From Candidatus Limnocylindria bacterium (GTDB lineage: Bacteria > Methylomirabilota > Methylomirabilia > Rokubacteriales > CSP1-6): a stretch of 64,000 bases of DNA. The DNA lies in NCBI GenBank assembly GCA_035524955.1, contig DATLFG010000105.1, positions 7,093 to 71,092 on the forward strand, in the 5' to 3' direction. The position numbers and the translations under genes are program-made. Position 1 is the stretch's first letter. Every line of letters starts with the position of its first letter. A model generated the notes under the pieces. It searched no databases and had not been told where the DNA came from. It saw only the letters and a list, made by a program, of their open reading frames with translations. Below, piece by piece: positions 1-64,000 of this stretch.

Positions 1-2
1 TC

Positions 3-176
3 GAGCGATCCACGCTGCCCGGCCAGCCGGTGCGGCTGCCCGACGGCTCCGACGGCGTCGGGGTGGACGTCGGGGACGACGGCATTCTGGTGGCCCGCGC
101 GGGCGACGGGCGGCTGGTCCGTATCGTATCGGGTGGAACCGTCGAGGAGGGGATGACGCATGCTGCTCGTCATTGA
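3..176 (+). CDS. birA: biotin--[acetyl-CoA-carboxylase] ligase BirA, C-terminal fragment (5' end off-window)
   Basis: Frame 3 translates to ...DGSDGVGVDVGDDGILVARAGDGRLVRIVSGGTVEEG* with no stops. This matches the BirA C-terminal SH3-like domain pattern (DG.L.V..DG....I.SGE). It overlaps the coaX start by 17 nt, and birA-coaX adjacency is common. Confidence 0.4.
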   Translation, partial: ERSTLPGQPVRLPDGSDGVGVDVGDDGILVARAGDGRLVRIVSGGTVEEGMTHAARH

Positions 177-939
177 CGTCGGCAACACGAACACCTCGCT
201 GGGCATCTACGACGGCGCGCGCCTGCGCGCCTCCTGGCGGCTCACCACGCGGCGCGAGCAGACCGCGGACGAGTGGGGCGTGTTCATCCAGACGCTCCTC
301 GGCACGCGGGGGATCGCGCAGCAGGACATCACGGGTGTCGCGGTCTCCAACGTGGTGCCTCCCATCCAGCAGGCGCTCGAGTGGATGTGCGAGGGGTACT
401 TCGGCGTGAACCCGCTCACGGTGGAGCCGGGCGTCACCGCGGACCTGCCGCTGAACGTCGACACTCCACGCGAGGTCGGCGCCGATCGCGTCGTGAGCTG
501 CGTGGCCGCCATCGCGCTCTACGGGACCCCGCTGATCGTGGTGGACTTCGGCACCGCCACGCGGTTCGACTGCGTGAACCGCCGCGGCGAGTTCATCGGC
601 GGCGCGATCGCCCCCGGCATCAATACCGCGGCCGAGGCCCTCGTCTCGCGGGCGGCCCGGCTCTTCAGAGTGGAGCTGGTGCGGCCCAAGGAGGCCATCG
701 GCCGCAACACGATCACGAACATCCAGTCCGGGATGATATACGGATGGGCCGGGCTGGTGGACGGCATCGTGGACCGCATGCGCCGGGAGATGGAAGGCGA
801 CGTGAAGGTGGTCGGGACCGGGGGGCTGGTGGGGCAGATGCGCGAGGTCGTCCAGTGTCTGCAGTTCGTCAATCCCGAGCTGAAGCTGGAAGGTCTCCGG
901 TTGCTCTGGGAGCGAGCCAACCCCGTGGCCCCCGGTTGA
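160..939 (+). CDS. coaX: type III pantothenate kinase
   Basis: The N-terminus MLLVIDVGNTNT is the CoaX/Bvg-accessory-factor signature. Length is 259 aa, and a GGAGG RBS sits upstream. Confidence 0.9.
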   Translation: MLLVIDVGNTNTSLGIYDGARLRASWRLTTRREQTADEWGVFIQTLLGTRGIAQQDITGVAVSNVVPPIQQALEWMCEGYFGVNPLTVEPGVTADLPLNVDTPREVGADRVVSCVAAIALYGTPLIVVDFGTATRFDCVNRRGEFIGGAIAPGINTAAEALVSRAARLFRVELVRPKEAIGRNTITNIQSGMIYGWAGLVDGIVDRMRREMEGDVKVVGTGGLVGQMREVVQCLQFVNPELKLEGLRLLWERANPVAPG

Positions 940-1073
940 CACCCGGGGGCCGGCGCTCGTATACTTGCCCCCTAAATACAGTAGGTCGGGGCGGGCGGTT
1001 CTCTACATACAGGGTTCAGGCGGCCGGCAACCGGCCCCGGGCCCAGGCCGGGTGAGGCCAGGAGGCGGGGCGT

Positions 1074-2234
1074 ATGGGCATGTGGGTCGGGCGGGGCCGG
1101 AAGGCCCGGGCGGCGTACGGCTTCGATGACATCGCGCTGGTTCCCGGCGCCCTGACCATCAACCCCGGCGAGGTGGATATCTCCTGGGAGCTCTGTGGCC
1201 ATCGGTTTCCCATCCCCATCATCGCGGCGGCCATGGACGGGGTGGTGAGCCCCTCCTTCGCGATCGAGATGGGCCGGGTCGGGGGGCTCGCGGTCCTCAA
1301 CCTGGAAGGCATCTTCTCCCGCTACGAGAATCCCGACGCGGTCCTGGATCGCATCACGTCCGCCAGCCTGGAGGAAGCCACCAAGATCATCCAGGGCATC
1401 TACAGCGAGCCCATCAAGGAAGAGCTGATCCACAAGCGGATCAGCGAGATCAAGAAAGGCGGCGGCCCCGTCCTGGTCTCCTCGATCCCGCAGCGCGCCG
1501 AGCGCTTCGCGAAGATCGCGGAGGAAGCGGGCGCCGACTTCTTCGTGGTGCAGTCCACCGTGACCACCGCGCGGCACGTCGCGAGCGAGTACACCCCGGT
1601 CGACATCCGCCAGCTCAAGAAGCACCTCTCGATTCCCCTCATCATCGGCAACGTCGTCACCTACGAGGCCTGCCTCGAGCTGATGGGCTGCGGCGTGGAC
1701 GCGCTACTGATCGGAGTGGGCCCCGGCGCCGCGTGTACGAGCCGCGAGGTGCTGGGTCTGGGCGTCCCGCAGGTGACCGCCACCGCGGACTCGGCGGCCG
1801 CGCGTGACTTCTACTACAAGAAGACCGGTCGCTACGTGCCGATCATCACCGACGGCGGCATGACCACCGGCGGGGACATCTGCAAAGCGCTGGCCTCCGG
1901 CGCGGACGCGGTCATGATCGGCTCCGCCTTCGCGCGAGCGGAGGAAGCGCCGGGCCGCGGCTACCACTGGGGCATGGCTACGCCGCACTCGAACCTGCCG
2001 CGCGGCACGCGCATCCGGGTCGGCATCGCGGGGCCGCTCGAGCAGATCCTGTTTGGACCCGCCTTCACCGAGGACGGTACGCTCAACCTCGTGGGCGCCA
2101 TCCGCACCTGCATGGGGTCGGTGGGCGCCATGAACATCCGCGAGCTGCAGCAGACCGAGCTGATCATCGCGCCGTCGATCAAGACCGAGGGCAAGGTCTT
2201 CCAGCGCGCCCAGAAGCTGGGCACTCCACGCTGA
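1074..2234 (+). CDS. IMP dehydrogenase/GMP reductase family protein (CBS-less GuaB paralog)
   Basis: Contains the IMPDH TIM-barrel motifs GFDDIALVP and [11 protein letters not shown]; the flexible-flap region is present. At 386 aa it lacks CBS domains. It sits immediately upstream of guaA. Confidence 0.75.
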
Positions 2235-2325
2235 CGCTCCGACGGTGAATGCGATCGGTCATGCGGGCGCCCCGATGAGCCCCGTCGGGCGAAGAGGCCA
2301 AACCGCCCCGCGGAGTCATTCGGCC

Positions 2326-3870
2326 ATGACCGCTAAAGTAGCCATCCTCGATTTCGGCGGTCAGTACACGCAGCTCATCGCCCGCCGCATCCGCGAGCTC
2401 GGGGTCTACTCCGAGATCCTGCCGTGCACCGATCCGGTGGACCACGTGCTGGCGGGGGGCTACACCGGCATCGTGCTCTCGGGCGGCCCGTCGAGCGTGT
2501 ACGAGGACGAGGCGCCGCTGCCCGACAAGCGCCTGCTCGAGTCCGGACTGCCGCTGCTCGGCATCTGCTACGGCATGCAGGCGATGGGCTTCCTCATGGG
2601 CGGCCACGTCGTGCCGGCCGAGCGCCGCGAGTACGGCAAGGCGCAGCTCCGGATCCTGCGCCGCGAGGGGCTGCTGCGCGGTGTGCAGCCGGAGGCCGAC
2701 GGCCTCGTGACCGTCTGGATGAGCCACGGGGACACCGTGCTGAAGCCGCCGCCGGGCTTCACGAACCTCGCCAGCACCGACAACTGTCCGGTCGCGGCCA
2801 TGGCCGATCCGGCCCGGAAGCTCTTCGCGGTCCAGTTCCACCCCGAGGTGGCCCACACCCCCCAGGGCAAGACCGTGCTCCGGAACTTCCTCGACGCGGC
2901 GGGCGCCACCGCCGACTGGTCCATGCCTTCGTTCGTGGATTCGGCGGTCAAGCGCATCCAGCGCCAGGTCGGCCCGGATCCTGTGCTCTGCGCGCTCTCG
3001 GGCGGTGTGGACTCCTCGGTGGTGGCCGCGCTGATCCACAAGGCGGTCGGCGACCAGCTGACGTGCCTCTTCGTGGACAACGGTCTGCTCCGGAAGGGGG
3101 AGGCCGAGGGCGTGGTACGGACGTTCCGAGATGCCTTCAAGGTGAACTTGATTCATGTGGACGCAACAAGGCGATTCATCGACAGTCTGAAAGGCGTCTC
3201 CGATCCCGAGATCAAGCGTAAGACGATCGGGGCGGAGTTCATCGGGGTGTTCGAGGACGAGGCCCGCAAGCTCGGGCACATCCCCTGGCTTGCCCAGGGC
3301 ACGCTCTACCCCGACGTGATCGAGTCGGTCTCGTTCAAGGGCCCGTCGGCGACCATCAAGACCCACCACAACGTCGGCGGCTTGCCGCCGAACATGCGCT
3401 TCAAGCTGGTGGAGCCGCTCCGCGAGCTGTTCAAGGATGAGGTGCGGGAGCTGGGCGCCCTGCTCGGCCTGCCGGGCGAGATCGTCTGGCGGCAGCCCTT
3501 CCCGGGGCCCGGGCTCGCCATCCGTGTGCTGGGCGAGGTGACGGAAGAGCGCCTGGCCCTGCTGCGCGAGGCCGACGCCATCATCCAGGACGAGGTGCGC
3601 CAGGCCGGGCTCGAGCGCGAGCTGTGGCAGGCCTTCGCGGTGCTCCTCCCGGTGCGGACGGTGGGCGTGATGGGCGACTTCCGTACCTATGCGCAGGTCA
3701 TCGCGCTCCGCGCGGTGATGAGCCAGGACGCCATGACCGCCGACTGGGCGCGGCTGCCCTATGACCTGCTCGGGAGGATCTCGACCCGCGTGATCAACGA
3801 GGTCAAGGGCGTCAACCGCGTCGTCTACGACATCTCCTCCAAGCCCCCGAGCACCATCGAGTGGGAATAG
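2326..3870 (+). CDS. guaA: GMP synthase (glutamine-hydrolysing)
   Basis: [33 protein letters not shown] is the class I GATase N-terminus. An ATP-pyrophosphatase SGGVDSS motif and the dimerisation C-terminus ending ...IEWE are present. The internal ATG at 2326 was preferred over the ORF-track start at 2245. Confidence 0.93.
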
Positions 3871-4011
3871 TCTTTCGGCGCGCCTGAATGTGGAAGACTT
3901 CAGTTTGGCGGTTGGGCTCCTTCGCGCAAGCGCTCATCCGAACTGCCTTGCGCGTGCCCTGACAAGACTTCGGCCTCGCGGCCCGGGGCTTCAGCCGATC
4001 GGAATGCACCC

Positions 4012-7000
4012 ATGAAACGCTCGGACTTCGTCCATCTGCACGTCCACTCCGAGTACAGCCTGCTGGACGGCGCGGCCCGTCTCGAGAAGCTGGTCGAGCG
4101 CGCCCGCGCGCTGAAGTTCCCGGCCTTGGCGCTCACCGACCACGGCAATCTCTTCGGGGCGGTGGATTTCTACATTGCCTGCGAGAGGGCGGGGGTGAAG
4201 CCGATCCTGGGCTGCGAGCTCTACGTGGCCCCGGGCAGCCGCTTCGAGCGTTCGAGCCAGGACGGCGGCTACGAGGGCGCGAGCCACTGCACGGTCCTCG
4301 CGCGCACCCGGGCCGGCTACGCCAACCTCATGAAGCTGGTCTCCAAGGCCTACCTCGAGGGCTACTACTACAAGCCGCGCGTGGACCGGGAGCTGCTCGC
4401 CCAGCACGCGGACGGGCTCCTCGTGCTCTCGGGCTGCCTCAATTCCGAGGTGAGCCGGCAGCTCTCGGCCGGGGAAGAGGCCAAGGCACTCCAGACGGCG
4501 GGGTGGTACCAAGAGGTGTTCGGCAAGGATTACTACTTCATGGAGGTGCAGTCGCACGGTCTCGAGCAGCAGGTGGCGGTGACCGAGGGCACGATCAGGA
4601 TCGCCCGCGCCATCGGGGCCCCGCTGTGCGGGACGAACGACTCGCACTACCTCGAGGCGGATCATTCGCGCGCCCACGAGGCGCTCCTCTGCATCCAGAC
4701 CGGCACCACCATGAACGATCCCAACCGCTGGAAGTTCTCGAGCAACGAGTTCTACGTCAAGTCGGCCGACGAGATGCGCGCGGTCTTCAAGGACCTGCCC
4801 GAGGCCTACCGCAACACCCTGGCGGTGGCCGAGCGGTGCAACGTGGATCTCCAGTTCGGCCAGTTCCACCTCCCCAGGTACCAGGTGCCGGACGGCTTCA
4901 CGCTCGACTCCTATCTCGAGGAGCGCGCCTTCGAGGGGCTCAAGTGGCGCTACGGGTCCTCCCCGGCCGACGCGGTGGTCGAGCGGCTCCGCTACGAGCT
5001 GGGCGTGGTCTCCAAGATGGGGTTCTCCGGCTACTTCCTGGTGGTCTGGGACTTCATCAGCTACGCGCGCCGCCAGGGCATCGCGGTGGGGCCGGGGCGC
5101 GGCTCCTCGGCCGGCTCGCTGGTGGCCTACTGCCTCGGCATCACCAACGTGGACCCGATCCGCTACGGGCTCATCTTCGAGCGCTTCTTGAACCCCGAGC
5201 GGATCTCGATGCCGGACATGGACATCGACTTCGCGGACGATCGGCGCGACGAGGTCATCCGCTACGTGGTGGATCGCTACGGGGCGGACCGGGTCGCCCA
5301 CATCATCACGTTCGGGACCATGGGGGCCAAGGCGGTCATCCGCGATGTGGCCCGCGTCCTCGGCTTCTCCTACGGCGAGGCCGATCGCATCGCCAAGCTG
5401 GTGCCCGGCTTCCCGCTCAATATCTCGCTCGACGAGGCGCTCGAGAAGGCCCCGCCCCTGGCCGAGCAGGTCAAGCGGGACCAGCGGGTGGGGGAGATGT
5501 GGGAAGTGGCCCGCGCGCTCGAGGGCTGCACGCGGCACGCCTCCGTCCACGCCTCCGCGGTGGTCATCTCCGACGAGCCCCTGATGGAGCGGGTGCCGCT
5601 CTACAAGGATCCCAAGCGACCCGAGCTCATCACCGGCTACGCGATGGGGCCCATCGAGAAGCTCGGCCTGCTCAAGATGGACTTCCTCGGACTCAAGACC
5701 CTCACCGTGATCTCGGACGCCCTGCGCCTGCTCAAGGAGTCGCGCGGGATCGAGCTCGACGGCGACGCCCTGCCGCTCGACGACGCCCGGACCTACCAGC
5801 TCCTCACCGAGGCGCGCACCTTCGGCGTGTTCCAGCTGGAATCGGCGGGGATGCGCGACGCGCTCAAGCGCCTCAAGCCCCAGCGCATCGAGGACATCAT
5901 CGCGATGGTGGCGCTGTACCGCCCGGGCCCGATGGACCTCATCGAGGACTTCGTCAACCGCAAGCACGGCCGCGCCCCCATCGCCTACGAGCATCCCCTG
6001 ATGGAGCAGGTCCTCCAGGAGACCTACGGGATCATGGTCTACCAGGAGCAGGTGATGCGGCTGGCCGCGGACCTTGCCGGCTTCTCGCTCGGCGAGGCCG
6101 ACACGCTGCGCAAGGCGATGGGGAAGAAGGACCGCGAGCTGATGGCCACCCAGCGCGAGAAATTCATCGCGGGTTGCAAGGCCAACACGATCGATCCCCG
6201 GAAGGCCGAGCGCATCTGGGACCTGATCGAGAAGTTCGCGGGCTACGGCTTCAACAAGTGCTTGGCCCGCGACACCCGTGTCGAGATGGCCGATGGCAGT
6301 CAGAAGCTCATCACCGAGGTGCGGGCCGGCGATCTGGTGCTCACGAAGGACGGCCCCTACCGCGCGCGCGCGGTGCGCCCGAGCGGAGTGCGTCCCGTGG
6401 GTCGACTCCTCCTCGCCAATGGAATGTCGGTGCGTTGCACGCCCGACCATCCGATCTTCACGCAGCGCGGCTGGGTGAACGCGGAAGAGCTGAGCATCGA
6501 CGACTTCGTGGCGGTCACCCGGGAGCTTCCTTGCGGAGCGCAGACGGTCCCCGATCATCTGCCGGCTCTCCTCGGGCATGCACTGTCGGACGGCTCGCTC
6601 AACTATGAGGGGCATTTCTATCTGTACTCGACGTCGCAGGACGAGCTGGAGGACATGGCTGCGTCGCTCGCCCTCTTCGAGAACACGATCCCTCGTATCG
6701 AGCATCGCGCGGCGCCCAGGGCATCATCGGTCCGTCCGGTTCGCGCTGACCGCCGCCACCCCACGGGCGCGGTGCGATTCCTGTTCGAGGACTGCGGTCT
6801 GAAGGGGAAAGGGGCTCTCGACAAACGAGTGCCGTCGCTCGTGGAAGGCTGGGACCTTCGCGCCATCGCGATCCTCGTTGCCAAGCTCTTTCAAGGTGAC
6901 GGCTGCATGCATCGGAAGACGCGGTCGATCTTCTACTCGACCTCTTCGGGGGGTCTTGCCGAGGACGTCCGCCGCCTCCTGCTGAAACTGGGGCTCTCGT

Positions 7001-8772
7001 CGACGATTCACCGGAAGGAGTTCGCCTATCGCGGCGCGCGCCGACCGCGCTTCACCGTCAACCTTCTGGGCGGGCGAGTAGCCTATCGATGGTTCGACCA
7101 GCTCGTTGGGGCGCACCTTGTCGGCCGAAAGCGTGAGGGTCTTGGTGCGCTGGCGCGGGATTGCGCCGAGGCGCCGAAGCTCTTCGCCCCCGGCACGGTG
7201 GATGTCGTCCCGATGGTGCTGGCACTGGGCCCGATCCGGGAGGCCATCGCGAAGACGCATCCAAGCCTGCGGGCGGGCTGCGAGGTCCTCGGGATCTCGT
7301 ATCGGCTGCTGTTTGCGGACGGACGGAAGCGGGGCATCCGGCGCGACACCCTGAGACATCTCTCCGAAAAGCTCGATTCGCCGGCCCTCTACGCTCTTGC
7401 CGAATCCCCGATGGGATGGTCCCGCCCTCGCGGATTTACCGTCGATGGCGAGGAGCCGACTTACGATTTCGAGGTGCCCGGGGCCGCCAGCTTCATCGCC
7501 AACGGCATCGCGGTGCACAACTCCCACGCCGCGTGCTACGGCGTCGTGGCGTACCAGACCGCGTATCTGAAGGCAAACCATCCGACCGAGTTCATGGCCG
7601 CCCTGCTGACCTCGGAAATGGAGAAGACGGACAAGATCGTCCAGTACGTGGAAGAGACGCGCGCGATGGGCCTGCGCGTCGAGCCGCCCGACGTCAACGT
7701 CTCCCGGGCCGACTTCACGGTGGCGGGGGAGGCCATCCACTTCGGGCTGGCCGCGATCAAGAACGTGGGCGCCACCGCGATCGAGTCCATCGTGCGGATC
7801 CGCGAGGCGGCCGGCCGCTTCGCCACCCTCGAGGATTTCTGCGCCCGGGTCGACCTGCGCCTGGTGAACCGCAGGGTGATCGAGTCCCTGGTCAAGGCGG
7901 GCGCGTTCGACTCGCTGCAGAGCACGCGGGCCGGCCTCCTTGCCGCGCTGGACCAGGCGATGGACCGGGGCCAGCGGCAGCAGCGCGACCGCGAGGAAGG
8001 GCAGGTCTCGCTCTTCGACGCGCTGGGCGGCGGCGCCAAGCCGGCGGCCCCGCCCTCCGCGGCGGCCCGCGTGCCCGAGTGGCCGCAGGAGGAGATGCTG
8101 GCCTACGAGCGGGAGGTCCTGGGCTTCTACCTCTCCGGTCACCCGCTCGAGCAGTACCGCGAGGTCTCGCGCCGGATCGGCGCGCTCGGCGCCGCCGACC
8201 TCGCCGCGCGCTCGACGGGTGCACGCGTGCTCCTGCTGGGACAGGTGAGCGGCTTCAGCGAGAGCACGACCAAGAGCGGCAACCGCATGGCGTTCGCCAC
8301 GATCGAGCTGGTGGACGGCAGCGTTCCCCTGACGATCTTTCCCGAGCCCTACCGGAGCTGCGCGGGGGCGCTTCGGCACAAGGGGCCGGTCATCGTGCGC
8401 GGCCGCGCGGACGACAGCGACAAGGGCCGTGTCGTGCTCGCGGAGGAGATCAAGCCCCTGGAGGACGCGATGGGCAATCCGGCCCCAGCCGGCAACGGCA
8501 CCGGGAACGGGCCCGACGCCTCCGCGCACGCCTGCCGCATCCGGGTGAGCGCGGCGGCCGAGTCCCTCCCGGACCTGCTCGCCTCGGTGAAGGCGGCCTG
8601 CCGCCAGCACGAGGGCCGGACGCCGCTGTTCCTCCACGTGCTGCTGCCCGAGCAGGAGGTGGTGCTGCGGATCAAGGAGCTCGCGGTGGATCCGGCGTCC
8701 GACCTGGTGACCAAAGTAGAAGGCCTGCTCGGAGCGGGCAGTATACTCGTGGAGTATGCCGGACGAGCTTGA
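4012..8772 (+). CDS. dnaE: DNA polymerase III alpha subunit, interrupted in frame by a 421-aa intein (1586 aa precursor, about 1165 aa mature)
   Basis: A PHP-domain N-terminus ([14 protein letters not shown]) is followed by a polIIIc core. The conserved motif FAGYGFNK|SHAACYG is split by the insert; E. coli has [14 protein letters not shown] contiguous. Confidence 0.95.
6259..7521 (+). other. intein (protein splicing element) with LAGLIDADG homing-endonuclease domain inside DnaE
   Basis: Block A is CLARDTRV, with Cys at position 1 encoded at 6259-6261. Block B is [11 protein letters not shown] (TxxH). Two LAGLIDADG-like motifs are [10 protein letters not shown] and KLFQGDGC. Blocks F/G are TYDFEV...[10 protein letters not shown], followed by the +1 Ser of the extein. 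The His-Asn is encoded at 7516-7521. The length, 1263 nt, is an exact multiple of 3. Confidence 0.85.
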
Positions 8773-9709
8773 GTTCGAGAAGCCGCTCCTCGAGCTCGAG
8801 AACCGCATCGCGGAGCTGCGCGCTTCGGAGGAGCCGCTCGAGGCGCGCGACGAGATCGCGAAGCTCGAGGAACGCCTCGCCCGCCAGCAGCAGCGCGTCT
8901 ACTCGAGCCTGACCGCCTGGCAGCGCGCCCAGATCGCCCGGCACCCCAAGCGCCCGCACACCCTCGACCTCGTCAACCTGCTGCTGGAGGACTGGGTCGA
9001 GCTGCACGGCGACCGGGTCTTCGGCGACGACAAGGCGATCGTGGGCGGCCTCGCGACCTTCGACGGCGAGCCGGTGGTGCTGATCGGCCACCAGAAGGGC
9101 CGCGACACGCGCGAGAACATCGCGCGCAACTTCGGGATGCCGCACCCGGAGGGCTACCGCAAGGCCCTCCGGCTGATGCAGCTCGCGGCCAAGTTCGGCA
9201 AGCCCATCATCACGTTCATCGACACGCCCGGGGCCTATCCGGGGCTCGGCGCCGAGGAGCGCGGGCAGGCCGAGGCGATCGCGCGCAACCTGCGGGAGAT
9301 GGCGGGCCTGCCCACCCCGGTGATCTGCGTGGTGACCGGGGAGGGAGGGAGCGGCGGGGCCCTCGCCATCGGGGTCGGCAACCGGGTGCTGATGCTCGAG
9401 TACGCGATCTACTCGGTGATCTCGCCCGAGGGCTGCGCGGCCATCCTGTGGGGCGACGCGGCCAAGGCCCCGGAGGCGGCCGAGCTGATGCGGGTGACCG
9501 CACCCGATCTCCTCAAGCTGGGCGTCATCGACGCCATCGTTCCCGAGCCAGTCGGGGGCGCCCACCGGAACTGGGAGGCCACCGCGGCCAGCCTGCGCGC
9601 GGCCCTCCGCGATCAGCTCTGGCAGCTCAAGTCCAAGGCGGAGGCCCAGCTGATCGAGGAGCGGCACGAGAAGTTCCGCCGCATCGGCGTCTTCGAGGAG
9701 ACCGTCTGA
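8756..9709 (+). CDS. accA: acetyl-CoA carboxylase carboxyltransferase alpha subunit
   Basis: The N-terminus [18 protein letters not shown] and the [15 protein letters not shown] oxyanion region are present; length is 317 aa. The start overlaps the dnaE stop by 17 nt. Confidence 0.9.
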
Positions 9710-9800
9710 CTCATCCCCCGGAGTTTGACATGCCCGGGGGTGGGTGTTACCGTAACTTCCGATCACTTATGCGGAATTTTCCTCCGCCGGCTTCGGCCTG

Positions 9801-11114
9801 ATGTCCAAGCTTCACCTGATCACCTACGGCTGTCAGATGAACGAGTACGACTCCGAGCGCGTGGCGGGTCTGCTCAAGCAGGAACGGTACGAGCTCACGG
9901 ATCGCCCGGAGGACGCCGACCTGATCCTGCTCAATACGTGTTCGATTCGAGAGAAGGCCGAAGACAAGGTCTTCTCGCAGCTCGGAGCCCTGCGGCACCT
10001 CAAGCGCGAGCGGCCGGATCTGGTCATCGGGGTCATGGGCTGCATGGCGCAACTGCAGAAGGGGCGGATCCAGGAACGTGCCCCCTATGTGGACCTGGTC
10101 TTCGGCTCGCCCGCGATCGCACAGGTCGCCGAACTGGTCGGCCGCGCGCGGCAGGGGCGGGGACCGGTGCTCGAGACCGGCGAAGGGGCGCTCGTGAAGA
10201 TCACCGCGCGACCCGAGGGCGGCCTCCGGTTGAAGGCCTTCGTCACCGTCATGGAGGGCTGCGAGAAGCACTGCACCTTCTGCGTCGTGCCGACCACGCG
10301 CGGCCGGGAGCGCAGCCATCCGCCCGAGGTCGTCGTGGACGAGATCCGTGGGCTCGCGGAGGCGGGGTGCCGGGAGGTCACGCTCCTCGGTCAGACCGTG
10401 AACGCCTACGGCCGCGACCTGAGCCCCCCGACGGATCTGGCGGCCCTGCTCGAGCGCGTGAACGACATCGACGGGATCGAGCGCATCCGCTTCACGACCT
10501 CGAACCCGTACAACCTCACGCCCCGGCTCATCCGCGCCATCCGCGACGTCCCCAAGGTCTGCGAGTACCTGCACCTGCCGCTGCAGTCGGGCTCGGACCG
10601 GGTGCTCGAGCGGATGAATCGCGGCTACACGCGTGCCCGCTACCTCGCGCTGATCGCGGAGCTCCGGAGCACGGTGCCGGACCTCGCGCTCTCCACCGAC
10701 CTCATCGTGGGGTTTCCCGGCGAGACCGAGGAGGACTTCGCGCGGACGGTGGAGATGGTCGAGGAAGTCGGCTACGACAACGTCTTCGCCTTCCGCTACT
10801 CGCGCCGGCCGGGCACACCCGCGGCGGAGATGGACGATCAGGTGCCGGAAGAGGTCAAGGCCGACCGGAACCGGCGCATCCTGGAGACGGCGGGCCGGGT
10901 GGGCGCGGCGCGCAGCCGGCGCCTCGAGGGCCGCACACTACCCGTCCTGGTCGACGGCGTCTCGCGCAAGAACGCGGGCGAGGCGGCCGGGCGCACCCGC
11001 TGCAATCGAGTGGTGAACTTCGATCCCGGAGGGCGCGACCTGCTGGGCCGCGTGGTGCCGGTGCGCGTGGTCCGCGCCCTGCCTCACAGCCTCCGCGGGG
11101 AGCTAGAGGCCTAG
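9801..11114 (+). CDS. miaB: tRNA (i6A37) methylthiotransferase MiaB
   Basis: The N-terminal UPF0004 motif is YGCQMNEYDSERVAGLL (MiaB-type rather than RimO-type). A radical-SAM CxxxCxxC is at EGCEKHCTFCVVP, and a C-terminal TRAM domain is present. Confidence 0.85.
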   Translation: MSKLHLITYGCQMNEYDSERVAGLLKQERYELTDRPEDADLILLNTCSIREKAEDKVFSQLGALRHLKRERPDLVIGVMGCMAQLQKGRIQERAPYVDLVFGSPAIAQVAELVGRARQGRGPVLETGEGALVKITARPEGGLRLKAFVTVMEGCEKHCTFCVVPTTRGRERSHPPEVVVDEIRGLAEAGCREVTLLGQTVNAYGRDLSPPTDLAALLERVNDIDGIERIRFTTSNPYNLTPRLIRAIRDVPKVCEYLHLPLQSGSDRVLERMNRGYTRARYLALIAELRSTVPDLALSTDLIVGFPGETEEDFARTVEMVEEVGYDNVFAFRYSRRPGTPAAEMDDQVPEEVKADRNRRILETAGRVGAARSRRLEGRTLPVLVDGVSRKNAGEAAGRTRCNRVVNFDPGGRDLLGRVVPVRVVRALPHSLRGELEA

Positions 11115-11124
11115 GAGGCGCACC

Positions 11125-11658
11125 ATGTGGCTGGAGATGAAAGTGAAGGGGCTCGCGCTCGATCCGCTCTCCAACATGCCCATGATCATCCTCCGGGACG
11201 ACGAGGAGAAGCGCTCCCTGCCCATCTGGGTGGGCCTCTTCGAGGCCAACGCGATCGCGCTGGAGCTCGAGAAGATCTCCACGCCCCGGCCCATGACCCA
11301 CGATCTCATCAAGAACATCCTGGAGTCGCTCGACACCCGGGTGCAGAAGATCGTGGTCAACGATCTCCGCGACAACACCTTCTACGCGGTCATCCATCTC
11401 CGCCTGGGTACCGCCGACATCACGGTGGACTCGCGACCGTCGGACGCCATCGCCCTGGCCCTGCGGGTGGGGGCGCCGATCTTCGTCGAGGAGGACGTCG
11501 TCCAGAAGGCCCGCTCCGTGGAGGTCGCCAAGGAGACCGAGATCGGAACCGGCAAGGGCGATGACCAGGCCAAGATCAAGGAGTGGCTCGAGTCGCTGAA
11601 GCCGGGCGACTTCGACCGGATCGAGCGCGGCAAGGACCCGAAGAGCCCGGACGAGTAG
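11125..11658 (+). CDS. bifunctional nuclease (BFN/DUF151) family protein
   Basis: Carries the DUF151 hallmark LPIWVG...EANAIALELE...RPMTHDL with an acidic C-terminal tail. The start lies 10 nt after the miaB stop. Confidence 0.65.
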   Translation: MWLEMKVKGLALDPLSNMPMIILRDDEEKRSLPIWVGLFEANAIALELEKISTPRPMTHDLIKNILESLDTRVQKIVVNDLRDNTFYAVIHLRLGTADITVDSRPSDAIALALRVGAPIFVEEDVVQKARSVEVAKETEIGTGKGDDQAKIKEWLESLKPGDFDRIERGKDPKSPDE

Positions 11659-11661
11659 TGG

Positions 11662-12810
11662 ATGCGGGTCGGGCTGTTCACCAACAACTACCTGCCGTTT
11701 CGTGGCGGGGTCGCGACGGCCGTCGAGACCCTGCGGCGGGGGCTCGAGGCGCTCGGGCACCGGACCTGGATCTTCGCGCCGGCCGCCCGCCCGCCGCACG
11801 CCGACCCGCCGTACGTGTTCCGCTACCCGTCGATTCCCGCGCCGACCTATCCCGGCTTCTCGCTGCCGCTGCCCATCTCGCGTCGCCTCGGGCGGGTCGC
11901 CCGCGCGCTCGACCTCGACGTCATTCACGTCCATCATCCGTTCCTGCTCGGTCTGGCCGGCCGGCGCCTCGCGCGGAGCCAGCGGCGCCCGCTCGTCTTC
12001 ACGTATCACACGCACTACGAGAAGTACGCGCACTACGTGCCGCTGCCGCCGCGGCTGGTGCGGAGCCTTGCGGTGCGCCTGGCCTCCCGCTTCGCCGATT
12101 CCGCCGACCTGGTCGTGGCCCCGTCCGAGCACGTGGCCGAGACCCTGCGCCGGCGGGGCGTGCGCACGCCGGTCGCGATGATCCCCACCGGCGTGGACCT
12201 CGAGCTCTTCAGCCCGGCCAGCCGGGAGCGCGCCCGCCATCGCCTCGGCCTGCCCGCCGACGGGGTGATCTGCCTCTACACCGGCCGGCTCGACCGCGAG
12301 AAGAGCCTCGAGCGGGTGCTCGACGCCTTCGAGTCGGTGGCGGCCGCGGTGTCGACCGCCACGCTGCACCTGGTGGGCAAGGGCAGCCACGGCCCGGTGC
12401 TCGAGCGGCGCGCGGCCGCGAGCCGGGCGCGGCGCCGGATCGTCTTCCACGGCGGGCTCCCGCCCGAGGCGCTCCCCGACTACTATCGCGCCGCCGACCT
12501 GTTCCTCTTCGCGTCCGAGACGGAGACGCAGGGGCTGGTGCTGGCGGAGGCCCACGCCTGCGGGCTTCCCGCGGTGGCGGTGCGCGCCCCGGGGGTGGAC
12601 GAGGTGGTAACCGACGGCGAGACCGGGATCCTCACCAAGGCGGAGACCAGCGAGATGGCCGACGCGGCCATCGGGCTCCTGCTGGACGCCGGCCGGCGCG
12701 CGAGCATGGGCCGGGCGGCGCGCCGCCTCGTGGAAGCGCGCTTCGCGGCGCCCCGACAGACCGCGGCCATGGTCGCGCAGTACGAAGCCCTGCTGGCGCG
12801 GCGGCCCTGA
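11662..12810 (+). CDS. glycosyltransferase family 4 (GT-B, group 1)
   Basis: The N-terminus MRVGLFTNNYLPFRGGVA and a C-terminal EtoG motif (FASETETQGLVLAEAHACGLPAVA) are present. Its stop overlaps the next ATG (TGATGG). Confidence 0.8.
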   Translation: MRVGLFTNNYLPFRGGVATAVETLRRGLEALGHRTWIFAPAARPPHADPPYVFRYPSIPAPTYPGFSLPLPISRRLGRVARALDLDVIHVHHPFLLGLAGRRLARSQRRPLVFTYHTHYEKYAHYVPLPPRLVRSLAVRLASRFADSADLVVAPSEHVAETLRRRGVRTPVAMIPTGVDLELFSPASRERARHRLGLPADGVICLYTGRLDREKSLERVLDAFESVAAAVSTATLHLVGKGSHGPVLERRAAASRARRRIVFHGGLPPEALPDYYRAADLFLFASETETQGLVLAEAHACGLPAVAVRAPGVDEVVTDGETGILTKAETSEMADAAIGLLLDAGRRASMGRAARRLVEARFAAPRQTAAMVAQYEALLARRP

Positions 12811-13079
12811 TGGCGATCCCGTCGCCCGGCCGGAGCCTGCGGGTGGGATTCCAGACCGAATGGGATCCCCACAGCGCCGGGCCCGGCCGCCAGGGGCTGC
12901 TCTCCTGGGATCCCCGCGTGCGCACGCTGCTGCGGGTGCTCGTGTCCTATCCGGAGGTGCGCTACGTCCTGCCCGACCGCATCAGTCTCGAGCCCGCCGC
13001 CGATCCGCGCACGCTCGAGACCATGGCCCGCTTCCTCGAGCGGCAAGGCTGGCTGGTGCGGCGGGTGGCGGTGAGCTGA
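12810..13079 (+). CDS. hypothetical small protein (89 aa), translationally coupled to neighbours
   Basis: The ATG overlaps the GT4 stop (ATGA), and the ORF ends 4 nt before the next ATG. There is no recognisable domain. It was found only as an in-frame M at the 3' end of a longer artifact ORF. Confidence 0.3.
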   Translation: MAIPSPGRSLRVGFQTEWDPHSAGPGRQGLLSWDPRVRTLLRVLVSYPEVRYVLPDRISLEPAADPRTLETMARFLERQGWLVRRVAVS

Positions 13080-13082
13080 GGG

Positions 13083-14393
13083 ATGATCTGGAACCGCGAC
13101 GCCGAGACGGCCCCGCGCTCCGCGATGCGGGCGCTCCAGGACGACCGGCTGCGGGCGAGCGTGGCCTGGGCCCGCGCGCGCGTGCCCTTCTATCGCGACG
13201 CGCTCGCCGCCGCCGGGGTTCGGGACGACGCGGTGACGCTGGATCGCCTCGCGGAGCTTCCCTTCACGGTGAAGGACCACCTGCGCCAGCACTACCCGTT
13301 CGGGCTCTTCGCGGTGCCGCGCGAGTCGGTAGTCCGCATCCACGCCTCTTCCGGCACCCGGGGGAAGCCCACGGTGGTGGGCTACACGCGCAACGACCTC
13401 CGCGTGTGGCGGGAAGTGATGGCGCGGTCGCTGGCCGCCGCCGGGGCGGAGCCCGGCCAGCTCATCCAGATCGCCTACGGCTACGGCCTCTTTACCGGGG
13501 GCCTGGGCTTCCACGACGGCGCCGAGCACCTGGGCCTCACCGTGGTGCCGGTCTCCTCGGGCAGCACGCACCGCCAGATCCTGCTGCTCCAGGACTTCCG
13601 CCCGCAGGGCCTGGCGTGCACCCCGTCCTTCGCCCTCCACATCGGCGAGAGCCTGCGGGAGCAGGGAAGCGATCCCCGGGCGCTGGGTGTCTGCTACGGC
13701 CTCTTCGGCGCCGAGCCGTGGACGGAGGCGATGCGCGCGCAGCTCGAGGCGCTCTGGGGCTGCCCGGCGGTGGATTTCTACGGGCTCAGCGAGATCATCG
13801 GGCCCGGGGTGGCGGGCGAGTGCGCGGAGGCCCGCGAGGGCCTGCACGTCAACGAGGACCACTTCCTGCCCGAGATCGTTGACCCGCGGAGCGGGGCGCC
13901 GTTGCCCTGCGGGCAGGAGGGCGAGCTCGTGCTGACCTCGCTCACCAAGGAAGCCCTCCCGATGATCCGCTATCGCACCGGCGACGTCACCCACCTCGAT
14001 CCCGCGCCCTGCCGCTGCGGGCGGACCACGGTGCGGATGGGGCGCATCAAGGGACGCACCGACGATATGCTGATCATCAAGGGGGTCAACGTGTATCCCT
14101 CCCAGCTCGAGGCGGCGCTCCTGACGGTGGCGGACCTGGCGCCGCACTACCAGCTGGTGGTGGACCGGCGGGAGGCCTTCCCGACACTGGCGGTGCACGT
14201 GGAGCCGGACGAGCGCGTGGTGCGCGAGTGGGGTGGCTTCGAGGCCGCGCCCACCCGGCTCGCCGCACTGTCCGCCCGGGTGGCCGCGTGCCTGCGGGGC
14301 CACCTCGGGCTCAATCCGGAGGTCGCGGTCGTGGCGCCGAAGACCATCCCGCGCAGCGAAGGCAAGGCGGTGCGGGTCGTGGAAAGGAGATAG
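13083..14393 (+). CDS. phenylacetate-CoA ligase (PaaK/CapK/F390-synthetase) family adenylate-forming enzyme
   Basis: A 436-aa protein showing the PaaK-family layout: SSGTRGKPTVV P-loop equivalent, GYGLFTGGLG, YGLSEIIGPGVAGEC, and the C-terminal LIIKGVNVYPSQLEAAL. Confidence 0.8.
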   Translation: MIWNRDAETAPRSAMRALQDDRLRASVAWARARVPFYRDALAAAGVRDDAVTLDRLAELPFTVKDHLRQHYPFGLFAVPRESVVRIHASSGTRGKPTVVGYTRNDLRVWREVMARSLAAAGAEPGQLIQIAYGYGLFTGGLGFHDGAEHLGLTVVPVSSGSTHRQILLLQDFRPQGLACTPSFALHIGESLREQGSDPRALGVCYGLFGAEPWTEAMRAQLEALWGCPAVDFYGLSEIIGPGVAGECAEAREGLHVNEDHFLPEIVDPRSGAPLPCGQEGELVLTSLTKEALPMIRYRTGDVTHLDPAPCRCGRTTVRMGRIKGRTDDMLIIKGVNVYPSQLEAALLTVADLAPHYQLVVDRREAFPTLAVHVEPDERVVREWGGFEAAPTRLAALSARVAACLRGHLGLNPEVAVVAPKTIPRSEGKAVRVVERR

Positions 14394-14395
14394 GC

Positions 14396-15220
14396 ATGGC
14401 GAAGCGTGACGAAGCCCGGCTGCTGGCCCGCATCGAGGCGGGCGAGCGCATCGAGTCCCCGGACGAGATGACGGAGGCGTACCGCGAGAACCTCATCCAC
14501 CTCATGACCATGCAGGCCGACTCGGAGCTGGCGGGCGGCTACGGCTACGTGCCGTGGATCGCGAAGGCACCCGGGGTGGAGGAGAAGCACGTGGTGGCCC
14601 AGATCGTGAAGGACGAGCTCCGCCACGCCACCGTCATGTACGGGCTCCTCGCCGACCTGGGCGTTGACGTGGAGGCGCACGTGCGGGCGCACGACGAGGC
14701 GTTCACGATGCGGGTGGCCGACGACGCCGACATCGGCACCGCCCGCATCACCGCCGACAAGCGGGTGAACATCTTCTACTACCCGATCGACACCTGGGCC
14801 GACTTCATCTTCTTCAACTTCTGCATGGACCGCGGCGCGGGTCACCAGCTCGAGGACGTGCGCACCTGCTCCTACGGGCCCTGGGTGCGCGCGATCGAGG
14901 GCATCTTCAAGGAGGAGAAGTTTCACATCCGCCACGGCGAGGTCTGGGTGAAGCGCCTCGCCGAGGATCCCAAGACCCGCGACGAGGCGCAGACCACGCT
15001 GAACAAGTGGTACATCCGCACCATGAACATCTTCGGACGCCCGGGCTCGGCCAAGAACGTCCTCTACCGGAAGTACCGGCTCAAGCTGCGCGACAACGAC
15101 GAGGTCCGTCAGACCTTCGCGCGAGAGGTCGCGGAGAAGGCGGGCGGGGTCGGGCTCACGCTGCCCGAGTGGAACCCGGTCTGGGACCGCCTGCCCGAAG
15201 AGGCGCAGATCCCCGGGTGA
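14396..15220 (+). CDS. PaaA-like ferritin-fold di-iron protein (1,2-phenylacetyl-CoA epoxidase subunit A homolog), orphan
   Basis: Shows colinear similarity to E. coli PaaA. EAYRENLIHLMTMQADSELAG matches DAYRKTLIRQIGQHAHSEIVG, FYYPIDTWAD matches FNYPTLSWAD, and RTCSYGPWVRAIEGIFKEEKFHIRHG matches [25 protein letters not shown]. ExxH di-iron ligands are present. No paaB, paaC, paaD or paaE genes are adjacent. Confidence 0.7.
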   Translation: MAKRDEARLLARIEAGERIESPDEMTEAYRENLIHLMTMQADSELAGGYGYVPWIAKAPGVEEKHVVAQIVKDELRHATVMYGLLADLGVDVEAHVRAHDEAFTMRVADDADIGTARITADKRVNIFYYPIDTWADFIFFNFCMDRGAGHQLEDVRTCSYGPWVRAIEGIFKEEKFHIRHGEVWVKRLAEDPKTRDEAQTTLNKWYIRTMNIFGRPGSAKNVLYRKYRLKLRDNDEVRQTFAREVAEKAGGVGLTLPEWNPVWDRLPEEAQIPG

Positions 15221-15870
15221 GCGCGCTCCGCGTCGTCTTGCTGGCGCTGCTCGCGCTGGCTGCCGTCGCGCCTGTCGCGGCACAGAGCGGCCGCCAGGTG
15301 AAGGTGCTGCTGGAGCTCACGCAGCAGACCCAGGGCGCCCGTCAGGGCGTGCAGGGACAGGGGGGCATCGTCGTGGAGGAGCGCCGCGGAGCCCCCCGGG
15401 CGCGCGGGCGGGGCGGCCTTGCGGTGGAGGACACCACCACCCGCGTCACGCGATCCTCCGGGCTCTTCACGGTGGTGCAAGACGGCGGGGCCGGCTCGAT
15501 CCTGGTCGCGCAGGACGTCCCGTACCGGCAGATGGCCTACTACCACGACTACGCCACCGGCAAGGGCCACGTCGCTCAGGGCGTCGCGTGGCAGCGGGTG
15601 GGTACCGCGCTCGCAGTGCGCCCGGTGATCCTGCCCGGCAACCGCATCCGGGTCACGCTGACGCCGGTGATCAGTTACTTCACGCCCGGCGGCGGGGGAA
15701 CGATCGAGGTGGTGGAGGCGGCGGCCGACCTGATCGTGCCCAACGGTGGACGCCTGCAGATCGGCGGCAGCACCGGGAGCCTCCACGCGATCACGCGGCA
15801 GATCCTCGGCTACCGCTCCGAGCAATCGTCGGAGGAGACGGCCCTGACGCTCACCGCGACCATCCAGTGA
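15217..15870 (+). CDS. hypothetical secreted protein (signal peptide)
   Basis: The GTG start overlaps the upstream TGA (GTGA). The N-terminus LRVVLLALLALAAVAPVAAQS is a Sec signal, and the mature part is Gly/Thr/Val-rich. Confidence 0.5.
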   Translation: MSALRVVLLALLALAAVAPVAAQSGRQVKVLLELTQQTQGARQGVQGQGGIVVEERRGAPRARGRGGLAVEDTTTRVTRSSGLFTVVQDGGAGSILVAQDVPYRQMAYYHDYATGKGHVAQGVAWQRVGTALAVRPVILPGNRIRVTLTPVISYFTPGGGGTIEVVEAAADLIVPNGGRLQIGGSTGSLHAITRQILGYRSEQSSEETALTLTATIQ

Positions 15871-16574
15871 CCCGCTACGGCGGCAACCGCGCCTACAGCT
15901 GCGCCAACAGCATGTACATGGCGCTGCGCGAGTCGGGCGCCACCGCCGCGGAGCTGCCCGAGCCGGGCTTCATCGAGTGCCTGACCACGATGCCCTTCGG
16001 CACGCTCTACCTGCGGGTCGGACGCGATCTGCTCGTCTATTTCAGCTCGCCGCTCGCCTCCCCGGACCAGGGGATCACCACCGCGCTCGACGTCCTCGGC
16101 TGGGAGTGCCGGGAGGAGCGCGACGGCGCACCCGAGGCCGCGCTGGCCCGGCTTGCCGAGGCGGCCGGGCGTGGGCCGGTCCTGGCGGGGCCGCTCGACA
16201 TGGGTGGGCTCGGCTACATGCCACATCATGCCCAGCTCTCGGGCAGCGATCACTTCGTGGTGGTGCTGGGCGTCGAGAACGACCGGGTGCGCATGCACGA
16301 CCCCGACGGCTATCCGTACGCGGTCCTGCCCACCGCGGAGTTCCTGCGCGCCTGGAAGGCCGACCGCGTGCGCTCCGCTCAGGTCCCGTACACGATGCGC
16401 ACGGGTTTCCAGCAGGGGCGCGTGGCGGCCGCCGGCCTCCTCGAGCGCAAGGCGCGCTGCTTCGGGGAGGCGCAGTACGCCGCGGTGCAGGAGCGGTGGG
16501 AGGACACCGCCGGGTTGCTCGAGTGCATCGCCGACCTCGAGGACGCCCTGATCCACGCGCTGAGCCCGGCGTGA
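15867..16574 (+). CDS. hypothetical protein, possibly BtrH-N/C39-like cysteine peptidase fold
   Basis: The GTG start overlaps the upstream TGA. An N-terminal Cys sits in CANSMYMALRESG, and conserved His and Asp lie later (VRMHDPDGYPY). The fold assignment is tentative. Confidence 0.45.
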   Translation: MTRYGGNRAYSCANSMYMALRESGATAAELPEPGFIECLTTMPFGTLYLRVGRDLLVYFSSPLASPDQGITTALDVLGWECREERDGAPEAALARLAEAAGRGPVLAGPLDMGGLGYMPHHAQLSGSDHFVVVLGVENDRVRMHDPDGYPYAVLPTAEFLRAWKADRVRSAQVPYTMRTGFQQGRVAAAGLLERKARCFGEAQYAAVQERWEDTAGLLECIADLEDALIHALSPA

Positions 16575-16586
16575 GGCCCGGGCTCA
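16563..16586. terminator. GC-rich hairpin between convergent genes (possible bidirectional terminator)
   Basis: GAGCCCGG-cgtgaggc-CCGGGCTC forms a perfect 8-bp stem with an 8-nt loop. It lies exactly between the + gene ending at 16574 and the - gene ending at 16584. No U-tract is present, which is common in high-GC genomes. Confidence 0.35.
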
Positions 16587-16955
16587 GCGTCCGGCCGTGA
16601 AGTAGCGCTCCGGTAGTACATCCTCGACCCGCAGTAACAACGCCTTCCGGACGACGGCCTCGCGGAGCGGGACCAGGGCGACCATCTCCGGGTCGTGCCG
16701 GACGGCGTCCAGGCCGTCCCGCGTGTCGAACCGCAGGAGATGGATCTCGTCCGGGGCGTCGGGGTTGGGGCCGCCGGAGGCGGCCAGAGACGGGATGAGG
16801 ATGCGCTCGAACCGTCCGCCGTGCCGACGGTAGACGGGCAGGGCCAGGATCTCGTATCGGCGGAGGGCTTCGGTCTGGCCGGGGTGGAGATAGATCAGCG
16901 CCAGGTAGAGCGTTCCGTCGGTCACGAGGGCCGGATTGTACTTAACATAATGTAC
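16584..16955 (-). CDS. DUF1330-like small protein
   Basis: YLALIYLHPGQTEALRRYE...HGGRFERIL...DEIHLLRFDTRDGLDAVRHDPEMVALVPLR resembles the DUF1330 dimeric alpha/beta-barrel layout. The true start is uncertain: the ORF extends to 17012, and a GTG at about 16955 was chosen. Confidence 0.4.
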   Translation of the reverse strand, partial: VHYVKYNPALVTDGTLYLALIYLHPGQTEALRRYEILALPVYRRHGGRFERILIPSLAASGGPNPDAPDEIHLLRFDTRDGLDAVRHDPEMVALVPLREAVVRKALLLRVEDVLPERYFTAGR

Positions 16956-16992
16956 CTTATCGGACTGTAACGGGGGTCGCCAGGGGCGGGCC

Positions 16993-17577
16993 CTACTTCG
17001 CGACCGGCTCAAGCGCGCCGATACGGCTCCGGACGTCGTCGGCCCGCCGGGTCTCGGGGGCCTCCTCGAGCAGACGCTCGTAGGTCGCGCGCGCCTCGGC
17101 GGGTTTGCCGGCCAGCGCCTGCGCCCGGGCCAGATCGAGCAGCGCCTCCTCGAAGAAGAACTGCTTCGGGCCGAGCCCGCCCACGGCCGCCTCGTAGGCG
17201 GTCACCGCGCTGGCGTAGTTCTTCTGAGCCTCCCACGTATAGCCCACGCCCGAGGCGCTCAGCGTGCGCAGGCTGCCGCCGGCGCCCTTGGCGAGCGCGA
17301 TCTCATAGGCAGCGCGCGCCGCCGCGTAGTCGCCGGCCTGGTACTGCAGATTGCCCAGCTGGTAGGCGGCCTGGGCGGCCGCCGTCGAGCGGCCGTGCTC
17401 GGCCAGGATGGCCTGGAGCATCGCGATGGCCTTCTGCCGCGCCTCCGGTGTGGCCAGGGGCCCCTCGCCCTGCTGGACCGCCTCGGCGGCGCCGGCCAGC
17501 GCGGCCTGGCCGCGCGACTCTCCGACGCGCATCCAGAGCCAGCCCGCCGTCCCCACGAGGCCAAGGGCCACCACCAC
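16993..17577 (-). CDS. membrane-anchored tetratricopeptide-repeat protein
   Basis: One N-terminal TM helix (VVALGLVGTAGWLW) is followed by TPR-like Ala/Tyr-rich repeats (AAYQLGNLQYQAGDYAAARAAYEIALAK...). The gene starts about 60 nt downstream of the bactofilin stop. Confidence 0.6.
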   Translation of the reverse strand: MVVALGLVGTAGWLWMRVGESRGQAALAGAAEAVQQGEGPLATPEARQKAIAMLQAILAEHGRSTAAAQAAYQLGNLQYQAGDYAAARAAYEIALAKGAGGSLRTLSASGVGYTWEAQKNYASAVTAYEAAVGGLGPKQFFFEEALLDLARAQALAGKPAEARATYERLLEEAPETRRADDVRSRIGALEPVAK

Positions 17578-17636
17578 GCCGGCGATCTTGAGCCCCAGGC
17601 GCGCCCAGCGGGACTGGAAGAACTCCCCCAGCTCGT

Positions 17637-18083
17637 TCAGCGGCGCCGCTCCGTCGCGGGGTCGGCGGCGTCGGGCCGCTCGATCCAGATCTCGCCCTTG
17701 ACGGCGGCGCCGTCGGCGGCCGAGAAGCTGCCGGTCTTGAGGGTGCCGGTCAGCACACCGGTCGGCAGGATCTCCACGCGGGTCGCCGCCGAGAGATTGC
17801 CGCGCACGGTGCCGCCCACGACGATGGTGCGCGCATTGATGTTGGCGTCCACATCGGCCCCTTCGCCCACCAGCACCCGGCCCGTCACGTTGATGTCGCC
17901 CTCGAAGCGCCCCGCGATGTGGAAGTCCCCGTCACCCCCGAGCTCACCCTTGAAGGACAGCCCCGCGCCGAGGCCGGCCGGCTCGCTGCGGGCCTCGCGG
18001 TGGGCGGCCAGATCGGCGGCCAGAGAATCCGAGTCGTCGCCGCCGAGCCCCAGATACCGGAGGGTGCGGCCCAGCGCGCCCAC
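17637..18083 (-). CDS. bactofilin family cytoskeletal protein
   Basis: The bactofilin (DUF583) beta-helical repeat is clear: FHIAGRFEGDINVTGRVLVGEGADVDANINARTIVVGGTVRGNLSAATRVEILPTGVLTGTL. Confidence 0.85.
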   Translation of the reverse strand: MGALGRTLRYLGLGGDDSDSLAADLAAHREARSEPAGLGAGLSFKGELGGDGDFHIAGRFEGDINVTGRVLVGEGADVDANINARTIVVGGTVRGNLSAATRVEILPTGVLTGTLKTGSFSAADGAAVKGEIWIERPDAADPATERRR

Positions 18084-18094
18084 GCGCTCCGTCT

Positions 18095-18379
18095 CTAGAC
18101 GCCCGGGGTCGGCCGCCGGGCGTCCGCCCGCGCGGCCTCCAGGCGCCGCAGGCCGAGACCGGAGCCCACGAGCAGCAGGCAGGAGCCGATGAGCAAGAGC
18201 GACACCACGGGAGCCGGCGCGACTACGGGGTGCTTGACGAGCCCGATCCGCACCTCGACGGGCAGGCTGACCAGGGCCACCACCGCGACGAGCCCGGTGA
18301 TCGCGCTCGCCCGTCCTTTCAGCGCCCGCCGGACCCGTCGCATGGCGCGTAGTGTAGCCACCGGGATACCGGATAGCAA
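18095..18379 (-). CDS. hypothetical small membrane protein (94 aa)
   Basis: Two predicted TM helices (ITGLVAVVALVSLPV; VVSLLLIGSCLLLVGSGLGL). It ends 12 nt upstream of the bactofilin start, so the two may form an operon. Confidence 0.3.
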   Translation of the reverse strand: MLSGIPVATLRAMRRVRRALKGRASAITGLVAVVALVSLPVEVRIGLVKHPVVAPAPVVSLLLIGSCLLLVGSGLGLRRLEAARADARRPTPGV

Positions 18380-18622
18380 CCGGAACGAGGCGGCGATCGC
18401 TTGACGGAAGGCCGTCGCAGGACTACGCTCCGAGCGCTATGCCCGACACCGGCCGGCGCGCCCGCCTGCTGCACGTGGCCATCTGGCTGGCCACGCTCTT
18501 CTTCACCGCCATGCTCTTCGTGCCGCTGGTGCGCGAGGCACTGCGCCGCATGACCGAGCTCCCGTCCGGCGGGCCTTTCTGATGCTCGGGCTGATGCCCG
18601 CGCCCACCCCCGCCTTGCGGGG

Positions 18623-18838
18623 CTAGCCGGTCGTGTCGTCCGGGACGCGCGCCTTGGGGCGGGAGCCCTGCCCGTCGCGCGGGCGAGTGAGCTCGAAGGC
18701 CATGAGCCCCACCGTGATCACGAGGATGATCCAGCCCGCCACGTCGAGATTGACGATGAGCCACCCGATCAGACTGAGCGCGGCCAGGAGCCACACGGTG
18801 GCGACGGAGCGCGAGCTGGGCCAGGGCATCGGGGCCAA
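18623..18838 (-). CDS. hypothetical small membrane protein (71 aa)
   Basis: Two TM helices (VATVWLLAALSLIGWLIV; GWIILVITVGLMAFEL) directly downstream of the ATPase gene. It overlaps a rejected 242-aa artifact ORF. Confidence 0.3.
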   Translation of the reverse strand: MAPMPWPSSRSVATVWLLAALSLIGWLIVNLDVAGWIILVITVGLMAFELTRPRDGQGSRPKARVPDDTTG

Positions 18839-18885
18839 TTATCCGGGCCGGGGGCGCGCAAGTCAAACCCCCGCGGCGCGGGCGC

Positions 18886-19725
18886 TCAGAGCCGGCGCAG
18901 AAAGCTGTCCGGATCGTCGAGGAAGGCGCGCGTGATGCGCACGTGCTCGACATCGGCGTACGCGACCGGCGCGATCGCGCCGTCCTCGAGCAGCCGGATG
19001 TCGGCCTGGGGGAGCGCCATGAGGATCGGGGAATGCGTGGCGATGACGAACTGGCAGTCCTCGGCCACCCGATCCCGCAGGAGGGCGAGCAGCGCGAGCA
19101 CGCGCGTCGGCGACAGCGGCGTCTCGGGCTCGTCGAGGAAGTAGAGCCCACGCGGCACCAGCCGCTGCTGGAGCACGTGGAGAAAGGTCTCGCCGTGGGA
19201 GCGCGCGTCGGGTGCCGCGCCGTAGCGACGCGTCAGCGCGGCCCGCTCCTTGGCCGCCGCGCCCATCGCGAGCCGCTGGCCCCACGAGCCCTCGGGCCGG
19301 GATGCGCGGAGCTCGTCCTCCATCGCCCGTAGCCCCTCGATCGCCCCGCCCACCCGCAGGGTGAAGCCGAAGACGTCCTCCGCGCGCATGAAGAGGGTGG
19401 CGCGCGGATGGCGGACCCGCGGGAACCGGAAGGCTCGGGCGAAGGCCCGGGCGCCCGCGAGGGTGGGATCGCGCTCCAGATCGCGGCCCCCCGCCGCGAC
19501 GGCGCCGGCGCCCGCGGCGAGGCCCTCCAGCAGGGTGGATTTGCCGCAGCCGTTCTCCCCGACCAGGAAGGTGACGGGCGCCCGGAAGTCCAGGCGCTCG
19601 AGGTCACGGAAGAGCGGCAGTGTGAACGGAAACGGCGCGGGCTCCCGCGGGGCGCCAGCGCGCCGGATCCCGGTCAGGAAGAGCCCGGCCCGCGCCGCGG
19701 CCTTGCCGGAGCCCGCCCGCTTCAC
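18886..19725 (-). CDS. AAA_21/ABC-like ATP-binding protein
   Basis: Walker A is GENGCGKSTLLEGL; Walker B/D-loop is LYFLDEPETPLSP; the H-loop is VIATHSP. There is no transmembrane partner fusion. Confidence 0.7.
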   Translation of the reverse strand: MKRAGSGKAAARAGLFLTGIRRAGAPREPAPFPFTLPLFRDLERLDFRAPVTFLVGENGCGKSTLLEGLAAGAGAVAAGGRDLERDPTLAGARAFARAFRFPRVRHPRATLFMRAEDVFGFTLRVGGAIEGLRAMEDELRASRPEGSWGQRLAMGAAAKERAALTRRYGAAPDARSHGETFLHVLQQRLVPRGLYFLDEPETPLSPTRVLALLALLRDRVAEDCQFVIATHSPILMALPQADIRLLEDGAIAPVAYADVEHVRITRAFLDDPDSFLRRL

Positions 19726-19762
19726 GCGGAGCTCAAAGGAATCGACGGAGGCTAGACGGAGG

Positions 19763-20734
19763 CTAGCGCAGCTCCGGGATCACCCAGAGCGGCCGCTCGC
19801 CGCGGGCCACGCGCTGCACGTTGTCGAAGGCGTTCCGGAAGGCCTTGAACCAGTTGTCCCAGGTGGGGCCCGCCATGTGGGGCGTGAAGGTCACGTTCTC
19901 GAGCCCGAAGAGCGGATGGTTGGCGATGGGCGGTTCCTCGACCATGACGTCGAGGCCGGCGGCCGCGATGCGCCCGCTGGTGAGGGCCGTGTGCAGCGCG
20001 GCCTCGTCCACCACCGGACCCCGGCACGTGTTGATCAGGACCCCGGAGGGCTGCATCATCCCGAGCTCGCGCGTGCTGATCATGTTGCGGGTCGCGTCGT
20101 TGAGCGGCACGTGCAGCGAGACGATGTCGGAGGTGCGCAGGAGCTCTGGCAGCAGCACGAAGCGGACGCCGAGGGCGTCCTCCGCGTCCTCGGCCAGACG
20201 CGCGATGTCGTAGTAGAGGATGCGCATGCCGAAGGCGGCGGCCCGCCGCGCGACCTTCTTGCCGATGGTGCCGAGCCCCACGATGCCCAGGGTCTTGCCT
20301 TCGAGCTCGTAGAGCCGGTGTGAGGCGAAATCCCCCACCCGCCACTTGCCGGTCACCACGTTGGCGTGGTGCCAGGACAGCTTGCGGTAGACCGCCAGCA
20401 TCAGCATCAGGGTGTGCTCGGCCACCGCCACCGAGTTGGACCCGCCGTTGTTGGCGACGGGTACGCCGGCGCGCTTCGCCGCGGCGACGTCGAGCCGGTC
20501 GTAGCCGGCGCTGATGAGCTGCACCAGCTTGAGCCCCGGCGCGGCCTTGAAGAACTCGCCGTTGAGCTCGGCGCGCGGGAAGCCCACGTAGTAGGAGGCG
20601 TCCGGCAGCGCCGCGGTGAACTCGGGCGTGCCCGCGTCCACGACGACCATCTCGAAGCCGGCAGGCACGAGGCCCCGGGCGACGTCGAGCAGCGCGGCGG
20701 GGAGCTTGGGGGAAACGAGGATCTTGGTGGCCAC
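19763..20734 (-). CDS. D-isomer-specific 2-hydroxyacid dehydrogenase family (NAD-binding)
   Basis: NAD Rossmann GKTLGIVGLGTIGKKVARR and the catalytic-domain motifs are present, along with the C-terminal VTFTPHMAGPT. The GTG start is preferred because an AAGGAGG RBS lies 6 nt upstream; the ORF-track M lies 150 nt further up. Confidence 0.8.
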   Translation of the reverse strand: MATKILVSPKLPAALLDVARGLVPAGFEMVVVDAGTPEFTAALPDASYYVGFPRAELNGEFFKAAPGLKLVQLISAGYDRLDVAAAKRAGVPVANNGGSNSVAVAEHTLMLMLAVYRKLSWHHANVVTGKWRVGDFASHRLYELEGKTLGIVGLGTIGKKVARRAAAFGMRILYYDIARLAEDAEDALGVRFVLLPELLRTSDIVSLHVPLNDATRNMISTRELGMMQPSGVLINTCRGPVVDEAALHTALTSGRIAAAGLDVMVEEPPIANHPLFGLENVTFTPHMAGPTWDNWFKAFRNAFDNVQRVARGERPLWVIPELR

Positions 20735-20999
20735 GGGAGCCTCCTTTGGCTGGGGGGTGAGCGGAGCGGTCACGCGCGCCAGTATACGGCCTCGGCGCCC
20801 GCCGCGGTTGAGCGCGGACCGCCGGCACCTCTTGCGCGGGATCGGGTGCCTCCAGGCTGGGTACTCCCCTTCCCAGCCTCGCACCGCGCTTTCTCTGCCG
20901 TCTGAGCAGATCTAAGACAAGATGCTGGAATCATGTCTGATTTTTAATGGTCCGACGCTTGCTCTCGCTGGAGAGACCAACCACAGGGGGACGATCCCG

Positions 21000-21242
21000 A
21001 TGAAGCGCTACGTGCTGACCCTGGCCTGGATCCTCTGGGCCCACGAGACCGCGCAGGTGGGCAACCAGGTCATCGACCGCGGCTACACCGCGATCGATTC
21101 GTTCGAGACGCGCCAGCTCTGCCACGCGGCCATGACGGACTACTCGGGGCTCAAGCTGGTCCGGCAGGGCAAGGTCCGCGTGGAGTTCACGTGCCTGCCC
21201 GAGAAGACCAGCCCGAAGGCGCCGCGGACGGCCGTCGGCTAG
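21000..21242 (+). CDS. hypothetical small secreted protein (80 aa)
   Basis: The ATG follows an AGGGGGA RBS. It has a signal-like N-terminus (MKRYVLTLAWILWAHETAQ) and two Cys residues. Confidence 0.45.
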   Translation: MKRYVLTLAWILWAHETAQVGNQVIDRGYTAIDSFETRQLCHAAMTDYSGLKLVRQGKVRVEFTCLPEKTSPKAPRTAVG

Positions 21243-21275
21243 CGCCGGGCGGCCGGGCGCCACTGGCGTCAGGGT

Positions 21276-22508
21276 TCAGGCCCCGTTGCGGGGCGCCGGC
21301 GGGGCCGACTGGTTGATGCCCACCGGGGCATTGGCCTCGAACGGGCTCCAGAGCCCGAGCTCCTTGCCCATCTCGCGCACCGCCGGGAGCACCTCCTGCC
21401 CCAGCAACCGGATGCAGGTGGTGGCGTCCTGGTTGCTCACGAAGCCGTCGCTCGCCCAGAAGCCCAGGATGGACGGGCGCGTCTCCTCGAGCAGGCGGCG
21501 GAGCTTGGGGAGGACCGTCTTCGGCGTGCCCGCGATGATCTGCTGATCGCGGATCTGGTCCTCGAAGGCCGCGGCCCGCGGGTTCGCGGCGCGGCCGACC
21601 GCGAACTCGACGAAGGCCTTGCGGTAGGACGGCGAGAAGTACCCCGAGGGGCTCGACCACACCGGGTGCGCCAGGCCGGTGAACTCGCCCTGCATCCACA
21701 TGAACTGCCGTGCGTTGGCGAGCGCCTTCTCCTCGGTCTCGGCCACGTGGCAGCGCTGGAGATACCCGCGGTTCTCCGGCCCGCCGGTGTAGCCGGCCTC
21801 CGCGGCGACCGAATCGTAGAGCTCCCAGATCTTCTTGGTGGCGTCGATCGCGGTGCTGAGCGCGATGTAGGGATAGCGCTGGCGCGCGGCCCAGACGATC
21901 GTCTCCTTGCTGAGCACCCCCGGGATCCAGATGCGCGGGTGGGGCTTCTGCAGCGGCATCGCCCAGGGGTTCACCACGCGGTGCTGGTAGTGGGTGCCCT
22001 CGAAGCGGAACGGCCCCTCCTGCGTCCACGCGCGCACGATCAGCTCGTGGGCCTCCTCGAAGCGCTCGCGGTTGAAGGCGGGGTTCACCCCGGTGGCGAG
22101 CTGCTCCTGCCCGCCCCCGCGCACGAAGCCGGAGACGAGCCGCCCGCGCGAGACCATGTCGATCATGGCCAGCTCTTCCGCGAGGCGCACCGGGTTGTCG
22201 GCGAGCGGCAGCGGATTGCCGAGCAGCACGATCTTCACGCGCCGGGTCACCGCGGCGAGGATCGAGGCGAAGACGTTGCACTTGGCCTGCATACAGAAGG
22301 GCGCGTTGTGGTGCTCGTTCAACATGATGCCGTCGAAGCCCACGTCCTCGGCCAGGCGGTAGTGCTCGAGGTACTCGTTGTAGAGGCGGCTGCCCGCCAC
22401 CGGATCGAAGTGGCGGTTCGAGAACATCAGCGCGGTGGCGCCCCGCTTGCGCCCTTCTTCCTCCGGGTACGCCGACATCGGCTGCTCCGTGAAGTACATG
22501 AGGTGCAT
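21276..22508 (-). CDS. LLM-class (luciferase-like) flavin/F420-dependent oxidoreductase
   Basis: A 410-aa TIM-barrel LLM family protein with GFDGIMLNEHHNAPF, RVKIVLLGNPLPLADNPVRLAEELAMIDMVSRGRL and IAGTPKTVLPKL. Confidence 0.85.
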   Translation of the reverse strand: MHLMYFTEQPMSAYPEEEGRKRGATALMFSNRHFDPVAGSRLYNEYLEHYRLAEDVGFDGIMLNEHHNAPFCMQAKCNVFASILAAVTRRVKIVLLGNPLPLADNPVRLAEELAMIDMVSRGRLVSGFVRGGGQEQLATGVNPAFNRERFEEAHELIVRAWTQEGPFRFEGTHYQHRVVNPWAMPLQKPHPRIWIPGVLSKETIVWAARQRYPYIALSTAIDATKKIWELYDSVAAEAGYTGGPENRGYLQRCHVAETEEKALANARQFMWMQGEFTGLAHPVWSSPSGYFSPSYRKAFVEFAVGRAANPRAAAFEDQIRDQQIIAGTPKTVLPKLRRLLEETRPSILGFWASDGFVSNQDATTCIRLLGQEVLPAVREMGKELGLWSPFEANAPVGINQSAPPAPRNGA

Positions 22509-22521
22509 GGGGGTCTCCCGC

Positions 22522-23319
22522 TCAGGCCTGGGCGGCGAACGGCACGATGAGCTTCGCGAGCGCGTCGGGCCGCTCCATCTCGAGGAAGTGCCCGGCGCCG
22601 TCCACGACGCTGAGCCGGCTCCCGGGCAGCGCGCGGGCGTACTGGTCCCCGACCCCGGCCGGCACGATCCGGTCCTGCCGCCCCCACACGATCAGGGTCT
22701 CCGTCCGCACCCCGCCCAGCAGCGGCGGCAGCGTCGGGTTGTACATGTAGGGCTTCCACGCGATCCGGAACGTCATCTCGCGGTTGAGATCCCACCGCTC
22801 GAGCGTGGCGGTGGGCGGATCGGGCGTGAAGAGCCGATCGAAGGCCCCCTGATCCTCGAAGCCGGCCCGCACGTAGTCGATGTAGCTGACGAGGGCCTGG
22901 TCGAGGATTTCGCCGTCGGCGGGCTTGATGCCCATCGCCCCGACGAGCACCAGCTTCCGGAAGGCGCGCGGCGACATGGTCGCCATCTCGGCCGCGATCC
23001 AGCCGCCGAAGCCCAGGCCGACCAAGGCCACGTCGGCGAGGCTCCGCTGGGCGAGCAGGGCCTGGTAGGTCACCGCGACGTCGCGGACACTCCGCATGAA
23101 GGCGGGACGCTCGGAGCCGTCGTAGCCCGGATGCGAGGGCAGCAGCAGCGTGAAGCGGTCGGCGAGTGCCTCGTAGACCGGCAGCTGCTCGAGCGTGCCG
23201 ATGTCGTGATGCAGCACGAGCAGCGGGGCGCCGCGGCCGGTAGTACGTAGTCTTACGGAGGAGCCGGCGACCCGGACCTCCTCGGTGGTCCACGCGAGCG
23301 CGGAGGAGGTCGAGGTCAT
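22522..23319 (-). CDS. alpha/beta hydrolase fold protein
   Basis: Has an HG-type oxyanion region (LLVLHHDIGT) and a nucleophile elbow G-x-S/G-x-G context (VGLGFGGWIA), ending ...GHFLEMERPD. The start at M53 of the ORF-track frame was chosen. Confidence 0.75.
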   Translation of the reverse strand: MTSTSSALAWTTEEVRVAGSSVRLRTTGRGAPLLVLHHDIGTLEQLPVYEALADRFTLLLPSHPGYDGSERPAFMRSVRDVAVTYQALLAQRSLADVALVGLGFGGWIAAEMATMSPRAFRKLVLVGAMGIKPADGEILDQALVSYIDYVRAGFEDQGAFDRLFTPDPPTATLERWDLNREMTFRIAWKPYMYNPTLPPLLGGVRTETLIVWGRQDRIVPAGVGDQYARALPGSRLSVVDGAGHFLEMERPDALAKLIVPFAAQA

Positions 23320-23389
23320 GGAAGCGACGCTATCAAATCGATCTCCGCCCTGCAACCCGCGCCACCGGATCACGCGGGCCCGCGCGCGG

Positions 23390-24244
23390 TCAGCGGGGAT
23401 GAAACGCGGGCGGCGGGACCGCGTCGCGCAGCCAGCGCTGGCCGTCGTAGACCGTGAACGGGGGCCGCTCGCCACCGATGACGCTCACGTGGCTGACGAG
23501 CCCCTCCGCCGGGCCGAGCCAGAGGTGCAGCATGCAGGCCGGCGGCTCCATCACCACCGCCAGGCGTGGCTCGGAGGCCAGGTCGAGCGCGAGCTGATGC
23601 GCGGTCGCGGGACAGGTGGTGGCCACCGTGCCGCCGAACCGCCGCGTCATCGGGCGGTGCACGTGCCCGCTCAGCACCCCCTCGACCTGCGGATGGCGGC
23701 CGATCACCTCGGCCAGCTCTGCCTTGCCCTCGAGGCCCATGGCGTCCATCGCCCGCATGCCGGTCACGAACGGCGGGTGGTGCATGAAGACGACCGTGGG
23801 CCGCTCCCTCCCCTCACCGAGACGCGCGTCGAGCCAGGCGAGCCGCTCGGCGCACAGGCGGCCGCCGGCCGCGCCGGGGACGAGCGTGTCGAGCGCGACG
23901 AGCCGGACCGGCCAGTCCTCGACGGTGTAGTGCAGGAAGCCGCCGTCCTGCGGCAGGTAGCCGCGGTCGGCGAAGGCGCCGGCGAGGGATTCGCGCGCGT
24001 CGTGGTTGCCCGGGATCACGTAGAGCGGCATCGCGAGGCCGTCCAGGATCGCGCGCAGCCGCGCGTACTCCTCGGGCTCCCCGCGCTCGACGAGATCGCC
24101 GGTCGCCAGGACGACGTCCGGCCGCGGCCGGAGCCCGTTCAGATGGGTCACCGCGCGCTCCAGGTGCTCCGCGGTGCGGAAGTGCCGATCGTTGACGCTG
24201 CCCGGCGTGCTGATGTGGAGATCGGTGATCTGGGCGAGGAGCAT
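23390..24244 (-). CDS. calcineurin-like metallophosphoesterase (CpdA/Rv0805-type phosphodiesterase-like)
   Basis: Shows ITDLHIS..., GDLVERGEPEEY and VIPGNHDAR, with the GHVH motif GHVHRP, which together form the MPE signature. The internal ATG at 24244 was chosen. Confidence 0.8.
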   Translation of the reverse strand: MLLAQITDLHISTPGSVNDRHFRTAEHLERAVTHLNGLRPRPDVVLATGDLVERGEPEEYARLRAILDGLAMPLYVIPGNHDARESLAGAFADRGYLPQDGGFLHYTVEDWPVRLVALDTLVPGAAGGRLCAERLAWLDARLGEGRERPTVVFMHHPPFVTGMRAMDAMGLEGKAELAEVIGRHPQVEGVLSGHVHRPMTRRFGGTVATTCPATAHQLALDLASEPRLAVVMEPPACMLHLWLGPAEGLVSHVSVIGGERPPFTVYDGQRWLRDAVPPPAFHPR

Positions 24245-24492
24245 GACCTGATCATACCTTGACAGGTGGGCCTCCTCCGGACTACAAGTACCGCTATGAT
24301 CCGCCGGGCCAAGCGCGGCACCGACAAGACGCGGCTGGGGTCCCGGACTACGGGACGCCCAGGGGGGAAGGTGGCGCGCGCCCGGCAACAGACCTAAAGA
24401 CACTAGAAGACGTCCTCGCATCCATGAGGCCCGCGACCACCCCCCGGTGATCGCGGGCCTCAAGCATTTTGGGGGACCAAGGAGACCATGTC

Positions 24493-25575
24493 ATGCGGAA
24501 GCGTGTCGCCGTGGTGGGAGCGACCGGCATCGCCGGCCAGCAGTTTCTCCTCGCGCTCGCGCAGCACCCGTGGTTCGAGATCGTGATGCTGGCCGCCTCG
24601 GAACGGTCGGCGGGCAAGACCTACGGCGCCGCTCTTCGCGACGCCAAGACCGGAGCTCGGCGCTGGTGGTGTCTGGAGGACCCGCCTGCCCACCTGCTCG
24701 ATATGCCGGTCGAGCAGGCGGATGGGCTCGAGTTGGGAGGCGTAGATATCGTATTCGGCGCGGTCGAGTCAGACGCAGCACGGGAGCTGGAGGCACGGTA
24801 CGCGGAGACCACGCCGGTGCTGAGCACCGCTTCCGCCTTCCGTTACGAGGCGGACGTACCGATCCTGGTGCCCGGCGTCAATCCGGAGCACACCGCGCAG
24901 ATAGACCACCAGCGGCGGGTGCGCGGCTGGCGGGGCTTCATCGCGCCCCTGCCCAACTGCACGACGATGGGCCTGGTGATGACGCTGCGGCCGCTGCTCG
25001 ACCGCTTTGGCGTCCAGCGTGTGCTGATGACGTCCCTGCAGGGGGTCTCCGGCGCGGGACGCTCACCGGGAGTGATCGCGCTCGACATCCTGGACAACGT
25101 GATCCCCTACATCCCGGGCGAGGAGGAGAAGGTTGCGCGCGAGACGGGCAAGATCCTCGGCCGCCTGGATGGATCGCGCGGCATCGTCCCCGCGGCGTTC
25201 CCGGTGAGCGCCACGTGCACGCGCGTTCCTGTGAGCGAGGGACACACCGAGGCGGTGACGGTATCGCTCGGGGCGGCCGTGGCGCCCGCGGACGTGGCCG
25301 CCGCCTTCGATGAGTTCGGCCGCGAGCTCGCGCGGCTCGCGCTGCCGTCGGCGCCCCGGCGGCTGATCACCGTGCACGACGACCCGTTCCGGCCGCAGCC
25401 TCGGCTCGACCGCGACGCCGACGGCGGTATGACCACGAGCGTCGGCCGCATCCGCGACGACCCCGCGCTGGAGCACGGGGTCAAGTACGTGCTCGTCTCG
25501 CACAACACGCGGATGGGCGCCGCCAAGGGCGCAGTCCTGACTGCGGAGTATCTGGCGCTCACCGGCCATGTCTAG
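24493..25575 (+). CDS. asd: aspartate-semialdehyde dehydrogenase
   Basis: Rossmann N-terminus VAVVGATGIAGQQF; the active-site Cys lies in PNCTTMG; the C-terminal LVSHNTRMGAAKGAVL is present. An AAGGAGACC RBS sits before the ATG at 24493. Confidence 0.9.
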   Translation: MRKRVAVVGATGIAGQQFLLALAQHPWFEIVMLAASERSAGKTYGAALRDAKTGARRWWCLEDPPAHLLDMPVEQADGLELGGVDIVFGAVESDAARELEARYAETTPVLSTASAFRYEADVPILVPGVNPEHTAQIDHQRRVRGWRGFIAPLPNCTTMGLVMTLRPLLDRFGVQRVLMTSLQGVSGAGRSPGVIALDILDNVIPYIPGEEEKVARETGKILGRLDGSRGIVPAAFPVSATCTRVPVSEGHTEAVTVSLGAAVAPADVAAAFDEFGRELARLALPSAPRRLITVHDDPFRPQPRLDRDADGGMTTSVGRIRDDPALEHGVKYVLVSHNTRMGAAKGAVLTAEYLALTGHV

Positions 25576-25658
25576 TTCTTGACTCGCTCCGGCCTTTCTC
25601 CCATAGTTTGACGCGACGGGACCGATTCCATCGACGCGCATCCACCGGGAGGACACCC

Positions 25659-26642
25659 ATGGCGGGGACGAACGCGCTGACGTACCAGGTGGTCGAGGGC
25701 TGGGAGCAGCTCCCCCAGGGCTACGAGCACCGCGACGTCGCCGGCGTGGCGGTGGACGCCGAGGACCGGGTCTTCCTCATCTGCCGGGGCGATCACCCGA
25801 TCATGGTCTACGATCACAACGGGAAGTTCCTCTCCTCGTGGGGCGACGGCCAGTTCACGTATCGCACCCACGGCATCACCATCGGCCCCGACGGCGGCGT
25901 GTACTGCACCGACGACGGCAACCACACCGTGCGGAAGTTCACCCCGCAGGGCAAGCTGCTGCTCACGCTCGGCACGATGAACACCCCGTCGGAGACCGGC
26001 TACGACGGCAAGGACACCATGACGGTGTCGCGCCCCGGCGGTGCCTTCAATCGGCCGACCAACCTGGCGGTGGGACCCAAGGGCGATCTCTACGTCTCCG
26101 ACGGGTATGGCAACTGCCGCGTGCACCAGTTCTCGCCAGGCGGCGAGCTCCGGCGCTCGTGGGGGGTGCCCGGCAAGGGCCCCGGCCAGTTCTACCTGCC
26201 CCACGGCATCGCGGCCGCCGCGGACGGGCGCATCTTCGTCTGCGATCGGGAGAACGATCGCATCCAGATCTTCAGCCCCGACGGCGAGTACCTCGCGGAG
26301 TGGACCGACACCCAGCGCCCGACGCATCTCGTGTTCGATCCGGAGGGCCGCGCTTACGTCTCCGAGCTCTGGTGGCACAAGGGCCAGACCTCGCAGCGCC
26401 ATGGCCCGATCACCGAGCCGCGCTACGGGCGCGTGAGCGTGTTCGACCGCGACGGCCGCCTGCTCACCCGCTGGGGCACCCCCGATCAGGCCGCGGCCGG
26501 CAGCTTCGCGGCGCCTCACGGCATCGCGGTGGACTCGAGCCGGAACATCTTCGTGGCGGAGGTCACCTGGACCTTCGCGGTGAGCCGCAATCTGGTCGAG
26601 AGCGGCTGCCACACCTTCCAGAAGTTCGCGCTCACGGCTTGA
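25659..26642 (+). CDS. NHL-repeat six-bladed beta-propeller protein
   Basis: Repeated NHL-type blades (GIAAAADGRIFVCDRENDRIQIFSPDG; PHGIAVDSSRNIFVAEV; NLAVGPKGDLYVSDG). A GGGAGGA RBS is present. Confidence 0.75.
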   Translation: MAGTNALTYQVVEGWEQLPQGYEHRDVAGVAVDAEDRVFLICRGDHPIMVYDHNGKFLSSWGDGQFTYRTHGITIGPDGGVYCTDDGNHTVRKFTPQGKLLLTLGTMNTPSETGYDGKDTMTVSRPGGAFNRPTNLAVGPKGDLYVSDGYGNCRVHQFSPGGELRRSWGVPGKGPGQFYLPHGIAAAADGRIFVCDRENDRIQIFSPDGEYLAEWTDTQRPTHLVFDPEGRAYVSELWWHKGQTSQRHGPITEPRYGRVSVFDRDGRLLTRWGTPDQAAAGSFAAPHGIAVDSSRNIFVAEVTWTFAVSRNLVESGCHTFQKFALTA

Positions 26643-26656
26643 GGAGGCCGCGACCG

Positions 26657-28240
26657 ATGGATCATCCGAGATCGAAGAGCGGCAGCAGCGCCAACGGTCG
26701 CAGCGCGCCGATCGGCCGGCGGCGCCTGCTCAAGATCGGGGGCGCCGCGCTGACCCTCGCGGCCGCCGGACTGCCGCGCCGGGCGGCGGCTCAGAAGTCG
26801 GGTGGCACGGTGACGTTCGCGAGCACGGCGCTGCCCCCCAGCCTCGAGCCGCACATGCAGGGGCTCGACATCTGGCAGCGGCGCAAGCCGCTGCTCTACG
26901 AGAACCTGGTCTGGATCGATCACGCGCTCGAGCCCAAGCCGGGGCTCGCGGAGCGCTGGGAGCAGAAGTCGCCCACCGAGTATGTGTTCTACCTGCGCCG
27001 GGGCGTGCGGTTCCACAGCGGCAAGGAGATGGACGCCGAGGACGTCAAGTACACCTACGAGCGCGTCCGCGATCCCAAGGTGAGCCCGGGTGCCAGCGAC
27101 CTGGCCTACGTGAGCCGGATCGAGGCGGTGGACAAGTACACGGTGCGCTTCGTCCTCTCCGCGCCCGTCGCCACGTTCCTGGTGAACCTGGGCGGCAAGT
27201 ACAACGGCGTCATTCCCAAGGACGCCGGCGGCGACGGCAAGGTCCTGCTGACCACCGCGGTCGGCACCGGGCCCTTCGCGCTGGACAGCTTCGACCCGAG
27301 CCGCCGGCTCGCGCTCAAGCGGCACGCGCAGTACTGGGGGGCCCAGAAGCCCCTGCTCGATGCCATCGTGTTCCAGGCCATCCCGGACGAGTCCTCGATC
27401 GTGGCGGGGCTGCGGACCGGCCAGATCACGCTGGCCGAGTTCTCCTCGGCGCTGTCCTTCCAGGTGGCCAGGAGCGTGCCGACCCTGGAGGCGATCCAGG
27501 CCCCGTCCACCCGCTGGGTGGTGCTCGATCTGGCGGGTGATCAGGAGCCCACCAGCAAGCTCGAGGTGCGCCAGGCCATCGCGCTCGCCATCGATCGGGC
27601 GGCCATTCTCCAGATCGCGGGCTCGGGGCTGGGCCAGCGCCTGGGCGTACTGCCGCCGGGCCTCAAGGGCTGGGCGCTGCCCTGGCAGGAGCTGCCGAAC
27701 CAGCAGCGCGACGTGGCGAAGGCCCGGCAGCTGCTGCAGAAGGCGGGCTACACCGGGCGCGTGTCGATGAAGATCCGCAACATCGTCGGCTTCCCCGCCC
27801 TCGCCGCCGCGCTGCCCGTCATCGTGGACAATCTCAAGGAAGCGGGCATCGACGTGACGGTGGAGACGGTGGACGGCGGCGTGTGGATCAAGGACTGGAT
27901 CGTGCCGCAGTCGCCGCCCACCATGAACGACTGGGGCGGCTACGTGGATCCCGACCAGGCCTTCCACCGCCACTTCCACTCCGCGCCGGGGGGCCGGGAC
28001 TTCCGGCGCTGGAAGAACAAGGCCGCCGACGAGCTGATGGACAGCGGCCGCGTCACGCTGGACCGCGCCCGGCGCAAGCTGCTCTACGACCAGTTGCAGC
28101 GCATGCTGGCCGAGGATCCCATCACGATCCCGCTCTATTCGCCGGATCTCCTCTACGTCCGGCAGAAGAGCCTCAAGGGGTTCCAGCCGCACTCGACCGG
28201 CTTCTACTACGGTCTGCGCTTCGCCTCCCTCGAGAGCTGA
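26657..28240 (+). CDS. ABC transporter substrate-binding protein, family 5 (peptide/nickel/opine type), Tat-signal
   Basis: A twin-arginine signal RRRLLKIGGAALTLAAAG is followed by SBP_bac_5 motifs (LVWIDHALEPKPGLAERWE; YTFYLRRGVRFHSGKEMDAEDV). A GAGGAGG RBS is present. Confidence 0.85.
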   Translation: MDHPRSKSGSSANGRSAPIGRRRLLKIGGAALTLAAAGLPRRAAAQKSGGTVTFASTALPPSLEPHMQGLDIWQRRKPLLYENLVWIDHALEPKPGLAERWEQKSPTEYVFYLRRGVRFHSGKEMDAEDVKYTYERVRDPKVSPGASDLAYVSRIEAVDKYTVRFVLSAPVATFLVNLGGKYNGVIPKDAGGDGKVLLTTAVGTGPFALDSFDPSRRLALKRHAQYWGAQKPLLDAIVFQAIPDESSIVAGLRTGQITLAEFSSALSFQVARSVPTLEAIQAPSTRWVVLDLAGDQEPTSKLEVRQAIALAIDRAAILQIAGSGLGQRLGVLPPGLKGWALPWQELPNQQRDVAKARQLLQKAGYTGRVSMKIRNIVGFPALAAALPVIVDNLKEAGIDVTVETVDGGVWIKDWIVPQSPPTMNDWGGYVDPDQAFHRHFHSAPGGRDFRRWKNKAADELMDSGRVTLDRARRKLLYDQLQRMLAEDPITIPLYSPDLLYVRQKSLKGFQPHSTGFYYGLRFASLES

Positions 28241-28262
28241 GGAGCGCGTGTAGCGCGGGCGC

Positions 28263-29213
28263 GTGCGCGCCTACCTCCTGCAGCGCCTCGCGGCGATGGG
28301 ACTCACCCTGTTCGGGGTGAGCCTGCTCGTCTTCGCCATGGTGCGGCTGATCCCGGGCACGGTGGTCGAGCAGCTCCTGGGGCAGGCCGCGATGGCCTCC
28401 CCCGAGGTAGTGGGGTCGTTCCGCCGCTTCTTCGGCCTCGACCAGCCCTGGCACGTCCAGTACGGCGCCTGGCTGGCCGGCCTGCTCCGCGGCGATCTCG
28501 GTGTCTCGTGGCTCTCCGGGCGTCCGGTACTGGCGCTCTTCCTCGAGCGGCTGCCCGTCTCGGCCGAGCTGGCCGTGCTCTCGGTGGGCTGGTCGCTGCT
28601 CATCGGCATTCCGCTCGGCACCGCCTCGGCGGTCTGGCGTGGCGGGCTCCGCGACGGCCTCATACGCGTGGGTGCGACCGTGGGCCTCTCCATGCCCGCC
28701 TTCTGGCAGGGCGCGTTGCTCATCCTCCTCTTCTCGTTCTATCTGGGCTGGATGCCCGCGCTCACGTGGGTGTCCTTCAGCGAGAGCCCGTTGGCCAACC
28801 TCGCGATCATGGCCCTGCCCGCGTTCACCCTTGGCACCGCCACTGCGGCCATGATCACCCGCATGGCGCGCTCGTCCATGCTGGACGTGCTGGGCCGCGA
28901 GTATGTGCGCACCGCGCGGGCCAAGGGAGTGGCGGAGCGCCGCGTGACCTTCCACCACGCCCTCCGGAACGCCCTGATCCCGGTGGTCACGGTGGCCGGC
29001 GTGCAGCTCGGCTACATCGTCGGCGGCATCGTGGTGGTGGAGGACGTCTTCACCTTGCCGGGCGTCGGCCGCCTGCTGCTCGACGCCATCTTCCAGCGCG
29101 ACTATCCGGTGGTCCAGGGCGTGATCCTGCTCCTGGCCGCCGCGTTCATGGCGCTGAACCTCCTCGTGGATCTGCTGTACACGCTGATCGATCCGAGGCT
29201 GCGCCGTGGCTGA
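28263..29213 (+). CDS. ABC transporter permease (DppB/OppB-like)
   Basis: Six TM helices; the EAA-like motif lies in the YVRTARAKGVAERRVTFHHALRNALIPV region. Confidence 0.85.
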   Translation: MRAYLLQRLAAMGLTLFGVSLLVFAMVRLIPGTVVEQLLGQAAMASPEVVGSFRRFFGLDQPWHVQYGAWLAGLLRGDLGVSWLSGRPVLALFLERLPVSAELAVLSVGWSLLIGIPLGTASAVWRGGLRDGLIRVGATVGLSMPAFWQGALLILLFSFYLGWMPALTWVSFSESPLANLAIMALPAFTLGTATAAMITRMARSSMLDVLGREYVRTARAKGVAERRVTFHHALRNALIPVVTVAGVQLGYIVGGIVVVEDVFTLPGVGRLLLDAIFQRDYPVVQGVILLLAAAFMALNLLVDLLYTLIDPRLRRG

Positions 29214-30042
29214 GGGCCGGACCGCGCGATGGCTGGTCCGCCGGCCGCTCCTGGCCGCCGCCGGCCTCACGCTCGCGGGGCTGGTGCTGGCGGGCGTGCT
29301 GGCTCCGCTGGTGGCGCCCTACTCCCCCACCAGGGTGGACGCCGGCCACGTGTTCAGCCGGCCGGGCGGCGGACACCTCTTCGGCACCGATCGCTTCGGG
29401 CGTGACCTGCTCTCGCGCGTGGTGTTCGGGATCCGGGTCTCGCTGGGCATCGCGGGCGCGGCCATCGCGATCGCGCTGCTGGCCGGTGGGACGCTCGGCC
29501 TGCTGGCCGGGCTCGGCCGTGCCGCGGACCAGGCCCTGGGCCGGCTGATGGACGTCTTCTTCGCGTTCCCGCCGATCCTGCTGGCCATCGGCATCGCGGC
29601 GGTGCTGGGCGCCGGGCCCGGGACCGCGGTGGTCGCCATCGCAGTCGTCTACGCGCCGCTGTTCTTCCGGGTCGTCCGCGGGAGCGTGCTGGCCGAGTCG
29701 GCCCAGGCCTACGTGGAAGCCGCGGAGGCGCTGGGCCGAGGGCGCCTCGGCATCCTGTTCCGCCACGTTTTGCCGAACATCATCTCGCCCATCGTGATCC
29801 AGACCGCGGTGTGCCTGTCCTACGGCATCCTGATCGAGTCGGCGTTATCGTACCTGGGGGTGGGCGTGCAGCCGCCCACCCCCTCCTGGGGCGCGATCCT
29901 GAACGAGGGCAAGGAATTCCTGATGCTGGCGCCGTGGGTGTCGCTGTTCCCCGGCGCGGCCATCATGCTGGCGGTGCTGTCGTTGAACGTGCTGGGCGAC
30001 GGATTGCGCGACGCCCTCGATCCCCGGGCCGAGATGAGGTGA
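29206..30042 (+). CDS. ABC transporter permease (DppC/OppC-like)
   Basis: Overlaps the previous permease by 8 nt. A BPD_transp_1 core is present (EAAEALGRGRLGILFRHVLPNIISPIVIQ). Confidence 0.85.
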   Translation: MAEGRTARWLVRRPLLAAAGLTLAGLVLAGVLAPLVAPYSPTRVDAGHVFSRPGGGHLFGTDRFGRDLLSRVVFGIRVSLGIAGAAIAIALLAGGTLGLLAGLGRAADQALGRLMDVFFAFPPILLAIGIAAVLGAGPGTAVVAIAVVYAPLFFRVVRGSVLAESAQAYVEAAEALGRGRLGILFRHVLPNIISPIVIQTAVCLSYGILIESALSYLGVGVQPPTPSWGAILNEGKEFLMLAPWVSLFPGAAIMLAVLSLNVLGDGLRDALDPRAEMR

Positions 30043-30044
30043 GC

Positions 30045-30530
30045 ATGACCTACGAGCCGAGCGACAAGATCGGAACCCTGACCGACACCGAGCTGGCCAC
30101 GTTCCTGGACGAGGCCTGGAACGGCCGCATCGCCACGATCAGCCCCGAGGGCTGGCCCTACGTCGCGCCCGTGTGGTACGAGTTCGAGCGGGCCACCCGG
30201 ACCTTCCTGGTGGTCGGGCGCGAGCGGGCGCAGTGGATCGCCCACATCCGCACGAACCCGCGCGTGGCCTTCCACGTGGCCGACGACGTGCACGCCCAAC
30301 ACACGCGGGTGCAGTCGCAGGCCACCGCCCGCATCCTGGAGGGGCCGATCGCCCCCACCGCGAGCCCGACCCTGCTCGAGCTGACCCACCGCCTCTCCCG
30401 CCGGTACCTCGGTCCCGACGGTCCGCGCTACGCCGAGAAGACCCTGGGGCGGCCCCGCGTGCTGGTCCGCCTGGAGCCGGTGACCTGGACCACCTGGACC
30501 GGCCAGGAGTGGCACCCGCGCTATCGCTGA
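30045..30530 (+). CDS. PPOX-class (pyridoxamine-5'-phosphate-oxidase-like) F420/FMN-binding split-barrel protein
   Basis: A 161-aa protein with TELATFLDEAWNGRIATISPEGWPYVAPVWYEF, typical of the F420-dependent PPOX subclass. Its ATG is 3 nt after the permease stop. Confidence 0.65.
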   Translation: MTYEPSDKIGTLTDTELATFLDEAWNGRIATISPEGWPYVAPVWYEFERATRTFLVVGRERAQWIAHIRTNPRVAFHVADDVHAQHTRVQSQATARILEGPIAPTASPTLLELTHRLSRRYLGPDGPRYAEKTLGRPRVLVRLEPVTWTTWTGQEWHPRYR

Positions 30531-30926
30531 ATGAAGCGCGCGCTCGTCATGTTCGCCCGGGCGCTCGGACGCCGCTGCCCCAGCTGCGGCGCAGGCCCGG
30601 TGATCACGCGGTGGATCCACACGGTGCCGGCCTGCCCGCGGTGCCGGCTGCGGCTGGACCGCGGCGAGTCCGACTACTTCCTGGGCGCGATCGTCTTCAA
30701 CATGGCCTTCGCGGAGGGCCTCTTCGCCGCGGCGCTGCTCGCGGTGCTGCTCTGGACCTGGCCGAACCCGCCGTGGGACGCGCTCTACTACGGCGGCATC
30801 CCCGGGCTGATCGTGGCGCCGATCCTCTTCTACCCCTACTCCAAGCTCCTCTGGCTCGCCTTCGACCTGCTCTTCCGCCCGCTCCGACCGACCGACTTCG
30901 AGCCTCCTCCTCCTCGCTCCGCGTAG
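30531..30926 (+). CDS. DUF983 family zinc-ribbon membrane protein
   Basis: CPSCG...CPRC zinc ribbon followed by two TM helices (DUF983 layout). It starts immediately after the preceding stop. Confidence 0.6.
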   Translation: MKRALVMFARALGRRCPSCGAGPVITRWIHTVPACPRCRLRLDRGESDYFLGAIVFNMAFAEGLFAAALLAVLLWTWPNPPWDALYYGGIPGLIVAPILFYPYSKLLWLAFDLLFRPLRPTDFEPPPPRSA

Positions 30927-31055
30927 CCGCGCCATGGCTCGCGCCGCAGTAGCCGCCGGGCTTTCCCACGGCCACGCTGGCCCAGCCGCGCACCTCGTCG
31001 AGCACGTCGACGACGTCATCGAGCCGCGCGGGCGGGCAGTATGCCACCGGTCAGC

Positions 31056-31517
31056 TCAGGGCGCGCGCCACTTCTGATGCAACGGGCGCATCGCGGGCGT
31101 CAGCACGTTCTCCCACCGCGTATGCATGACCCGCTCGATCCAGAGCTCGAAGAGCGTCTCCGACTCGTCCGCCATGTGCCGGGCGTCGCGCAGCACGGCG
31201 ATGCGCGTCGCGGGCTCGTCGACCAGCTGCGCGCGGCCGGCCACGTAGAACTCGTCGCTGCCCGGCTTCGGCTGGGGGAAGGTCTGCAGGGCGTAGCGGC
31301 CGTCCCGGACCAGGTCCGCGCGCTTGGGAGACGTGGGGGTGATCAGCACGTAGAGCCGCTCGCCCGAGATGACCGGGCACACCGGGTGCAGCCTGGGGGC
31401 CCCGTCCGGCCGGAGGGTGGCGAGGAACGCCAGCCCCACGCCGAACTGGTTGTACAGGCCGCGGCCTGCCTGCGCGAGATCGGGGGCCGCCGTCGCGAAG
31501 TCCGTCCAGGTGACCAT
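31056..31517 (-). CDS. pyridoxamine-5'-phosphate-oxidase-like FMN-binding family protein
   Basis: A 154-aa split-barrel-like protein (AFLATLRPDGAPRLHPVCPVISGERLYVLI). The internal ATG at 31517 abuts the AraC gene stop at 31519. Confidence 0.55.
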   Translation of the reverse strand: MVTWTDFATAAPDLAQAGRGLYNQFGVGLAFLATLRPDGAPRLHPVCPVISGERLYVLITPTSPKRADLVRDGRYALQTFPQPKPGSDEFYVAGRAQLVDEPATRIAVLRDARHMADESETLFELWIERVMHTRWENVLTPAMRPLHQKWRAP

Positions 31518-31518
31518 G

Positions 31519-32421
31519 TCAGAGTGGCCTGACCGGCGCGCAGAGATCGGCGCGGAACGCGCCCGGGCGCCCGCCGACCTGCGGGTTGCCCCGGTACAGC
31601 TCCAGGCACGGTCGGTCGTCCGGCTCGTACCCGCTGTCGGGCAGCCAGGACCGATAGAGGGCATCCCAGGCCAGAGGGATCCGGTGCGCGGTACCGGAGT
31701 ACCTGTTCACCGCATAGCGGCCGCCCGGTAGATCGATGAGGTTGACGAGGCGGTCGCTCTGGAAGTCCGGCGGGACCACCACGCAGGCATCGTACCGGCA
31801 CTTCTCGGGCGGCGTGACCCACGCGTCGTCGTGCCCGATGCCGATCCGCAGTCGATCCGCCTCGTCCAGGCCGCGCGTGCTTATCCATCGCCTGAACCGG
31901 ATCCAGAGGGCCGGGATGCCGCCGGCGCCATAGGGGCCGACATGGCGCATGTACGCGACGCGGTGGGGCGGCAGCTCCTGGATGCTCACGCGCATGCGGC
32001 GAGCCTGCACCCTCGCGCCGGGCCGCGCTTTGCCCGGCTTGCGAAGCGGTTTGCCGCGCTTGCTCCAGCGTCGGGCGCCGCCGGCCCGCCACTCGGTCGC
32101 GCTCGTGCCGAAGTGGGCCCGGAAGGCGCGGGCGAAGCCGGCGGCCGACGCGAAGCCGTGATCGAGCGCGACCGCGAGCACGCTCTGATCTGGGTGGTGG
32201 ATCAGCGAGACCGCGGCGCGCTCGAGCCTCTGTCGCTGGACGAAGGCCGACAGTGTCTCACCGGTGACCGTCCGGAAGACCCGGTGGAAGTGGAACGGCG
32301 AGAACAGGGCAATCCGCGCCAGGCGCTCGAGCGGGAGATCGTCCGCCAGGTGATCCCGGACGTGGTCGATCACCCGGTTGACCCGCTTCTCGTACTCGAG
32401 GCGGTTCGGGCCCGGCCGCAT
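31519..32421 (-). CDS. AraC-family transcriptional regulator with C-terminal GyrI-like effector-binding domain
   Basis: An N-terminal AraC HTH (FHFHRVFRTVTGETLSAFVQRQRLERA...ALDHGFASAAGFARAFRAHFG) is joined to a C-terminal GyrI-like/Rob-type domain (HRVAYMRHVGPYGAG...). Confidence 0.8.
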   Translation of the reverse strand: MRPGPNRLEYEKRVNRVIDHVRDHLADDLPLERLARIALFSPFHFHRVFRTVTGETLSAFVQRQRLERAAVSLIHHPDQSVLAVALDHGFASAAGFARAFRAHFGTSATEWRAGGARRWSKRGKPLRKPGKARPGARVQARRMRVSIQELPPHRVAYMRHVGPYGAGGIPALWIRFRRWISTRGLDEADRLRIGIGHDDAWVTPPEKCRYDACVVVPPDFQSDRLVNLIDLPGGRYAVNRYSGTAHRIPLAWDALYRSWLPDSGYEPDDRPCLELYRGNPQVGGRPGAFRADLCAPVRPL

Positions 32422-32441
32422 CGTCGATCCGGTGTTGCGGG

Positions 32442-32846
32442 CTACAGCCGGCCGTGCTGCTCGACCTGCTTCCAGTAGGTGTCCTTGTTCAGGATCTTGT
32501 CGCCGCGGAACTCGTAGAGATCGCAGCCCTGGTAGTTGAGGAGCTCGCCGTCCGCGCTCGTGCCGGTGACCATCCACACGGAGACCGCCCGATTGCCGGT
32601 CACGAAGTGATCGATGTGGTCCCAGCGCATGCCACTGATGACCTTGAAGCGGTCGGCCAGGACCTTCCCGATCGCCGCCCGCCCGTGAACGCGGCGCCCG
32701 CACGGCTCGGGGCCGCGGGCCATCAGGAACGTCGCGTCCTCCGCGAAGAAGGTCAGGATGCGGTCCACGTCACGGCTGTTGAAGGCGGCGTTGATCGCCA
32801 TGAGCAGGTCGATGCTGGGGCCGGTGGCGGTCGTGGTGGTCATCAT
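32442..32846 (-). CDS. SnoaL-like / NTF2-like family protein
   Basis: A 134-aa protein with the typical SnoaL_2 layout (IDLLMAINAAFNSRDVDRILTFFAEDATF...). Confidence 0.65.
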   Translation of the reverse strand: MMTTTTATGPSIDLLMAINAAFNSRDVDRILTFFAEDATFLMARGPEPCGRRVHGRAAIGKVLADRFKVISGMRWDHIDHFVTGNRAVSVWMVTGTSADGELLNYQGCDLYEFRGDKILNKDTYWKQVEQHGRL

Positions 32847-32897
32847 GGCAGGACTCTGCCCGCTCCGGGCCCGGAGGTCAAGCGGGTGGCCGCGAAC

Positions 32898-33209
32898 TCA
32901 CTCGCGAGGCTTCTCGGTCTCGGGAAGGCACTGATACTCCACGACCTTCGCCTTGGGATCCCACCGCCCCCCCTTCCATCCGGCGCGCAGGGTCCGGTTG
33001 ATGGCCGTGGTCATCGCCCCCTTGCACCAGCGCTCGCCCTCGTAGACCTGCGTCCGTCGCCACTCGCCGTGATCCCGGCCGTTGACATCGACCGGGCGCT
33101 CCCACAGCGTCCACCGATGCTCGGCGGGACCGGCGGCGACGGCAAGCACGCCGCAGAGCAGCGCGAGGAGGGCGCGGGCCCGCGTCCGCGAGGCGATCAG
33201 TCGCGGTAC
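32898..33209 (-). CDS. hypothetical secreted protein
   Basis: A signal-like stretch (RALLALLCGVLAVAAGPA) is followed by a Trp/Arg-rich domain with two Cys. The start is uncertain. Confidence 0.3.
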   Translation of the reverse strand, partial: VPRLIASRTRARALLALLCGVLAVAAGPAEHRWTLWERPVDVNGRDHGEWRRTQVYEGERWCKGAMTTAINRTLRAGWKGGRWDPKAKVVEYQCLPETEKPRE

Positions 33210-33388
33210 TCGCAGTGGCCGCTGATCAGCGAATATGACCGTGACTCCTTCCACCAGCCGCCCGTACTGGCGCACCGGGCCGCCAGCTCTTCCTGCGTGT
33301 AGGCCGGCGGGACCGGGACGCCGGAGCAGGCCGTCAGCGCCAGCGTGCCGAGCAGCACGCCCAGCGCGGTTATCCGCAGGGTGCGCAT
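33197..33388 (-). CDS. small lipoprotein (about 64 aa)
   Basis: MRTLRITALGVLLGTLALTAC|SG contains a lipobox LTAC. Two further Cys residues are in the mature part. Confidence 0.4.
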   Translation of the reverse strand: MRTLRITALGVLLGTLALTACSGVPVPPAYTQEELAARCASTGGWWKESRSYSLISGHCEYRD

Positions 33389-33497
33389 ATGCGCCAGCAT
33401 ACTACCCCCGGCGTCGGGCCCTCTGCCCGGTTGTCCGGGGGCCGGTCCGGACGCTATCCTCCATGGCGCAGACTCCATTCCCCTCGAGGAGACAGCC

Positions 33498-34400
33498 ATG
33501 CGGATCGGGTTCGTGGGCCTGGGCACGATGGGTGGACCGATGGCGAGGCGGCTGGCCGCGCAGGGTCATCAGGTGACCGGCTACGACGTGGACGCGGCCC
33601 GCGCCGCGCGCGCTCGCGAGAGCGGGGTCATGCTGGCCACTTCTCCGGCCGGCGCCGCGGAGGGCGCCGACGCCGTGCTCTCGAGCCTGCCGGACCCGGC
33701 CGCGCTCCGGCGCGCCTACCTGGGCGCCGATGGCGTGCTCGGCACCGTGAGGTCGGGCGCCACCCTCATCGACCTGAGCACGGTGGACCCCGACACCTGG
33801 CGCGAGGTCGCGGTGGCCGCGCGGGCCAGGGGCGCGGACTGCCTCGACGCGCCGGTGAGCGGCGGCCCGGCCGAGGCGGGTACCGGGAAGCTGGTCTTCC
33901 TGGTCGGGGGCGACGCCGCGGTGCTGGAGCGGTGCCGCGCGCTGCTGATGACCCTGGGGACCGAGATCCACCACGTCGGCCCGCTGGGATCGGGCCAGAT
34001 CGTCAAGATCGTCAATAACGTGATGTCCATCGGCAACGTGGCGGTGGCCGCGGAGGCCATGGTGCTGGGCGTGAAGGCGGGGATGGACCCGCAGCGCCTC
34101 TTCGACATCCTGTCCACGAGCGGCGGGCGCTCGCACCATTTTCTCAAGCGATTTCCGAATGTTCTGGCCGGAGACTTCACGCCCTACTTCGGCATCGGGC
34201 TCTCGCGCAAGGATGTCTCCCTCGCGCTGGGCATGGCCGCCAAGCTCGAGGTGCCGATGCTCGTGGCGTCCACGGTGCGCCAGGTCTACGAGGCCGCGCA
34301 CGCCCAGGGTTTCGGCCAGCTCGACATGGCCGCGGTCACCCGGCTCTACGAGCACTGGACCGGCGTCACGGTACGCGCGAAGCCGGAGCCCGCCGACTAG
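33498..34400 (+). CDS. NAD(P)-dependent oxidoreductase, 3-hydroxyisobutyrate/6-phosphogluconate dehydrogenase-like
   Basis: MRIGFVGLGTMGGPMARRLA Rossmann motif with an NAD_binding_2 plus NAD_binding_11 layout. A GAGGAGA RBS is present. Confidence 0.85.
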   Translation: MRIGFVGLGTMGGPMARRLAAQGHQVTGYDVDAARAARARESGVMLATSPAGAAEGADAVLSSLPDPAALRRAYLGADGVLGTVRSGATLIDLSTVDPDTWREVAVAARARGADCLDAPVSGGPAEAGTGKLVFLVGGDAAVLERCRALLMTLGTEIHHVGPLGSGQIVKIVNNVMSIGNVAVAAEAMVLGVKAGMDPQRLFDILSTSGGRSHHFLKRFPNVLAGDFTPYFGIGLSRKDVSLALGMAAKLEVPMLVASTVRQVYEAAHAQGFGQLDMAAVTRLYEHWTGVTVRAKPEPAD

Positions 34401-35092
34401 ACCACGACGTACAGATCTCCGCTGTCCACCTTGAGCGGGTAGCTGCGGAGGCCCTCCAGCGCGTCGCCCCGCGGCGCGCCGGTCTTGATGTCGAACTGCC
34501 ACATGTGCTCGAGACAGGTCAGGACCGAGCCGTCGTGCATCCCCTGCTCCAGCGGGATGGTCTCGTGCGGGCACAGCGCCTGGAGGGCCACGTAGGCGTC
34601 GCCGGTGTGGACGATGAGGACGTTGACGCCTTCCACCGAGAACTCCTTCATCCCGTTGGCGGGCACCTCGGCGGCCGGGCCGACCCGCTTCCACGCGGGC
34701 GCCGGGTCGCCCGGGGGCCGGGCCTGGGCGCGCCCGGCGGCGGCCCGCTTGATGTCGGCCAGCTCGGCCTCGCTCACCTTGTTCGCGCCCGGCTTGCCGG
34801 GGTTATAGCGCAGCCGCTCCACCGGCCGGCCGGCCACGATGTGGGAGGTGACGATCTCGTCGAGGTCCGACTCCTGGACGCCCGCGTACCAGACGTCGTC
34901 CGGGTAGAAGACGATCATCGGACCCCGCCCGCACTGCGAGAAGCAGCCCGCCTTGTTGACGCGCATGTCGCCCGACCGGCCCATCTGCTTCGCCCGCTCC
35001 CGGAGGATCTTCACGAACTTCTCGGTGTCGCCCTGCTCCGGGCAGGTCTCGCCGCTCGTGCACACGAAGACGTGCTGCTCGTACTGGCCCAT
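34397..35092 (-). CDS. fusion protein: thioredoxin-like [2Fe-2S] ferredoxin (N) + Rieske [2Fe-2S] domain (C)
   Basis: The N-terminal 4-Cys thioredoxin-like ferredoxin pattern is VFVCTSGETC...AGCFSQCGRGP. The C-terminal Rieske motif is CPHE-x16-CLEH (CxH...CxxH). Confidence 0.8.
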   Translation of the reverse strand: MGQYEQHVFVCTSGETCPEQGDTEKFVKILRERAKQMGRSGDMRVNKAGCFSQCGRGPMIVFYPDDVWYAGVQESDLDEIVTSHIVAGRPVERLRYNPGKPGANKVSEAELADIKRAAAGRAQARPPGDPAPAWKRVGPAAEVPANGMKEFSVEGVNVLIVHTGDAYVALQALCPHETIPLEQGMHDGSVLTCLEHMWQFDIKTGAPRGDALEGLRSYPLKVDSGDLYVVV

Positions 35093-35123
35093 CGTCGCTC
35101 CTTTCGGTCCCAGCTGATCGATC

Positions 35124-36161
35124 CTAGCTGAACTTGTCGTACCGGATGTCGGCGGGCGATAGTCTCGCCTCGCGCAGCAGCAAACGCAAGCTCGCGTCCA
35201 CCATCGGGGGCGGACCCGCCACGTAGGCGCGGACGTCGGCGAAGCGGCCCTTCATGCGCTCGCCCGCCACCGCGTGGACGAGACCGCGCGCGAAGGCGAA
35301 CCCCGGATAGGCCGCGGGCAGCGACGCGGGCACGTCCTCGTCGGACAGCGCGATCGTGACCGCCAGGCGCGCCGGGCCGCGCGCCTGGAGCGCCTGCAGC
35401 TCGTCGAGGAAGAAGCCGTCGCGCTCCGAGCGCACCCCGAAGTAGATGTGGCCGTGCCAGCCGGCGAAGTGGCCGGCCTCGCCGGCGCGCTGGAGGATCG
35501 ACATCATGCCCGCGATCCCGCTGCCGCCCGCGATGCAGAGCACGTGCTTCGGGAGTCCGGGCCGGAAGGTCGCGTGCCCGAGGGGGCCGAAGAGGCCGAG
35601 GCGCGTGCCCTCGACCCCGACGCCGAAGAGCCACTCGCTCACCGCCCCGCCCGGCTTCTTCTTCACGACGAACGACAGGCGCCGGGCCGCCGGCTCGAAG
35701 TTCACCATGGAGTAGGCGCGGGCCCCCGTGATGCCCGGCACCGTAAGCAGGGCGAACTGACCCGCGTCGAAATCGAGCGGCCGGTCGAGGTCCACGTCGA
35801 ATGCGGCCACGTCGTGGGTCAGGCGGCGCCAGCCGCGCACGACGCCGCCCAGCGCGCCGGGGAGCAGGGCGCCGGGCTCGCCCGCCTTGAGCACGCCGAC
35901 CTCGAGCGCGCACTCCTCGCGCGCCACGCACTGGCACATCAGCAGCTCGGCCGGGTCCTTGAGGTAGCGGCCTCCGGGGGCGTCGGGCCACTCGCTCTCC
36001 ACCCGACCGCTCACCAGCCTGGCCTTGCACGTGCCGCAGGTCCCGGTGCCGCATTCGTACGGGAGCTCGACGCCGCTGCGGAGCCCGGCATGGAGGATCT
36101 TCTCGCCGGGCTCGCACTCGAACTCGTGCGCCCCGCTCCGGGCGGTGACGGAGATCTTCAC
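35124..36161 (-). CDS. oxygenase reductase component: N-terminal plant-type [2Fe-2S] ferredoxin + FAD/NAD(P)-binding FNR-like domains
   Basis: The ferredoxin motif is YECGTGTCGTCKARL...C. The FAD motif is RAYSMV, and the NAD motif is LCIAGGSGIAGMMSIL. The arrangement is BenC/MmoC-like. Confidence 0.85.
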   Translation of the reverse strand: MKISVTARSGAHEFECEPGEKILHAGLRSGVELPYECGTGTCGTCKARLVSGRVESEWPDAPGGRYLKDPAELLMCQCVAREECALEVGVLKAGEPGALLPGALGGVVRGWRRLTHDVAAFDVDLDRPLDFDAGQFALLTVPGITGARAYSMVNFEPAARRLSFVVKKKPGGAVSEWLFGVGVEGTRLGLFGPLGHATFRPGLPKHVLCIAGGSGIAGMMSILQRAGEAGHFAGWHGHIYFGVRSERDGFFLDELQALQARGPARLAVTIALSDEDVPASLPAAYPGFAFARGLVHAVAGERMKGRFADVRAYVAGPPPMVDASLRLLLREARLSPADIRYDKFS

Positions 36162-36168
36162 GGCCGGC

Positions 36169-36993
36169 TCACCCCGGCAGCCTCCAGTCGAGCCACGCGC
36201 AGAGGGCGCGGCCCATGATCAGCTCCTTGTCGCGCGCGGTGAGCCACGGGAGCTCCTCGGTGAACAGCGCCACGCACTGCCGCCAGGTGCACGGCATGCG
36301 CGTGATGTCCGTCCCCCAGAACAGCCGCTCCGGCCCGAAGGCTTCGTGGAGCCGGCGGAGGTGGGGGTGGATATTGCGGTAAGGATAGGGCTCGCTCGAG
36401 TAGCTGGGCGCTCCCGTGGCCTTGACCGCCACGTTCGGATGCTTCGCGAGCGCCAGGAGCTCCGACAGGTTGGCCCAGGCCGCCTCGTCCTTCGTGCGGT
36501 GCGGCCGGCCGAGATGGTCGACGATCAGCTTGAGCCCCGGGTGGCGCTCGGCCACCTGCCCGACGAGCGGCAGGAAGTCCGCCGCGAGCAGCGCCAGCGG
36601 CACTCCGGCCCGCTCGGCGGCCGGCCACAGCCAGTCCAGGGTGCCGTCCGTCGGCCAGCTCTTCTGGTGCGGCTGCAGGAAGACGAACCGTAACCCGAGC
36701 ATGCCCGGCTGGCGCGTCCAGCCGTCGATGAGACCGCGGCTCTCCGGTCGGTCGAGCGGGAACTTCCCGAGGATCGCCAGCCGGTCGGGGTGCTGGCGGG
36801 CGGCCTCGAGGGCGAGCCGATCCGAGCCCGGGTCCCAGCCCGGCGGGTGGATCACCGCCGCCTGGACGCCCGCCGCGTCCATCTCGGCGAGCAGCTCGTC
36901 CTTGGAGAACACCGACGTGGGGCGGTGGGGCGGCAGGGGCGTGCCGCTGCCCCAGATATGCACCTGGGCGTCGACGATCAGCACGGCAGGCAT
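36169..36993 (-). CDS. amidohydrolase-2 (ACMSD/LigW-like metal-dependent hydrolase/decarboxylase) family protein
   Basis: DAQVHIW at the N-terminus is the metal-binding HxH equivalent in a TIM-barrel amidohydrolase_2 layout, with DHLGRP and WGTD motifs. It ends 8 nt into the reductase start. Confidence 0.75.
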   Translation of the reverse strand: MPAVLIVDAQVHIWGSGTPLPPHRPTSVFSKDELLAEMDAAGVQAAVIHPPGWDPGSDRLALEAARQHPDRLAILGKFPLDRPESRGLIDGWTRQPGMLGLRFVFLQPHQKSWPTDGTLDWLWPAAERAGVPLALLAADFLPLVGQVAERHPGLKLIVDHLGRPHRTKDEAAWANLSELLALAKHPNVAVKATGAPSYSSEPYPYRNIHPHLRRLHEAFGPERLFWGTDITRMPCTWRQCVALFTEELPWLTARDKELIMGRALCAWLDWRLPG

Positions 36994-37040
36994 GGTCTCG
37001 CGGCCCGTGGAGCAGGTCAAGGTCGAAGCCGCTCGCTTGA

Positions 37041-38192
<1,152 letters not shown>

Positions 38193-38287
38193 TCCGGGTC
38201 ACGGCGGTCGCCCGGGGAGCTCGGCGAGCGGCCAGGGCTTCGGGCCAACGCACAGCACCACGCGGCGCCTGCGAGCTCCATCGGGTC

Positions 38288-39130
38288 CTAGACCGGCTTG
38301 TCGCCCGCGATCTGGACCCGACGCATGACCCGCCGGAACCGCCCCGCATCGTGAACGGCCAGGTGCTTGACGCAGCGATTGTCCCAGAACGCGACCGATC
38401 CGTTGGCCCACCGGAAGCGGCAGGTGAACTCGGGCCGGTGGCCGTGCTCGAGCAGGAAGCCGAGCAGGGGCGCGCTCTCGGCTTCCGTCATGTCCTCGAA
38501 GCGGATGGTGTAGGAGTGGTTGACGAAGAGCAGCTTGCGCCCGGTCTCGGGATGCGTGCGCACGACGGGGTGGGTGCTCACCGTCTCCTCCCAGCCCTCC
38601 TCGCGCACCTTCGTGGCCCGGTAGGCGTTCAACCCCGCCTGGGGCCCGGCCACCTTGCGATCGCTGTGGACGGCCCGCAGGCCCTCCAGCAGGCGCTTCA
38701 TGCCGTCGGACAGCGCCTCGTAGGCGAGGTACTGGCTGGCGAAGAGCGTGTCGCCGCCGTAGGGCGGCACCTCGATGGCGTAGAGGATGGCGCCCATCGG
38801 GGGCTCCGCCATCATGGTGGTGTCGGTGTGCCACTCCTCCCCCACGATGCGCAGGTCTCCGGGCTCGCGGCGGATCTCGATGATCTCCGGATCGGGGACG
38901 ACGGTCGCGTAGTTGGGGTGCACGAAGATGTCGCCGAAGCGCCGCGCGAACGCCTTGTGCCCGGCGGCATCGAACCGCTGGTCGCGGAAGAAGACGACGC
39001 AGTGATCCAGGAGCGCCCGTCGGATAGCGGCCACGCTCGCCTCGTCGAGATCGGCGCCCAGGTCCACGCCGTGGATCTCGGCCCCCAGGGAGCCGGTGAT
39101 GGGATGGACCTCGATCGCTCTCGCCGCCAT
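38288..39130 (-). CDS. TauD/TfdA-family Fe(II)/2-oxoglutarate-dependent dioxygenase
   Basis: The HxD...H facial triad context is WHTDTTMMAEPP...H. The fold is TauD-like, and a GGGGAGAGAGG RBS precedes the internal ATG. Confidence 0.85.
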   Translation of the reverse strand: MAARAIEVHPITGSLGAEIHGVDLGADLDEASVAAIRRALLDHCVVFFRDQRFDAAGHKAFARRFGDIFVHPNYATVVPDPEIIEIRREPGDLRIVGEEWHTDTTMMAEPPMGAILYAIEVPPYGGDTLFASQYLAYEALSDGMKRLLEGLRAVHSDRKVAGPQAGLNAYRATKVREEGWEETVSTHPVVRTHPETGRKLLFVNHSYTIRFEDMTEAESAPLLGFLLEHGHRPEFTCRFRWANGSVAFWDNRCVKHLAVHDAGRFRRVMRRVQIAGDKPV

Positions 39131-39147
39131 GTCCTCTCTCCCCGGGG

Positions 39148-39795
39148 TCAGTAGAGATTCTTCCGGTAGCCGTCCTGCAGGCGCTGGTCGAGCTCCTCCA
39201 CCGTCATGGTGTTGATCCGGGCGTGATCGCGGAACATCTGGGCGGGCGAGGCCAGCCCCTCCCGATCGGGCCAGCGCGCGGGGTCCCAGAGGCCGGAGCG
39301 CTTCACGCACTTCGCGCAATGGAGGAACGATTCCTCAACGGCCACCGCGATGGCGAGCTGCGGCGTCTTGCCCTGGGCGGCCAGGCGCGCCAGCCACTCG
39401 GGGTCGCGCACGATCCGGGCGCGGCCGTTGACCCGCAGCGTCTCCTCGCTGCCCGGTACCAGGAAGATGAGCCCGATGCCCGGGTTCTCGAGCAGGTTGC
39501 GCATCCCGTCGAAGCGCTTGTTGCCCGGGCGGTCCGGGATGAGCAGCGTCCGCTCGTCCACCACCAGGACGAAGCCGGGGGCGTCGCCCTTGGGGCTCAC
39601 GTCGCAGCGGCCCGAGCGATCCGCGGTGGCCACCAGCACGAAGGGTGACCGCGCGATGAAGGCCCTGCAGTGCTCGTCCAGCCGGCCGATGTCCTTGCGC
39701 AGCGCGATCTCGGAGGGCTCGCCCATCAGCGCGCGCAGCTCGTCGAGGGTTCCCACCACGTCCGTGAACTCCGTCGCCCCATCCGCTCCGCTCAT
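39148..39795 (-). CDS. PPOX-type FMN-dependent flavoprotein (MSMEG_1061-like family)
   Basis: Shows the MSMEG_1061 family layout at 215 aa (FIARSPFVLVATADRSGRCDVSPKGD...LHCAKCVKRSGLWDP). Confidence 0.7.
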   Translation of the reverse strand: MSGADGATEFTDVVGTLDELRALMGEPSEIALRKDIGRLDEHCRAFIARSPFVLVATADRSGRCDVSPKGDAPGFVLVVDERTLLIPDRPGNKRFDGMRNLLENPGIGLIFLVPGSEETLRVNGRARIVRDPEWLARLAAQGKTPQLAIAVAVEESFLHCAKCVKRSGLWDPARWPDREGLASPAQMFRDHARINTMTVEELDQRLQDGYRKNLY

Positions 39796-39891
39796 CCGCG
39801 GCCTCCCGGGAGGATCTCGTTCAGCCGATAGTGGGCCGGGTGTCCCCTCCCGGTCAAGGCCCGCGACCGCCGCGGTCTCTGCCCGGAGCCG

Positions 39892-40197
39892 CTACACGCG
39901 TTCGAGGAACGCGCGGTCCTCGATGAGGATGCAGCCGCTCTCCTCGGCGCGGCGCACGCTCTCGACGTTGTCGTCGTCCTTCGCGAGGCGCTCGCGGTAC
40001 TGCTCGTACGCCGCGAGACTGGGGAAGTCGATCAGGGCGAGCGCGAGGTTCGTCGGGCCGGCGAACCTCGTGGGCAGCCAGTAGCCGACGAGGTCGCCGC
40101 CGCAGCGGGGGATGATCCCACCGAGGGCCCGCGCGTACTGCTCGAAGTCCGCCCGCTTCCGGGCGTCGATCGTGTAGCGGATGCTGAGGGTGATCAT
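39892..40197 (-). CDS. NIPSNAP / Dabb-like stress-responsive alpha-beta barrel protein
   Basis: A 101-aa protein with the ferredoxin-like dimeric barrel pattern (MITLSIRYTIDARKRADFEQYARAL...). A GGGAGGAGAG RBS is present. It lies at the 3' end of a longer artifact ORF. Confidence 0.55.
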   Translation of the reverse strand: MITLSIRYTIDARKRADFEQYARALGGIIPRCGGDLVGYWLPTRFAGPTNLALALIDFPSLAAYEQYRERLAKDDDNVESVRRAEESGCILIEDRAFLERV

Positions 40198-40889
40198 GGG
40201 CTCTCCTCCCATCGGATGTTGAATAGGCCCTTGAGCTGCGCGCGGCCCAGGGGCGTGACCGCGACCGCGCGCGTGCCCCGCAGGCGGCGCACCCAGCCGC
40301 GGTCGAGCGCGATCTGCGCCAGCGCGGTGCCCACCGGGCCGGCCACGTGCGGGCGGCGCTCCGTCCAGTCGAGGCACCTCCGCGCCGGGGCCTGCGCGCG
40401 GCCCGGGGCCACGGCGATCCCGAGCGCGTGCAGGGAACGCGCTCCGGTCGGCGTGACGCAGTAACTCCGGCCGTCGTCCTCGAGCCAGCTCAGGGTGATC
40501 AGCGCGTCGGCCAGGGCAACCCCCAGCCGGCCGGCCAGGTGGCTGTAGCAGGTGCGCGCGCTCTTGAGGCGGCGTACCGCTGCGGGCGCGCCATCGCCCG
40601 CGAGCGGATGCGGGAGCGCCGGCGCGACGACTGCCAGCGCCTCGACGGCGTGGCCGACAGCGGGCCCGGCGAGGCGATAGTAGCGCCAGCGCCCCTGCTG
40701 CTCGACGCGCAGGATCTGGCCCGCGATGAGCTTGGCGAGATGGTTGCTGGCCGCCTGAGCGGAGACCCCGGCCCGGGCGGCCAGCTCGCCCGCCGGCCGG
40801 GCCTCGCCACCCGCCAGGGCGAGGCACATGGCGGCTCGAGATGGATCGGCCAGAAGATTCGCCACGAACGCGATGTCGGGCTCCGTCAT
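40194..40889 (-). CDS. ArsR/SmtB-family HTH transcriptional regulator with extended C-terminal domain
   Basis: The N-terminal wHTH is LADPSRAAMCLALAGGEARPAGELAARAGVSAQAASNHLAKL. Confidence 0.7.
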   Translation of the reverse strand: MTEPDIAFVANLLADPSRAAMCLALAGGEARPAGELAARAGVSAQAASNHLAKLIAGQILRVEQQGRWRYYRLAGPAVGHAVEALAVVAPALPHPLAGDGAPAAVRRLKSARTCYSHLAGRLGVALADALITLSWLEDDGRSYCVTPTGARSLHALGIAVAPGRAQAPARRCLDWTERRPHVAGPVGTALAQIALDRGWVRRLRGTRAVAVTPLGRAQLKGLFNIRWEESP

Positions 40890-41050
40890 CGAGCCCAAGC
40901 TTAGCGCGTCCCGCGCGCCGATGTTTCAGCGCGCGTCGAACACAAATATCGGGGCGGGCCGGCCCCGGCCCATCCGTTTCAAGCACCGCGCGATCCTGAA
41001 TTGGATGAGTACAAACCGCGACCGACCCTGGATACTGGAGGCCGCCGACC

Positions 41051-42313
41051 ATGTCCGAGCCCGCCGCCGACGCCGGGATCTCAGCAGCGACCACCTCGCC
41101 CGACGGGCCCGAGTCCACCTACGCCTGGACCCGGCTCGGTGTCGCCCTGGTGCTGGCGGCCATCGGCGGCGTCGGCATGTGGTCGGTGATCGTGGCCCTG
41201 CCCGCGGTGCAGGCGGAGTTCGGCGTCGCGCGCTCCGCCGCCGCCCTGCCCTACACCGTGACCATGATCTGCTTCGGCTTCGGCGGCATCCTGATGGGGC
41301 GCCTGTCCGATCGCTTCGGCGTCATGGTCCCCGTCGTGGGTGGGGCCGTCACGCTGTCGGTCGGGTATGCCGTGGCCAGCCAGGCGACCAGCCTCTGGCA
41401 GTTCGCCCTGGCCCAGGGCCTGCTGGTGGGTGCCGCCAGTTCGGCCACGTTCGCGCCGATCATCGCCGACACCTCGCTCTGGTTCACCCGTCACCGCGGC
41501 ATGGCCGTGGCGATCATCTCGAGCGGCAGCTACCTGGCCGGCACGGTCTGGCCGCCGGTCGTGCAGTACTTCATCCAGAGCGTGGGCTGGCGCCGGACCT
41601 ACCTGGGCATCGCCGTCTTCTGCGGGACGACCATGGTGCCGCTCGCGCTGGCCCTCCGGCGGCGGGCGCCGCTGACCCTGGCCACATCCGCGACTTCGCC
41701 CGGCCCATCGTGGTCCGCGCGTCCCCTGGGGATGTCGCCGGCCGCACTGCAGACCGTGCTGATCATCGCCGGCCTGAGCTGCTGCGTCGCCATGTCGATG
41801 CCGCAGGTGCACATCGTCGCGTACTGCAGCGATCTGGGCCACGGCGCGGCGCGGGGCGCCCAGATGCTGGCGCTGATGCTGGGCTTCGGCGTCGTGAGTC
41901 GCCTCGCCTCCGGCTGGATCTGCGACCGGATCGGCGGGCGGCGCACGCTGCTGCTGGGCTCGAGCCTGCAGGCCCTGGCGCTGGCCCTCTTCCTGCCCTT
42001 CGACGGCCTGGCCTCGCTCTACATCCTGTCGGCCCTGTTCGGCCTGTTCCAGGGCGGGATCGTGCCCGCCTACGCGGTCATCATCCGGGAATTCTTCCCC
42101 CCCGAAGAGGCCGGCGTGCGCGTCGCCACCGTGCTGATGGCCACCGTGTTCGGCATGGCCCTCGGCGGGTGGATGTCCGGCGTGGTCTTCGACGTGACCG
42201 GCTCCTACCAGACCGCGTTCGTCAACGGCATCCTGTGGAACCTGTTGAACATCGCCATCGCGGTGGGGCTGCTGCGCCGACCGGGGAGGCCGGTGGAGCA
42301 GGCCTGGCGGTAG
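41051..42313 (+). CDS. MFS transporter
   Basis: Twelve TM helices; the MFS motif A-like is GRLSDRFG. Length is 420 aa. Confidence 0.85.
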   Translation: MSEPAADAGISAATTSPDGPESTYAWTRLGVALVLAAIGGVGMWSVIVALPAVQAEFGVARSAAALPYTVTMICFGFGGILMGRLSDRFGVMVPVVGGAVTLSVGYAVASQATSLWQFALAQGLLVGAASSATFAPIIADTSLWFTRHRGMAVAIISSGSYLAGTVWPPVVQYFIQSVGWRRTYLGIAVFCGTTMVPLALALRRRAPLTLATSATSPGPSWSARPLGMSPAALQTVLIIAGLSCCVAMSMPQVHIVAYCSDLGHGAARGAQMLALMLGFGVVSRLASGWICDRIGGRRTLLLGSSLQALALALFLPFDGLASLYILSALFGLFQGGIVPAYAVIIREFFPPEEAGVRVATVLMATVFGMALGGWMSGVVFDVTGSYQTAFVNGILWNLLNIAIAVGLLRRPGRPVEQAWR

Positions 42314-42846
42314 CGGCTCCGCAGGTCAGGCGGGTCGCCTAGCTCGCGGATGTAGCACGTCGATCGCCCAGCCCACGTCGAGCCGCTCCCCGAACCACCG
42401 GGCGAGGCCCGTGCGCGAGCCCCTGCGCGATGCTCTGCGCTCGGAGCGCTGCGGGCCCCGTCGGCCCCGCGCTCGACCTGGTAGCCCTCCTCGTGCACCG
42501 CCCGATGATGGCGGCAGCAGAGGAGCGCGAGATTCGACAGCTTGGTCGGCCCCCCCTGCGCCCAGTGGCGCACGTGATGCCCATCGGCCACCCGCACATG
42601 GCAGCCCGGGAAGCGGCAAGTCTGGTCCCGGTGCTGCAGCGCCCGCCGCAGCGCCGGCGGAATCGTCCGTGTGCGGGCTCCCACCCCCACCACCCGCCCG
42701 TCTCCGTCATGGCGCATCACCACCCGGCTCGCCCGGGACGCGGCGACTGATCCACGTCTGGCCCCCCGATGCGGCCCTTCCTGCCGCGCTGAGCATGTAG
42801 GGACACCATGCCAGCCCCCTCCACAGGCCCGCCAGACCGCTCCCAC
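42205..42846 (-). pseudogene. HNH endonuclease-domain remnant (DUF222-type), N-terminally truncated
   Basis: The HNH motif is RALQHRDQTCRFPGCHV...HHVRHWAQGGPTKLSNLALLCCRHHRAVHE. No upstream DUF222 domain is present. The ORF tail overlaps the MFS gene by about 100 nt. Confidence 0.45.
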
Positions 42847-43067
42847 AGCGTACGTACGGTGACCTCGCCATCTCTGGTAGGCTCGCGCTGCCCAGTGTGC
42901 CAGGAGCGCGAGCTCCGAGGCCGGCAGACGGTCTGCTCCGGGCGGTGCCGGGCGAAGCGCTGGCGTGCGGCCCGCGCGACCCGAGATCCCGAGATCCGGG
43001 CCGCCCTCGAGGCAATCGCCCAGCTCGTGCGGGGCATGCTCGGACGGCTGGAGAAAGGGGGCCTTCC

Positions 43068-43786
43068 ATGCGCGCGGACCTCATCAGGACGATCGTTGTG
43101 AGTGCGATCCTACTTCTACTCGGCGCGGCCGCCCCTGTGGCCGCGGTTCCGGTTCCGATCAGTGGGGCGGCACGCTTGGAACTTCTCAACGGGGCCGTGG
43201 GCACGTTTACCGTGGGGCCCGACCGTTACAGTGTGGGATTCTTCAATGAGCCCCACGGTATTGCCAGTTGGGGCTGCCACGACGGATCCGGCAACGAGGG
43301 CTGTCGTGCTGGCGCGTTCATCTTCGCAGGCGCAGAGGAGGGCTTCGGGGATGTGTACGGGGGTTGTTCCGTGGCGGGCAGGAGATCCCGGGGTGTGATT
43401 CCTCTGGGCGGCCGAGAAATGATGAGCCACACGGCCGGTGCGTGAGCTTCTTGGTCCAATTTTCTTGGGGTGCTGTCCAGCCCCTGCCGCCGTTGCCGTC
43501 CGCGGGCAACACGGAGGCGGTGGTAGCCAGCACGTTTCGCGTCCTGATCGACGCGGTCATCTTGCAAGACGGCGACGCAACGGACGACTTCTTCGGCTTC
43601 CAAGCGAGTGGCCCCGGGCGTATCACAGTTGCGCAAGGGCAAGGAGATCAGTGGGATTTTCTGTTCGCCGAGACTCGGATTGATCCGCGGCCGGAACCCG
43701 CCACCCTCCTCCTCTTCGGCACCACAGCGGCGGGGCTGGGCCTGGCCCGCTGGTATCGGCGCCGCGAGCGGGCGCATGCCGCGTAG
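43068..43786 (+). CDS. PEP-CTERM sorting-domain secreted protein, apparently disrupted by a frameshift near 43380-43445
   Basis: A signal peptide (MRADLIRTIVVSAILLLLGAAAPVAA) occupies frame 43068..43445. A PEP-CTERM motif (RPEPATLLLFGTTAAGLGLARWYRRRERA) lies at the end of the overlapping frame 43268..43786. A GAGAAAGGGGG RBS is present. The two frames differ by one nucleotide. Confidence 0.5.
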
Positions 43787-43973
43787 CCAGCCTCCTCCGA
43801 AGCCTTTGCGCAAGCCGCTCCCCGAGGAGCTGGCCCGCGACGCGATCGCGCACGAGGAAGAAGCTCCGAGCGGCGAGGTGCGGATGACGTTCCGCGTGCT
43901 GCTCACCCGCCAGCAGGCGGGTGCCCTGGCGGCGCGCGCCATCCAGGCATGAGAAAAGGAGAGGGAGCCGGCC

Positions 43974-44954
43974 ATGAATCGTCGAGCGTTCCTTAGGTCC
44001 CTTGGCTCCAGTCTCCTCGCCGCGCCGCTCGCCGCCGAGGCGCAGCAGTCCAGCAAGATCGCGAAGATCGGAATCCTGGCGAACTCGCCCTCCCCCCTCT
44101 TGGAGGCGCTCAAGGAGGAACTGCGCGGGTTCGGCTGGGTCGAGGGACGCACGGCCGCGTTCGAGGTTCGCTACGCCAGGGGGGACCTGGATCGCCTTCC
44201 CGGCTTTGCGGACGAGCTCGTCAAACTCGACGTCGATGTCATCATCGCCCCCGCACCGCCTGCGGTGCGCGCCGCCAAGCAGGCCACCGCCACGATCCCC
44301 ATCGTGATGACCGCCGTCGCGGACCCCGTCCGCGATGGGTTCGTGGCCAGCCTGGCGCGCCCCGCCGGCAACGTGACTGGTGTCGCGAGCGTCGCGGCGG
44401 CGACGTTGCTTCCGAAGATTCTCGAACTCGGCAAGGAGGCGATCCCACGGATGACCCGTGTGGGCCTCCTGTTCAACGCCGCGAACCCCCTCAACTATGC
44501 CGCGACGTTCTCCGATGAGCTGCGGGAGGCGGCTAGGGCGCTGAAGGTCGAGTTGCACGACCTGGGGATTCGGAGCGCCGACGACGTCCGTGCGGCGATG
44601 GGGGCAGCCGTGGCCGCGAGGGTCGACGCCGTCCTCGTCGTCGGTGACCCGCTCACGTTCATGCATCGCGGGCTGATCCAGGAGCTGGCCGCTCAGCGTG
44701 GGCTGCCAACGCTCCAGACGACACGAGAGTACCTCGCCGGACGCGGCCTGCTGTCGTACGGGTCGAGCCTCGAGCTGCTCGTCCGGGCCGTCGCGCCCTA
44801 TGTCGACAAGATCCTGAGGGGGGCCAGGCCCGCCGATCTCCCCGTCGTCCAGCCCTCAAAGTACGAGCTCGTCATCAACCTCAAGACCGCCAAGGCGCTC
44901 GGCCTGACAATCCCCCAATCGCTCCTGCTGCGGGCGGATCAGGTGATCGAGTGA
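43974..44954 (+). CDS. orphan ABC-type substrate-binding protein (PF04392 'ABC_sub_bind' family), Tat-signal
   Basis: An RRAFLRSLG Tat signal is followed by KIGILANSP...VDVIIAPAPPAV...IPIVMTAV, the typical layout of this family. No adjacent permease or ATPase gene exists. Confidence 0.7.
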   Translation: MNRRAFLRSLGSSLLAAPLAAEAQQSSKIAKIGILANSPSPLLEALKEELRGFGWVEGRTAAFEVRYARGDLDRLPGFADELVKLDVDVIIAPAPPAVRAAKQATATIPIVMTAVADPVRDGFVASLARPAGNVTGVASVAAATLLPKILELGKEAIPRMTRVGLLFNAANPLNYAATFSDELREAARALKVELHDLGIRSADDVRAAMGAAVAARVDAVLVVGDPLTFMHRGLIQELAAQRGLPTLQTTREYLAGRGLLSYGSSLELLVRAVAPYVDKILRGARPADLPVVQPSKYELVINLKTAKALGLTIPQSLLLRADQVIE

Positions 44955-45013
44955 GCCGCCCGCGAGGGGTGTCAGGCTGGAGTATGAGGCGGCCCTCCTT
45001 GACACGGTGTGAA

Positions 45014-45028
45014 TAGAATACTATTCTA
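45014..45028. promoter_or_regulatory. perfect 7-1-7 palindrome TAGAATAcTATTCTA (candidate operator)
   Basis: A perfect inverted repeat sits in an AT-rich patch (gaaTAGAATACTATTCTAatg), immediately upstream of the XRE-family gene. Confidence 0.5.
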
Positions 45029-45043
45029 ATGCCAGTCTCAGCC

Positions 45044-45232
45044 ATGGGACGACGGATCAAGCGCTTAAGGGAAGCGAAAGGCATGAGCCAGCGCACCCTG
45101 GCGGCCAAGGGTAAGGTTACGCAAGGCCTCATTCACCAGCTCGAGACCGGCGCGATTCAGGACGTCCGGTCCCATGTGGTGGTGAAGCTGGCGAAGGCCC
45201 TCGGCGTGCCGGTGACGGACTTACTCACATGA
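45044..45232 (+). CDS. XRE-family helix-turn-helix transcriptional regulator (about 62-67 aa)
   Basis: IKRLREAKGMSQRTLAAKGKVTQGLIHQLETGAIQDVRSHVVVKLAKALGVPVTDL is the classic Cro/C1-type HTH. An alternative ATG lies at 45029. Its stop overlaps the next ATG (ATGA). Confidence 0.8.
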   Translation: MGRRIKRLREAKGMSQRTLAAKGKVTQGLIHQLETGAIQDVRSHVVVKLAKALGVPVTDLLT

Positions 45233-46146
45233 GGGGCCCCGCTCGCTGGCGCCCGGGAGAGGTAGCCCGGTGGCTGCGGGTGGGCACACGGGCTCGGCTG
45301 CAGGCCGGATGGCACCGACTCCGGCCGGACTACCTGGTACAAGAAGAGCAGTTTCAGCGGGCGTTCGGCCGGCCGATCAATTGGCGCCACCCCACCACAT
45401 TCAACGAGAAGATCCATTGGATCCGACGCTATGAGCGTTCCCCGCTCCTTACCCGGCTGTCGGACAAGGTGGCGGTCCGGGACTACGTCGCGGAACGGTG
45501 CGGGCCTGGCGTGCTGCCTGAGGCCATCGGGGTGTGGGAGCGGGTCGAGGAGATTCCGTGGGCCACGCTGCCGCTGCCCTGTGTCCTCAAGGTTAACTGG
45601 GGTTCGGGAATGAACTGGTTCTGTCGGGACCGGGGTAGCCTCGACATCTGTCAGGCGACCACTCAGCTCACGGCGTGGATGAGCCGTAACCACTACTGGA
45701 ACCACCGGGAGTGGGCCTACAAGAACATCCAGCCCCGGATTCTTGGCGAGAGGCTACTGGTCACATCTACCGGCCACATTCCCGCGGACTACAAGATGTT
45801 CTGCTTCGACGGGGTGCCGTGCATTGTCCAAATCGACAACAATCGCTTCACGCACCACACCAAAGATCTGTATGCCCTACCCTGGCGGAGACTCCACGTG
45901 AGCTACCATTACCCGTCGATCGGTCAGGACCAGCCGCCTCCGCCGCAACTCAAGTCCTTACTAGAGATGGCGGCCGTTCTCTCCCGCGGCATACCCTTCG
46001 TCCGGGTGGACGGCTATGACCTCAGCGATCGAATCGTTTTCGGAGAGTGCACGTTCTACCCAAACGCGGGGATCATCCCCTTTGAGCCGGAAGCCTTTGA
46101 TATCGAACTAGGCTCGTGGCTGACGGTGCGGCGAATTGGCACTTAG
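45229..46146 (+). CDS. TupA-like ATP-grasp amidoligase family protein
   Basis: A 305-aa protein with FNEKIHWIRRY...KDYV....LKVNWGSGMNWF...DYKMFCFDG...VRVDGYD, matching the ATPgrasp_TupA (PF14305) pattern. Local GC is lower (about 62%). Confidence 0.65.
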   Translation: MRGPARWRPGEVARWLRVGTRARLQAGWHRLRPDYLVQEEQFQRAFGRPINWRHPTTFNEKIHWIRRYERSPLLTRLSDKVAVRDYVAERCGPGVLPEAIGVWERVEEIPWATLPLPCVLKVNWGSGMNWFCRDRGSLDICQATTQLTAWMSRNHYWNHREWAYKNIQPRILGERLLVTSTGHIPADYKMFCFDGVPCIVQIDNNRFTHHTKDLYALPWRRLHVSYHYPSIGQDQPPPPQLKSLLEMAAVLSRGIPFVRVDGYDLSDRIVFGECTFYPNAGIIPFEPEAFDIELGSWLTVRRIGT

Positions 46147-46233
46147 GACCAGCTCTCGCGAGCAGGCCGCGCGGATCAGCAGGTTCAACAGCGGCCCCAA
46201 GACCCTCGGCGTGCCGGTGACGGAGCTGCTGGG

Positions 46234-46455
46234 ATGACTGATCTGGACCGCGAGCAGCTCAAGCGGGATTGCTCCGACGCGCTCGAGGCCCGTAACCGTG
46301 AGCAGCGCACCGACCGGATCGCGGACCTGGCCGATGCGCTCCGCGCCCTCGGGCCCCCATACCGCTTCCATGGCGAGTCGCCCCGGGACGGGCAGGACAA
46401 CGCGATCACCTGGCATCTGATCCATGTGCTCGAGAAGTTGGAGAAGGAGACGTGA
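46234..46455 (+). CDS. hypothetical protein (73 aa)
   Basis: The ATG overlaps the TGA of an upstream XRE-like C-terminal remnant (ATGA). No recognisable domain; the sequence is charged and helical (DREQLKRDCSDALEARNREQRTDRIADLADALRAL). Confidence 0.35.
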   Translation: MTDLDREQLKRDCSDALEARNREQRTDRIADLADALRALGPPYRFHGESPRDGQDNAITWHLIHVLEKLEKET

Positions 46456-46512
46456 CCCAGAAGTAAGACGTTCTGGAGCTAAACCCGCCGCACAAGGTAT
46501 TGGAGTACGAAA

Positions 46513-46734
46513 ATGAAAAAGAGCAAGAAAGCATCATCCCGGGTCACCGCGCCGAATCAGGAAACCTCCGCCGCGGCCGCAGCCTCCAAGACGGCCAGTC
46601 GGCGTAAGGCGGCCCGGTCGAGTGCAGTGGAGAACGTCGCCAAGCGGCAGTTCCAGAAGAGCCGGGCGACCGCGATCCAAGCCCATGCCCAGGCGCGCGG
46701 GCAACGACGCCAGGCGAAGCGGGACGCTCGGTAA
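46513..46734 (+). CDS. hypothetical small highly basic protein (73 aa, Lys/Arg/Ala-rich)
   Basis: An AT-richer leader (agtacgaaaATGaaaaagagcaagaaagc) is followed by KKSKKASSR...RRKAARSS...RGQRRQAKRDAR, suggesting a nucleic-acid-binding protein. Confidence 0.3.
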   Translation: MKKSKKASSRVTAPNQETSAAAAASKTASRRKAARSSAVENVAKRQFQKSRATAIQAHAQARGQRRQAKRDAR

Positions 46735-46903
46735 CGTAAAGAGGCCCCCGGCGTGCCGGTGGCAAACCGTAAAGAAGGCAAGGGGCTTCGTCCAACTAGT
46801 TCTACTGCTCGCTGCCTGGCCGCAGAACGGAGGGCGTGATGGTTGCTTTCCGGCAGCTCGAGGACCTCGACGGCGGGCGGGCGTGACGGCCCGCGTGGAG
46901 GAG

Positions 46904-47155
46904 ATGATCTTCACGGCGCTCTGCGATCGGTTTCGGTCGCCCACGCAAGTCTGGCAGTCGATGTCGCTGGTCGAACTCGAGGAGGCGACCGGCCTCGCCA
47001 AGGAGCCCCTCGAGGAAGCCCTTCGCGCGCTGCGCGGGGCCGATGGTCGCGACGACTCGCGCATTGCGTATGGTGCAGGACGGGTCGTTCTCGGTGCAGT
47101 CTGGCGCGTCCAGTGCCGAGATCTCCCGAACGATCCGGGACCCGACCGACCGTGA
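46904..47155 (+). CDS. hypothetical small protein (about 83 aa)
   Basis: An in-frame M lies inside a longer artifact ORF. The sequence is acidic and helical (MIFTALCDRFRSPTQVWQSMSLVELEEATGLAKEPLEEALRAL). Confidence 0.2.
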   Translation: MIFTALCDRFRSPTQVWQSMSLVELEEATGLAKEPLEEALRALRGADGRDDSRIAYGAGRVVLGAVWRVQCRDLPNDPGPDRP

Positions 47156-47556
47156 GACCTCTCGCCTGGCTCTGCGTGGTCGCGGGGCTCCTCGCGGCTG
47201 CCTGCTCGAGCACCCTCCGCGAGGTCCGCGCCCGTGAGCCCGAGTTCCGCTTCGCGGGAATCGCGGCATCGATGCAGCTTGAGGTGGCCCGATGTATTCG
47301 GGACGTGCTGGACCGGAGCGTCGGCGAGGGCATCCTCCAGGAACTCGAGCTCGCCCGAGACGGCGTGCACGTGGTCGGCCGGCCCGACGAGTCACTCTCG
47401 GCGGCCGTGTTCTACGACGTTGCCGTCCGAGAGGAGGCTGTCGTCGCCATGCTGGCTCCGCGATCGGTGATTCCGCGCGACCTGCTCCGGGGTGCGATCG
47501 CGGCGTGCGTCCCGGCAGCGCCAGGTGCCGCGGGCCAACCACCGGCCACAAGGTGA
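47152..47556 (+). CDS. hypothetical lipoprotein
   Basis: The GTG start overlaps the previous TGA. RPLAWLCVVAGLLAAAC|SS is a lipobox. Confidence 0.3.
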   Translation: MRPLAWLCVVAGLLAAACSSTLREVRAREPEFRFAGIAASMQLEVARCIRDVLDRSVGEGILQELELARDGVHVVGRPDESLSAAVFYDVAVREEAVVAMLAPRSVIPRDLLRGAIAACVPAAPGAAGQPPATR

Positions 47557-47613
47557 GGAAAGTTGCCTGGGAAGGCCATCCGCGAAGAAGTCGGGTCTAT
47601 CAAGGAGGACGCC

Positions 47614-49238
47614 ATGATCGCCGCGATCTACGCTCGCAAGAGCACCGACCAGAACGTCGCGGACGAGGAGAAGTCCGTCACGCGCCAGATCGAGCGCGCC
47701 ACCGCCTACGCCCATGCGAAGGGGTGGAGCGTGGCGGCTGGGCATGTTCTACGCCGACGATGGGATCTCTGGCGCCGAGTTCGTCAAGCGCCCGGGATTT
47801 CTGGGGCTGGCTGAACGCGCTCGAGCCCCGGCCCCCGTTTCAAGCGCTGATCATGTCCGAGGAGTCGCGCCTCGGCCGTGAGTCCATCGAGACCGGCTGG
47901 ACGCTGAAGAAAATCACCGACGCAGGCGTGCGGGTCTTCTACTACCTCGAGGACCGCGAGCGCACGCTTGGCTCCTCCATGGACAAGGTGATGATGCACC
48001 TGTCGAGCTTCGCCGCCGAGATGGAGCGGGAGAAAGCGGTGCAGCGGACGCGGGACGCGATGCGCCGGAAGGCCGAGCGGGGCCATGTGGCCGGCGGGCG
48101 CGTCTACGGCTACGACAACCAGCGGGTCGGCGACCACATCGAGCGCGGGATCCACCCCGCGCAGGCCGACGTGATCCAGCGCATCTTCCGCGAGATCGCC
48201 GCCGGGCGTGGCTTCACCCGCGTGGCGAAGGGGCTGACGGCCGAAGGGGTCCCCTCCCCGCATCCGGGGCGCGGCTGGGCCGCCACCGCCGTGCGCGAGA
48301 TGGTATTCCGGGAGCTCTACCGGGGCCGGCAGGTGTACGGCAAAGCGCGGTGGGAGCGGCGGGGCGGGACCAAGCGCAAGATCCAGGTGCCGGAGGCCGA
48401 GTGGTCCATCGTCGAGACGCCGGCGCTGCAGATCGTCGACGCCACGCTCTGGCAGGCCGCGCATCGGCGCCTCGATCGGACACGGGCAATCTACCTACAC
48501 CGCACGAACGGCAAGCTCTAGGGCCGGCCGAAGGCGGGCCTCGAGGCGAAGTACCTGCTCTCCGGGTTCGTGGTGTGCGGAATCTGCGGCGGGGCGATGC
48601 ACGCGACGAAGCGGACCAGTCTCCGGGGCGGGCCCCAGCTCTACTACGTCTGCCGGACGCATCGCGTACGGGGCGATCTGCTCTGCCGCAACAGCCTGTC
48701 GGCCCCGATGAGCGAGCTCGATACCGACGTGGCCACCGCCTTCGAGCGGGACGTGCTCACTGCGGACGTGATCGAGGCGGTCGTGCAGCGCGCGGTGGAG
48801 ATCGAGCGCGCCCACCCGGATGACGCGGCGCCGCAACGCGAGACGCTGCGCAGCCGGCTCCGCCAGCTCGAGGGCGAACACGGGCGCTTCATGGAGGCGG
48901 TTCGCCAGTGGGGCCCGATGGGGTTGCTCGGCGCCGAGCTGCGGACGCTCGAGGTGCGCTGGGCCGAGCTCCTGGCCCAGCTCGAGCACCTGGACGGGCT
49001 GGAGAAGGCGGCGGGGGCGTGGGCCGCCCAGGCCCTGGCCGGCGACTTCGCGGCGCTGCTCGGCGAGTGGCAGGCCCTCCTGCGGGGCGACCCCGTACAG
49101 GCACGCCAGATCCTGCGCAAGCTCATCATGGGCCGGCTGCGGATGGTGCCGGAGATCCGGCCCGATGGGCGCTTCTACCGGTGGACCGGCCAGGCCTCGT
49201 ACGGACAGCTGCTGCCGGTCTCATCGGTGTACAAGGCT
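47614..49238 (+). pseudogene. large serine recombinase (resolvase/integrase), decayed: two frameshifts plus in-frame amber stop
   Basis: An RBS CAAGGAGG precedes MIAAIYARKSTDQ (resolvase catalytic domain; the Ser nucleophile lies in ARKST). The motif YADDGISGAEFVKRPGF is in a second frame. The recombinase domain (WLNALEPRPPFQALIMSEESRLGRE...) is in a third frame. A TAG at 48519-48521 interrupts ...RTNGKL*GRPKAGLEAKYLLSGFVVCGICG (zinc-ribbon motif), and a coiled-coil C-terminus follows. The last frame runs into the tRNA. Confidence 0.75.
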
Positions 49239-49315
49239 TGGTGCCCCCGGGGTGACTCGAACACCCGGCACGCAGTTTAGGAAACTGCTGCTCTATCCAC
49301 CTGAGCTACGGGGGC
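49239..49315 (-). tRNA. tRNA-Arg (anticodon CCT)
   Basis: A 77-nt cloverleaf: acceptor stem GCCCCCG/CGGGGGC, anticodon stem GCAGT/ACTGC with loop TTCCTAA, T-loop TTCGAGT, and an encoded CCA. Confidence 0.9.
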
Positions 49316-49750
49316 ATCACGGCTTACGCGGCGGACGCTGTTGATTTTAGCACCTTGTGCCGACAGAGTGCTGAACCCCCCGTGCGCCGCGACGGCCTCA
49401 CCCCGCTGGTCGGGGCTGAGTTGGGCGTACCGGAGAGTCACGGTGAACTCGCGGAACCGCCCTTCGTCCCCGGCCAGCCTGAGGGCGCGGCCCAGCGCAG
49501 GCGTTCCTTCTGGCGAAGCCTCCTTACCCGACACGCCCCGGCCCGCGATACTAATTCCCGGGCTCACTTCAGGTGCTCCGCCGGCTGTTCCCGTTCCTGC
49601 CCGCGACGTGAGGTGCTGTGCAGGCTGATCGAGCATCGCGAAGCCCATGGTGGGAAGGCCTCTACTCAGCGCAAAGATCGCGCGGCTGCTAAGTTCCAGC
49701 GGGACCAGGAATCTTCCACTGGCACGATGCCTGCGATATGCCGAGCCACC

Positions 49751-50137
49751 ATGTCCTTTCACGAAGCCAGTGGAAGCGGGAGAAAGCGGCAGGCGACGGA
49801 GGTGCGGCGCTATCCACGCGAGGTCGGCCTGGGGCCGGTCGTCCTTGAAACCCGCGATGGGTGGTTGAGAGCTCCGCTGATCGACCTGAGCCCCGGTGGG
49901 GCCAAAGTGCGCCTCACGGAGCCGCTCAAGGAGGGCACGAGAGGGCGCCTTTACTTCCTGCCACCTCGTTGGCGTACCCGCACGGTCGAGGCGATCGTCT
50001 GGCGGGTTGACCTCGACGGCATAGTCCTCCGATTCACTGGGGTGAGCATCGGAACGCCACCAGCCGCGGAGGCCGTTCGCTCGCCCGGCACGTGGCTGTG
50101 GACCTGGGAGCCATCCGCGCGCGCCCCTGCCAGGTAG
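49751..50137 (+). CDS. PilZ domain protein
   Basis: The PilZ c-di-GMP-binding motifs are RRYPR and DLSPGG, in RKRQATEVRRYPREVGLGPVVLETRDGWLRAPLIDLSPGGAKVRL. An alternative ATG lies at 49727. Confidence 0.65.
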   Translation: MSFHEASGSGRKRQATEVRRYPREVGLGPVVLETRDGWLRAPLIDLSPGGAKVRLTEPLKEGTRGRLYFLPPRWRTRTVEAIVWRVDLDGIVLRFTGVSIGTPPAAEAVRSPGTWLWTWEPSARAPAR

Positions 50138-50437
50138 GGGCGACAGTCGCGGGCACGGGGACGACGGGCGAAAATGGCAGACCTGCTGGGTCGGGTGGCA
50201 CGGGCGGCTCGCTGGGCGGCGGCGCGGATAGCGGCGCGTCGGCTTCGTCGGCGGGTGGCTCGCCTCCGCGGGATACCCCGTACACGACCGTAGAGCGGAG
50301 GTCGACCCGGACGAAGGGCCAGCCCCGAGAACTCGCGGGGGTCTGCGGGCTGAGCAGGTCGAACCGTCGGCCGAAGGTGCGCTGGGCGAGATTCTCTAGC
50401 ATCTCGCCGCGCGGGCCGTCTGGTAGGATGGCACCTC

Positions 50438-51265
50438 ATGTCCGCCGTGGATCCCGGTCCCCACGTCTCGCTGGAGCGCATGAACCGCTTCCAGGAGCCC
50501 GAGGCGCGCCGGATCATCGGAGAGCTGGGGCTGCCGGCCGGCTCGCGGGGGCTCGACGTGGGGTGCGGCGTGGGCCTCTACGCGCTCTGGCTGGCCGAGG
50601 CGGTGGGCCAGGGCGGCCGGGTGGTGGCCATCGAGCCGGAGTCGGCTAAGATCGAGGCGGCGCGCGCGCTGGTGGGCGGTGAAGCCGCCGGCGAGCGCCT
50701 CGAGTTCCAGCCGGGCGACGGCACCGCGATTCCCCTGCCCGACCGGAGCGTGGACTGGGTGTGGTGCGGCGACGTGCTGCACCACATCGTGGACACCGAG
50801 AAGGCCCTGCGGGAGTTCCTGCGGGTGGTCCGCCCGGGCGGCCGCATTATCGTGAAGGAGTCGCAGGTGTTCTCGGCCATGTTCCTGCCGGGCCATCCGG
50901 AGCTCGAACGGCGCATCCAGCTGGCCGAGATCCGTCGCACCCTGGATGAAGGCGGGGGGCGCTCGTTCCAGGAGCGACGCCAGACCACGCCCGCGTCCCT
51001 CCGCGCGGCCGGCCTCGCGAGCGTGGCGATGCGCACGTACACGCTCGAGCGCCGGGCGCCGCTGGCCGCGGCCGATCACGACTACATCCAGCACACGGTG
51101 TTCTCGCGGAACTGGGGCGATCGGCTCCGCGAGATGCTGACACCGGAGGACTGGCGGGAACGGAGCCGGCTTTGCGACGAGGGTGCGCCCGCCAACGTGC
51201 TGCGGAGTCCCGACTACTACTGCCTGTATCCCATCACGGTCTTCTCGGCCCGCCGGCCGACCTGA
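50438..51265 (+). CDS. class I SAM-dependent methyltransferase (Methyltransf_11/25 type)
   Basis: Motif I is LDVGCGVGLYALWLA; motif II/post-I is RVVAIEPE; also DWVWCGDVLHH. Confidence 0.8.
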   Translation: MSAVDPGPHVSLERMNRFQEPEARRIIGELGLPAGSRGLDVGCGVGLYALWLAEAVGQGGRVVAIEPESAKIEAARALVGGEAAGERLEFQPGDGTAIPLPDRSVDWVWCGDVLHHIVDTEKALREFLRVVRPGGRIIVKESQVFSAMFLPGHPELERRIQLAEIRRTLDEGGGRSFQERRQTTPASLRAAGLASVAMRTYTLERRAPLAAADHDYIQHTVFSRNWGDRLREMLTPEDWRERSRLCDEGAPANVLRSPDYYCLYPITVFSARRPT

Positions 51266-51342
51266 GGCCGCGGCGCTTACTTCCCCGCCTCGGCCAGCAC
51301 CTTGCCGGGCACCACCTCGACCCCGGCTCTTCTCGCCCGGGC

Positions 51343-52293
51343 TCACAGCAGGTCCGACGGCTCGACGTCGCGCGCGGCCAGCAGACGCCGCAGGTGCTCG
51401 AGCGCGGTACCCTCGATCTGCCGTACGCGCTCGCGCGTCAGGCCGAGGCGCTGGCCGATGGCCTCGAGCGTCATGGGGTGATCACCCCCCAGCCCGAAGC
51501 GCAGCATCACCACGGTGCGCTCCCGGTCGGGCAGGTCCTGGAGCACACCGGCCAGATCGGCCCGGGCGCGCAGCATGGTGGCCAGCCCGGTGCCCGCCGC
51601 CGCGTTCGGGTCCTCCACCATCTCACCCAGGTTGCCCTTCCCGTCCTCGCCGGTCGGCTTGTCGAGCGAGAGCGGCTGCTGGCGCAGGCTCTCGAGTTGC
51701 TCCAGCTCGCCCGCGGGTCGCTTCATCACCGCGGCCACTTCCTCGAGCGTGGGCGGCCGGCCGAGCTTCTGGGTGAGCACATTGCGCTGCTTCATGTACT
51801 GCGAGAGGAGCAGCTCCACGTGGACCGGCAGCCGGATCGTCCGCGCCTGGTTGGCGAGGGCGCGCACCACCGCCTGGCGGATCCACCAGGTGGCGTAGGT
51901 CGAGAAGCGGGTGCCGCGATCGGGCTGGAACTTGCGGGCCGCGTGCAGGAGCCCGACGTTGCCCTCCTCGATCAGGTCGAGGAGGGAGAGCCCGCGGTGG
52001 AGGTAGCGCCGGGCGATCCGCACCACGAGCCGCAGGTTGGCCTCGACGAGTTGCTTCTGAGCCTCGGCGTCGCCCGCCTGGACGCGGCGGGCCAGGTCCT
52101 GCTCCTCCTCCGGGGTCAGCAGCTTGACCCGGGAGATCTCCTGCAGGTAGAGGGCGATCAGCTCACGGCTACGGTCGCCCGCCTCGGGGGCGTCGGGCTT
52201 CTCGCCGAGCTCGGCGGGGTCCTTGTCCAGCAGGGCCTCGAGGGGCTCGTCGCCGCCCTCGAGCTCGTCGGCCGTCTCGGGCTCCGGGGCCAT
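51343..52293 (-). CDS. RNA polymerase sigma-70 family factor, group 2 (RpoS-like by context)
   Basis: Region 2 is NLRLVVRIARRY...FSTYATWWIRQA. Region 3 is present, and region 4 is LTLEAIGQRLGLTRERVRQIE. At 316 aa it lacks the long SigA N-terminal region. It lies at the end of the surE-pcm-nlpD-like string. Confidence 0.85.
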   Translation of the reverse strand: MAPEPETADELEGGDEPLEALLDKDPAELGEKPDAPEAGDRSRELIALYLQEISRVKLLTPEEEQDLARRVQAGDAEAQKQLVEANLRLVVRIARRYLHRGLSLLDLIEEGNVGLLHAARKFQPDRGTRFSTYATWWIRQAVVRALANQARTIRLPVHVELLLSQYMKQRNVLTQKLGRPPTLEEVAAVMKRPAGELEQLESLRQQPLSLDKPTGEDGKGNLGEMVEDPNAAAGTGLATMLRARADLAGVLQDLPDRERTVVMLRFGLGGDHPMTLEAIGQRLGLTRERVRQIEGTALEHLRRLLAARDVEPSDLL

Positions 52294-52302
52294 GGGAGAC
52301 CT

Positions 52303-53229
52303 TCACTCGTACGGGTGGTGTTCCGAGCTGGACGCGGCCACGTCGCCCTCGAAGACCGGGCTCCGGTCGGAGGGCTCCAGCAGGTGGAGCGGGTTGTACG
52401 CCTTGCCGTCGCGCCGGACCTCGAAGTGCACGTGCGGGCCGCTCGTGTGGCCGCTGCGCCCCACCGTCGCGATGACCTGCCCCGCCTCGACGTCCTCCCC
52501 GGCCTCGACCAGATTCCTCAGGTTATGCGCATAAAGCGTGATGAAGTTGTTGCTATGCTGGATCTTGACCACCTGCCCATAAGACCGGATCCAGCCGCTG
52601 TAGACGACGGTGCCAGGGGCCGCAGCGTAGATCTGCGACCCCATCTCGGCCGTGATGTCGATGCCCGCATGCCACCCCCGAGCGCGCTGGCCGAACGTGG
52701 AGATCACGGGGCCTTCGACGGGCCAGACCAGGCCGATGCGCTCCTCCCCGAAGTCGGGCGTGCCGAGCACCAGGGACGTCAGGATGCGCCGCGGGCCCAC
52801 CCGCTTGATCAGGATGCCGTCGGCATCGGGCTTGGTCCCGGGTGTTTCGCCGGCCGTGCTCAGGACGGGCGCTGGTGGGCAGCCCGGTACGGACAGGCGC
52901 TGGCCGGCGCGGAGCGCATGGGGGGTCACGAGCTGGTTGGCGGCGACCAGGGACGCGCGGGAGACCCGATATCGAACCGCGATCCGACTGATGGATTCGC
53001 CGCTCCGCACACGGTGCGTGCACACGGCCGGTTTCGCCGTCGCTGCGGGCCTGGGGGCGCCGACGACCTTGGAGCCCTTCGGCTTCGCCGGAGCCCCGTG
53101 CGGCGCCGGCACGGTCTGCTGCGAGGTGGCGGGCCGGGTCTTGGCGGGCCTGGTCTGGGCGTCGGACGCCGAAGCGGAGACCGAGAGGACGAGGGCGAGG
53201 AGACCGGCGATGCCGGGCCCGCGGCTCAC
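52303..53229 (-). CDS. LysM + M23 family metallopeptidase (NlpD-like)
   Basis: A signal peptide is followed by a LysM domain (HRVRSGESISRIAVRYRVSRASLVAANQL). The M23 motifs are HAGIDI and SGHTSGPHVHFEV. The GTG start overlaps the acyP TGA (GTGA). Confidence 0.85.
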   Translation of the reverse strand: MSRGPGIAGLLALVLSVSASASDAQTRPAKTRPATSQQTVPAPHGAPAKPKGSKVVGAPRPAATAKPAVCTHRVRSGESISRIAVRYRVSRASLVAANQLVTPHALRAGQRLSVPGCPPAPVLSTAGETPGTKPDADGILIKRVGPRRILTSLVLGTPDFGEERIGLVWPVEGPVISTFGQRARGWHAGIDITAEMGSQIYAAAPGTVVYSGWIRSYGQVVKIQHSNNFITLYAHNLRNLVEAGEDVEAGQVIATVGRSGHTSGPHVHFEVRRDGKAYNPLHLLEPSDRSPVFEGDVAASSSEHHPYE

Positions 53230-53531
53230 GGATCGAACTCCGCGTAGCGAATGGAGAAACCGGTGTAGCGCCCCGTCAGCGGGCGCCACGTCACGGCCAG
53301 GTGATCCACCCGCGCCAGCGGCGGGCCCTTGCCCAGGTCGTGCATGAGCTCCTCGATGAGGTCGCGCCCGCCTTCCACACGCACCCGCACCTTCCCATCC
53401 TTCAGATTCATCACGTATCCGGCGAGGCCCAGCGACGCGGCCTTGCGCTGGACGAAATCGCGGTAGCCGACGCCCTGCACCCGGCCTTCCACGACGATCT
53501 CGGCGGCGCTGCGCAGTCCCGTGAGGCCCAT
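53226..53531 (-). CDS. acyP: acylphosphatase
   Basis: VEGRVQGVGYRDF...GYVMNLKDGKVRVRVEG are the canonical acylphosphatase motifs. Confidence 0.8.
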   Translation of the reverse strand: MGLTGLRSAAEIVVEGRVQGVGYRDFVQRKAASLGLAGYVMNLKDGKVRVRVEGGRDLIEELMHDLGKGPPLARVDHLAVTWRPLTGRYTGFSIRYAEFDP

Positions 53532-53561
53532 CCCGACTCCGACAACGGCTCGAGAAGAAAA

Positions 53562-53638
53562 TGGTCGGGGCGACTGGATTTGAACCAGCGACCTCCTGCT
53601 CCCGAAGCAGGCGCGCTACCAAGCTGCGCTACGCCCCG
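53562..53638 (-). tRNA. tRNA-Pro (anticodon CGG)
   Basis: Acceptor stem CGGGGCG/CGCCCCG, anticodon stem CCTGC/GCAGG with loop TTCGGGA, T-loop TTCAAAT, and an encoded CCA. Confidence 0.9.
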
Positions 53639-53661
53639 TCCCTGACCCTCACACCAGGATC

Positions 53662-54312
53662 TCACGAGTCCCAGGCATACTTGCCGACCAGCTTCACGAA
53701 CATGCACCCGGAATCCCGGGTGACCCGCATCACCCCCTGCACCTTGTCGATCACCTCGAGCGTCTGGTTGGCGACGTCGCCCACCGGCATCACCATCCGC
53801 CCGCCCTCCGCGAGCTGCTCGAACAGGGGCGGCGGCACCGCCGGCCCCCCCGCCGCGACCAGGATGCGATCGAACGGCGCCTCGTCCGGCCAGCCGAGCG
53901 TTCCGTTGCCCGCCCGCACCCAGACGTTGCGGTACCCGAGCCCCTCCAGGGTCTCGCGCGCCCGCGCGGCCAGCCGCGGCAGGCGTTCCATCGTGCACAC
54001 CCGCGCGGCCAGCTCCGCGAGCACCGCGGCCTGGTAACCGCACCCGGTGCCCACCTCCAGCACCTTCTCGCGGCCGCCGAGCCGCAGCAGCTCGGTCATG
54101 CGGCCCACGATGAAGGGCTGCGAGATCGTCTGCCCTTCCCCGATCGGCAGCGGATGATCCCCGTACGCCCGATCGCGCAGCGCTTCGTCCACGAACACGT
54201 GACGCGGCAGCCGCCGCATCACCTCGAGCACCCGCGCGTCGGCGACCCCGCGCCCGACGAGCTGTTCGTCCACCATGCGCTCGCGCTCGCGCGCGAAGCG
54301 CTGCGCGCTCAC
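53662..54312 (-). CDS. pcm: protein-L-isoaspartate O-methyltransferase
   Basis: GEGQTISQPFIVGRMTELL and VLEVGTGCGYQAAVLAEL are PCMT motifs. The GTG start overlaps the surE TGA. Confidence 0.85.
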   Translation of the reverse strand: MSAQRFARERERMVDEQLVGRGVADARVLEVMRRLPRHVFVDEALRDRAYGDHPLPIGEGQTISQPFIVGRMTELLRLGGREKVLEVGTGCGYQAAVLAELAARVCTMERLPRLAARARETLEGLGYRNVWVRAGNGTLGWPDEAPFDRILVAAGGPAVPPPLFEQLAEGGRMVMPVGDVANQTLEVIDKVQGVMRVTRDSGCMFVKLVGKYAWDS

Positions 54313-55082
54313 CGCGTCCGCTTCCTCCCGAGCACGGCGTTCAGGGCGCCTTCCCACTCGCTCATGCGGCCCAGCGCGCCGTGGTGCGTCAGATCCAGGT
54401 GCAGCGGCGTCACCGACGCGAACCCCGCGTGCACCGCCGAGATATCCGAAGCCGTGTCCTCCGCCCATTCCGGGGGACCCGCCCCGATCCAGTAGTACGG
54501 ACGCCCGCGTGGATCCACCTCCTGGATCACCTTCTCGCGGTAGATCCGGTGGCCGAGCCGCGTGAGCCGGATCCCCTTCACCGCGCCCCGCGGCACGTTC
54601 ACGTTCAGCAGCGTCTTGGCGGGCAGCCCCTCCACCAGGAGCCGCGTGGCCACCGCGAGCGCCACCGGTCCCGCGCCGTCGAAGCCCTCCGCGTCCGGGT
54701 CCGCCTGCGATACCGCCAGCGACGGCACCCCGAGCAGCGTGCCCTCCATCGCCGCCGACACCGTGCCCGAGTACGTCACGTCGTCGCCCAGGTTCGTCCC
54801 GTGGTTCACCCCGGAGGCCACCAGCACCGGCGGCTCCGGCAAGAGCCCGAGGACGGCCAGGTTCACGCAGTCCGACGGCGTACCGTTCACCGCGAACTTC
54901 CGCTCCGCGACCCGGTCCACCCGGAGCGGCCGGTGCAGCGTGAGGGCGTGACCCACCGCGCTCTGCTCGCGATCCGGCGCCACCACGTACACCTCGCCGA
55001 GCGCGGCGAGAGCGTCTGCGAGAACCTGGAGCCCGCGCGCGTGGATCCCGTCATCGTTGGTGACGAGAATCACGGGCGCCAT
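54309..55082 (-). CDS. surE: 5'/3'-nucleotidase SurE
   Basis: The N-terminus is MAPVILVTNDDGIHARGL, followed by the GVNHGTNLGDDVTYSGTV motif. Confidence 0.9.
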   Translation of the reverse strand: MAPVILVTNDDGIHARGLQVLADALAALGEVYVVAPDREQSAVGHALTLHRPLRVDRVAERKFAVNGTPSDCVNLAVLGLLPEPPVLVASGVNHGTNLGDDVTYSGTVSAAMEGTLLGVPSLAVSQADPDAEGFDGAGPVALAVATRLLVEGLPAKTLLNVNVPRGAVKGIRLTRLGHRIYREKVIQEVDPRGRPYYWIGAGPPEWAEDTASDISAVHAGFASVTPLHLDLTHHGALGRMSEWEGALNAVLGRKRTR

Positions 55083-55094
55083 GTCGATCGAAAA

Positions 55095-55171
<77 letters not shown>

Positions 55172-55207
55172 ACCCATCGGGCATTGTACGGGCTGGATGG
55201 GGCAAAC

Positions 55208-55579
55208 TCAAGACGAGCGGCCGGGTCGGGAGGCGGCGAGCCGCTGGCGGATGGCGAGCAGCCGCGTCCGCGTGCGCCGGATCACCTCCTCCAGCGTGGC
55301 CCCCCGCAGCCCCAGGTCCATCTGGTCGAGGCCGCGGGCCTCCCCGCGGAGCCGCTTCTTGGCTCCCTCGAGGGTGAGGCGTTCGTCGTAGAGCAGCGAC
55401 TTGATGCGGAGGACCAGCTCGAGGTCGGCCTTGCGGTACAGGCGCTGGCCGGCCGGGTTCTTCTTCGGCCGGAGCAGCTTGAACTCGGACTCCCAGTAGC
55501 GGAGCACGTATGCGGGGATCTCCGTGATCGTCTCGACTTCACCGATCCGGTAGTAGAGCTTGTCGGGAACCGTGCTCAT
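55208..55579 (-). CDS. MerR-family transcriptional regulator
   Basis: YRIGEVETITEIPAYVLRYWESEF is the MerR HTH. Confidence 0.8.
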   Translation of the reverse strand: MSTVPDKLYYRIGEVETITEIPAYVLRYWESEFKLLRPKKNPAGQRLYRKADLELVLRIKSLLYDERLTLEGAKKRLRGEARGLDQMDLGLRGATLEEVIRRTRTRLLAIRQRLAASRPGRSS

Positions 55580-55597
55580 TTCCCCGCGAGCCTCCGG

Positions 55598-55879
55598 CTA
55601 GACGTTGATCCGGAGCTTCAGGCCCTTGCTCGGCTTGAACGTCAGCACCTTGCGCGCGGTGATCTCGATGCTGTCGCCCGTCTGGGGATTGCGGCCGCGG
55701 CGCGACGCCTTCTGCCGGATCCGGAAATGGCCGAAGCCGACGATCTTCACGTCCTCGCCCTTCTCGAAGCAGCGGAAGATGATGTCGAACAGTGATTCCA
55801 CCACGGCAGCCGACTGCCGCTTGGACAGGCCGTGGGCCGCCACCGCATTGATCAGATCGTTCTTGGTCAGCGCCGTCAC
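55598..55879 (-). CDS. ihfA: integration host factor alpha subunit (HU/IHF family)
   Basis: GFGHFRIRQKASRRGRNPQTGDSIEITARKVLTFKPS matches the IhfA arm. Confidence 0.85.
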   Translation of the reverse strand: MTALTKNDLINAVAAHGLSKRQSAAVVESLFDIIFRCFEKGEDVKIVGFGHFRIRQKASRRGRNPQTGDSIEITARKVLTFKPSKGLKLRINV

Positions 55880-55893
55880 CTCCCCTCGTCGGT

Positions 55894-56601
55894 TTACTTG
55901 GCCGGGCCCGAGGTCACGAAGCCCGTCTGTCCCTTGCCCTGCAGCTCGGTGCGGGCCGCGCTGGCCCGCGAGCGATCCGGATAGCCGCCCACCCGTACGA
56001 CGTGCAGCGGCGCGTCGCGCGTCACCCGGGTCACCTGCACCGGGAAGCCCTCGGAGCGAAGCTTCCGGGCGAGGCCCTCGGCGTTACCGCTCTCCTTGAA
56101 CGCGCCCACCTGCACCCAGTAGCTGCCGCTCGACGCGGCCGGCTTCCCCGCGCTCGGGCTCGGGGTGACCGCCGCGGGGCGCTCGGGCGCCTTCGGCACG
56201 CTCGCGGGCGGCATCTCCGGGCGCGCGGGCGCCGGCGTCGAGGGCGGCGGGACGGTCGGCGCGGGCGCCGGGGCCGGCGCGGGGGGCGGGGTGGCGGGCG
56301 GCGCCGCCGCGCTCGGCATCTGGATCGGGGGCGGCGTTGCGGGCGGGCTTGCCGGCGGCGGCGTGCTCGGCACCGGCACGGGCGGGGCGGACGGCTCGCT
56401 CGGCCTCGAGGTCACCCTCGGCGGCGGCGTCGGCTCGAACCAGCCGCCGATCAGCGGGACCGCGATGACGGCGATCACGGCGAGGACGAGCAGGACGAGG
56501 ACGGCGCGGAACCAGCCGGTCGCGAAGATGCTGCGCTGGCCGTATTCTTCCTGCTCTTCGTCTTCCAGGAAATCGTCCTGGTCGGGGCGCTCTGGGCTCA
56601 A
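55894..56601 (-). CDS. SPOR-domain (peptidoglycan-binding) membrane protein with Pro-rich linker
   Basis: An N-terminal TM helix is followed by a PAPAP-rich linker. The C-terminal SPOR domain is SYWVQVGAFKESGNAEGLARKLRSEGFPV. Confidence 0.75.
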   Translation of the reverse strand: MSPERPDQDDFLEDEEQEEYGQRSIFATGWFRAVLVLLVLAVIAVIAVPLIGGWFEPTPPPRVTSRPSEPSAPPVPVPSTPPPASPPATPPPIQMPSAAAPPATPPPAPAPAPAPTVPPPSTPAPARPEMPPASVPKAPERPAAVTPSPSAGKPAASSGSYWVQVGAFKESGNAEGLARKLRSEGFPVQVTRVTRDAPLHVVRVGGYPDRSRASAARTELQGKGQTGFVTSGPAK

Positions 56602-56715
56602 CGCTCAGTCCTCGCTGGCTACTCGATGGTGAAGGGCTCGAGAGTGTTATAGCACCAGTACCAAGGGGGCTCAATCGAAATCACTAGGGGTTCTGCCTAG
56701 TTAGCCACCGCCGGC

Positions 56716-58056
56716 TCAGGCGCGTCGACGCGCCCCCCGGGACCGGCGGCCGGTGGACATGCGAAAGAGCAGGCGCAGGGGCGAGCCCGCGAAACCGTGG
56801 GCGTGCCGCAGCGAGTTGATGAGGTAGCGCTCGTAGGAGAAGTGGATGCTCTCCGGCAGGTTCACGCGGATGGCGAAGGTGGGCGGCGACACCGCGACCT
56901 GCTGCGCCGACTGCACGCGCAGCGGAATGCCGCGCGCCGACATCGGACGCCGCTCCACCGCGTGGCGCAGCGTGGCCAGCAGCTCACCCGGTTGCAGGCG
57001 CTTCTGTGCCTCCGCGGCCACCACGTCCACCTGGTCGAAGAGATCGCGCAGCCCGAGCCGCGTGACCGCGGAGGTGAAGCAGATCGGCGCGTGCTCGAGG
57101 AACGGCAGCCGCTCGTGGATCTGCCCGGTGACGTCGGCCCGCTGCACGAGACCGGTCGGCACGAGGTCCCACTTGTTCACCGCCACCACCACCGCCCGGC
57201 CCGCGTCGTTGGCGTAGCCCGCGATGTGCGCGTCCTGCGCGGTCACGCCCTCGGAGGCGTCCATGACCAGCACCGCCACCTGGCACCGCTCGAGGCTCTT
57301 GAGCGCCATCACCACCGCCAGCTTCTCGAGGGCCTCGGTCACCTTGCCCTTGCGGCGGATGCCCGCGGTGTCGATCAGCAGGTAGTCGCGATCGCGGAAC
57401 GTCACCGGCGTGTCCACCGCGTCGCGCGTGGTGCCGGGCAGGTCGTGCACCAGCACGCGCTCGTGGCCGAGCACCGCGTTGACCAGGGACGACTTGCCGA
57501 CGTTCGGGCGCCCGATGACCGCGACCCGGATCCCCTCCGGCGCCCCCTCGGGGGCGACGGCGGGCGCGCGGTCCCGGCAGGCCTCGAGCAGCTCGGCCAC
57601 GCCGCGGCCGTGCTCGGCGGAGATGGTGAGCACCGGCGCGAAGCCCAGGCGGTAGGCGTCGCCCAGCGGCGCGTCCTGGCCCGCGGCGTCCACCTTGTTG
57701 ACCGCGAGCAGCACCGGCCGTCCGGACTTTCTCAGGATCCCCGCGATCTCCTCGTCGAGGCCGGTCACGCCGGCGCGGCCGTCCACCACGAAGACGAGCA
57801 GGTCGGCGTCGTCCACCGCCTGCAGCACCTGCCGGCGCACGCCCTGCACCAGGTCGGACGCGCTGCTGGGGTCGAAGCCGCCGGTGTCCACGACGGTGGC
57901 CTGCCAGCGCTCGAACACCGCGGTGCCGTAGAGGCGGTCGCGCGTGACGCCGGGGACGTCCCGCACGAGCGAGCGGCGGCGGCCGATGAGCCGGTTGAAG
58001 AGCGTGGACTTGCCCACGTTCGGGCGGCCCACGACGGCGATGACCGGGCGGAGCAC
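56716..58056 (-). CDS. der: ribosome-biogenesis GTPase Der (EngA), tandem GTPase domains
   Basis: Two G-domains are present ([12 protein letters not shown] and [12 protein letters not shown]) plus a KH-like C-terminus. Confidence 0.92.
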
Positions 58057-58080
58057 GCGCGCCTCCGGGTTCCCCGGCGC

Positions 58081-59424
58081 CTACCGGCCGAGGAGAGCGG
58101 CCAGGAGGGCCGGGGCGTCGGGCTCGACGGAGGTGACGGGCGTGCCGAGCGTGGCGGCCAGGTCGGCGGGGGTGAGGTCGTCGAGGAAGACGCCCGCCCC
58201 GTCGCGGATCGCCACCGCCGGGACCAGCACCTCGTCGCCCAGGTCGCGGCCGGCGGCCCGCGCCTGCTCGAGCTGGATCTGGATATCGCGGCCGGTGAGG
58301 AGTCCGGCGACGCCGATGCCGCGCCCGAAGAATTCGTTGGCGACGGCCACGAGACTCACCCGGAGGCCCTCCACCCCGACCTGATCGAGCAGCGTCCGCA
58401 TCCGCGGCGCGAACATCTCGCCGGTCACCACGGTCACGTGGCGCGGGCGGGCTGGGCGCGCGCGCCGGCGGCCCACCGCGCGGGCGAAGGCGTCCTCGAA
58501 GCGGCGCACGAGGCCGATGCCGTCCTCGGCCACCGCGAAGCCCTCGTACTCGCGCGCGCCGGGCAGCGGGAGTCCGGCCTGCAGGTACAGCTCGTCGGCG
58601 GCCCAGACGAAGCGCGTGCCGAGCGTGTCGCGGAACTCGCGCTGCCAGGCTTCGACGGCGCGCACGAGCGCGCCCGCCTCGTCCGGCCTCACCGGCCGCA
58701 GCTCGGGGAGGCGCGCGCGGTGGCGCGTGAGCCCGACCGGCACCACCGCGGTGGTCGGCACCGCGGGATGAAGCCGGGCCAGCTCGTGCACGGTGCGGTC
58801 GAGGTGCGGGCCGTCGTTCCAGCCCGGGCACAGCACGATCTGCGCGTGCATGGCGATGCCCGCCTTGGCGAGCCGCCCCATCACCGGCAGGAGCTCGCGG
58901 CGCACCCGCGGCCGCCCCAGGAGGGCGTGGCGCAGCTCGGGGTCGGTGGCGTGCACCGAGACGTAGAGCGGCGAGAGCCGCTGCGCCTCGATGCGCGCGA
59001 GCTCGGCCTCCTCCAGATCCGTCAGCGTGATGTAGTTGCCGTGGAGGAACGAGAGCCGGAAGTCGTCGTCCTTGACGTAGAGGCTCTTGCGCATCCCCTT
59101 CGGAAGCTGGTGGATGAAGCAGAACACGCACTTGTTGGCGCAGGTCGCGATCTCGGCGGGGCGCGGGGCCTCGAGCTCGAGCCCGAGCCCCGCGCCGCCG
59201 CGGCGGCGCAGCCGCGTCGTGCGCGCGCGCCCCTCCCGCTCGATCGAGAGCCGCAGATGCTCCTCGCCCGCGTGGAAGTGGAAGTCGATCACGTCCCGCA
59301 GCGAGGCGCCGTTGACGGCGAGGATGCGGTCGCCGGGGCGCAGGCCGGCCCGGGCCGCCGGAGTCCGCGGCGTCACCGCGGCCACCACCACGCCCGCTCC
59401 CGTCGCGGCCGGCCGGCCAGCCAT
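58081..59424 (-). CDS. PDZ domain + DUF512 family protein with CxxxCxxC Fe-S motif (radical-SAM-like)
   Basis: The N-terminal PDZ region is GLRPGDRILAVNGASL; the Fe-S motif is CANKCVFCF; the DUF512 C-terminal region is present. The internal ATG at 59424 lies 2 nt after the pgsA stop. Confidence 0.7.
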   Translation of the reverse strand: MAGRPAATGAGVVVAAVTPRTPAARAGLRPGDRILAVNGASLRDVIDFHFHAGEEHLRLSIEREGRARTTRLRRRGGAGLGLELEAPRPAEIATCANKCVFCFIHQLPKGMRKSLYVKDDDFRLSFLHGNYITLTDLEEAELARIEAQRLSPLYVSVHATDPELRHALLGRPRVRRELLPVMGRLAKAGIAMHAQIVLCPGWNDGPHLDRTVHELARLHPAVPTTAVVPVGLTRHRARLPELRPVRPDEAGALVRAVEAWQREFRDTLGTRFVWAADELYLQAGLPLPGAREYEGFAVAEDGIGLVRRFEDAFARAVGRRRARPARPRHVTVVTGEMFAPRMRTLLDQVGVEGLRVSLVAVANEFFGRGIGVAGLLTGRDIQIQLEQARAAGRDLGDEVLVPAVAIRDGAGVFLDDLTPADLAATLGTPVTSVEPDAPALLAALLGR

Positions 59425-59426
59425 CG

Positions 59427-59981
59427 TCAGACACGCCCCCCCACCGAGGTGGGCGTGTCGAGGAGCCGGAGCCCCCGGACGAGGTACTGCAGCCCCGAGG
59501 TGATCGTGAGCCCGGCGGTCGCCCACGCCAGGACCTTCGTGACGAACGGCGGGACGAGCTGGAAGTAGACCGACGCCATGGCCGCGAGCACGGTGAGCAT
59601 CTGGAAGACGGTGGACAGCTTGCCGATCCACGTCGGCGCCGGATGCACGGTGCCGCCCGCGACGTGGATGACCAGCACGCCGATGCTCAGCACCACGTCA
59701 CGGCTCACCACCACCGCGGTGATCCAGAACGGGATGACCTTGAGCCAGGTCAGCGTCACGAAGCCCGAGGTGAGCAGCAGCTTGTCGGCCATCGGGTCGA
59801 GGAAGGCGCCGAGCCGGGTCTGGCGCCCCTGGCTGCGGGCGATGTAGCCGTCCAGCAGGTCGGTGAGGCTGGCCAGGCAGAACACGAGGAGCGCCAGTCC
59901 CGCCCGCCCGTAGACGAGCAGGGTCACGAAGACCGGGATCAGCAGGATGCGCAGTATCGTGAGCCAGTTGGGCAGTCCCAT
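59427..59981 (-). CDS. pgsA: CDP-diacylglycerol--glycerol-3-phosphate 3-phosphatidyltransferase
   Basis: The CDP-alcohol phosphatidyltransferase motif is DLLDGYIARSQGRQTRLGAFLDPMADK. Confidence 0.85.
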   Translation of the reverse strand: MGLPNWLTILRILLIPVFVTLLVYGRAGLALLVFCLASLTDLLDGYIARSQGRQTRLGAFLDPMADKLLLTSGFVTLTWLKVIPFWITAVVVSRDVVLSIGVLVIHVAGGTVHPAPTWIGKLSTVFQMLTVLAAMASVYFQLVPPFVTKVLAWATAGLTITSGLQYLVRGLRLLDTPTSVGGRV

Positions 59982-60068
59982 GGAACGGTCCGCGAGGGCC
60001 GACGTCCGATTGTAGCACCGCCTCTCCCTCCCCCCCAGGGGAGAGGGCAGGGTGAGGGGTGGTTCTGC

Positions 60069-61319
60069 CTACCCGTCGATCCGGTAGCCTTCCAGCGAGG
60101 CCACCACCCGCCGCGGCAGCTCGACCTCCAGGCGAATTCCCTCGGGCTCGTCCTGCCGGGCGAGCACGCGGCCGCGCTCGTAGCAGGCGGCCAGCGCGGG
60201 CCCGTCGGCGTACGGGATGCGCAGGGTGAGCCGCGCCACCCGCGGCCGGAGCGCCTCGTCGAGCCGCGTGAGCAGCGCCTCGACGCCCTCGCCGGTGCGG
60301 GCCGAGATCGCGACGCCGTCGAAGCGGGCGAGCAGCGCGCGGGCCGCCCGCGGCTCGAGCCGGTCCATCTTGTTGAGGGCCACGACCATGGGCCGCCCCA
60401 TGAGCTCGAGCTCGCCCAGGAGGGCCTCCACCGCCTGGACCTGGTCGTCGAGCCCGGGATGGCTCGCGTCCACCACGTGCACCAGGACATCGGCCTCGGT
60501 CAGCTCCTCGAGCGTGGCCTTGAAGGCGGCCACGAGCTGGGTGGGCAGCTTGCGGATGAAGCCGACGGTGTCGGTCAGGATGAACGAGGCGTGGGTCGGG
60601 TAGGACACCAGGCGGGCCGTCGGATCGAGCGTGACGAAGAGCTGGTCGGCCGCCACGCGGTCGGCGCCGGTCAGGCGATTGAGGAGCGTGGTCTTACCCG
60701 CGTTCGTGTAGCCGACCAGCGCGACCACCGGCACGCCCGCCGCCTTGCGCCGGTCGCGCAGGAGCCGTCGGTGCGTGCGCACCCGCTGCAGCGCGTCGCG
60801 GATCTTCTGGATGCGGTGCCGGATGATGCGCCGGTCCGACTCGATCTGCATCTCGCCCGGCCCCCGCGTGCCGATGCCGCCGCCGGTGCGCTCCAGGTGC
60901 TTCCACTGCCCCACGAGCCGGGGCAGCAGGTAGGAGAGCTGGGCCAGCTCAACCTGGAGCTTGCCCTCCATGGTGCGGGCGCGCTGGGCGAAGATGTCGA
61001 GGATGAGCGCGGTGCGGTCGATCACCCGCACGCCGAGCGAGCCGCCGAGGTTGCGCTCCTGGATCGGCGAGAGCGAATCGTCGGAGATCATCAGGTCGGC
61101 GCCCTCACGCTTCGAGAGCGTCTTGATCTCCTCGACCTTCCCCTTGCCGAAGTAGAGGCCGGGGGTCGGCGCGCGCCGGTCCTGGGTCGCCCGGCCCACC
61201 ACGAGAGCCCCGGCCGACTCCGCGAGCCGGCCGAGCTCGTCGAGGCTCTCCTCCACGACCACCCGCGGCTGGGTCGGCAGCCGCAGGGCCGCCAGCACCG
61301 CCTTCTCGCGTGACTTCAC
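60069..61319 (-). CDS. hflX: GTPase HflX
   Basis: An HflX N-domain plus the G-domain motifs GYTNAGKTTLLNRLT, DTVGF and NKMD. The GTG start overlaps the miaA TGA. Confidence 0.9.
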   Translation of the reverse strand: MKSREKAVLAALRLPTQPRVVVEESLDELGRLAESAGALVVGRATQDRRAPTPGLYFGKGKVEEIKTLSKREGADLMISDDSLSPIQERNLGGSLGVRVIDRTALILDIFAQRARTMEGKLQVELAQLSYLLPRLVGQWKHLERTGGGIGTRGPGEMQIESDRRIIRHRIQKIRDALQRVRTHRRLLRDRRKAAGVPVVALVGYTNAGKTTLLNRLTGADRVAADQLFVTLDPTARLVSYPTHASFILTDTVGFIRKLPTQLVAAFKATLEELTEADVLVHVVDASHPGLDDQVQAVEALLGELELMGRPMVVALNKMDRLEPRAARALLARFDGVAISARTGEGVEALLTRLDEALRPRVARLTLRIPYADGPALAACYERGRVLARQDEPEGIRLEVELPRRVVASLEGYRIDG

Positions 61320-62266
61320 TCGATCAGCCCCTCCCGTGTGATGTGCTCGCGCACCGCCTCGGCCGCGCCCTCGACCCCGCCCGCCTGGTCCACGTCGAGC
61401 CAGCGGATCTCCGGCTCGCGCTGGAACCACGTCATCTGTCGCTTCGCGTAGCGCGTGGTGTCGCGGATCATGAGCCGCAGCGCCTCCTCCACCGTGATCT
61501 GCCCCCGCAGCGCCTGCGCGAGATGCCGGTAGCCGATGCCATCCATCGGCGGGCGGGCGGGATCGTGGCCGGCCTCGAGCAGGCGCCGGACCTCGTCCAT
61601 CATGCCACGGGCCAGCATCGTGCGCGCGCGGTCGGCGAGGGCCGTGTTGAGCGTCGGCCGCGCGCGGGCGAGCCCGACCATGACGAGGCGCCAGGCGCCG
61701 TCGGGACGGCCCCAGTTCCCGGCCCCGGTGTGCGTGGCGGCCCCAGCGGCTCCGGCGTGGATCTCGAGCGCCCGGACCACGCGGACCCGATCGTTGGGAT
61801 GCAGGCGGCGCGCGGCGGCGGGCGCCACCACCGCGAGCCGGGCGTGGAGCCCGGGCGCCCCGTGCTCCGCCGCGAAGCCCTCGAGCGTGGCCCGCAGCGT
61901 GGGATCGGCGGGCGGCGCGGGCGCCAGGCCGCGGAGCAGCGCGCGCACGTAGAGGCCGGTGCCGCCGACCACGACGGGCAGGCGCCCGCGCCCCCGTACT
62001 GCCGCGATGGCGGCGAGCGCGTCGGCGCGGAAGCGGGCGGCGTGGTAGCGCTCGTCGGGATTCACGACGTCGATCAGGTGATGCGGCACCGCCGCGCGGT
62101 CCGCCGCGGTGGGCTTGCCGGCGCCGATGTCCATCCCGCGGTAGACCTGGCGGGAGTCCGCCCCGATGACCTCCATCGCGATCTCCCGGGCGAGCCGCAC
62201 CGCCACTGCGGTCTTGCCGACGCCGGTCGGCCCCACCAGGACCAGGAGCGGAGGCCGGCTCACCAC
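61316..62266 (-). CDS. miaA: tRNA dimethylallyltransferase
   Basis: The P-loop is LVGPTGVGKTAVAVRLA, with IPT family motifs. The start is GTG. Confidence 0.9.
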   Translation of the reverse strand: MVSRPPLLVLVGPTGVGKTAVAVRLAREIAMEVIGADSRQVYRGMDIGAGKPTAADRAAVPHHLIDVVNPDERYHAARFRADALAAIAAVRGRGRLPVVVGGTGLYVRALLRGLAPAPPADPTLRATLEGFAAEHGAPGLHARLAVVAPAAARRLHPNDRVRVVRALEIHAGAAGAATHTGAGNWGRPDGAWRLVMVGLARARPTLNTALADRARTMLARGMMDEVRRLLEAGHDPARPPMDGIGYRHLAQALRGQITVEEALRLMIRDTTRYAKRQMTWFQREPEIRWLDVDQAGGVEGAAEAVREHITREGLIE

Positions 62267-62283
62267 GTGCGCCCGAGTTGAGT

Positions 62284-62384
62284 TACCACGTGCGCCCCAG
62301 TTCCCGCTTTATGTCGCGTAACCGCACTCGCAGCGGGGCCTGGAGCTACCACGTGCGCCCCAGTTCCCGCTTTATGTCGCGTAA
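62284..62384. repeat. tandem direct repeat, 38-nt unit with 63-bp period, 2 full copies plus a partial third
   Basis: TACCACGTGCGCCCCAGTTCCCGCTTTATGTCGCGTAA occurs at 62284-62321 and 62347-62384. A partial copy ACCACGTGCGCCC sits at 62262-62274. The 62347 copy encodes the mutL C-terminus (LRDIKRELGRTW*). Confidence 0.75.
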
Positions 62385-64000
62385 AGACAGCCGGCTGACG
62401 ATCGGCCGGCCGTGCGGGCAGAAGTACGGGGTCGACGTGACGGCCAGGTCGGCGATGAGCCGCGCCATCTCCTCACGTTGCAGCGGGGCGTGGGCCTTGA
62501 TGGCCGCATGGCAGGCCACGAAGGATAGCGCGCGGTGCAGCAGCGGCTGAGGCTCGCCCTTGCGGGGGCGGTTGACGTCCTCCACCAGCGCCTCGATCAG
62601 GCGCCGCGGCTCCTGCCCCCGGAGCAGCGCGGGCACCGCGCGCAGCACGACCGTGGAGCCGCTCCAGCCCTCGAGCCGGAAGCCCAGGCCCTCGAGGGTC
62701 TCGGCCCACTCCTGCACCAGCGCCGCCTGCCCCGCGCCCAGCTCCACCGGCTGCGGGAACAGCTGCTCCTGCGAAGCCAGCGGGCCCGCCTCCAGCTCTG
62801 CCAGCAGCCGCTCGAACAGCACGCGCTCGTGGGCCACGTGCTGGTCCAGGAAGAAGATCTCCTCGTCCGTGGCCGCGACTATGAACGTGTCCTGGAGCTG
62901 CCCGATCACCGTGCCGAAGTTGACCGCGGAAAATTGGGCCGGGCTTTCATGAAAGAGCAAAGCCTGGCCGGCCGGAACCAGAGTGTCCGCGGACTGGGGG
63001 AGCGCGGGGGCCATGTCTGGGCCCCCGCTTTCAATAGAGAAGCTCCCGGTGGCGTCGCCTGACGCACGGTCATCGGTCAGGGCATGCCCGCTGAGACCAC
63101 GTTGCGGCTGGACGACGTGGGCCTGCCGCAGCGCGTCCTGCACCGCGCGGTAGAGGACCTCCTGGACCTGGCGCGGGGAGCGGAAGCGGACCCAGGCCTT
63201 GGTCGGATGGACGTTGACGTCCACTTCCTGGGGCGGCAGGTCGAGGCGGAGCACGGCGACCGGGAACTGGTCGCGGGCCAGGAGCGGCCGGTAGGCCTCG
63301 ATCAGGGTCTGGCCGAGCTGGGTGTCGCGCACGGGGCGGCCGTTGACGATGAGCACGATCTCGTCGCGGTTGCCGCGGGCGAGCTGGGGCGGCGCGACCA
63401 GGCCCGAGATCGCGAGCGGGCCGTCCTTGCGCTCCACCTCCAGGAGCTTGCCCGCGCGCTCGAAGCCCCAGAGCGCCCCGATGCGGTCGCGCAGGCTTCG
63501 CGCCCGCGGCGCCCCCAGCGCGGGCCGGCCGTTGTGCGAGACGCGGAAGTGCACGTCCTGGTGCGCCAGCGTGATGGCCTCGAGCAGCCGCAGGGCCGCC
63601 GCCACCTCGCTCTGGGCGCTCTTCATGAACTTGAGCCGGGCCGGCGTGTTGAAGAAGAGATCCTGCGCCTCCACCGTGGTGCCCGCGGGCGCCGCCACCA
63701 GCAGCTTCTCGTTGACCGCGCCTCCCTCGCCGCGCACGAGGGTGCCGGTGTGAGCCCCGCGCGGGCACGAGAGCACCGAGAACCGGGTGACCGCGCAGAT
63801 CGCGGGCAGCGCCTCGCCCCGGAAGCCCAGCGTGGTGATGGCGTCGAGGTCGGCGTCGGTGGCGAGCTTGGAGGTGGCGTGCCGCAGCAGGGCCAGGTCC
63901 ACCTCGTCGCTCGACATGCCGACGCCGTCGTCGGTCACGCGGATCAGGGCGCGCCCCGCGTCGCGCAGGTCGACCGCCACCTGGGTGCAGAGCGCGTCGA
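62346..64000 (-). CDS. mutL: DNA mismatch repair protein MutL (N-terminus continues beyond window)
   Basis: The GHKL ATPase motifs are IRVTDDGVGMS and TLGFRGEALPAI, and the C-terminal dimerisation domain carries a CPHGRP zinc motif. Confidence 0.9.
   Translation of the reverse strand, partial: DALCTQVAVDLRDAGRALIRVTDDGVGMSSDEVDLALLRHATSKLATDADLDAITTLGFRGEALPAICAVTRFSVLSCPRGAHTGTLVRGEGGAVNEKLLVAAPAGTTVEAQDLFFNTPARLKFMKSAQSEVAAALRLLEAITLAHQDVHFRVSHNGRPALGAPRARSLRDRIGALWGFERAGKLLEVERKDGPLAISGLVAPPQLARGNRDEIVLIVNGRPVRDTQLGQTLIEAYRPLLARDQFPVAVLRLDLPPQEVDVNVHPTKAWVRFRSPRQVQEVLYRAVQDALRQAHVVQPQRGLSGHALTDDRASGDATGSFSIESGGPDMAPALPQSADTLVPAGQALLFHESPAQFSAVNFGTVIGQLQDTFIVAATDEEIFFLDQHVAHERVLFERLLAELEAGPLASQEQLFPQPVELGAGQAALVQEWAETLEGLGFRLEGWSGSTVVLRAVPALLRGQEPRRLIEALVEDVNRPRKGEPQPLLHRALSFVACHAAIKAHAPLQREEMARLIADLAVTSTPYFCPHGRPIVSRLSLRDIKRELGRTW

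Follow-up and report, generated by a model that had tools for sequence, protein, structure and literature searches.

The window, that is, the whole 64-kb stretch of DNA that we analysed, carries a string of seven plus-strand genes downstream of miaB. Its source genome is a soil Rokubacteria. The genes are:

9801..11114, plus strand: miaB (tRNA methylthiotransferase), the upstream neighbour (TIGR01574, 513 bits, cut-off 355)
11125..11658, plus strand: BFN-domain (DUF151) protein, 177 aa (PF02577, E 4.6e-43)
11662..12810, plus strand: GT4-family glycosyltransferase, 382 aa (PF13439 and PF00534)
12810..13079, plus strand: small Rokubacteria-specific protein, 89 aa, ferredoxin-like fold (AF2)
13083..14393, plus strand: PaaK-type phenylacetate-CoA ligase homologue, 436 aa (50% identity to E. 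coli PaaK)
14396..15220, plus strand: PaaA-family di-iron protein of the catalytic type, stand-alone, 274 aa (PF05138, 140.7 bits)
15217..15870, plus strand: signal-peptide protein with a secretin-type domain ("mini-secretin"), 217 aa (PF00263, 34.1 bits)
15867..16574, plus strand: BtrH_N-like papain-fold protein, internally deleted, 235 aa (PF14399, 23.6 bits, sub-threshold)

An ORF check confirmed the seven tightly joined genes at the coordinates first assigned to them, and their third-position GC of 0.90–0.96 (0.90 for the small ORF) is a coding signature in this 70% GC genome. The domain calls of the preliminary description for the BFN, GT4, PaaK-like and PaaA-like proteins agree with the profile matches. 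It also had the gaps right (3 nt between BFN and GT4, 3 nt between the small ORF and PaaK, 2 nt between PaaK and PaaA), as well as the GTGA overlaps at 15217 and 15867. The junction between GT4 and the small ORF, which it had read as ATGA, is in fact TGATG with a 1-nt overlap (TGA at 12808–12810, ATG at 12810–12812). All junctions within the string range from −4 to +3 nt. This tight packing had been said to start after miaB, at BFN, which is not the case. The string closes a row of 13 co-directional genes (coaX, guaB-like, guaA, dnaE, accA, miaB, BFN and onwards), in which dnaE and accA overlap by 17 nt (−17) and the guaB-like gene and guaA are 10 nt apart. The miaB/BFN gap of the window, 10 nt with a GGAGG inside it, is as tight as the junctions within the string; 37 of 67 relatives have a 16-nt overlap of miaB and BFN instead. 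Because these unrelated upstream housekeeping genes are joined just as tightly, the junctions argue for co-transcription, not for a shared function, and the region is probably the co-transcribed 3′ end of a long co-directional row. Scans for consensus promoters and terminators, which are weak for this phylum, gave no more sites than shuffled controls; the sole plus-strand terminator-like site inside the string (16013–16032) lies within the BtrH-like gene.

The 274-aa protein had been described as an orphan PaaA homologue, and profiles, fold and ligands agree that it is of the catalytic PaaA type and not a PaaC. It scores 136 bits with the PaaA model TIGR02156 (equivalog cut-off 280) versus 54.7 bits with PaaC and 30.9 with BoxB, and phmmer against the PDB retrieves the PaaA chains 4iit and 3pvr at E values of about 1e-22 to 1e-23. 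Foldseek likewise ranks PaaA first (TM 0.76–0.80, E 2.5e-11), above SSO1313, PaaC and BoxB. The di-iron ligands are E44, E74, H77, D145, E174 and H177; none of the six positions varies among 85 Rokubacteria sequences, and in that alignment E. coli PaaC does not have these ligands. A non-catalytic ferritin-like protein, either a PaaC-like structural subunit or an iron-storage or protective protein, would fit the facts that PF05138 also includes the non-catalytic PaaC and that the protein weakly matches generic ferritin-fold families. Given the invariant ligands, the lower PaaC score and the lower rank of the PaaC chains by fold, we regard this as very improbable. Moreover, F127 is invariant in the 85 sequences and corresponds to F108 of E. 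coli PaaA, which orients the phenylacetyl group (PMC4498308), and K122, the equivalent of K103, is kept in 82 of them; the structure model has low confidence over residues 105–127, the stretch that holds these putative substrate-door residues.

A tblastn search with E. coli PaaB, PaaC, PaaD and PaaE as queries detected none of the four genes in the 64-kb window or in 89 related loci. At the 84 Rokubacteria loci this holds out to 10 kb; about 20 kb was inspected around each homologue. The earlier statements thus stand: these genes are absent beside the PaaA-like gene, and the locus does not qualify as a canonical catabolic paa cluster. Alternatively, the protein could serve as alpha subunit in an ordinary PaaABC(D)E epoxidase, with the genes for the remaining subunits lying elsewhere in the genome, a reading in keeping with its closeness to PaaA by sequence and fold and with an inspection that extended only about 20 kb. 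We consider such a split system improbable, since at 30% identity to E. coli PaaA the protein falls far under the equivalog cut-off, and it lacks both the C-terminal tail of PaaA (about 50 residues) and the lysine bridge, with Ile70/Tyr51 where PaaA has Lys68/Glu49. This bridge is a proposed route for electron transfer from PaaE (PMC4498308). Furthermore, the only Fer2-FAD-NAD reductase of the window (35124–36161, minus strand) adjoins a Rieske protein.

The upstream neighbour of the PaaA-like gene is a true PaaK-type ligase, as had been proposed. Over 431 aa it shares 50% of its residues with E. coli PaaK; the match to PaaK1 of B. cenocepacia (2y27) has an E value of 5.9e-126, and the TIGR02155 score is 539.5 bits (cut-off 646.3). 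Conservation was counted across 83 other Rokubacteria loci, with denominators that differ by gene. The PaaK and PaaA-like genes are neighbours in 64 of 75 loci, so that this part of the neighbourhood is indeed conserved, and the junction is tight in 48 of 70. In the remaining 11 of 75, PaaK is missing beside an intact, equally conserved PaaA-like gene, which indicates that the oxygenase does not need an adjacent ligase. These absences reflect several independent losses; one locus without PaaK (L055), for example, is 97.4% identical to a PaaK-bearing one (L068). At least 12 related loci (12/70) have, downstream, a gene for a PaaI-like thioesterase that the window lacks. Its best model is TIGR02286 (PaaI; 107.9 bits, cut-off 118.9), and the proteins are 34–42% identical to E. 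coli PaaI.

The other genes of the string form a looser company. The GT4 protein is closest to glycolipid synthases and stays below every equivalog cut-off (MGlcDAG synthase model NF049988, 185 vs 400 bits). For the small 89-aa protein, 363 homologues were found, none of which has a name other than "hypothetical"; wherever the source name includes a taxon, this is Rokubacteria/Methylomirabilota. Its AF2 model (pLDDT 84.6) has a beta-alpha-beta-beta-alpha-beta, ferredoxin-like arrangement; Foldseek gave nothing at E<0.01, the best generic matches being S6, VapD, Cas2 and RAM-like proteins. PaaB was considered as an identity for this protein and rejected, tblastn with E. coli PaaB being empty. 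The next-to-last gene had been called a secreted protein. A signal peptide is present (N-terminus VSALRVVLLALLALAAVAPVAAQS), and the label was incomplete in that residues 85–186 form a secretin-type domain (PF00263, 34.1 vs 27.5 bits). For the last gene, which had been called C39/BtrH-like, the BtrH_N match falls below the Pfam cut-off (23.6 vs 29.7). Its homologues have 313–320 aa with PF14399 and PF27157, and the window copy has suffered an in-frame 78-aa internal deletion with its junction near 16416–16418: it is 98% identical to a 313-aa homologue (P0391) over the first 185 residues and lacks residues about 185–262. The family occurs patchily, with members in Aspergillus, Streptomyces and Thermoplasmata among others, as one would expect if the gene is accessory.

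The preliminary description took all seven genes for one co-functional tailoring or biosynthetic module. In such a module the GT4, ligase, oxygenase, acyltransferase-like BtrH and exporter-like proteins would make an acylated or aryl-modified glycoconjugate. The tight junctions suit this idea, as do the recurring acyl-thioester theme (ligase, the thioesterase of relatives, BtrH_N-like papain-fold protein) and a distant tandem of PaaA-like genes (P0126/P0136) with GT9 and GT2 genes behind it. The gene content, however, is nested and variable across the loci. BFN is present in 63 of 64 and GT4 in 64 of 66, the small ORF in 54 of 75, and the secretin-like (25/73) and BtrH-like (9/61) genes only in the nearest relatives, so that just these hold the full set. 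Several genomes carry an insertion between GT4 and PaaK/PaaA, namely an unrelated response-regulator-like gene, and GT4 stays with BFN and miaB whether or not PaaK is present. Together with the PaaK losses, the equally tight dnaE/accA and miaB/BFN junctions, the deletion in the window's BtrH-like copy and the patchiness of that family, this leaves a seven-gene glycoconjugate module decidedly improbable, and the claim is not upheld. The seven genes are a patchwork with no single pathway, and the secretin-like gene is a lineage-restricted addition. We regard GT4 with the small protein, and likewise the mini-secretin and the truncated BtrH-like protein, as neighbours of separate or uncharacterised function.

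Among accA, miaB, BFN, GT4, PaaK and itself, the PaaA-like protein is the most conserved in 49 of 64 loci. Such a syntenic, most-conserved core gene is unusual for a catabolic enzyme and counts against the aryl-CoA oxygenase reading given below. It could instead encode a PaaK-independent housekeeping hydroxylase acting on something other than a CoA thioester (for instance RNA bases, lipids or precursors of a cofactor), with the adjacency of PaaK being incidental. The gene's survival of several independent PaaK deletions and its constant synteny with housekeeping genes favour this possibility; in L052 BFN directly abuts it, with nothing between. So does the 58% identical P0122, the closest relative outside the window's clade of 76–96% identity, whose gene stands alone, facing a ybeY, HIT, mtaB, rsmE row in convergent orientation. 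On the other hand, aryl-CoA is the substrate of all characterised relatives (PaaA, BoxB), the substrate-door residues K103 and F108 of PaaA have conserved counterparts here, and PaaK, PaaI and PaaF/PaaG-like crotonases recur near family members across lineages. Additionally, the MiaE family PF13794 gives no match (16.8 bits, cut-off 25.2), and L085 has MtaB rather than MiaB as the neighbour. Overall, we judge a housekeeping hydroxylase to be rather unlikely.

We tentatively favour, at somewhat short of an even chance, a putative stand-alone aryl-CoA oxygenase that is fed by PaaK, the two forming a module inside a mosaic row. The PaaK-type ligase would convert phenylacetate or a close aryl-acetate analogue into its CoA thioester. 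The PaaA-type protein, binding a di-iron centre through E44, E74/H77, D145 and E174/H177, would then oxygenate this thioester by ring epoxidation or hydroxylation without PaaB, PaaC, PaaD or PaaE. It would probably act as a homo-oligomer that replaces the PaaA/PaaC pseudo-dimer, and would receive its electrons from a ferredoxin or reductase that is not dedicated to it. In sister genomes, the PaaI-type hotdog thioesterase would extend the module and either release or proof-read the (hydroxy)aryl-acetyl-CoA. The oxygenase would thus be the anchor gene and PaaK an accessory feeder. Aryl-CoA can also come from 2-oxoacid oxidoreductases, which would explain why PaaK can be lost. This reading draws on the identity of the two core genes, the conserved active site, the adjacency of the pair, the Paa-type thioesterase and crotonase genes near relatives and the lack of partner-subunit genes. 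Points against it are the loci without PaaK, the score under the PaaA equivalog cut-off, the missing lysine bridge and tail, and the low model confidence around the substrate-door residues.

The nearest known counterpart is PaaA itself, the catalytic subunit of PaaABC(D)E (E. coli, Klebsiella; 3pvr, 3pw1, 4iit). Both proteins belong to PF05138 and have the four-helix-bundle fold, the E / ExxH / D / ExxH ligand set, the K103/F108 equivalents and an SYGP motif, and both are encoded beside a PaaK-type ligase. Besides the exchanged Lys68/Glu49 pair, the absent tail and the lack of nearby partner genes, the 274-aa protein differs in being about 35 residues shorter and by an internal insertion of about 17 residues. 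Its gene is a syntenic core gene of the whole order, whereas the canonical one belongs to a patchy catabolic cluster. Short non-canonical PF05138 proteins from metagenomes (P0122, P0126/P0136, P0129, P0133, P0145; 259–284 aa, 35–58% identity) likewise come without paaB, paaC, paaD or paaE, judging by the gene calls on the contigs inspected, and none of them lies in a miaB-BFN-GT4 context. P0145 and P0133 are lone PF05138 genes (35–38% identity), preceded by PaaF-like and PaaG-like crotonases and by an ECH_1 crotonase, respectively. Some others occur as tandem pairs beside GT9/GT2 or GNAT genes, and both members of P0126/P0136 bear the ligands. SSO1313 of Sulfolobus solfataricus (4mud), a short ferritin-like PaaA_PaaC-family protein annotated as "phenylacetic acid degradation-related", is the second-best structural match (E 1.5e-8) at only about 22% identity and 235 aa. 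Its crystal contains four identical chains and no partner subunit; its function is uncharacterised, so it gives no functional guidance. Finally, BoxB, the benzoyl-CoA 2,3-epoxidase (3pm5, 3per), is a di-iron aryl-CoA epoxidase without a PaaC-like structural subunit (PMC4498308). It is distant (about 470 aa; 30.9 bits vs a cut-off of 499; Foldseek E 3.5e-5) and has a dedicated reductase, BoxA, of a kind not seen at our locus, but it provides a precedent for a single-subunit oxygenase in this superfamily.

The seven open reading frames of the preliminary description were borne out. All lie on the + strand between 11125 and 16574, each with a third-position GC of 0.90-0.96, in a window whose overall GC is 70%. 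Homologues of the window proteins carry the names Methylomirabilota or Rokubacteria.

Genes of the string in order (all + strand) and the junction to the following gene
BFN, from 11125; +3 nt to the next gene
GT4; -1 nt (TGATG; TGA 12808-12810, ATG 12810-12812)
Small ORF, 12810-13079, 89 aa; +3 nt
PaaK-like ligase; +2 nt
PaaA-like di-iron protein, 14396-15220, 274 aa; -4 nt (GTGA overlap)
Secretin-like protein ("mini-secretin"), 15217-15870, 217 aa; -4 nt (GTGA overlap)
BtrH-like protein, 15867-16574, 235 aa; end of the string

The 274-aa protein matches PF05138 with 140.7 bits. When the PaaA, PaaC and BoxB models were compared, as had been proposed, the PaaA model scored highest and all three stayed below their cut-offs: PaaA (TIGR02156) gave 136.2 bits against an equivalog cut-off of 280, PaaC (TIGR02158) 54.7 against 133.35 and BoxB (TIGR03225) 30.9 against 499.1. 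BoxB is also about 470 aa long, whereas the window protein has 274. The best PDB sequence matches are the PaaA chains 4iit and 3pvr (E ~1e-22 to 1e-23), the stand-alone SSO1313 (4mud) and BoxB. Foldseek with the AlphaFold model (pLDDT 83.6, pTM 0.83, low confidence only at residues 105-127) returned the same order: PaaA at the top (TM 0.76-0.80, E 2.5e-11), then SSO1313 (E 1.5e-8), PaaC (E 1.6e-6) and BoxB (E 3.5e-5), followed by aldehyde-deformylating oxygenases.

In an alignment with E. coli PaaA and PaaC (K-12 sequences), the six PaaA residues that we take to be the di-iron ligands (E42, E72, H75, D126, E155 and H158) fall on E44, E74, H77, D145, E174 and H177, which are invariant in 85 of 85 Rokubacteria sequences, while E. 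coli PaaC is without these ligands. This upholds the earlier claim of an orphan PaaA-like protein with di-iron ligands, distinct from the non-catalytic PaaC. Beside the PaaC match stand six invariant ligands, and we regard a non-catalytic ferritin-like protein as barely credible. In PaaA, E72 and D126 are named beside the di-iron centre, and K103 and F108 are described as the substrate "door" and the residue orienting the phenylacetyl group (PMC4498308); their equivalents are K122 and F127, of which F127 is invariant in all 85 sequences and K122 is kept in 82 of the 85. This is different for the lysine bridge of PaaA (Lys68 with Glu49, Glu72 and Asp126), the proposed route of electrons from PaaE (PMC4498308). 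Here, Lys68 and Glu49 are replaced by Ile70 and Tyr51, again invariant in the 85 sequences. The window protein is ~30% identical to PaaA, carries an insertion of ~17 residues and misses the C-terminal tail of PaaA (~50 residues). By sequence and fold it belongs among the catalytic-type proteins of the PaaA_PaaC family, being neither PaaC nor an orthologue of canonical PaaA.

The gene in front of it had been called PaaK/CapK-like and aryl-CoA-ligase-like; the data specify it as PaaK-type. The protein has the architecture PF00501 + PF14535 (AMP-binding + AMP-binding_C_2), shares 50% identity with E. coli PaaK across 431 aa and matches B. cenocepacia PaaK1 (2y27) with E 5.9e-126. Both PaaK models remain below cut-off, TIGR02155 with 539.5 bits (equivalog cut-off 646.3) and the haloarchaeal PaaK model with 517.7 bits (cut-off 700). 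A metagenome protein of 384 aa (P0001) that joins a PaaK C-terminus to PaaA was considered as a natural fusion; its linker comes from a frameshifted alternative frame that precedes the start of the PaaA-like gene, and the protein is a sequencing or gene-calling artefact.

When the full set of E. coli Paa proteins was searched by tblastn, neither the window nor any Rokubacteria locus yielded paaB, paaC, paaD, paaX or paaY, and the gene calls on related contigs concur, in agreement with the earlier statement that the PaaA-like gene has no paaB, paaC, paaD or paaE alongside. The only PaaC matches are the PaaA-like gene itself in two distant loci (L087 and L088). The only PaaE match is a weak one to a ferredoxin domain at 35.9-36.2 kb, 20 kb away, and it belongs to the following features.

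35124-36161: Fer2-FAD-NAD reductase
34397-36161, - strand: this reductase together with a Rieske protein and an Amidohydro_2 gene

As a candidate for the missing PaaE we rejected the reductase, given its N-terminal Fer2 arrangement and the adjoining Rieske protein. The group looks like a separate oxygenase system, ~20 kb from the string. A split canonical system with its partners encoded elsewhere, to which the weak PaaE match and the partner-free loci are the relevant data, is in our estimation improbable.

A further Paa-type gene appears in sister genomes. It encodes a hotdog thioesterase, 34-42% identical to E. coli PaaI, whose best NCBIfam model is PaaI (107.9 bits, cut-off 118.9). We located it at 11492-11935 of L016 and also in the related loci L008, L010, L013-L015, L017, L018, L020, L022 and L024-L026. 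It lies downstream of the secretin-like gene, in seven sister genomes between the secretin-like and the BtrH-like genes; neither the window nor its four closest relatives have it.

How far the neighbourhood is conserved was determined with the PaaA-like gene as anchor. A scan of the species-representative genome set yielded 281 tblastn-confirmed relatives. The best 80 of the 281 are all 76-96% identical and of Rokubacteria type, with a few from bins labelled otherwise; these 80 loci, together with four from exact-protein look-ups, form the conservation set, onto which the window proteins were mapped by tblastn. The counts for each gene take in only the loci with enough flanking sequence.

Presence of genes around the PaaA-like gene in the conservation set
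miaB: 54/56 loci
BFN: 63/64 loci
GT4: 64/66 loci
Small ORF: 54/75 loci
PaaK: 64/75 loci
Secretin-like: 25/73 loci
PaaI-like thioesterase (not in the window): 12/70 loci
BtrH-like: 9/61 loci

Conservation of the gene string, which the preliminary description asked to be checked, holds for BFN, GT4 and PaaK; the window's exact seven-gene order, without a PaaI-like gene, recurs only in the nearest relatives (L005, L006, L007, L009 and probably L011). With the last two genes in so few loci, the idea that all seven form one module is not supported. At its end the conserved row invariably meets a convergent pair of TPR and bactofilin genes. In several genomes an unrelated response-regulator-like gene sits between GT4/small ORF and PaaK/PaaA:

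L056 9166-9954: inserted variable gene
L063 9177-9986: inserted variable gene
L034 1590-2363: inserted variable gene
L024 7680-8636: inserted variable gene
L064 7573-8658: inserted variable gene

The L056 copy matches a response-regulator receiver weakly, and all copies conserve the C-terminal motif VAREVVPxxAERLI(R/A)EEIxRLR.

The tight junctions, which had been read as signs of one co-translated unit, have to be seen in the context of the whole row. The + strand row starts at coaX (160) and passes through guaB-like, guaA, dnaE (with an intein), accA and miaB before it reaches BFN. Here guaB-like and guaA are 10 nt apart, dnaE runs 17 nt into accA, and a 10-nt gap separates miaB from BFN (in 37 of 67 related loci these two overlap by 16 nt). 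Thus, in this genome tight junctions link plainly unrelated housekeeping genes, which shows that a stop codon overlapping the next start codon is no marker of pathways in these compact genomes. One junction needs correction: between GT4 and the small ORF the sequence is TGATG with an overlap of 1 nt, where ATGA had been given. A consensus scan, which is weak for this phylum, showed no excess of promoter-like or terminator-like sites over shuffled controls; one + strand terminator-like site (16013-16032) falls within the BtrH-like gene. Rfam and tRNA scans found no RNA elements in the region.

Three further features of the window were recorded.

4012-8772, + strand: dnaE, with a 422-aa intein at 6259-7524 (Cys750 ... 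His-Asn1171; Hint, LAGLIDADG_3 and intein-splicing domains)
16584-17012, - strand: 142-aa ORF with no family match
21212-21294: tRNA-Ala(agc) called by ARAGORN

DnaE on related Rokubacteria contigs is 1160-1168 aa long and intein-free. The 142-aa ORF is convergent with the string, its stop lying 10 nt from the BtrH-like stop, and is found only in the clade that bears the last genes of the string. The tRNA call, unreported by the Rfam tRNA model at its gathering threshold, may be spurious or represent a degenerate tRNA.

The other genes of the string give a mixed picture. BFN is assigned by PF02577 (E 4.6e-43) and GT4 by PF13439/PF00534, with glycolipid synthases as the nearest models, far under every equivalog cut-off. 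An anti-phage defence reading of this nuclease and "conflict" GT4 was dropped, as PADLOC gave no matches. The small ORF has no family match, and it is a real gene. Its 363 homologues are all unnamed or "hypothetical", and where the source name gives a taxon it is always Rokubacteria/Methylomirabilota. The confident AF2 model (pLDDT 84.6) has a ferredoxin-like beta-alpha-beta-beta-alpha-beta fold without a significant PDB match; the best are generic matches to S6, VapD, Cas2 and RAM-type modules. As an analogue of PaaB or an effector it was rejected: the tblastn search with E. coli PaaB was empty, the fold is generically ferredoxin-like without a PaaB match, and 21 of 75 loci do not have the gene, among them 15 that retain PaaK and PaaA.

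The 217-aa protein combines a Sec-type signal peptide with the secretin C-domain PF00263 (34.1 bits, cut-off 27.5) and has no match among PDB sequences. Canonical secretins have at least 400 aa with N-terminal domains, whereas this protein contains little beyond the secretin-type domain and no N-domains. Its gene overlaps the stop codon of the cytoplasmic oxygenase gene. The BtrH-like protein reaches 23.6 bits with PF14399 (BtrH_N; cut-off 29.7), while many of its homologues have 313-320 aa and carry precomputed PF14399 + PF27157. Compared with one of these, the 313-aa P0391, the window copy has 98% identity in the first 185 residues, followed by the clean, in-frame loss of 78 residues with the junction near 16416-16418. 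The deletion may be genuine and recent, and the protein possibly impaired; alternatively, it may be an artefact (collapse) of the assembly. Reading of the sequence gives a candidate Cys...His...Asp pattern (YSCANS, SDHFVVV, HDPDG). The family is patchily distributed and includes Aspergillus, Caenibacillus, Streptomyces and a Thermoplasmata archaeon; its occurrence in Aspergillus species at 42-46% identity suggests horizontal spread. The single glycoconjugate module of the preliminary description, with the sporadic last genes against it and tight junctions that also join unrelated genes, has little to recommend it.

Among accA, miaB, BFN, GT4, PaaK and PaaA-like, the last is the most conserved in 49 of 64 loci. 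In the 11 loci without PaaK, the gap is too short for this gene or is occupied by another one. For most of them the nearest neighbour does carry PaaK (L055, for example, is 97.4% identical to L068), showing that PaaK was lost several times with the PaaA-like gene intact throughout. In a Methylomirabilia genome (L052, 9471-10819) the PaaA-like gene overlaps the BFN stop, and miaB, GT4, the small ORF and PaaK are absent from the locus. Of the neighbouring genes, the two most constant are BFN and the oxygenase. One may consider a housekeeping hydroxylase that works independently of PaaK. With the repeated loss of PaaK on one side and the recurrence of Paa-type enzymes around the family, together with the kept K122 and F127, on the other, we see this as unlikely. 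Far more doubtful still is a Rokubacteria housekeeping hydroxylase that acts on a macromolecule or cofactor and is no aryl-CoA enzyme at all. This would account for the exceptional conservation, the fixed place in the housekeeping row and the survival after PaaK loss. An example would be a non-orthologous MiaE replacement acting as hydroxylase on the tRNA product of MiaB, whose gene lies four genes upstream. The idea arose from this miaB and from a MiaB-family gene near the homologous protein P0122. The 274-aa protein itself has no match to the MiaE family PF06175 and only 16.8 bits with PF13794 (cut-off 25.2).

P0122 (58% identical) is the closest oxygenase relative outside the 76-96% identity clade of the window. 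Found in L085 (8001-8849) and L086, it is a lone gene, flanked by a dCache-guanylate cyclase gene and convergent with a ybeY, HIT, mtaB, rsmE row, so that the MiaB-family neighbour is MtaB. This second proximity to a MiaB-family methylthiotransferase is possibly coincidental. A search of 1.84 billion cluster representatives gave 940 relatives (clusters, E up to 0.001), the majority of which are neither PaaA nor PaaC. With the window protein, canonical PaaA representatives reach ~100-122 bits, no better than many 240-290-aa proteins outside both PaaA and PaaC. The neighbours of these relatives vary. P0145 (35% identical) has two crotonases upstream, with PaaF (306 bits) and PaaG (222.8 bits) among the best models, and P0133 has an ECH_1 crotonase upstream. 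P0126 with P0136, and also P0129, belong to tandem pairs of PF05138 genes adjoining GT9/GT2 or GNAT genes; the ligands are present in P0126 as well as in P0136. The 202-210-aa proteins after P0133 and P0145 were rejected as homologues of the 217-aa window protein, as their only relationship is to one another. Around the PaaA-like clade, then, Paa-type CoA-ester enzymes turn up repeatedly and the epoxidase partner subunits never.

The best-supported reading, which we put forward tentatively, is an aryl-CoA pathway. The product of the PaaK-like ligase would be phenylacetyl-CoA or a close analogue; its oxygenation, without PaaB, PaaC, PaaD or PaaE, would fall to the lone PaaA-type di-iron protein, and the PaaI-like thioesterase, where present, would hydrolyse the resulting (hydroxy)aryl-acetyl-CoA. 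We infer that the oxygenase is probably a homo-oligomer and would take its electrons from a general ferredoxin or reductase. Aryl-CoAs can arise by routes other than PaaK, and because of these other sources the ligase would be dispensable. For putative phenylacetyl-CoA epoxidation by the 274-aa protein, indirect support is limited to the conserved K103/F108 equivalents and the Paa-type neighbours.

In summary, what appears to be new is a ligand-complete PaaA-family oxygenase without partner subunits, whose gene belongs to the syntenic core of an uncultured order and mostly forms a pair with PaaK. In the literature searched we found no description of a stand-alone PaaA of this kind or of a Rokubacteria paa system. 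A ligand-complete single gene across an uncultured soil order, together with lone copies beside PaaF/PaaG-like enzymes, suggests that simplified, partner-free aryl-CoA oxygenases may exist. If confirmed, the protein could serve as a minimal model for the PaaA oxygenase class, as a marker of aromatic-acid metabolism in Rokubacteria and as an entry into the large uncharacterised set of short PF05138 proteins. To our knowledge, PaaA itself has been described as functioning solely within the PaaABC(D)E complex; the chemistry of the lone protein is predicted to be close to the known Paa/Box chemistry.

Follow-up and report, generated by a model that had tools for sequence, protein, structure and literature searches.

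The window, by which we mean the whole 64-kb stretch of DNA that was analysed, carries three co-oriented genes on its minus strand. They encode, in this order, an amidohydrolase, a reductase and a two-cluster ferredoxin in which a thioredoxin-like [2Fe-2S] ferredoxin (TLF) is fused to a Rieske domain (TLF::Rieske). The features were located as follows:

31519-32421, minus strand, AraC-GyrI regulator gene (syntenic context in the closest subclade)
32442-32846, minus strand, SnoaL-like protein gene (syntenic context in the closest subclade)
33498..34400, plus strand, beta-hydroxyacid (HIBADH-like) dehydrogenase gene, convergent with the fusion gene
34397..35092, minus strand, TLF::Rieske fusion gene (231 aa, NCBI HUP37998.1)
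34400..34693, minus strand, C-terminal Rieske-type ferredoxin domain of the fusion, aa 134-231 (ligands C174, H176, C193, H196)
34694..34783, minus strand, variable Ala/Pro-rich linker, aa 104-133 (predicted helix aa 108-123)
34784..35092, minus strand, N-terminal TLF domain, aa 1-103 (ligands C11, C17, C50, C54)
35124..36161, minus strand, reductase gene (345 aa; plant-type [2Fe-2S], FAD and NAD(P)H domains assigned with Pfam)
36169..36993, minus strand, Amidohydro_2 enzyme gene (274 aa; lactonase-like COG3618 branch), the first gene of the operon here
36994..37199, no strand, divergent intergenic region from the amidohydrolase start to the trpS start, presumably containing the operon promoter
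38288-39118, minus strand, TauD-family dioxygenase gene (syntenic context)
39148-39795, minus strand, MSMEG_1061-family PPOX flavoprotein gene (syntenic context)

The reductase gene begins with GTG 7 nt past the amidohydrolase stop, and the fusion ATG, preceded by a GGAG-type ribosome-binding site, lies 31 nt past the reductase stop; the tight linkage of the three genes on one strand was thus as described in the original prediction. The stop codons of the fusion and HIBADH-like genes overlap. A consensus promoter scan of 36994..37199 gave no match; the DNA there is about 70% GC. The AraC-GyrI regulator, SnoaL-like protein and beta-hydroxyacid-dehydrogenase-like genes named earlier as neighbours were each found again, and the aromatic-compound context attributed to the locus was retained. 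TauD-family and PPOX flavoprotein genes lie directly upstream of the amidohydrolase gene in the related loci L014 and L015.

The original prediction placed two different [2Fe-2S] sites in one chain, and both domains were matched. The C-terminal half matched Pfam Rieske (E=1e-13, 51.4 bits versus a cut-off of 20.3); its best solved relatives were T4moC (6e-13) and CarAc, BphA3 was also matched, and the domain is without the disulfide cysteines typical of high-potential Rieske proteins. Its motif TCLEHMWQF is similar to the one in T4moC. On the N-terminal half Pfam 2Fe-2S_thioredx scored 17.6 bits, below its cut-off of 24.8; NCBIfam fdxn_Clost (NF041612) matched at 1.3e-17, and Aquifex aeolicus Fd4 (PDB 1F37) at 7.7e-16 over the full length of Fd4. 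C11, C17, C50 and C54 of the fusion align with the Fd4 ligands C9, C22, C55 and C59.

An AlphaFold2 model of the fusion had a mean pLDDT of 91.7 and a pTM of 0.57, with the linker pLDDT falling to 58 near aa 121-130. The modelled N-terminal domain, with the cysteine pattern whose fold had been in question, superposed on the TLF structures 1F37 and 1M2A at a target-normalised TM of about 0.8, and the modelled Rieske domain on solved Rieske ferredoxins at 0.8-0.9. All eight cluster ligands were invariant in 130 homologues, except that C50 and C54 each deviate in a single sequence. In the TLF domain, which is under strong purifying selection, 59 of 103 columns were at least 95% conserved; conserved columns numbered 34 of 98 in the less strongly conserved Rieske domain and 4 of 30 in the linker, whose length differs among homologues.

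The reductase was, as predicted, of the BenC/MmoC type (Pfam Fer2, FAD_binding_6 and NAD_binding_1; profile matches BenC 1.6e-42 and MmoC 6e-37), and its best solved relatives were CarAd (7C3A, 5.7e-44), T4moF (4.8e-32) and BenC (7e-28). Gene neighbourhoods were surveyed at 125 related loci, of which 85 were well flanked and 96 had enough upstream sequence. Only the reductase proved to be a constant partner of the fusion, its gene lying directly upstream of the fusion gene in 95 of the 96.

At 50% identity the fusion sequences fall into one cluster, found only in Rokubacteria/Methylomirabilota, and no solved structure or publication on it was found. A second copy, 99% identical, came from another sample (L088). 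The TLF domain shares about 70% identity with a free-standing TLF of the same phylum, whose gene is flanked by ispG and proS within a run of housekeeping genes; the Rieske domain is 52% identical to a standalone Rieske ferredoxin (P0130). An unfused pair occurs at L174, where the gene of a reductase 55% identical to that of the window is followed directly by that of a standalone Rieske ferredoxin sharing 52% identity with the C-terminal domain. The TLF domain probably arose as a copy of a housekeeping TLF that became joined to a conventional Rieske ferredoxin.

No ferredoxin-dependent oxygenase of any kind was found in the 64-kb window: a Rieske motif scan of its whole length returned only the fusion's own, and tblastn with the relatives' oxygenase gave no match. 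In several close relatives, however, a gene for an oxygenase large subunit borders the operon. It encodes a 450-aa Rieske + LigXa_C oxygenase and is located directly 3' of the fusion, between it and the HIBADH-like gene, at eight loci (L001, L014, L015, L018, L098, L101, L103 and L148), and such a gene lies 2.6 kb from the fusion in L021; in L100 only oxygenase residues 372-443, a C-terminal relic, are left between the same two genes. This oxygenase is of the phthalate/LigXa family and is isophthalate/phthalate-dioxygenase-like (PDB 9INA, 1.6e-101), 9INA being isophthalate dioxygenase (PMC12445078). Oxygenase-bearing loci are scattered among oxygenase-less ones on the fusion tree, and a TcuA-like gene is missing from the window along with the oxygenase. 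Because the oxygenase adjoins the fusion in relatives and has left a relic in L100, the missing alpha subunit is a lineage-specific deletion. The earlier description of a complete chain with no oxygenase alpha subunit therefore holds for the window, but not as a feature of design.

The oxygenase adjoining the fusion in the closest clade is convergent, being co-transcribed with the HIBADH-like and TcuA-like genes and not with the pair. In more distant relatives the neighbour of the pair is another LigXa-like oxygenase, a small diiron protein resembling ToMO, LigB or HpaB. L029 and L051 have the order oxygenase, reductase, fusion, and in L135 a fragment of an oxygenase occupies the corresponding place; two LigXa-like oxygenases and LigB lie around the pair in L027 and L028. 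At eleven loci the pair is adjoined by the gene of a 271-aa diiron protein, a remote relative of the ToMO alpha subunit. In L168-L170, oxygenases 74-80% identical to that of L001 stand alone, the 8 kb around them being free of reductase and ferredoxin genes.

On balance, the reductase and TLF::Rieske protein probably form a portable NAD(P)H-to-oxygenase chain of the carbazole-dioxygenase/toluene-monooxygenase ('class III') type, the cognate oxygenase gene of which was deleted here. We infer that NAD(P)H would reduce the FAD of the reductase, from which electrons would reach its plant-type [2Fe-2S] cluster and finally the fusion protein, whose Rieske domain would dock on the terminal oxygenase. 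In this lineage the cognate partner would have been the homotrimer-type Rieske oxygenase of the phthalate/LigXa family, whose gene directly adjoined the 3' end of the fusion gene. With that gene since deleted, the retained pair would therefore have to work with oxygenases, most likely of aromatic compounds, whose genes lie elsewhere in the genome; such sharing of electron donors has been documented in Sphingobium yanoikuyae B1 (PMC1847435). The TLF domain might act as a second one-electron store or relay, as a dimerisation module, or as both. For this reading, the reductase (CarAd, T4moF) and the Rieske domain (T4moC, CarAc) match partners from the same known systems, the reductase is the constant neighbour, an acceptor candidate (oxygenase or diiron protein) recurs beside the pair (22 of the 85 well-flanked loci), the L100 relic speaks for loss of the oxygenase, orphan oxygenases and an unfused counterpart of the pair exist, and selection on the pair persists without an oxygenase (dN/dS 0.2-0.3 for the window pair versus other oxygenase-less relatives; ligands invariant). 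Against it, the window is without a ferredoxin-dependent oxygenase, the oxygenase of the closest clade is not co-transcribed with the pair, and its nearest characterised relatives, the isophthalate and phthalate dioxygenases, are two-component, with a reductase alone and no ferredoxin (PMC12445078). Because about three quarters of the well-flanked loci are without an oxygenase, the oxygenase partner is deduced from a minority of them. The higher conservation of the TLF domain than of the Rieske domain is left unexplained by the chain model. What is unusual here is the fusion; the operon itself does not represent a novel type of pathway.

Two electron acceptors had been suggested in the original prediction, the amidohydrolase-fold enzyme of the same operon and a trans-encoded partner, and the evidence favours the latter. 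The enzyme matched Pfam Amidohydro_2 (E=2.9e-26). It had been called ACMSD/LigW-like; its nearest characterised relatives are instead COG3618 lactonases (2FFI, 4DLF/4DO7, fuconolactonase, 4-sulfomuconolactone hydrolase), ACMSD and LigW being absent from its sequence-search matches and lower-ranked by fold, and it looks like a lactonase. That the chain reduces this enzyme is hardly credible. Only the tight linkage here, with its 7-nt gap to the reductase gene, speaks for it, whereas of the 85 loci with good flanks only 13 have the gene beside the pair, all of them members of the closest subclade (13/26), and it is missing from the other 72; even in the close clade, L012, L016, L020, L104 and L107 are without it. 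Close homologues, 77-81% identical, occur with no redox genes around them, and the lactonase branch has no known redox cofactor. The amidohydrolase is probably a lactonase-like pathway enzyme that shares the operon by chance and accepts no electrons.

A diiron or other oxygenase is an unlikely main client; the pair would in that case act like T4moF/T4moC feeding a carboxylate-bridged diiron hydroxylase. In favour of this, T4moC is the best match of the Rieske domain by sequence and fold, the reductase has T4moF as its second-best match, and the diiron protein beside the pair in the ~65%-identity clade is Phenol_Hydrox/AurF-like, with two E...ExxH motifs and a match to ToMO alpha at 5.5e-5. That similarity is weak, however; the diiron gene is absent from the window and from the whole clade of at least 75% identity, and the only adjacent acceptor candidate in the close clade is the LigXa-like Rieske oxygenase. 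Less probable still is a mainly TLF-type carrier, in which the reductase and Rieske domain would charge the TLF cluster for a non-oxygenase Fe-S enzyme such as an IspG-like client of the standalone TLF. The stronger conservation of the TLF half and its closeness to the ispG-linked TLF fit this; however, in oxygenase systems Rieske ferredoxins have potentials near -150 to -170 mV, whereas those of TLFs are closer to -300 mV, so Rieske-to-TLF transfer would be uphill. Moreover, the fusion lies among catabolic genes (for oxygenases, LigB, HpaB and transporters) rather than housekeeping ones, and an unfused reductase and Rieske pair exists without a TLF. It is very improbable that the window pair is a functionless leftover, decaying since the adjacent oxygenase was deleted. 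The oxygenase and TcuA-like genes are indeed missing and no acceptor candidate lies within 64 kb, but the reading frames are intact with all eight ligands present, the dN/dS against other oxygenase-less relatives is low, oxygenase-less loci are widespread and in the majority, and the copy at L088 was recovered from a separate sample.

Among known systems, TLF modules inside multi-centre electron-transfer proteins are found in NuoE/HoxE/HydB of complex I and bifurcating hydrogenases (7Q4V_B, 1.3e-13); these, unlike the fusion, are subunits of large flavin and Fe-S complexes, and no such subunits are present here. Free-standing TLFs (Aquifex aeolicus Fd4, 1F37; the C. pasteurianum 2Fe Fd; A. vinelandii FeSI, PMC8561814) share the fold and all four Cys ligands of the TLF domain, to which Fd4 is 33% identical, but are homodimers of ~100-125 residues with poorly defined physiological partners, whereas the TLF of the fusion is tethered covalently to a Rieske ferredoxin. 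NdmD, the reductase of caffeine N-demethylase, is likewise an electron partner of a Rieske oxygenase with one [2Fe-2S] cluster beyond the usual. Its extra cluster is a Rieske domain on the reductase, reported not to be necessary for NdmA activity (bioRxiv 10.1101/2021.12.17.472166), whereas that of the fusion is a TLF on the ferredoxin and the more conserved half.

The oxygenase beside the fusion in relatives belongs to the family of the isophthalate and phthalate dioxygenases (IPDO 9INA, PDO 7FJL) and LigXa-type O-demethylases; IPDO and PDO each consist of two components, one of them a dedicated reductase (PMC12445078), whereas the neighbouring chain here has three redox proteins or domains. 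T4moF/T4moC of toluene 4-monooxygenase (4WQM, 1VM9, 4P1B) has the same reductase architecture and the best Rieske match, and the ToMO-alpha-like protein adjoins the pair in related loci; here, however, the four-component diiron hydroxylase, effector protein and other tmo genes are lacking, and the TLF domain is extra. In CarAd/CarAc of carbazole 1,9a-dioxygenase (class III; 7C3A, 1VCK, 2DE5) a Fer2-FAD-NAD reductase and a low-potential Rieske ferredoxin likewise serve as a pair, for a homotrimeric alpha-only oxygenase. Among solved structures CarAd matches the window reductase best, and CarAc is one of the best matches of the C-terminal domain; unlike the carbazole system, the window is without an oxygenase gene, and to the single-domain CarAc plan of ~107 aa the fusion adds an N-terminal TLF [2Fe-2S] domain and a 30-aa linker.

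The operon lies in DNA of about 70% GC and consists of three co-oriented minus-strand genes, with a fourth gene converging on the last of them:

36169-36993, minus strand: Amidohydro_2 gene
35124-36161, minus strand: reductase, 345 aa, with a GTG start 7 nt past the preceding stop
34397-35092, minus strand: fusion of a thioredoxin-like ferredoxin (TLF) and a Rieske ferredoxin, 231 aa (HUP37998.1), with an ATG 31 nt past the reductase stop and a GGAG-type ribosome-binding site
33498-34400, convergent to the fusion gene: HIBADH-like dehydrogenase, the stop codons of both genes overlapping

A promoter and terminator scan of 33000-39500, run on DNA of about 70% GC, returned no promoters and one terminator-like site, which is within chance expectation. 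The AraC-GyrI regulator and the SnoaL-like protein of the original prediction were confirmed near the operon, as were a TauD-family enzyme and a PPOX flavoprotein. A tryptophanyl-tRNA synthetase gene (37200-38192, plus strand) separates the operon from the TauD gene in the window and in the related loci L013, L098 and L100; L014 and L015 have the TauD gene directly against the amidohydrolase gene.

The GC content falls to 0.656-0.662 at 44000-49300, compared with about 0.70-0.74 elsewhere in the window. This stretch, which may be an acquired island, includes a gene for a TupA-like ATP-grasp protein (45115-46146) and a fragment with a recombinase zinc ribbon (48522-49280). Two large ORFs are located on the plus strand at 3871-8772 (1633 codons) and 56701-59568 (955 codons), the second of which had no Pfam match at E<=1e-5. 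The source genome is labelled Candidatus Limnocylindria (Chloroflexota) at NCBI (proteins HUP37998.1 and HUP37999.1). The bin is probably misassigned, because gene content and synteny around the locus agree with Rokubacteria/Methylomirabilota contigs at 78-93% protein identity.

The 231-aa protein had been predicted to carry a TLF and a Rieske centre in one chain, and both halves were borne out by profile HMMs, by alignment to Aquifex Fd4 (1F37) and by Foldseek. When domain HMMs were run on 34397-35092, the C-terminal half matched the Rieske domain PF00355 at E=1e-13 (51.4 bits; cut-off 20.3), with the ligand motif CPHE-x16-CLEH of the CxH...CxxH type. This half has the small soluble Rieske fold of BphF, CarAc and T4moC, which were its Foldseek matches (target-normalised TM 0.8-0.9, rmsd 1.1-1.9 A). 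No extra Cys pair flanking the ligand motifs was read from the sequence, the disulfide cysteines of high-potential Rieske proteins being absent. Rieske ferredoxins are single-domain proteins of about 100-120 aa, whereas the fusion carries a TLF domain (aa 1-103) and a linker (aa 104-133) before its Rieske domain (aa 134-231).

The N-terminal half matched the NCBIfam model fdxn_Clost (NF041612) at E=1.3e-17 and 1F37 at E=7.7e-16 across the full length, with C11, C17, C50 and C54 aligned to the Fd4 ligands C9, C22, C55 and C59. It is clearly a TLF despite its Pfam score; as the E-values are significant and the scores lie below the TLF cut-offs (PF01257, 17.6 vs 24.8 bits; NF041612, 64.3 vs 150), it is a homologue and not an equivalog of the named proteins. 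In the AlphaFold2 model (mean pLDDT 91.7) the N-terminal cysteine pattern took up a thioredoxin-like alpha/beta ferredoxin fold with pLDDT above 90, and Foldseek gave target-normalised TM values of 0.79-0.82 to 1F37, 1M2A and 1M2D. A helix was modelled at residues 108-123. The high pLDDT together with a pTM of only 0.57 describes two well-defined domains whose mutual position is not fixed, and no PDB entry spanning both was found by Foldseek. Binding of [2Fe-2S] and homodimerisation are predicted for the TLF domain as traits of its family. The eight ligands hardly vary across 130 homologues (TLF cysteines invariant in 129-130 of 130), and columns conserved to at least 95% make up 59 of 103 in the TLF domain, 34 of 98 in the Rieske domain and 4 of 30 in the linker.

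When 5.8 billion proteins were searched for homologues, the matches formed 684 clusters at 90% identity; the top 120 show 65-100% identity, and every one of them is complete or almost so. A single full-length cluster with this architecture (P0121, 9e-96) emerged when 1.84 billion representatives, clustered at 50% identity, were scanned exhaustively with HMMER. Other proteins matching in two stretches were rejected as TLF-Rieske fusions, being tandem Rieske-Rieske, triple Rieske or tandem TLF. The sole exception was P0173 (L171:184-1236, on a 1.5-kb contig), a 350-aa protein in which a Rieske domain precedes a TLF domain and the beginning of an FNR-like flavin domain; here the two cluster domains have come together independently and in another order. 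In the phylogenetic survey, a one-genome-per-species collection held 44 fusion loci (42 full-length), 39 of them in genomes labelled Rokubacteria or Methylomirabilota; the remaining five, metagenome bins that belong to a single assembly series, probably reflect faulty binning. The fusion is confined to an uncultured soil phylum. Both of its COG domains had already been named in JGI automatic annotation. Literature searches on the TLF-Rieske fusion, on TLFs in Rieske oxygenase systems and on Rokubacteria Rieske proteins found nothing relevant, and no solved structure or paper for the fusion was found by literature search or by Foldseek against the PDB.

Possible sources of the two halves are present in related genomes. 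Standalone TLFs of about 110-130 aa in Rokubacteria are about 70% identical to the N-domain of the fusion, including the PGxPGxNK tail. They are encoded directly after ispG (GcpE) and before proS in loci L052-L087 (for example L070:8862-10330 and L060:10001-10390), in the string frr-uppS-dxr-rseP-ispG-TLF-proS-rimP-nusA-infB, and may be the physiological IspG reductant in Rokubacteria. An unfused pair at L174:2166-3650 consists of a 345-aa reductase, 55% identical to that of the window, and, directly downstream, a standalone Rieske ferredoxin of 132 aa that shares 52% identity with the fusion C-domain; close by are genes for a membrane protein of the FA_desaturase family and for a protein with a rubredoxin domain. 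From these sequences, the fusion appears to have arisen when a TLF of the housekeeping type was joined to the N-terminal end of an ordinary Rieske ferredoxin linked to a reductase.

The reductase is composed of Fer2, FAD_binding_6 and NAD_binding_1 domains with the C-x4-C-x2-C...C motif, and its solved relatives, best first, are CarAd (5.7e-44), T4moF (4.8e-32) and BenC (7e-28). It had been described as BenC/MmoC-type. Judged by its domains the architecture of ferredoxin, FAD and NAD modules is indeed shared, but with scores below the equivalog cut-offs (BenC, 145.8 vs 430 bits; MmoC, 127.1 vs 500) it is an orthologue of neither.

An exact match of the window protein was not present in the contig index, and genomic context was therefore taken from homologues. 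A set of 125 non-duplicate loci was pooled from a genome scan, a metagenome scan and exact-protein look-ups; 96 loci had enough upstream sequence and 85 were well flanked. The reductase gene is directly upstream of the fusion gene in 95 of the 96, and no other neighbour is constant across the pooled loci. A divergent full-length paralogue of the fusion in a Rokubacteria genome (L053:10001-10666, 44% identical, with HpaB downstream) is an exception to the invariant pairing, since no reductase was detected beside it by tblastn.

The original prediction described a complete electron-transfer chain without an oxygenase large subunit. In several related loci, however, an oxygenase gene does lie beside the operon. 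In L001, where the fusion is 79-80% identical, a 450-aa Rieske + LigXa_C oxygenase gene is convergent to the fusion gene, overlaps its 3' end and lies between it and the HIBADH-like gene, with a TcuA-like flavoprotein gene next. The same arrangement is found in L014, L015, L018, L098, L101, L103 and L148, and in L021 the oxygenase is 2.6 kb off. In 60-72%-identity clades the pair of reductase and fusion genes occupies other catabolic settings. There L029 and L051 have the order oxygenase, reductase, fusion, and L135 has part of an oxygenase in the corresponding place. In L027 and L028 the pair is accompanied by two LigXa-like oxygenases, a LigB extradiol dioxygenase and an amidohydrolase of another type, and L116, L126 and L127 carry parts of this set. 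The best solved relative of the L001-type enzyme is 9INA (1.6e-101), the isophthalate dioxygenase of Comamonas testosteroni KF1 (PMC12445078).

Locus L100, with window-like flanking genes, retains the oxygenase C-terminus (residues 372-443) in the spacer at 10693-10934 between the fusion and HIBADH-like genes, a gene loss caught in progress. In the window and in its 99%-identical twin L088 the oxygenase is cleanly gone, and the TcuA-like gene is also gone from the window. Oxygenase-bearing loci are scattered among oxygenase-less ones in the fusion-protein tree, for which an ancestral oxygenase followed by repeated deletion is the simplest history. No Rieske motif besides that of the fusion was found in the 64-kb window, and none of the tblastn queries run against it (LigB, HpaB, the diiron protein, two other types of oxygenase and a second type of amidohydrolase) gave a match. 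Pfam searches of 20 further window genes identified a luciferase-like monooxygenase and housekeeping genes only, with no P450, diiron or Rieske enzyme among them. No close oxygenase homologue with the accession prefix HUP (the same NCBI genome) was present among the best 120 matches. The annotation is corrected accordingly: the operon is not an oxygenase-free redox pathway, and its appearance as one is explained by loss of the oxygenase gene.

The amidohydrolase had been proposed both as an ACMSD/LigW-like enzyme and as a possible recipient of electrons, and neither proposal was supported. Its only solved sequence relatives, even at E<=10, are 2FFI and 4DLF (COG3618 lactonases), and its NCBIfam matches are fuconolactonase and 4-sulfomuconolactone hydrolase; by these matches its closest characterised relatives are not in the ACMSD/LigW decarboxylase/hydratase branch of PF04909. 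Query-normalised TM ranked lactonases (0.62-0.69) over LigW/ACMSD (0.50-0.60), a separation that is weak because the model is mediocre (pLDDT 70.7). The gene adjoins the pair in the window, and it was found in only 13 of the 85 well-flanked loci, all inside the subclade of at least 75% identity (13 of 26), where it is missing even from L012, L016, L020, L104 and L107. Among the neighbours of homologues 77-81% identical to it are short-chain dehydrogenases, transporters and a LigB-like gene, but no redox partners. Given this patchy occurrence, the redox-free loci of the homologues and the lactonase relatives, the amidohydrolase is a pathway enzyme and not a candidate electron acceptor, and electron delivery to it is scarcely credible.

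A Rieske or diiron oxygenase candidate is close to the pair in 22 of the 85 well-flanked loci. In 11 loci the pair is accompanied by a single-subunit protein of diiron type (271 aa), which has distant similarity to the ToMO alpha subunit (5.5e-5), a Pfam Phenol_Hydrox match (2e-14) and two E...ExxH motifs; it may be a minimal hydroxylase that receives its electrons from a Rieske ferredoxin. In the clade of about 65% identity it directly adjoins the pair (L039:10679-11494, L034:8056-8874 and L033:10706-11533, all on the minus strand, and eight more). That the client is a diiron rather than a Rieske oxygenase is nevertheless unlikely, the L001-type neighbours being Rieske enzymes. HpaB neighbours the pair in 8 of the 85 well-flanked loci, as well as on several shorter contigs. 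It was set aside as a client because HpaB-type enzymes use free reduced flavin, not ferredoxin.

The best supported reading, which we consider fairly probable, is an electron path from NAD(P)H through the reductase and the fusion to a terminal oxygenase. Electrons would pass from NAD(P)H to FAD and the plant-type cluster of the reductase, then to the fusion, and from there to a terminal oxygenase which in the genome of the window would be encoded in trans; for the transfer from fusion to oxygenase it is the gene neighbourhoods that point to this partner. Orphan oxygenases 74-80% identical to the L001 enzyme have no reductase or ferredoxin gene within 8 kb, and one donor system common to several oxygenases is known from Sphingobium yanoikuyae B1 (PMC1847435). 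The loss of the adjoining oxygenase could also mean that the pair in the window is a decaying remnant, a reading made very improbable by dN/dS values of 0.2-0.3, which place the pair under purifying selection in oxygenase-less lineages. Within the path to an oxygenase, the TLF domain could plausibly serve to relay electrons in line, to store the second electron, to admit electrons by another route or to mediate dimerisation. When free, TLFs form homodimers, and their physiological partners are poorly defined (PMC8561814). A function of the fusion centred on the TLF domain would suit the strong conservation of that domain but is improbable.

It is conceivable, and is put forward tentatively, that the fusion represents an unrecognised class of two-cluster oxygenase carrier, probably dimeric through its TLF domain, and a shared hub for the orphan oxygenases of Rokubacteria. 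Such a carrier might deliver both electrons of a Rieske or diiron oxygenase turnover in a single docking, or might link oxygenases to a further source of cellular electrons that is specific to the TLF.

Biocatalytic use of Rieske oxygenases is limited by the need for precisely matched redox partners, and a natural ferredoxin that bears two different [2Fe-2S] centres represents a new type of electron-transfer partner. The fusion could reveal two-electron staging for O2 activation, and could also show one donor supplying many oxygenases in a soil phylum that is abundant and uncultured.

Among known systems, an extra cluster in a Rieske-oxygenase partner has been described in NdmD (bioRxiv 10.1101/2021.12.17.472166). 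That cluster is dispensable, whereas the extra domain of the fusion is its more conserved half. The proposed path is that of CarAd/CarAc/CarAa and T4moF/T4moC. It resembles the chain of a class III three-component Rieske oxygenase system in the Batie classification in having a reductase with FAD and a plant-type [2Fe-2S] cluster, here closest to CarAd (5.7e-44). It differs from the textbook class III system in that the ferredoxin has two domains and two clusters and the terminal oxygenase alpha subunit is not encoded with the electron-transfer genes in the window.
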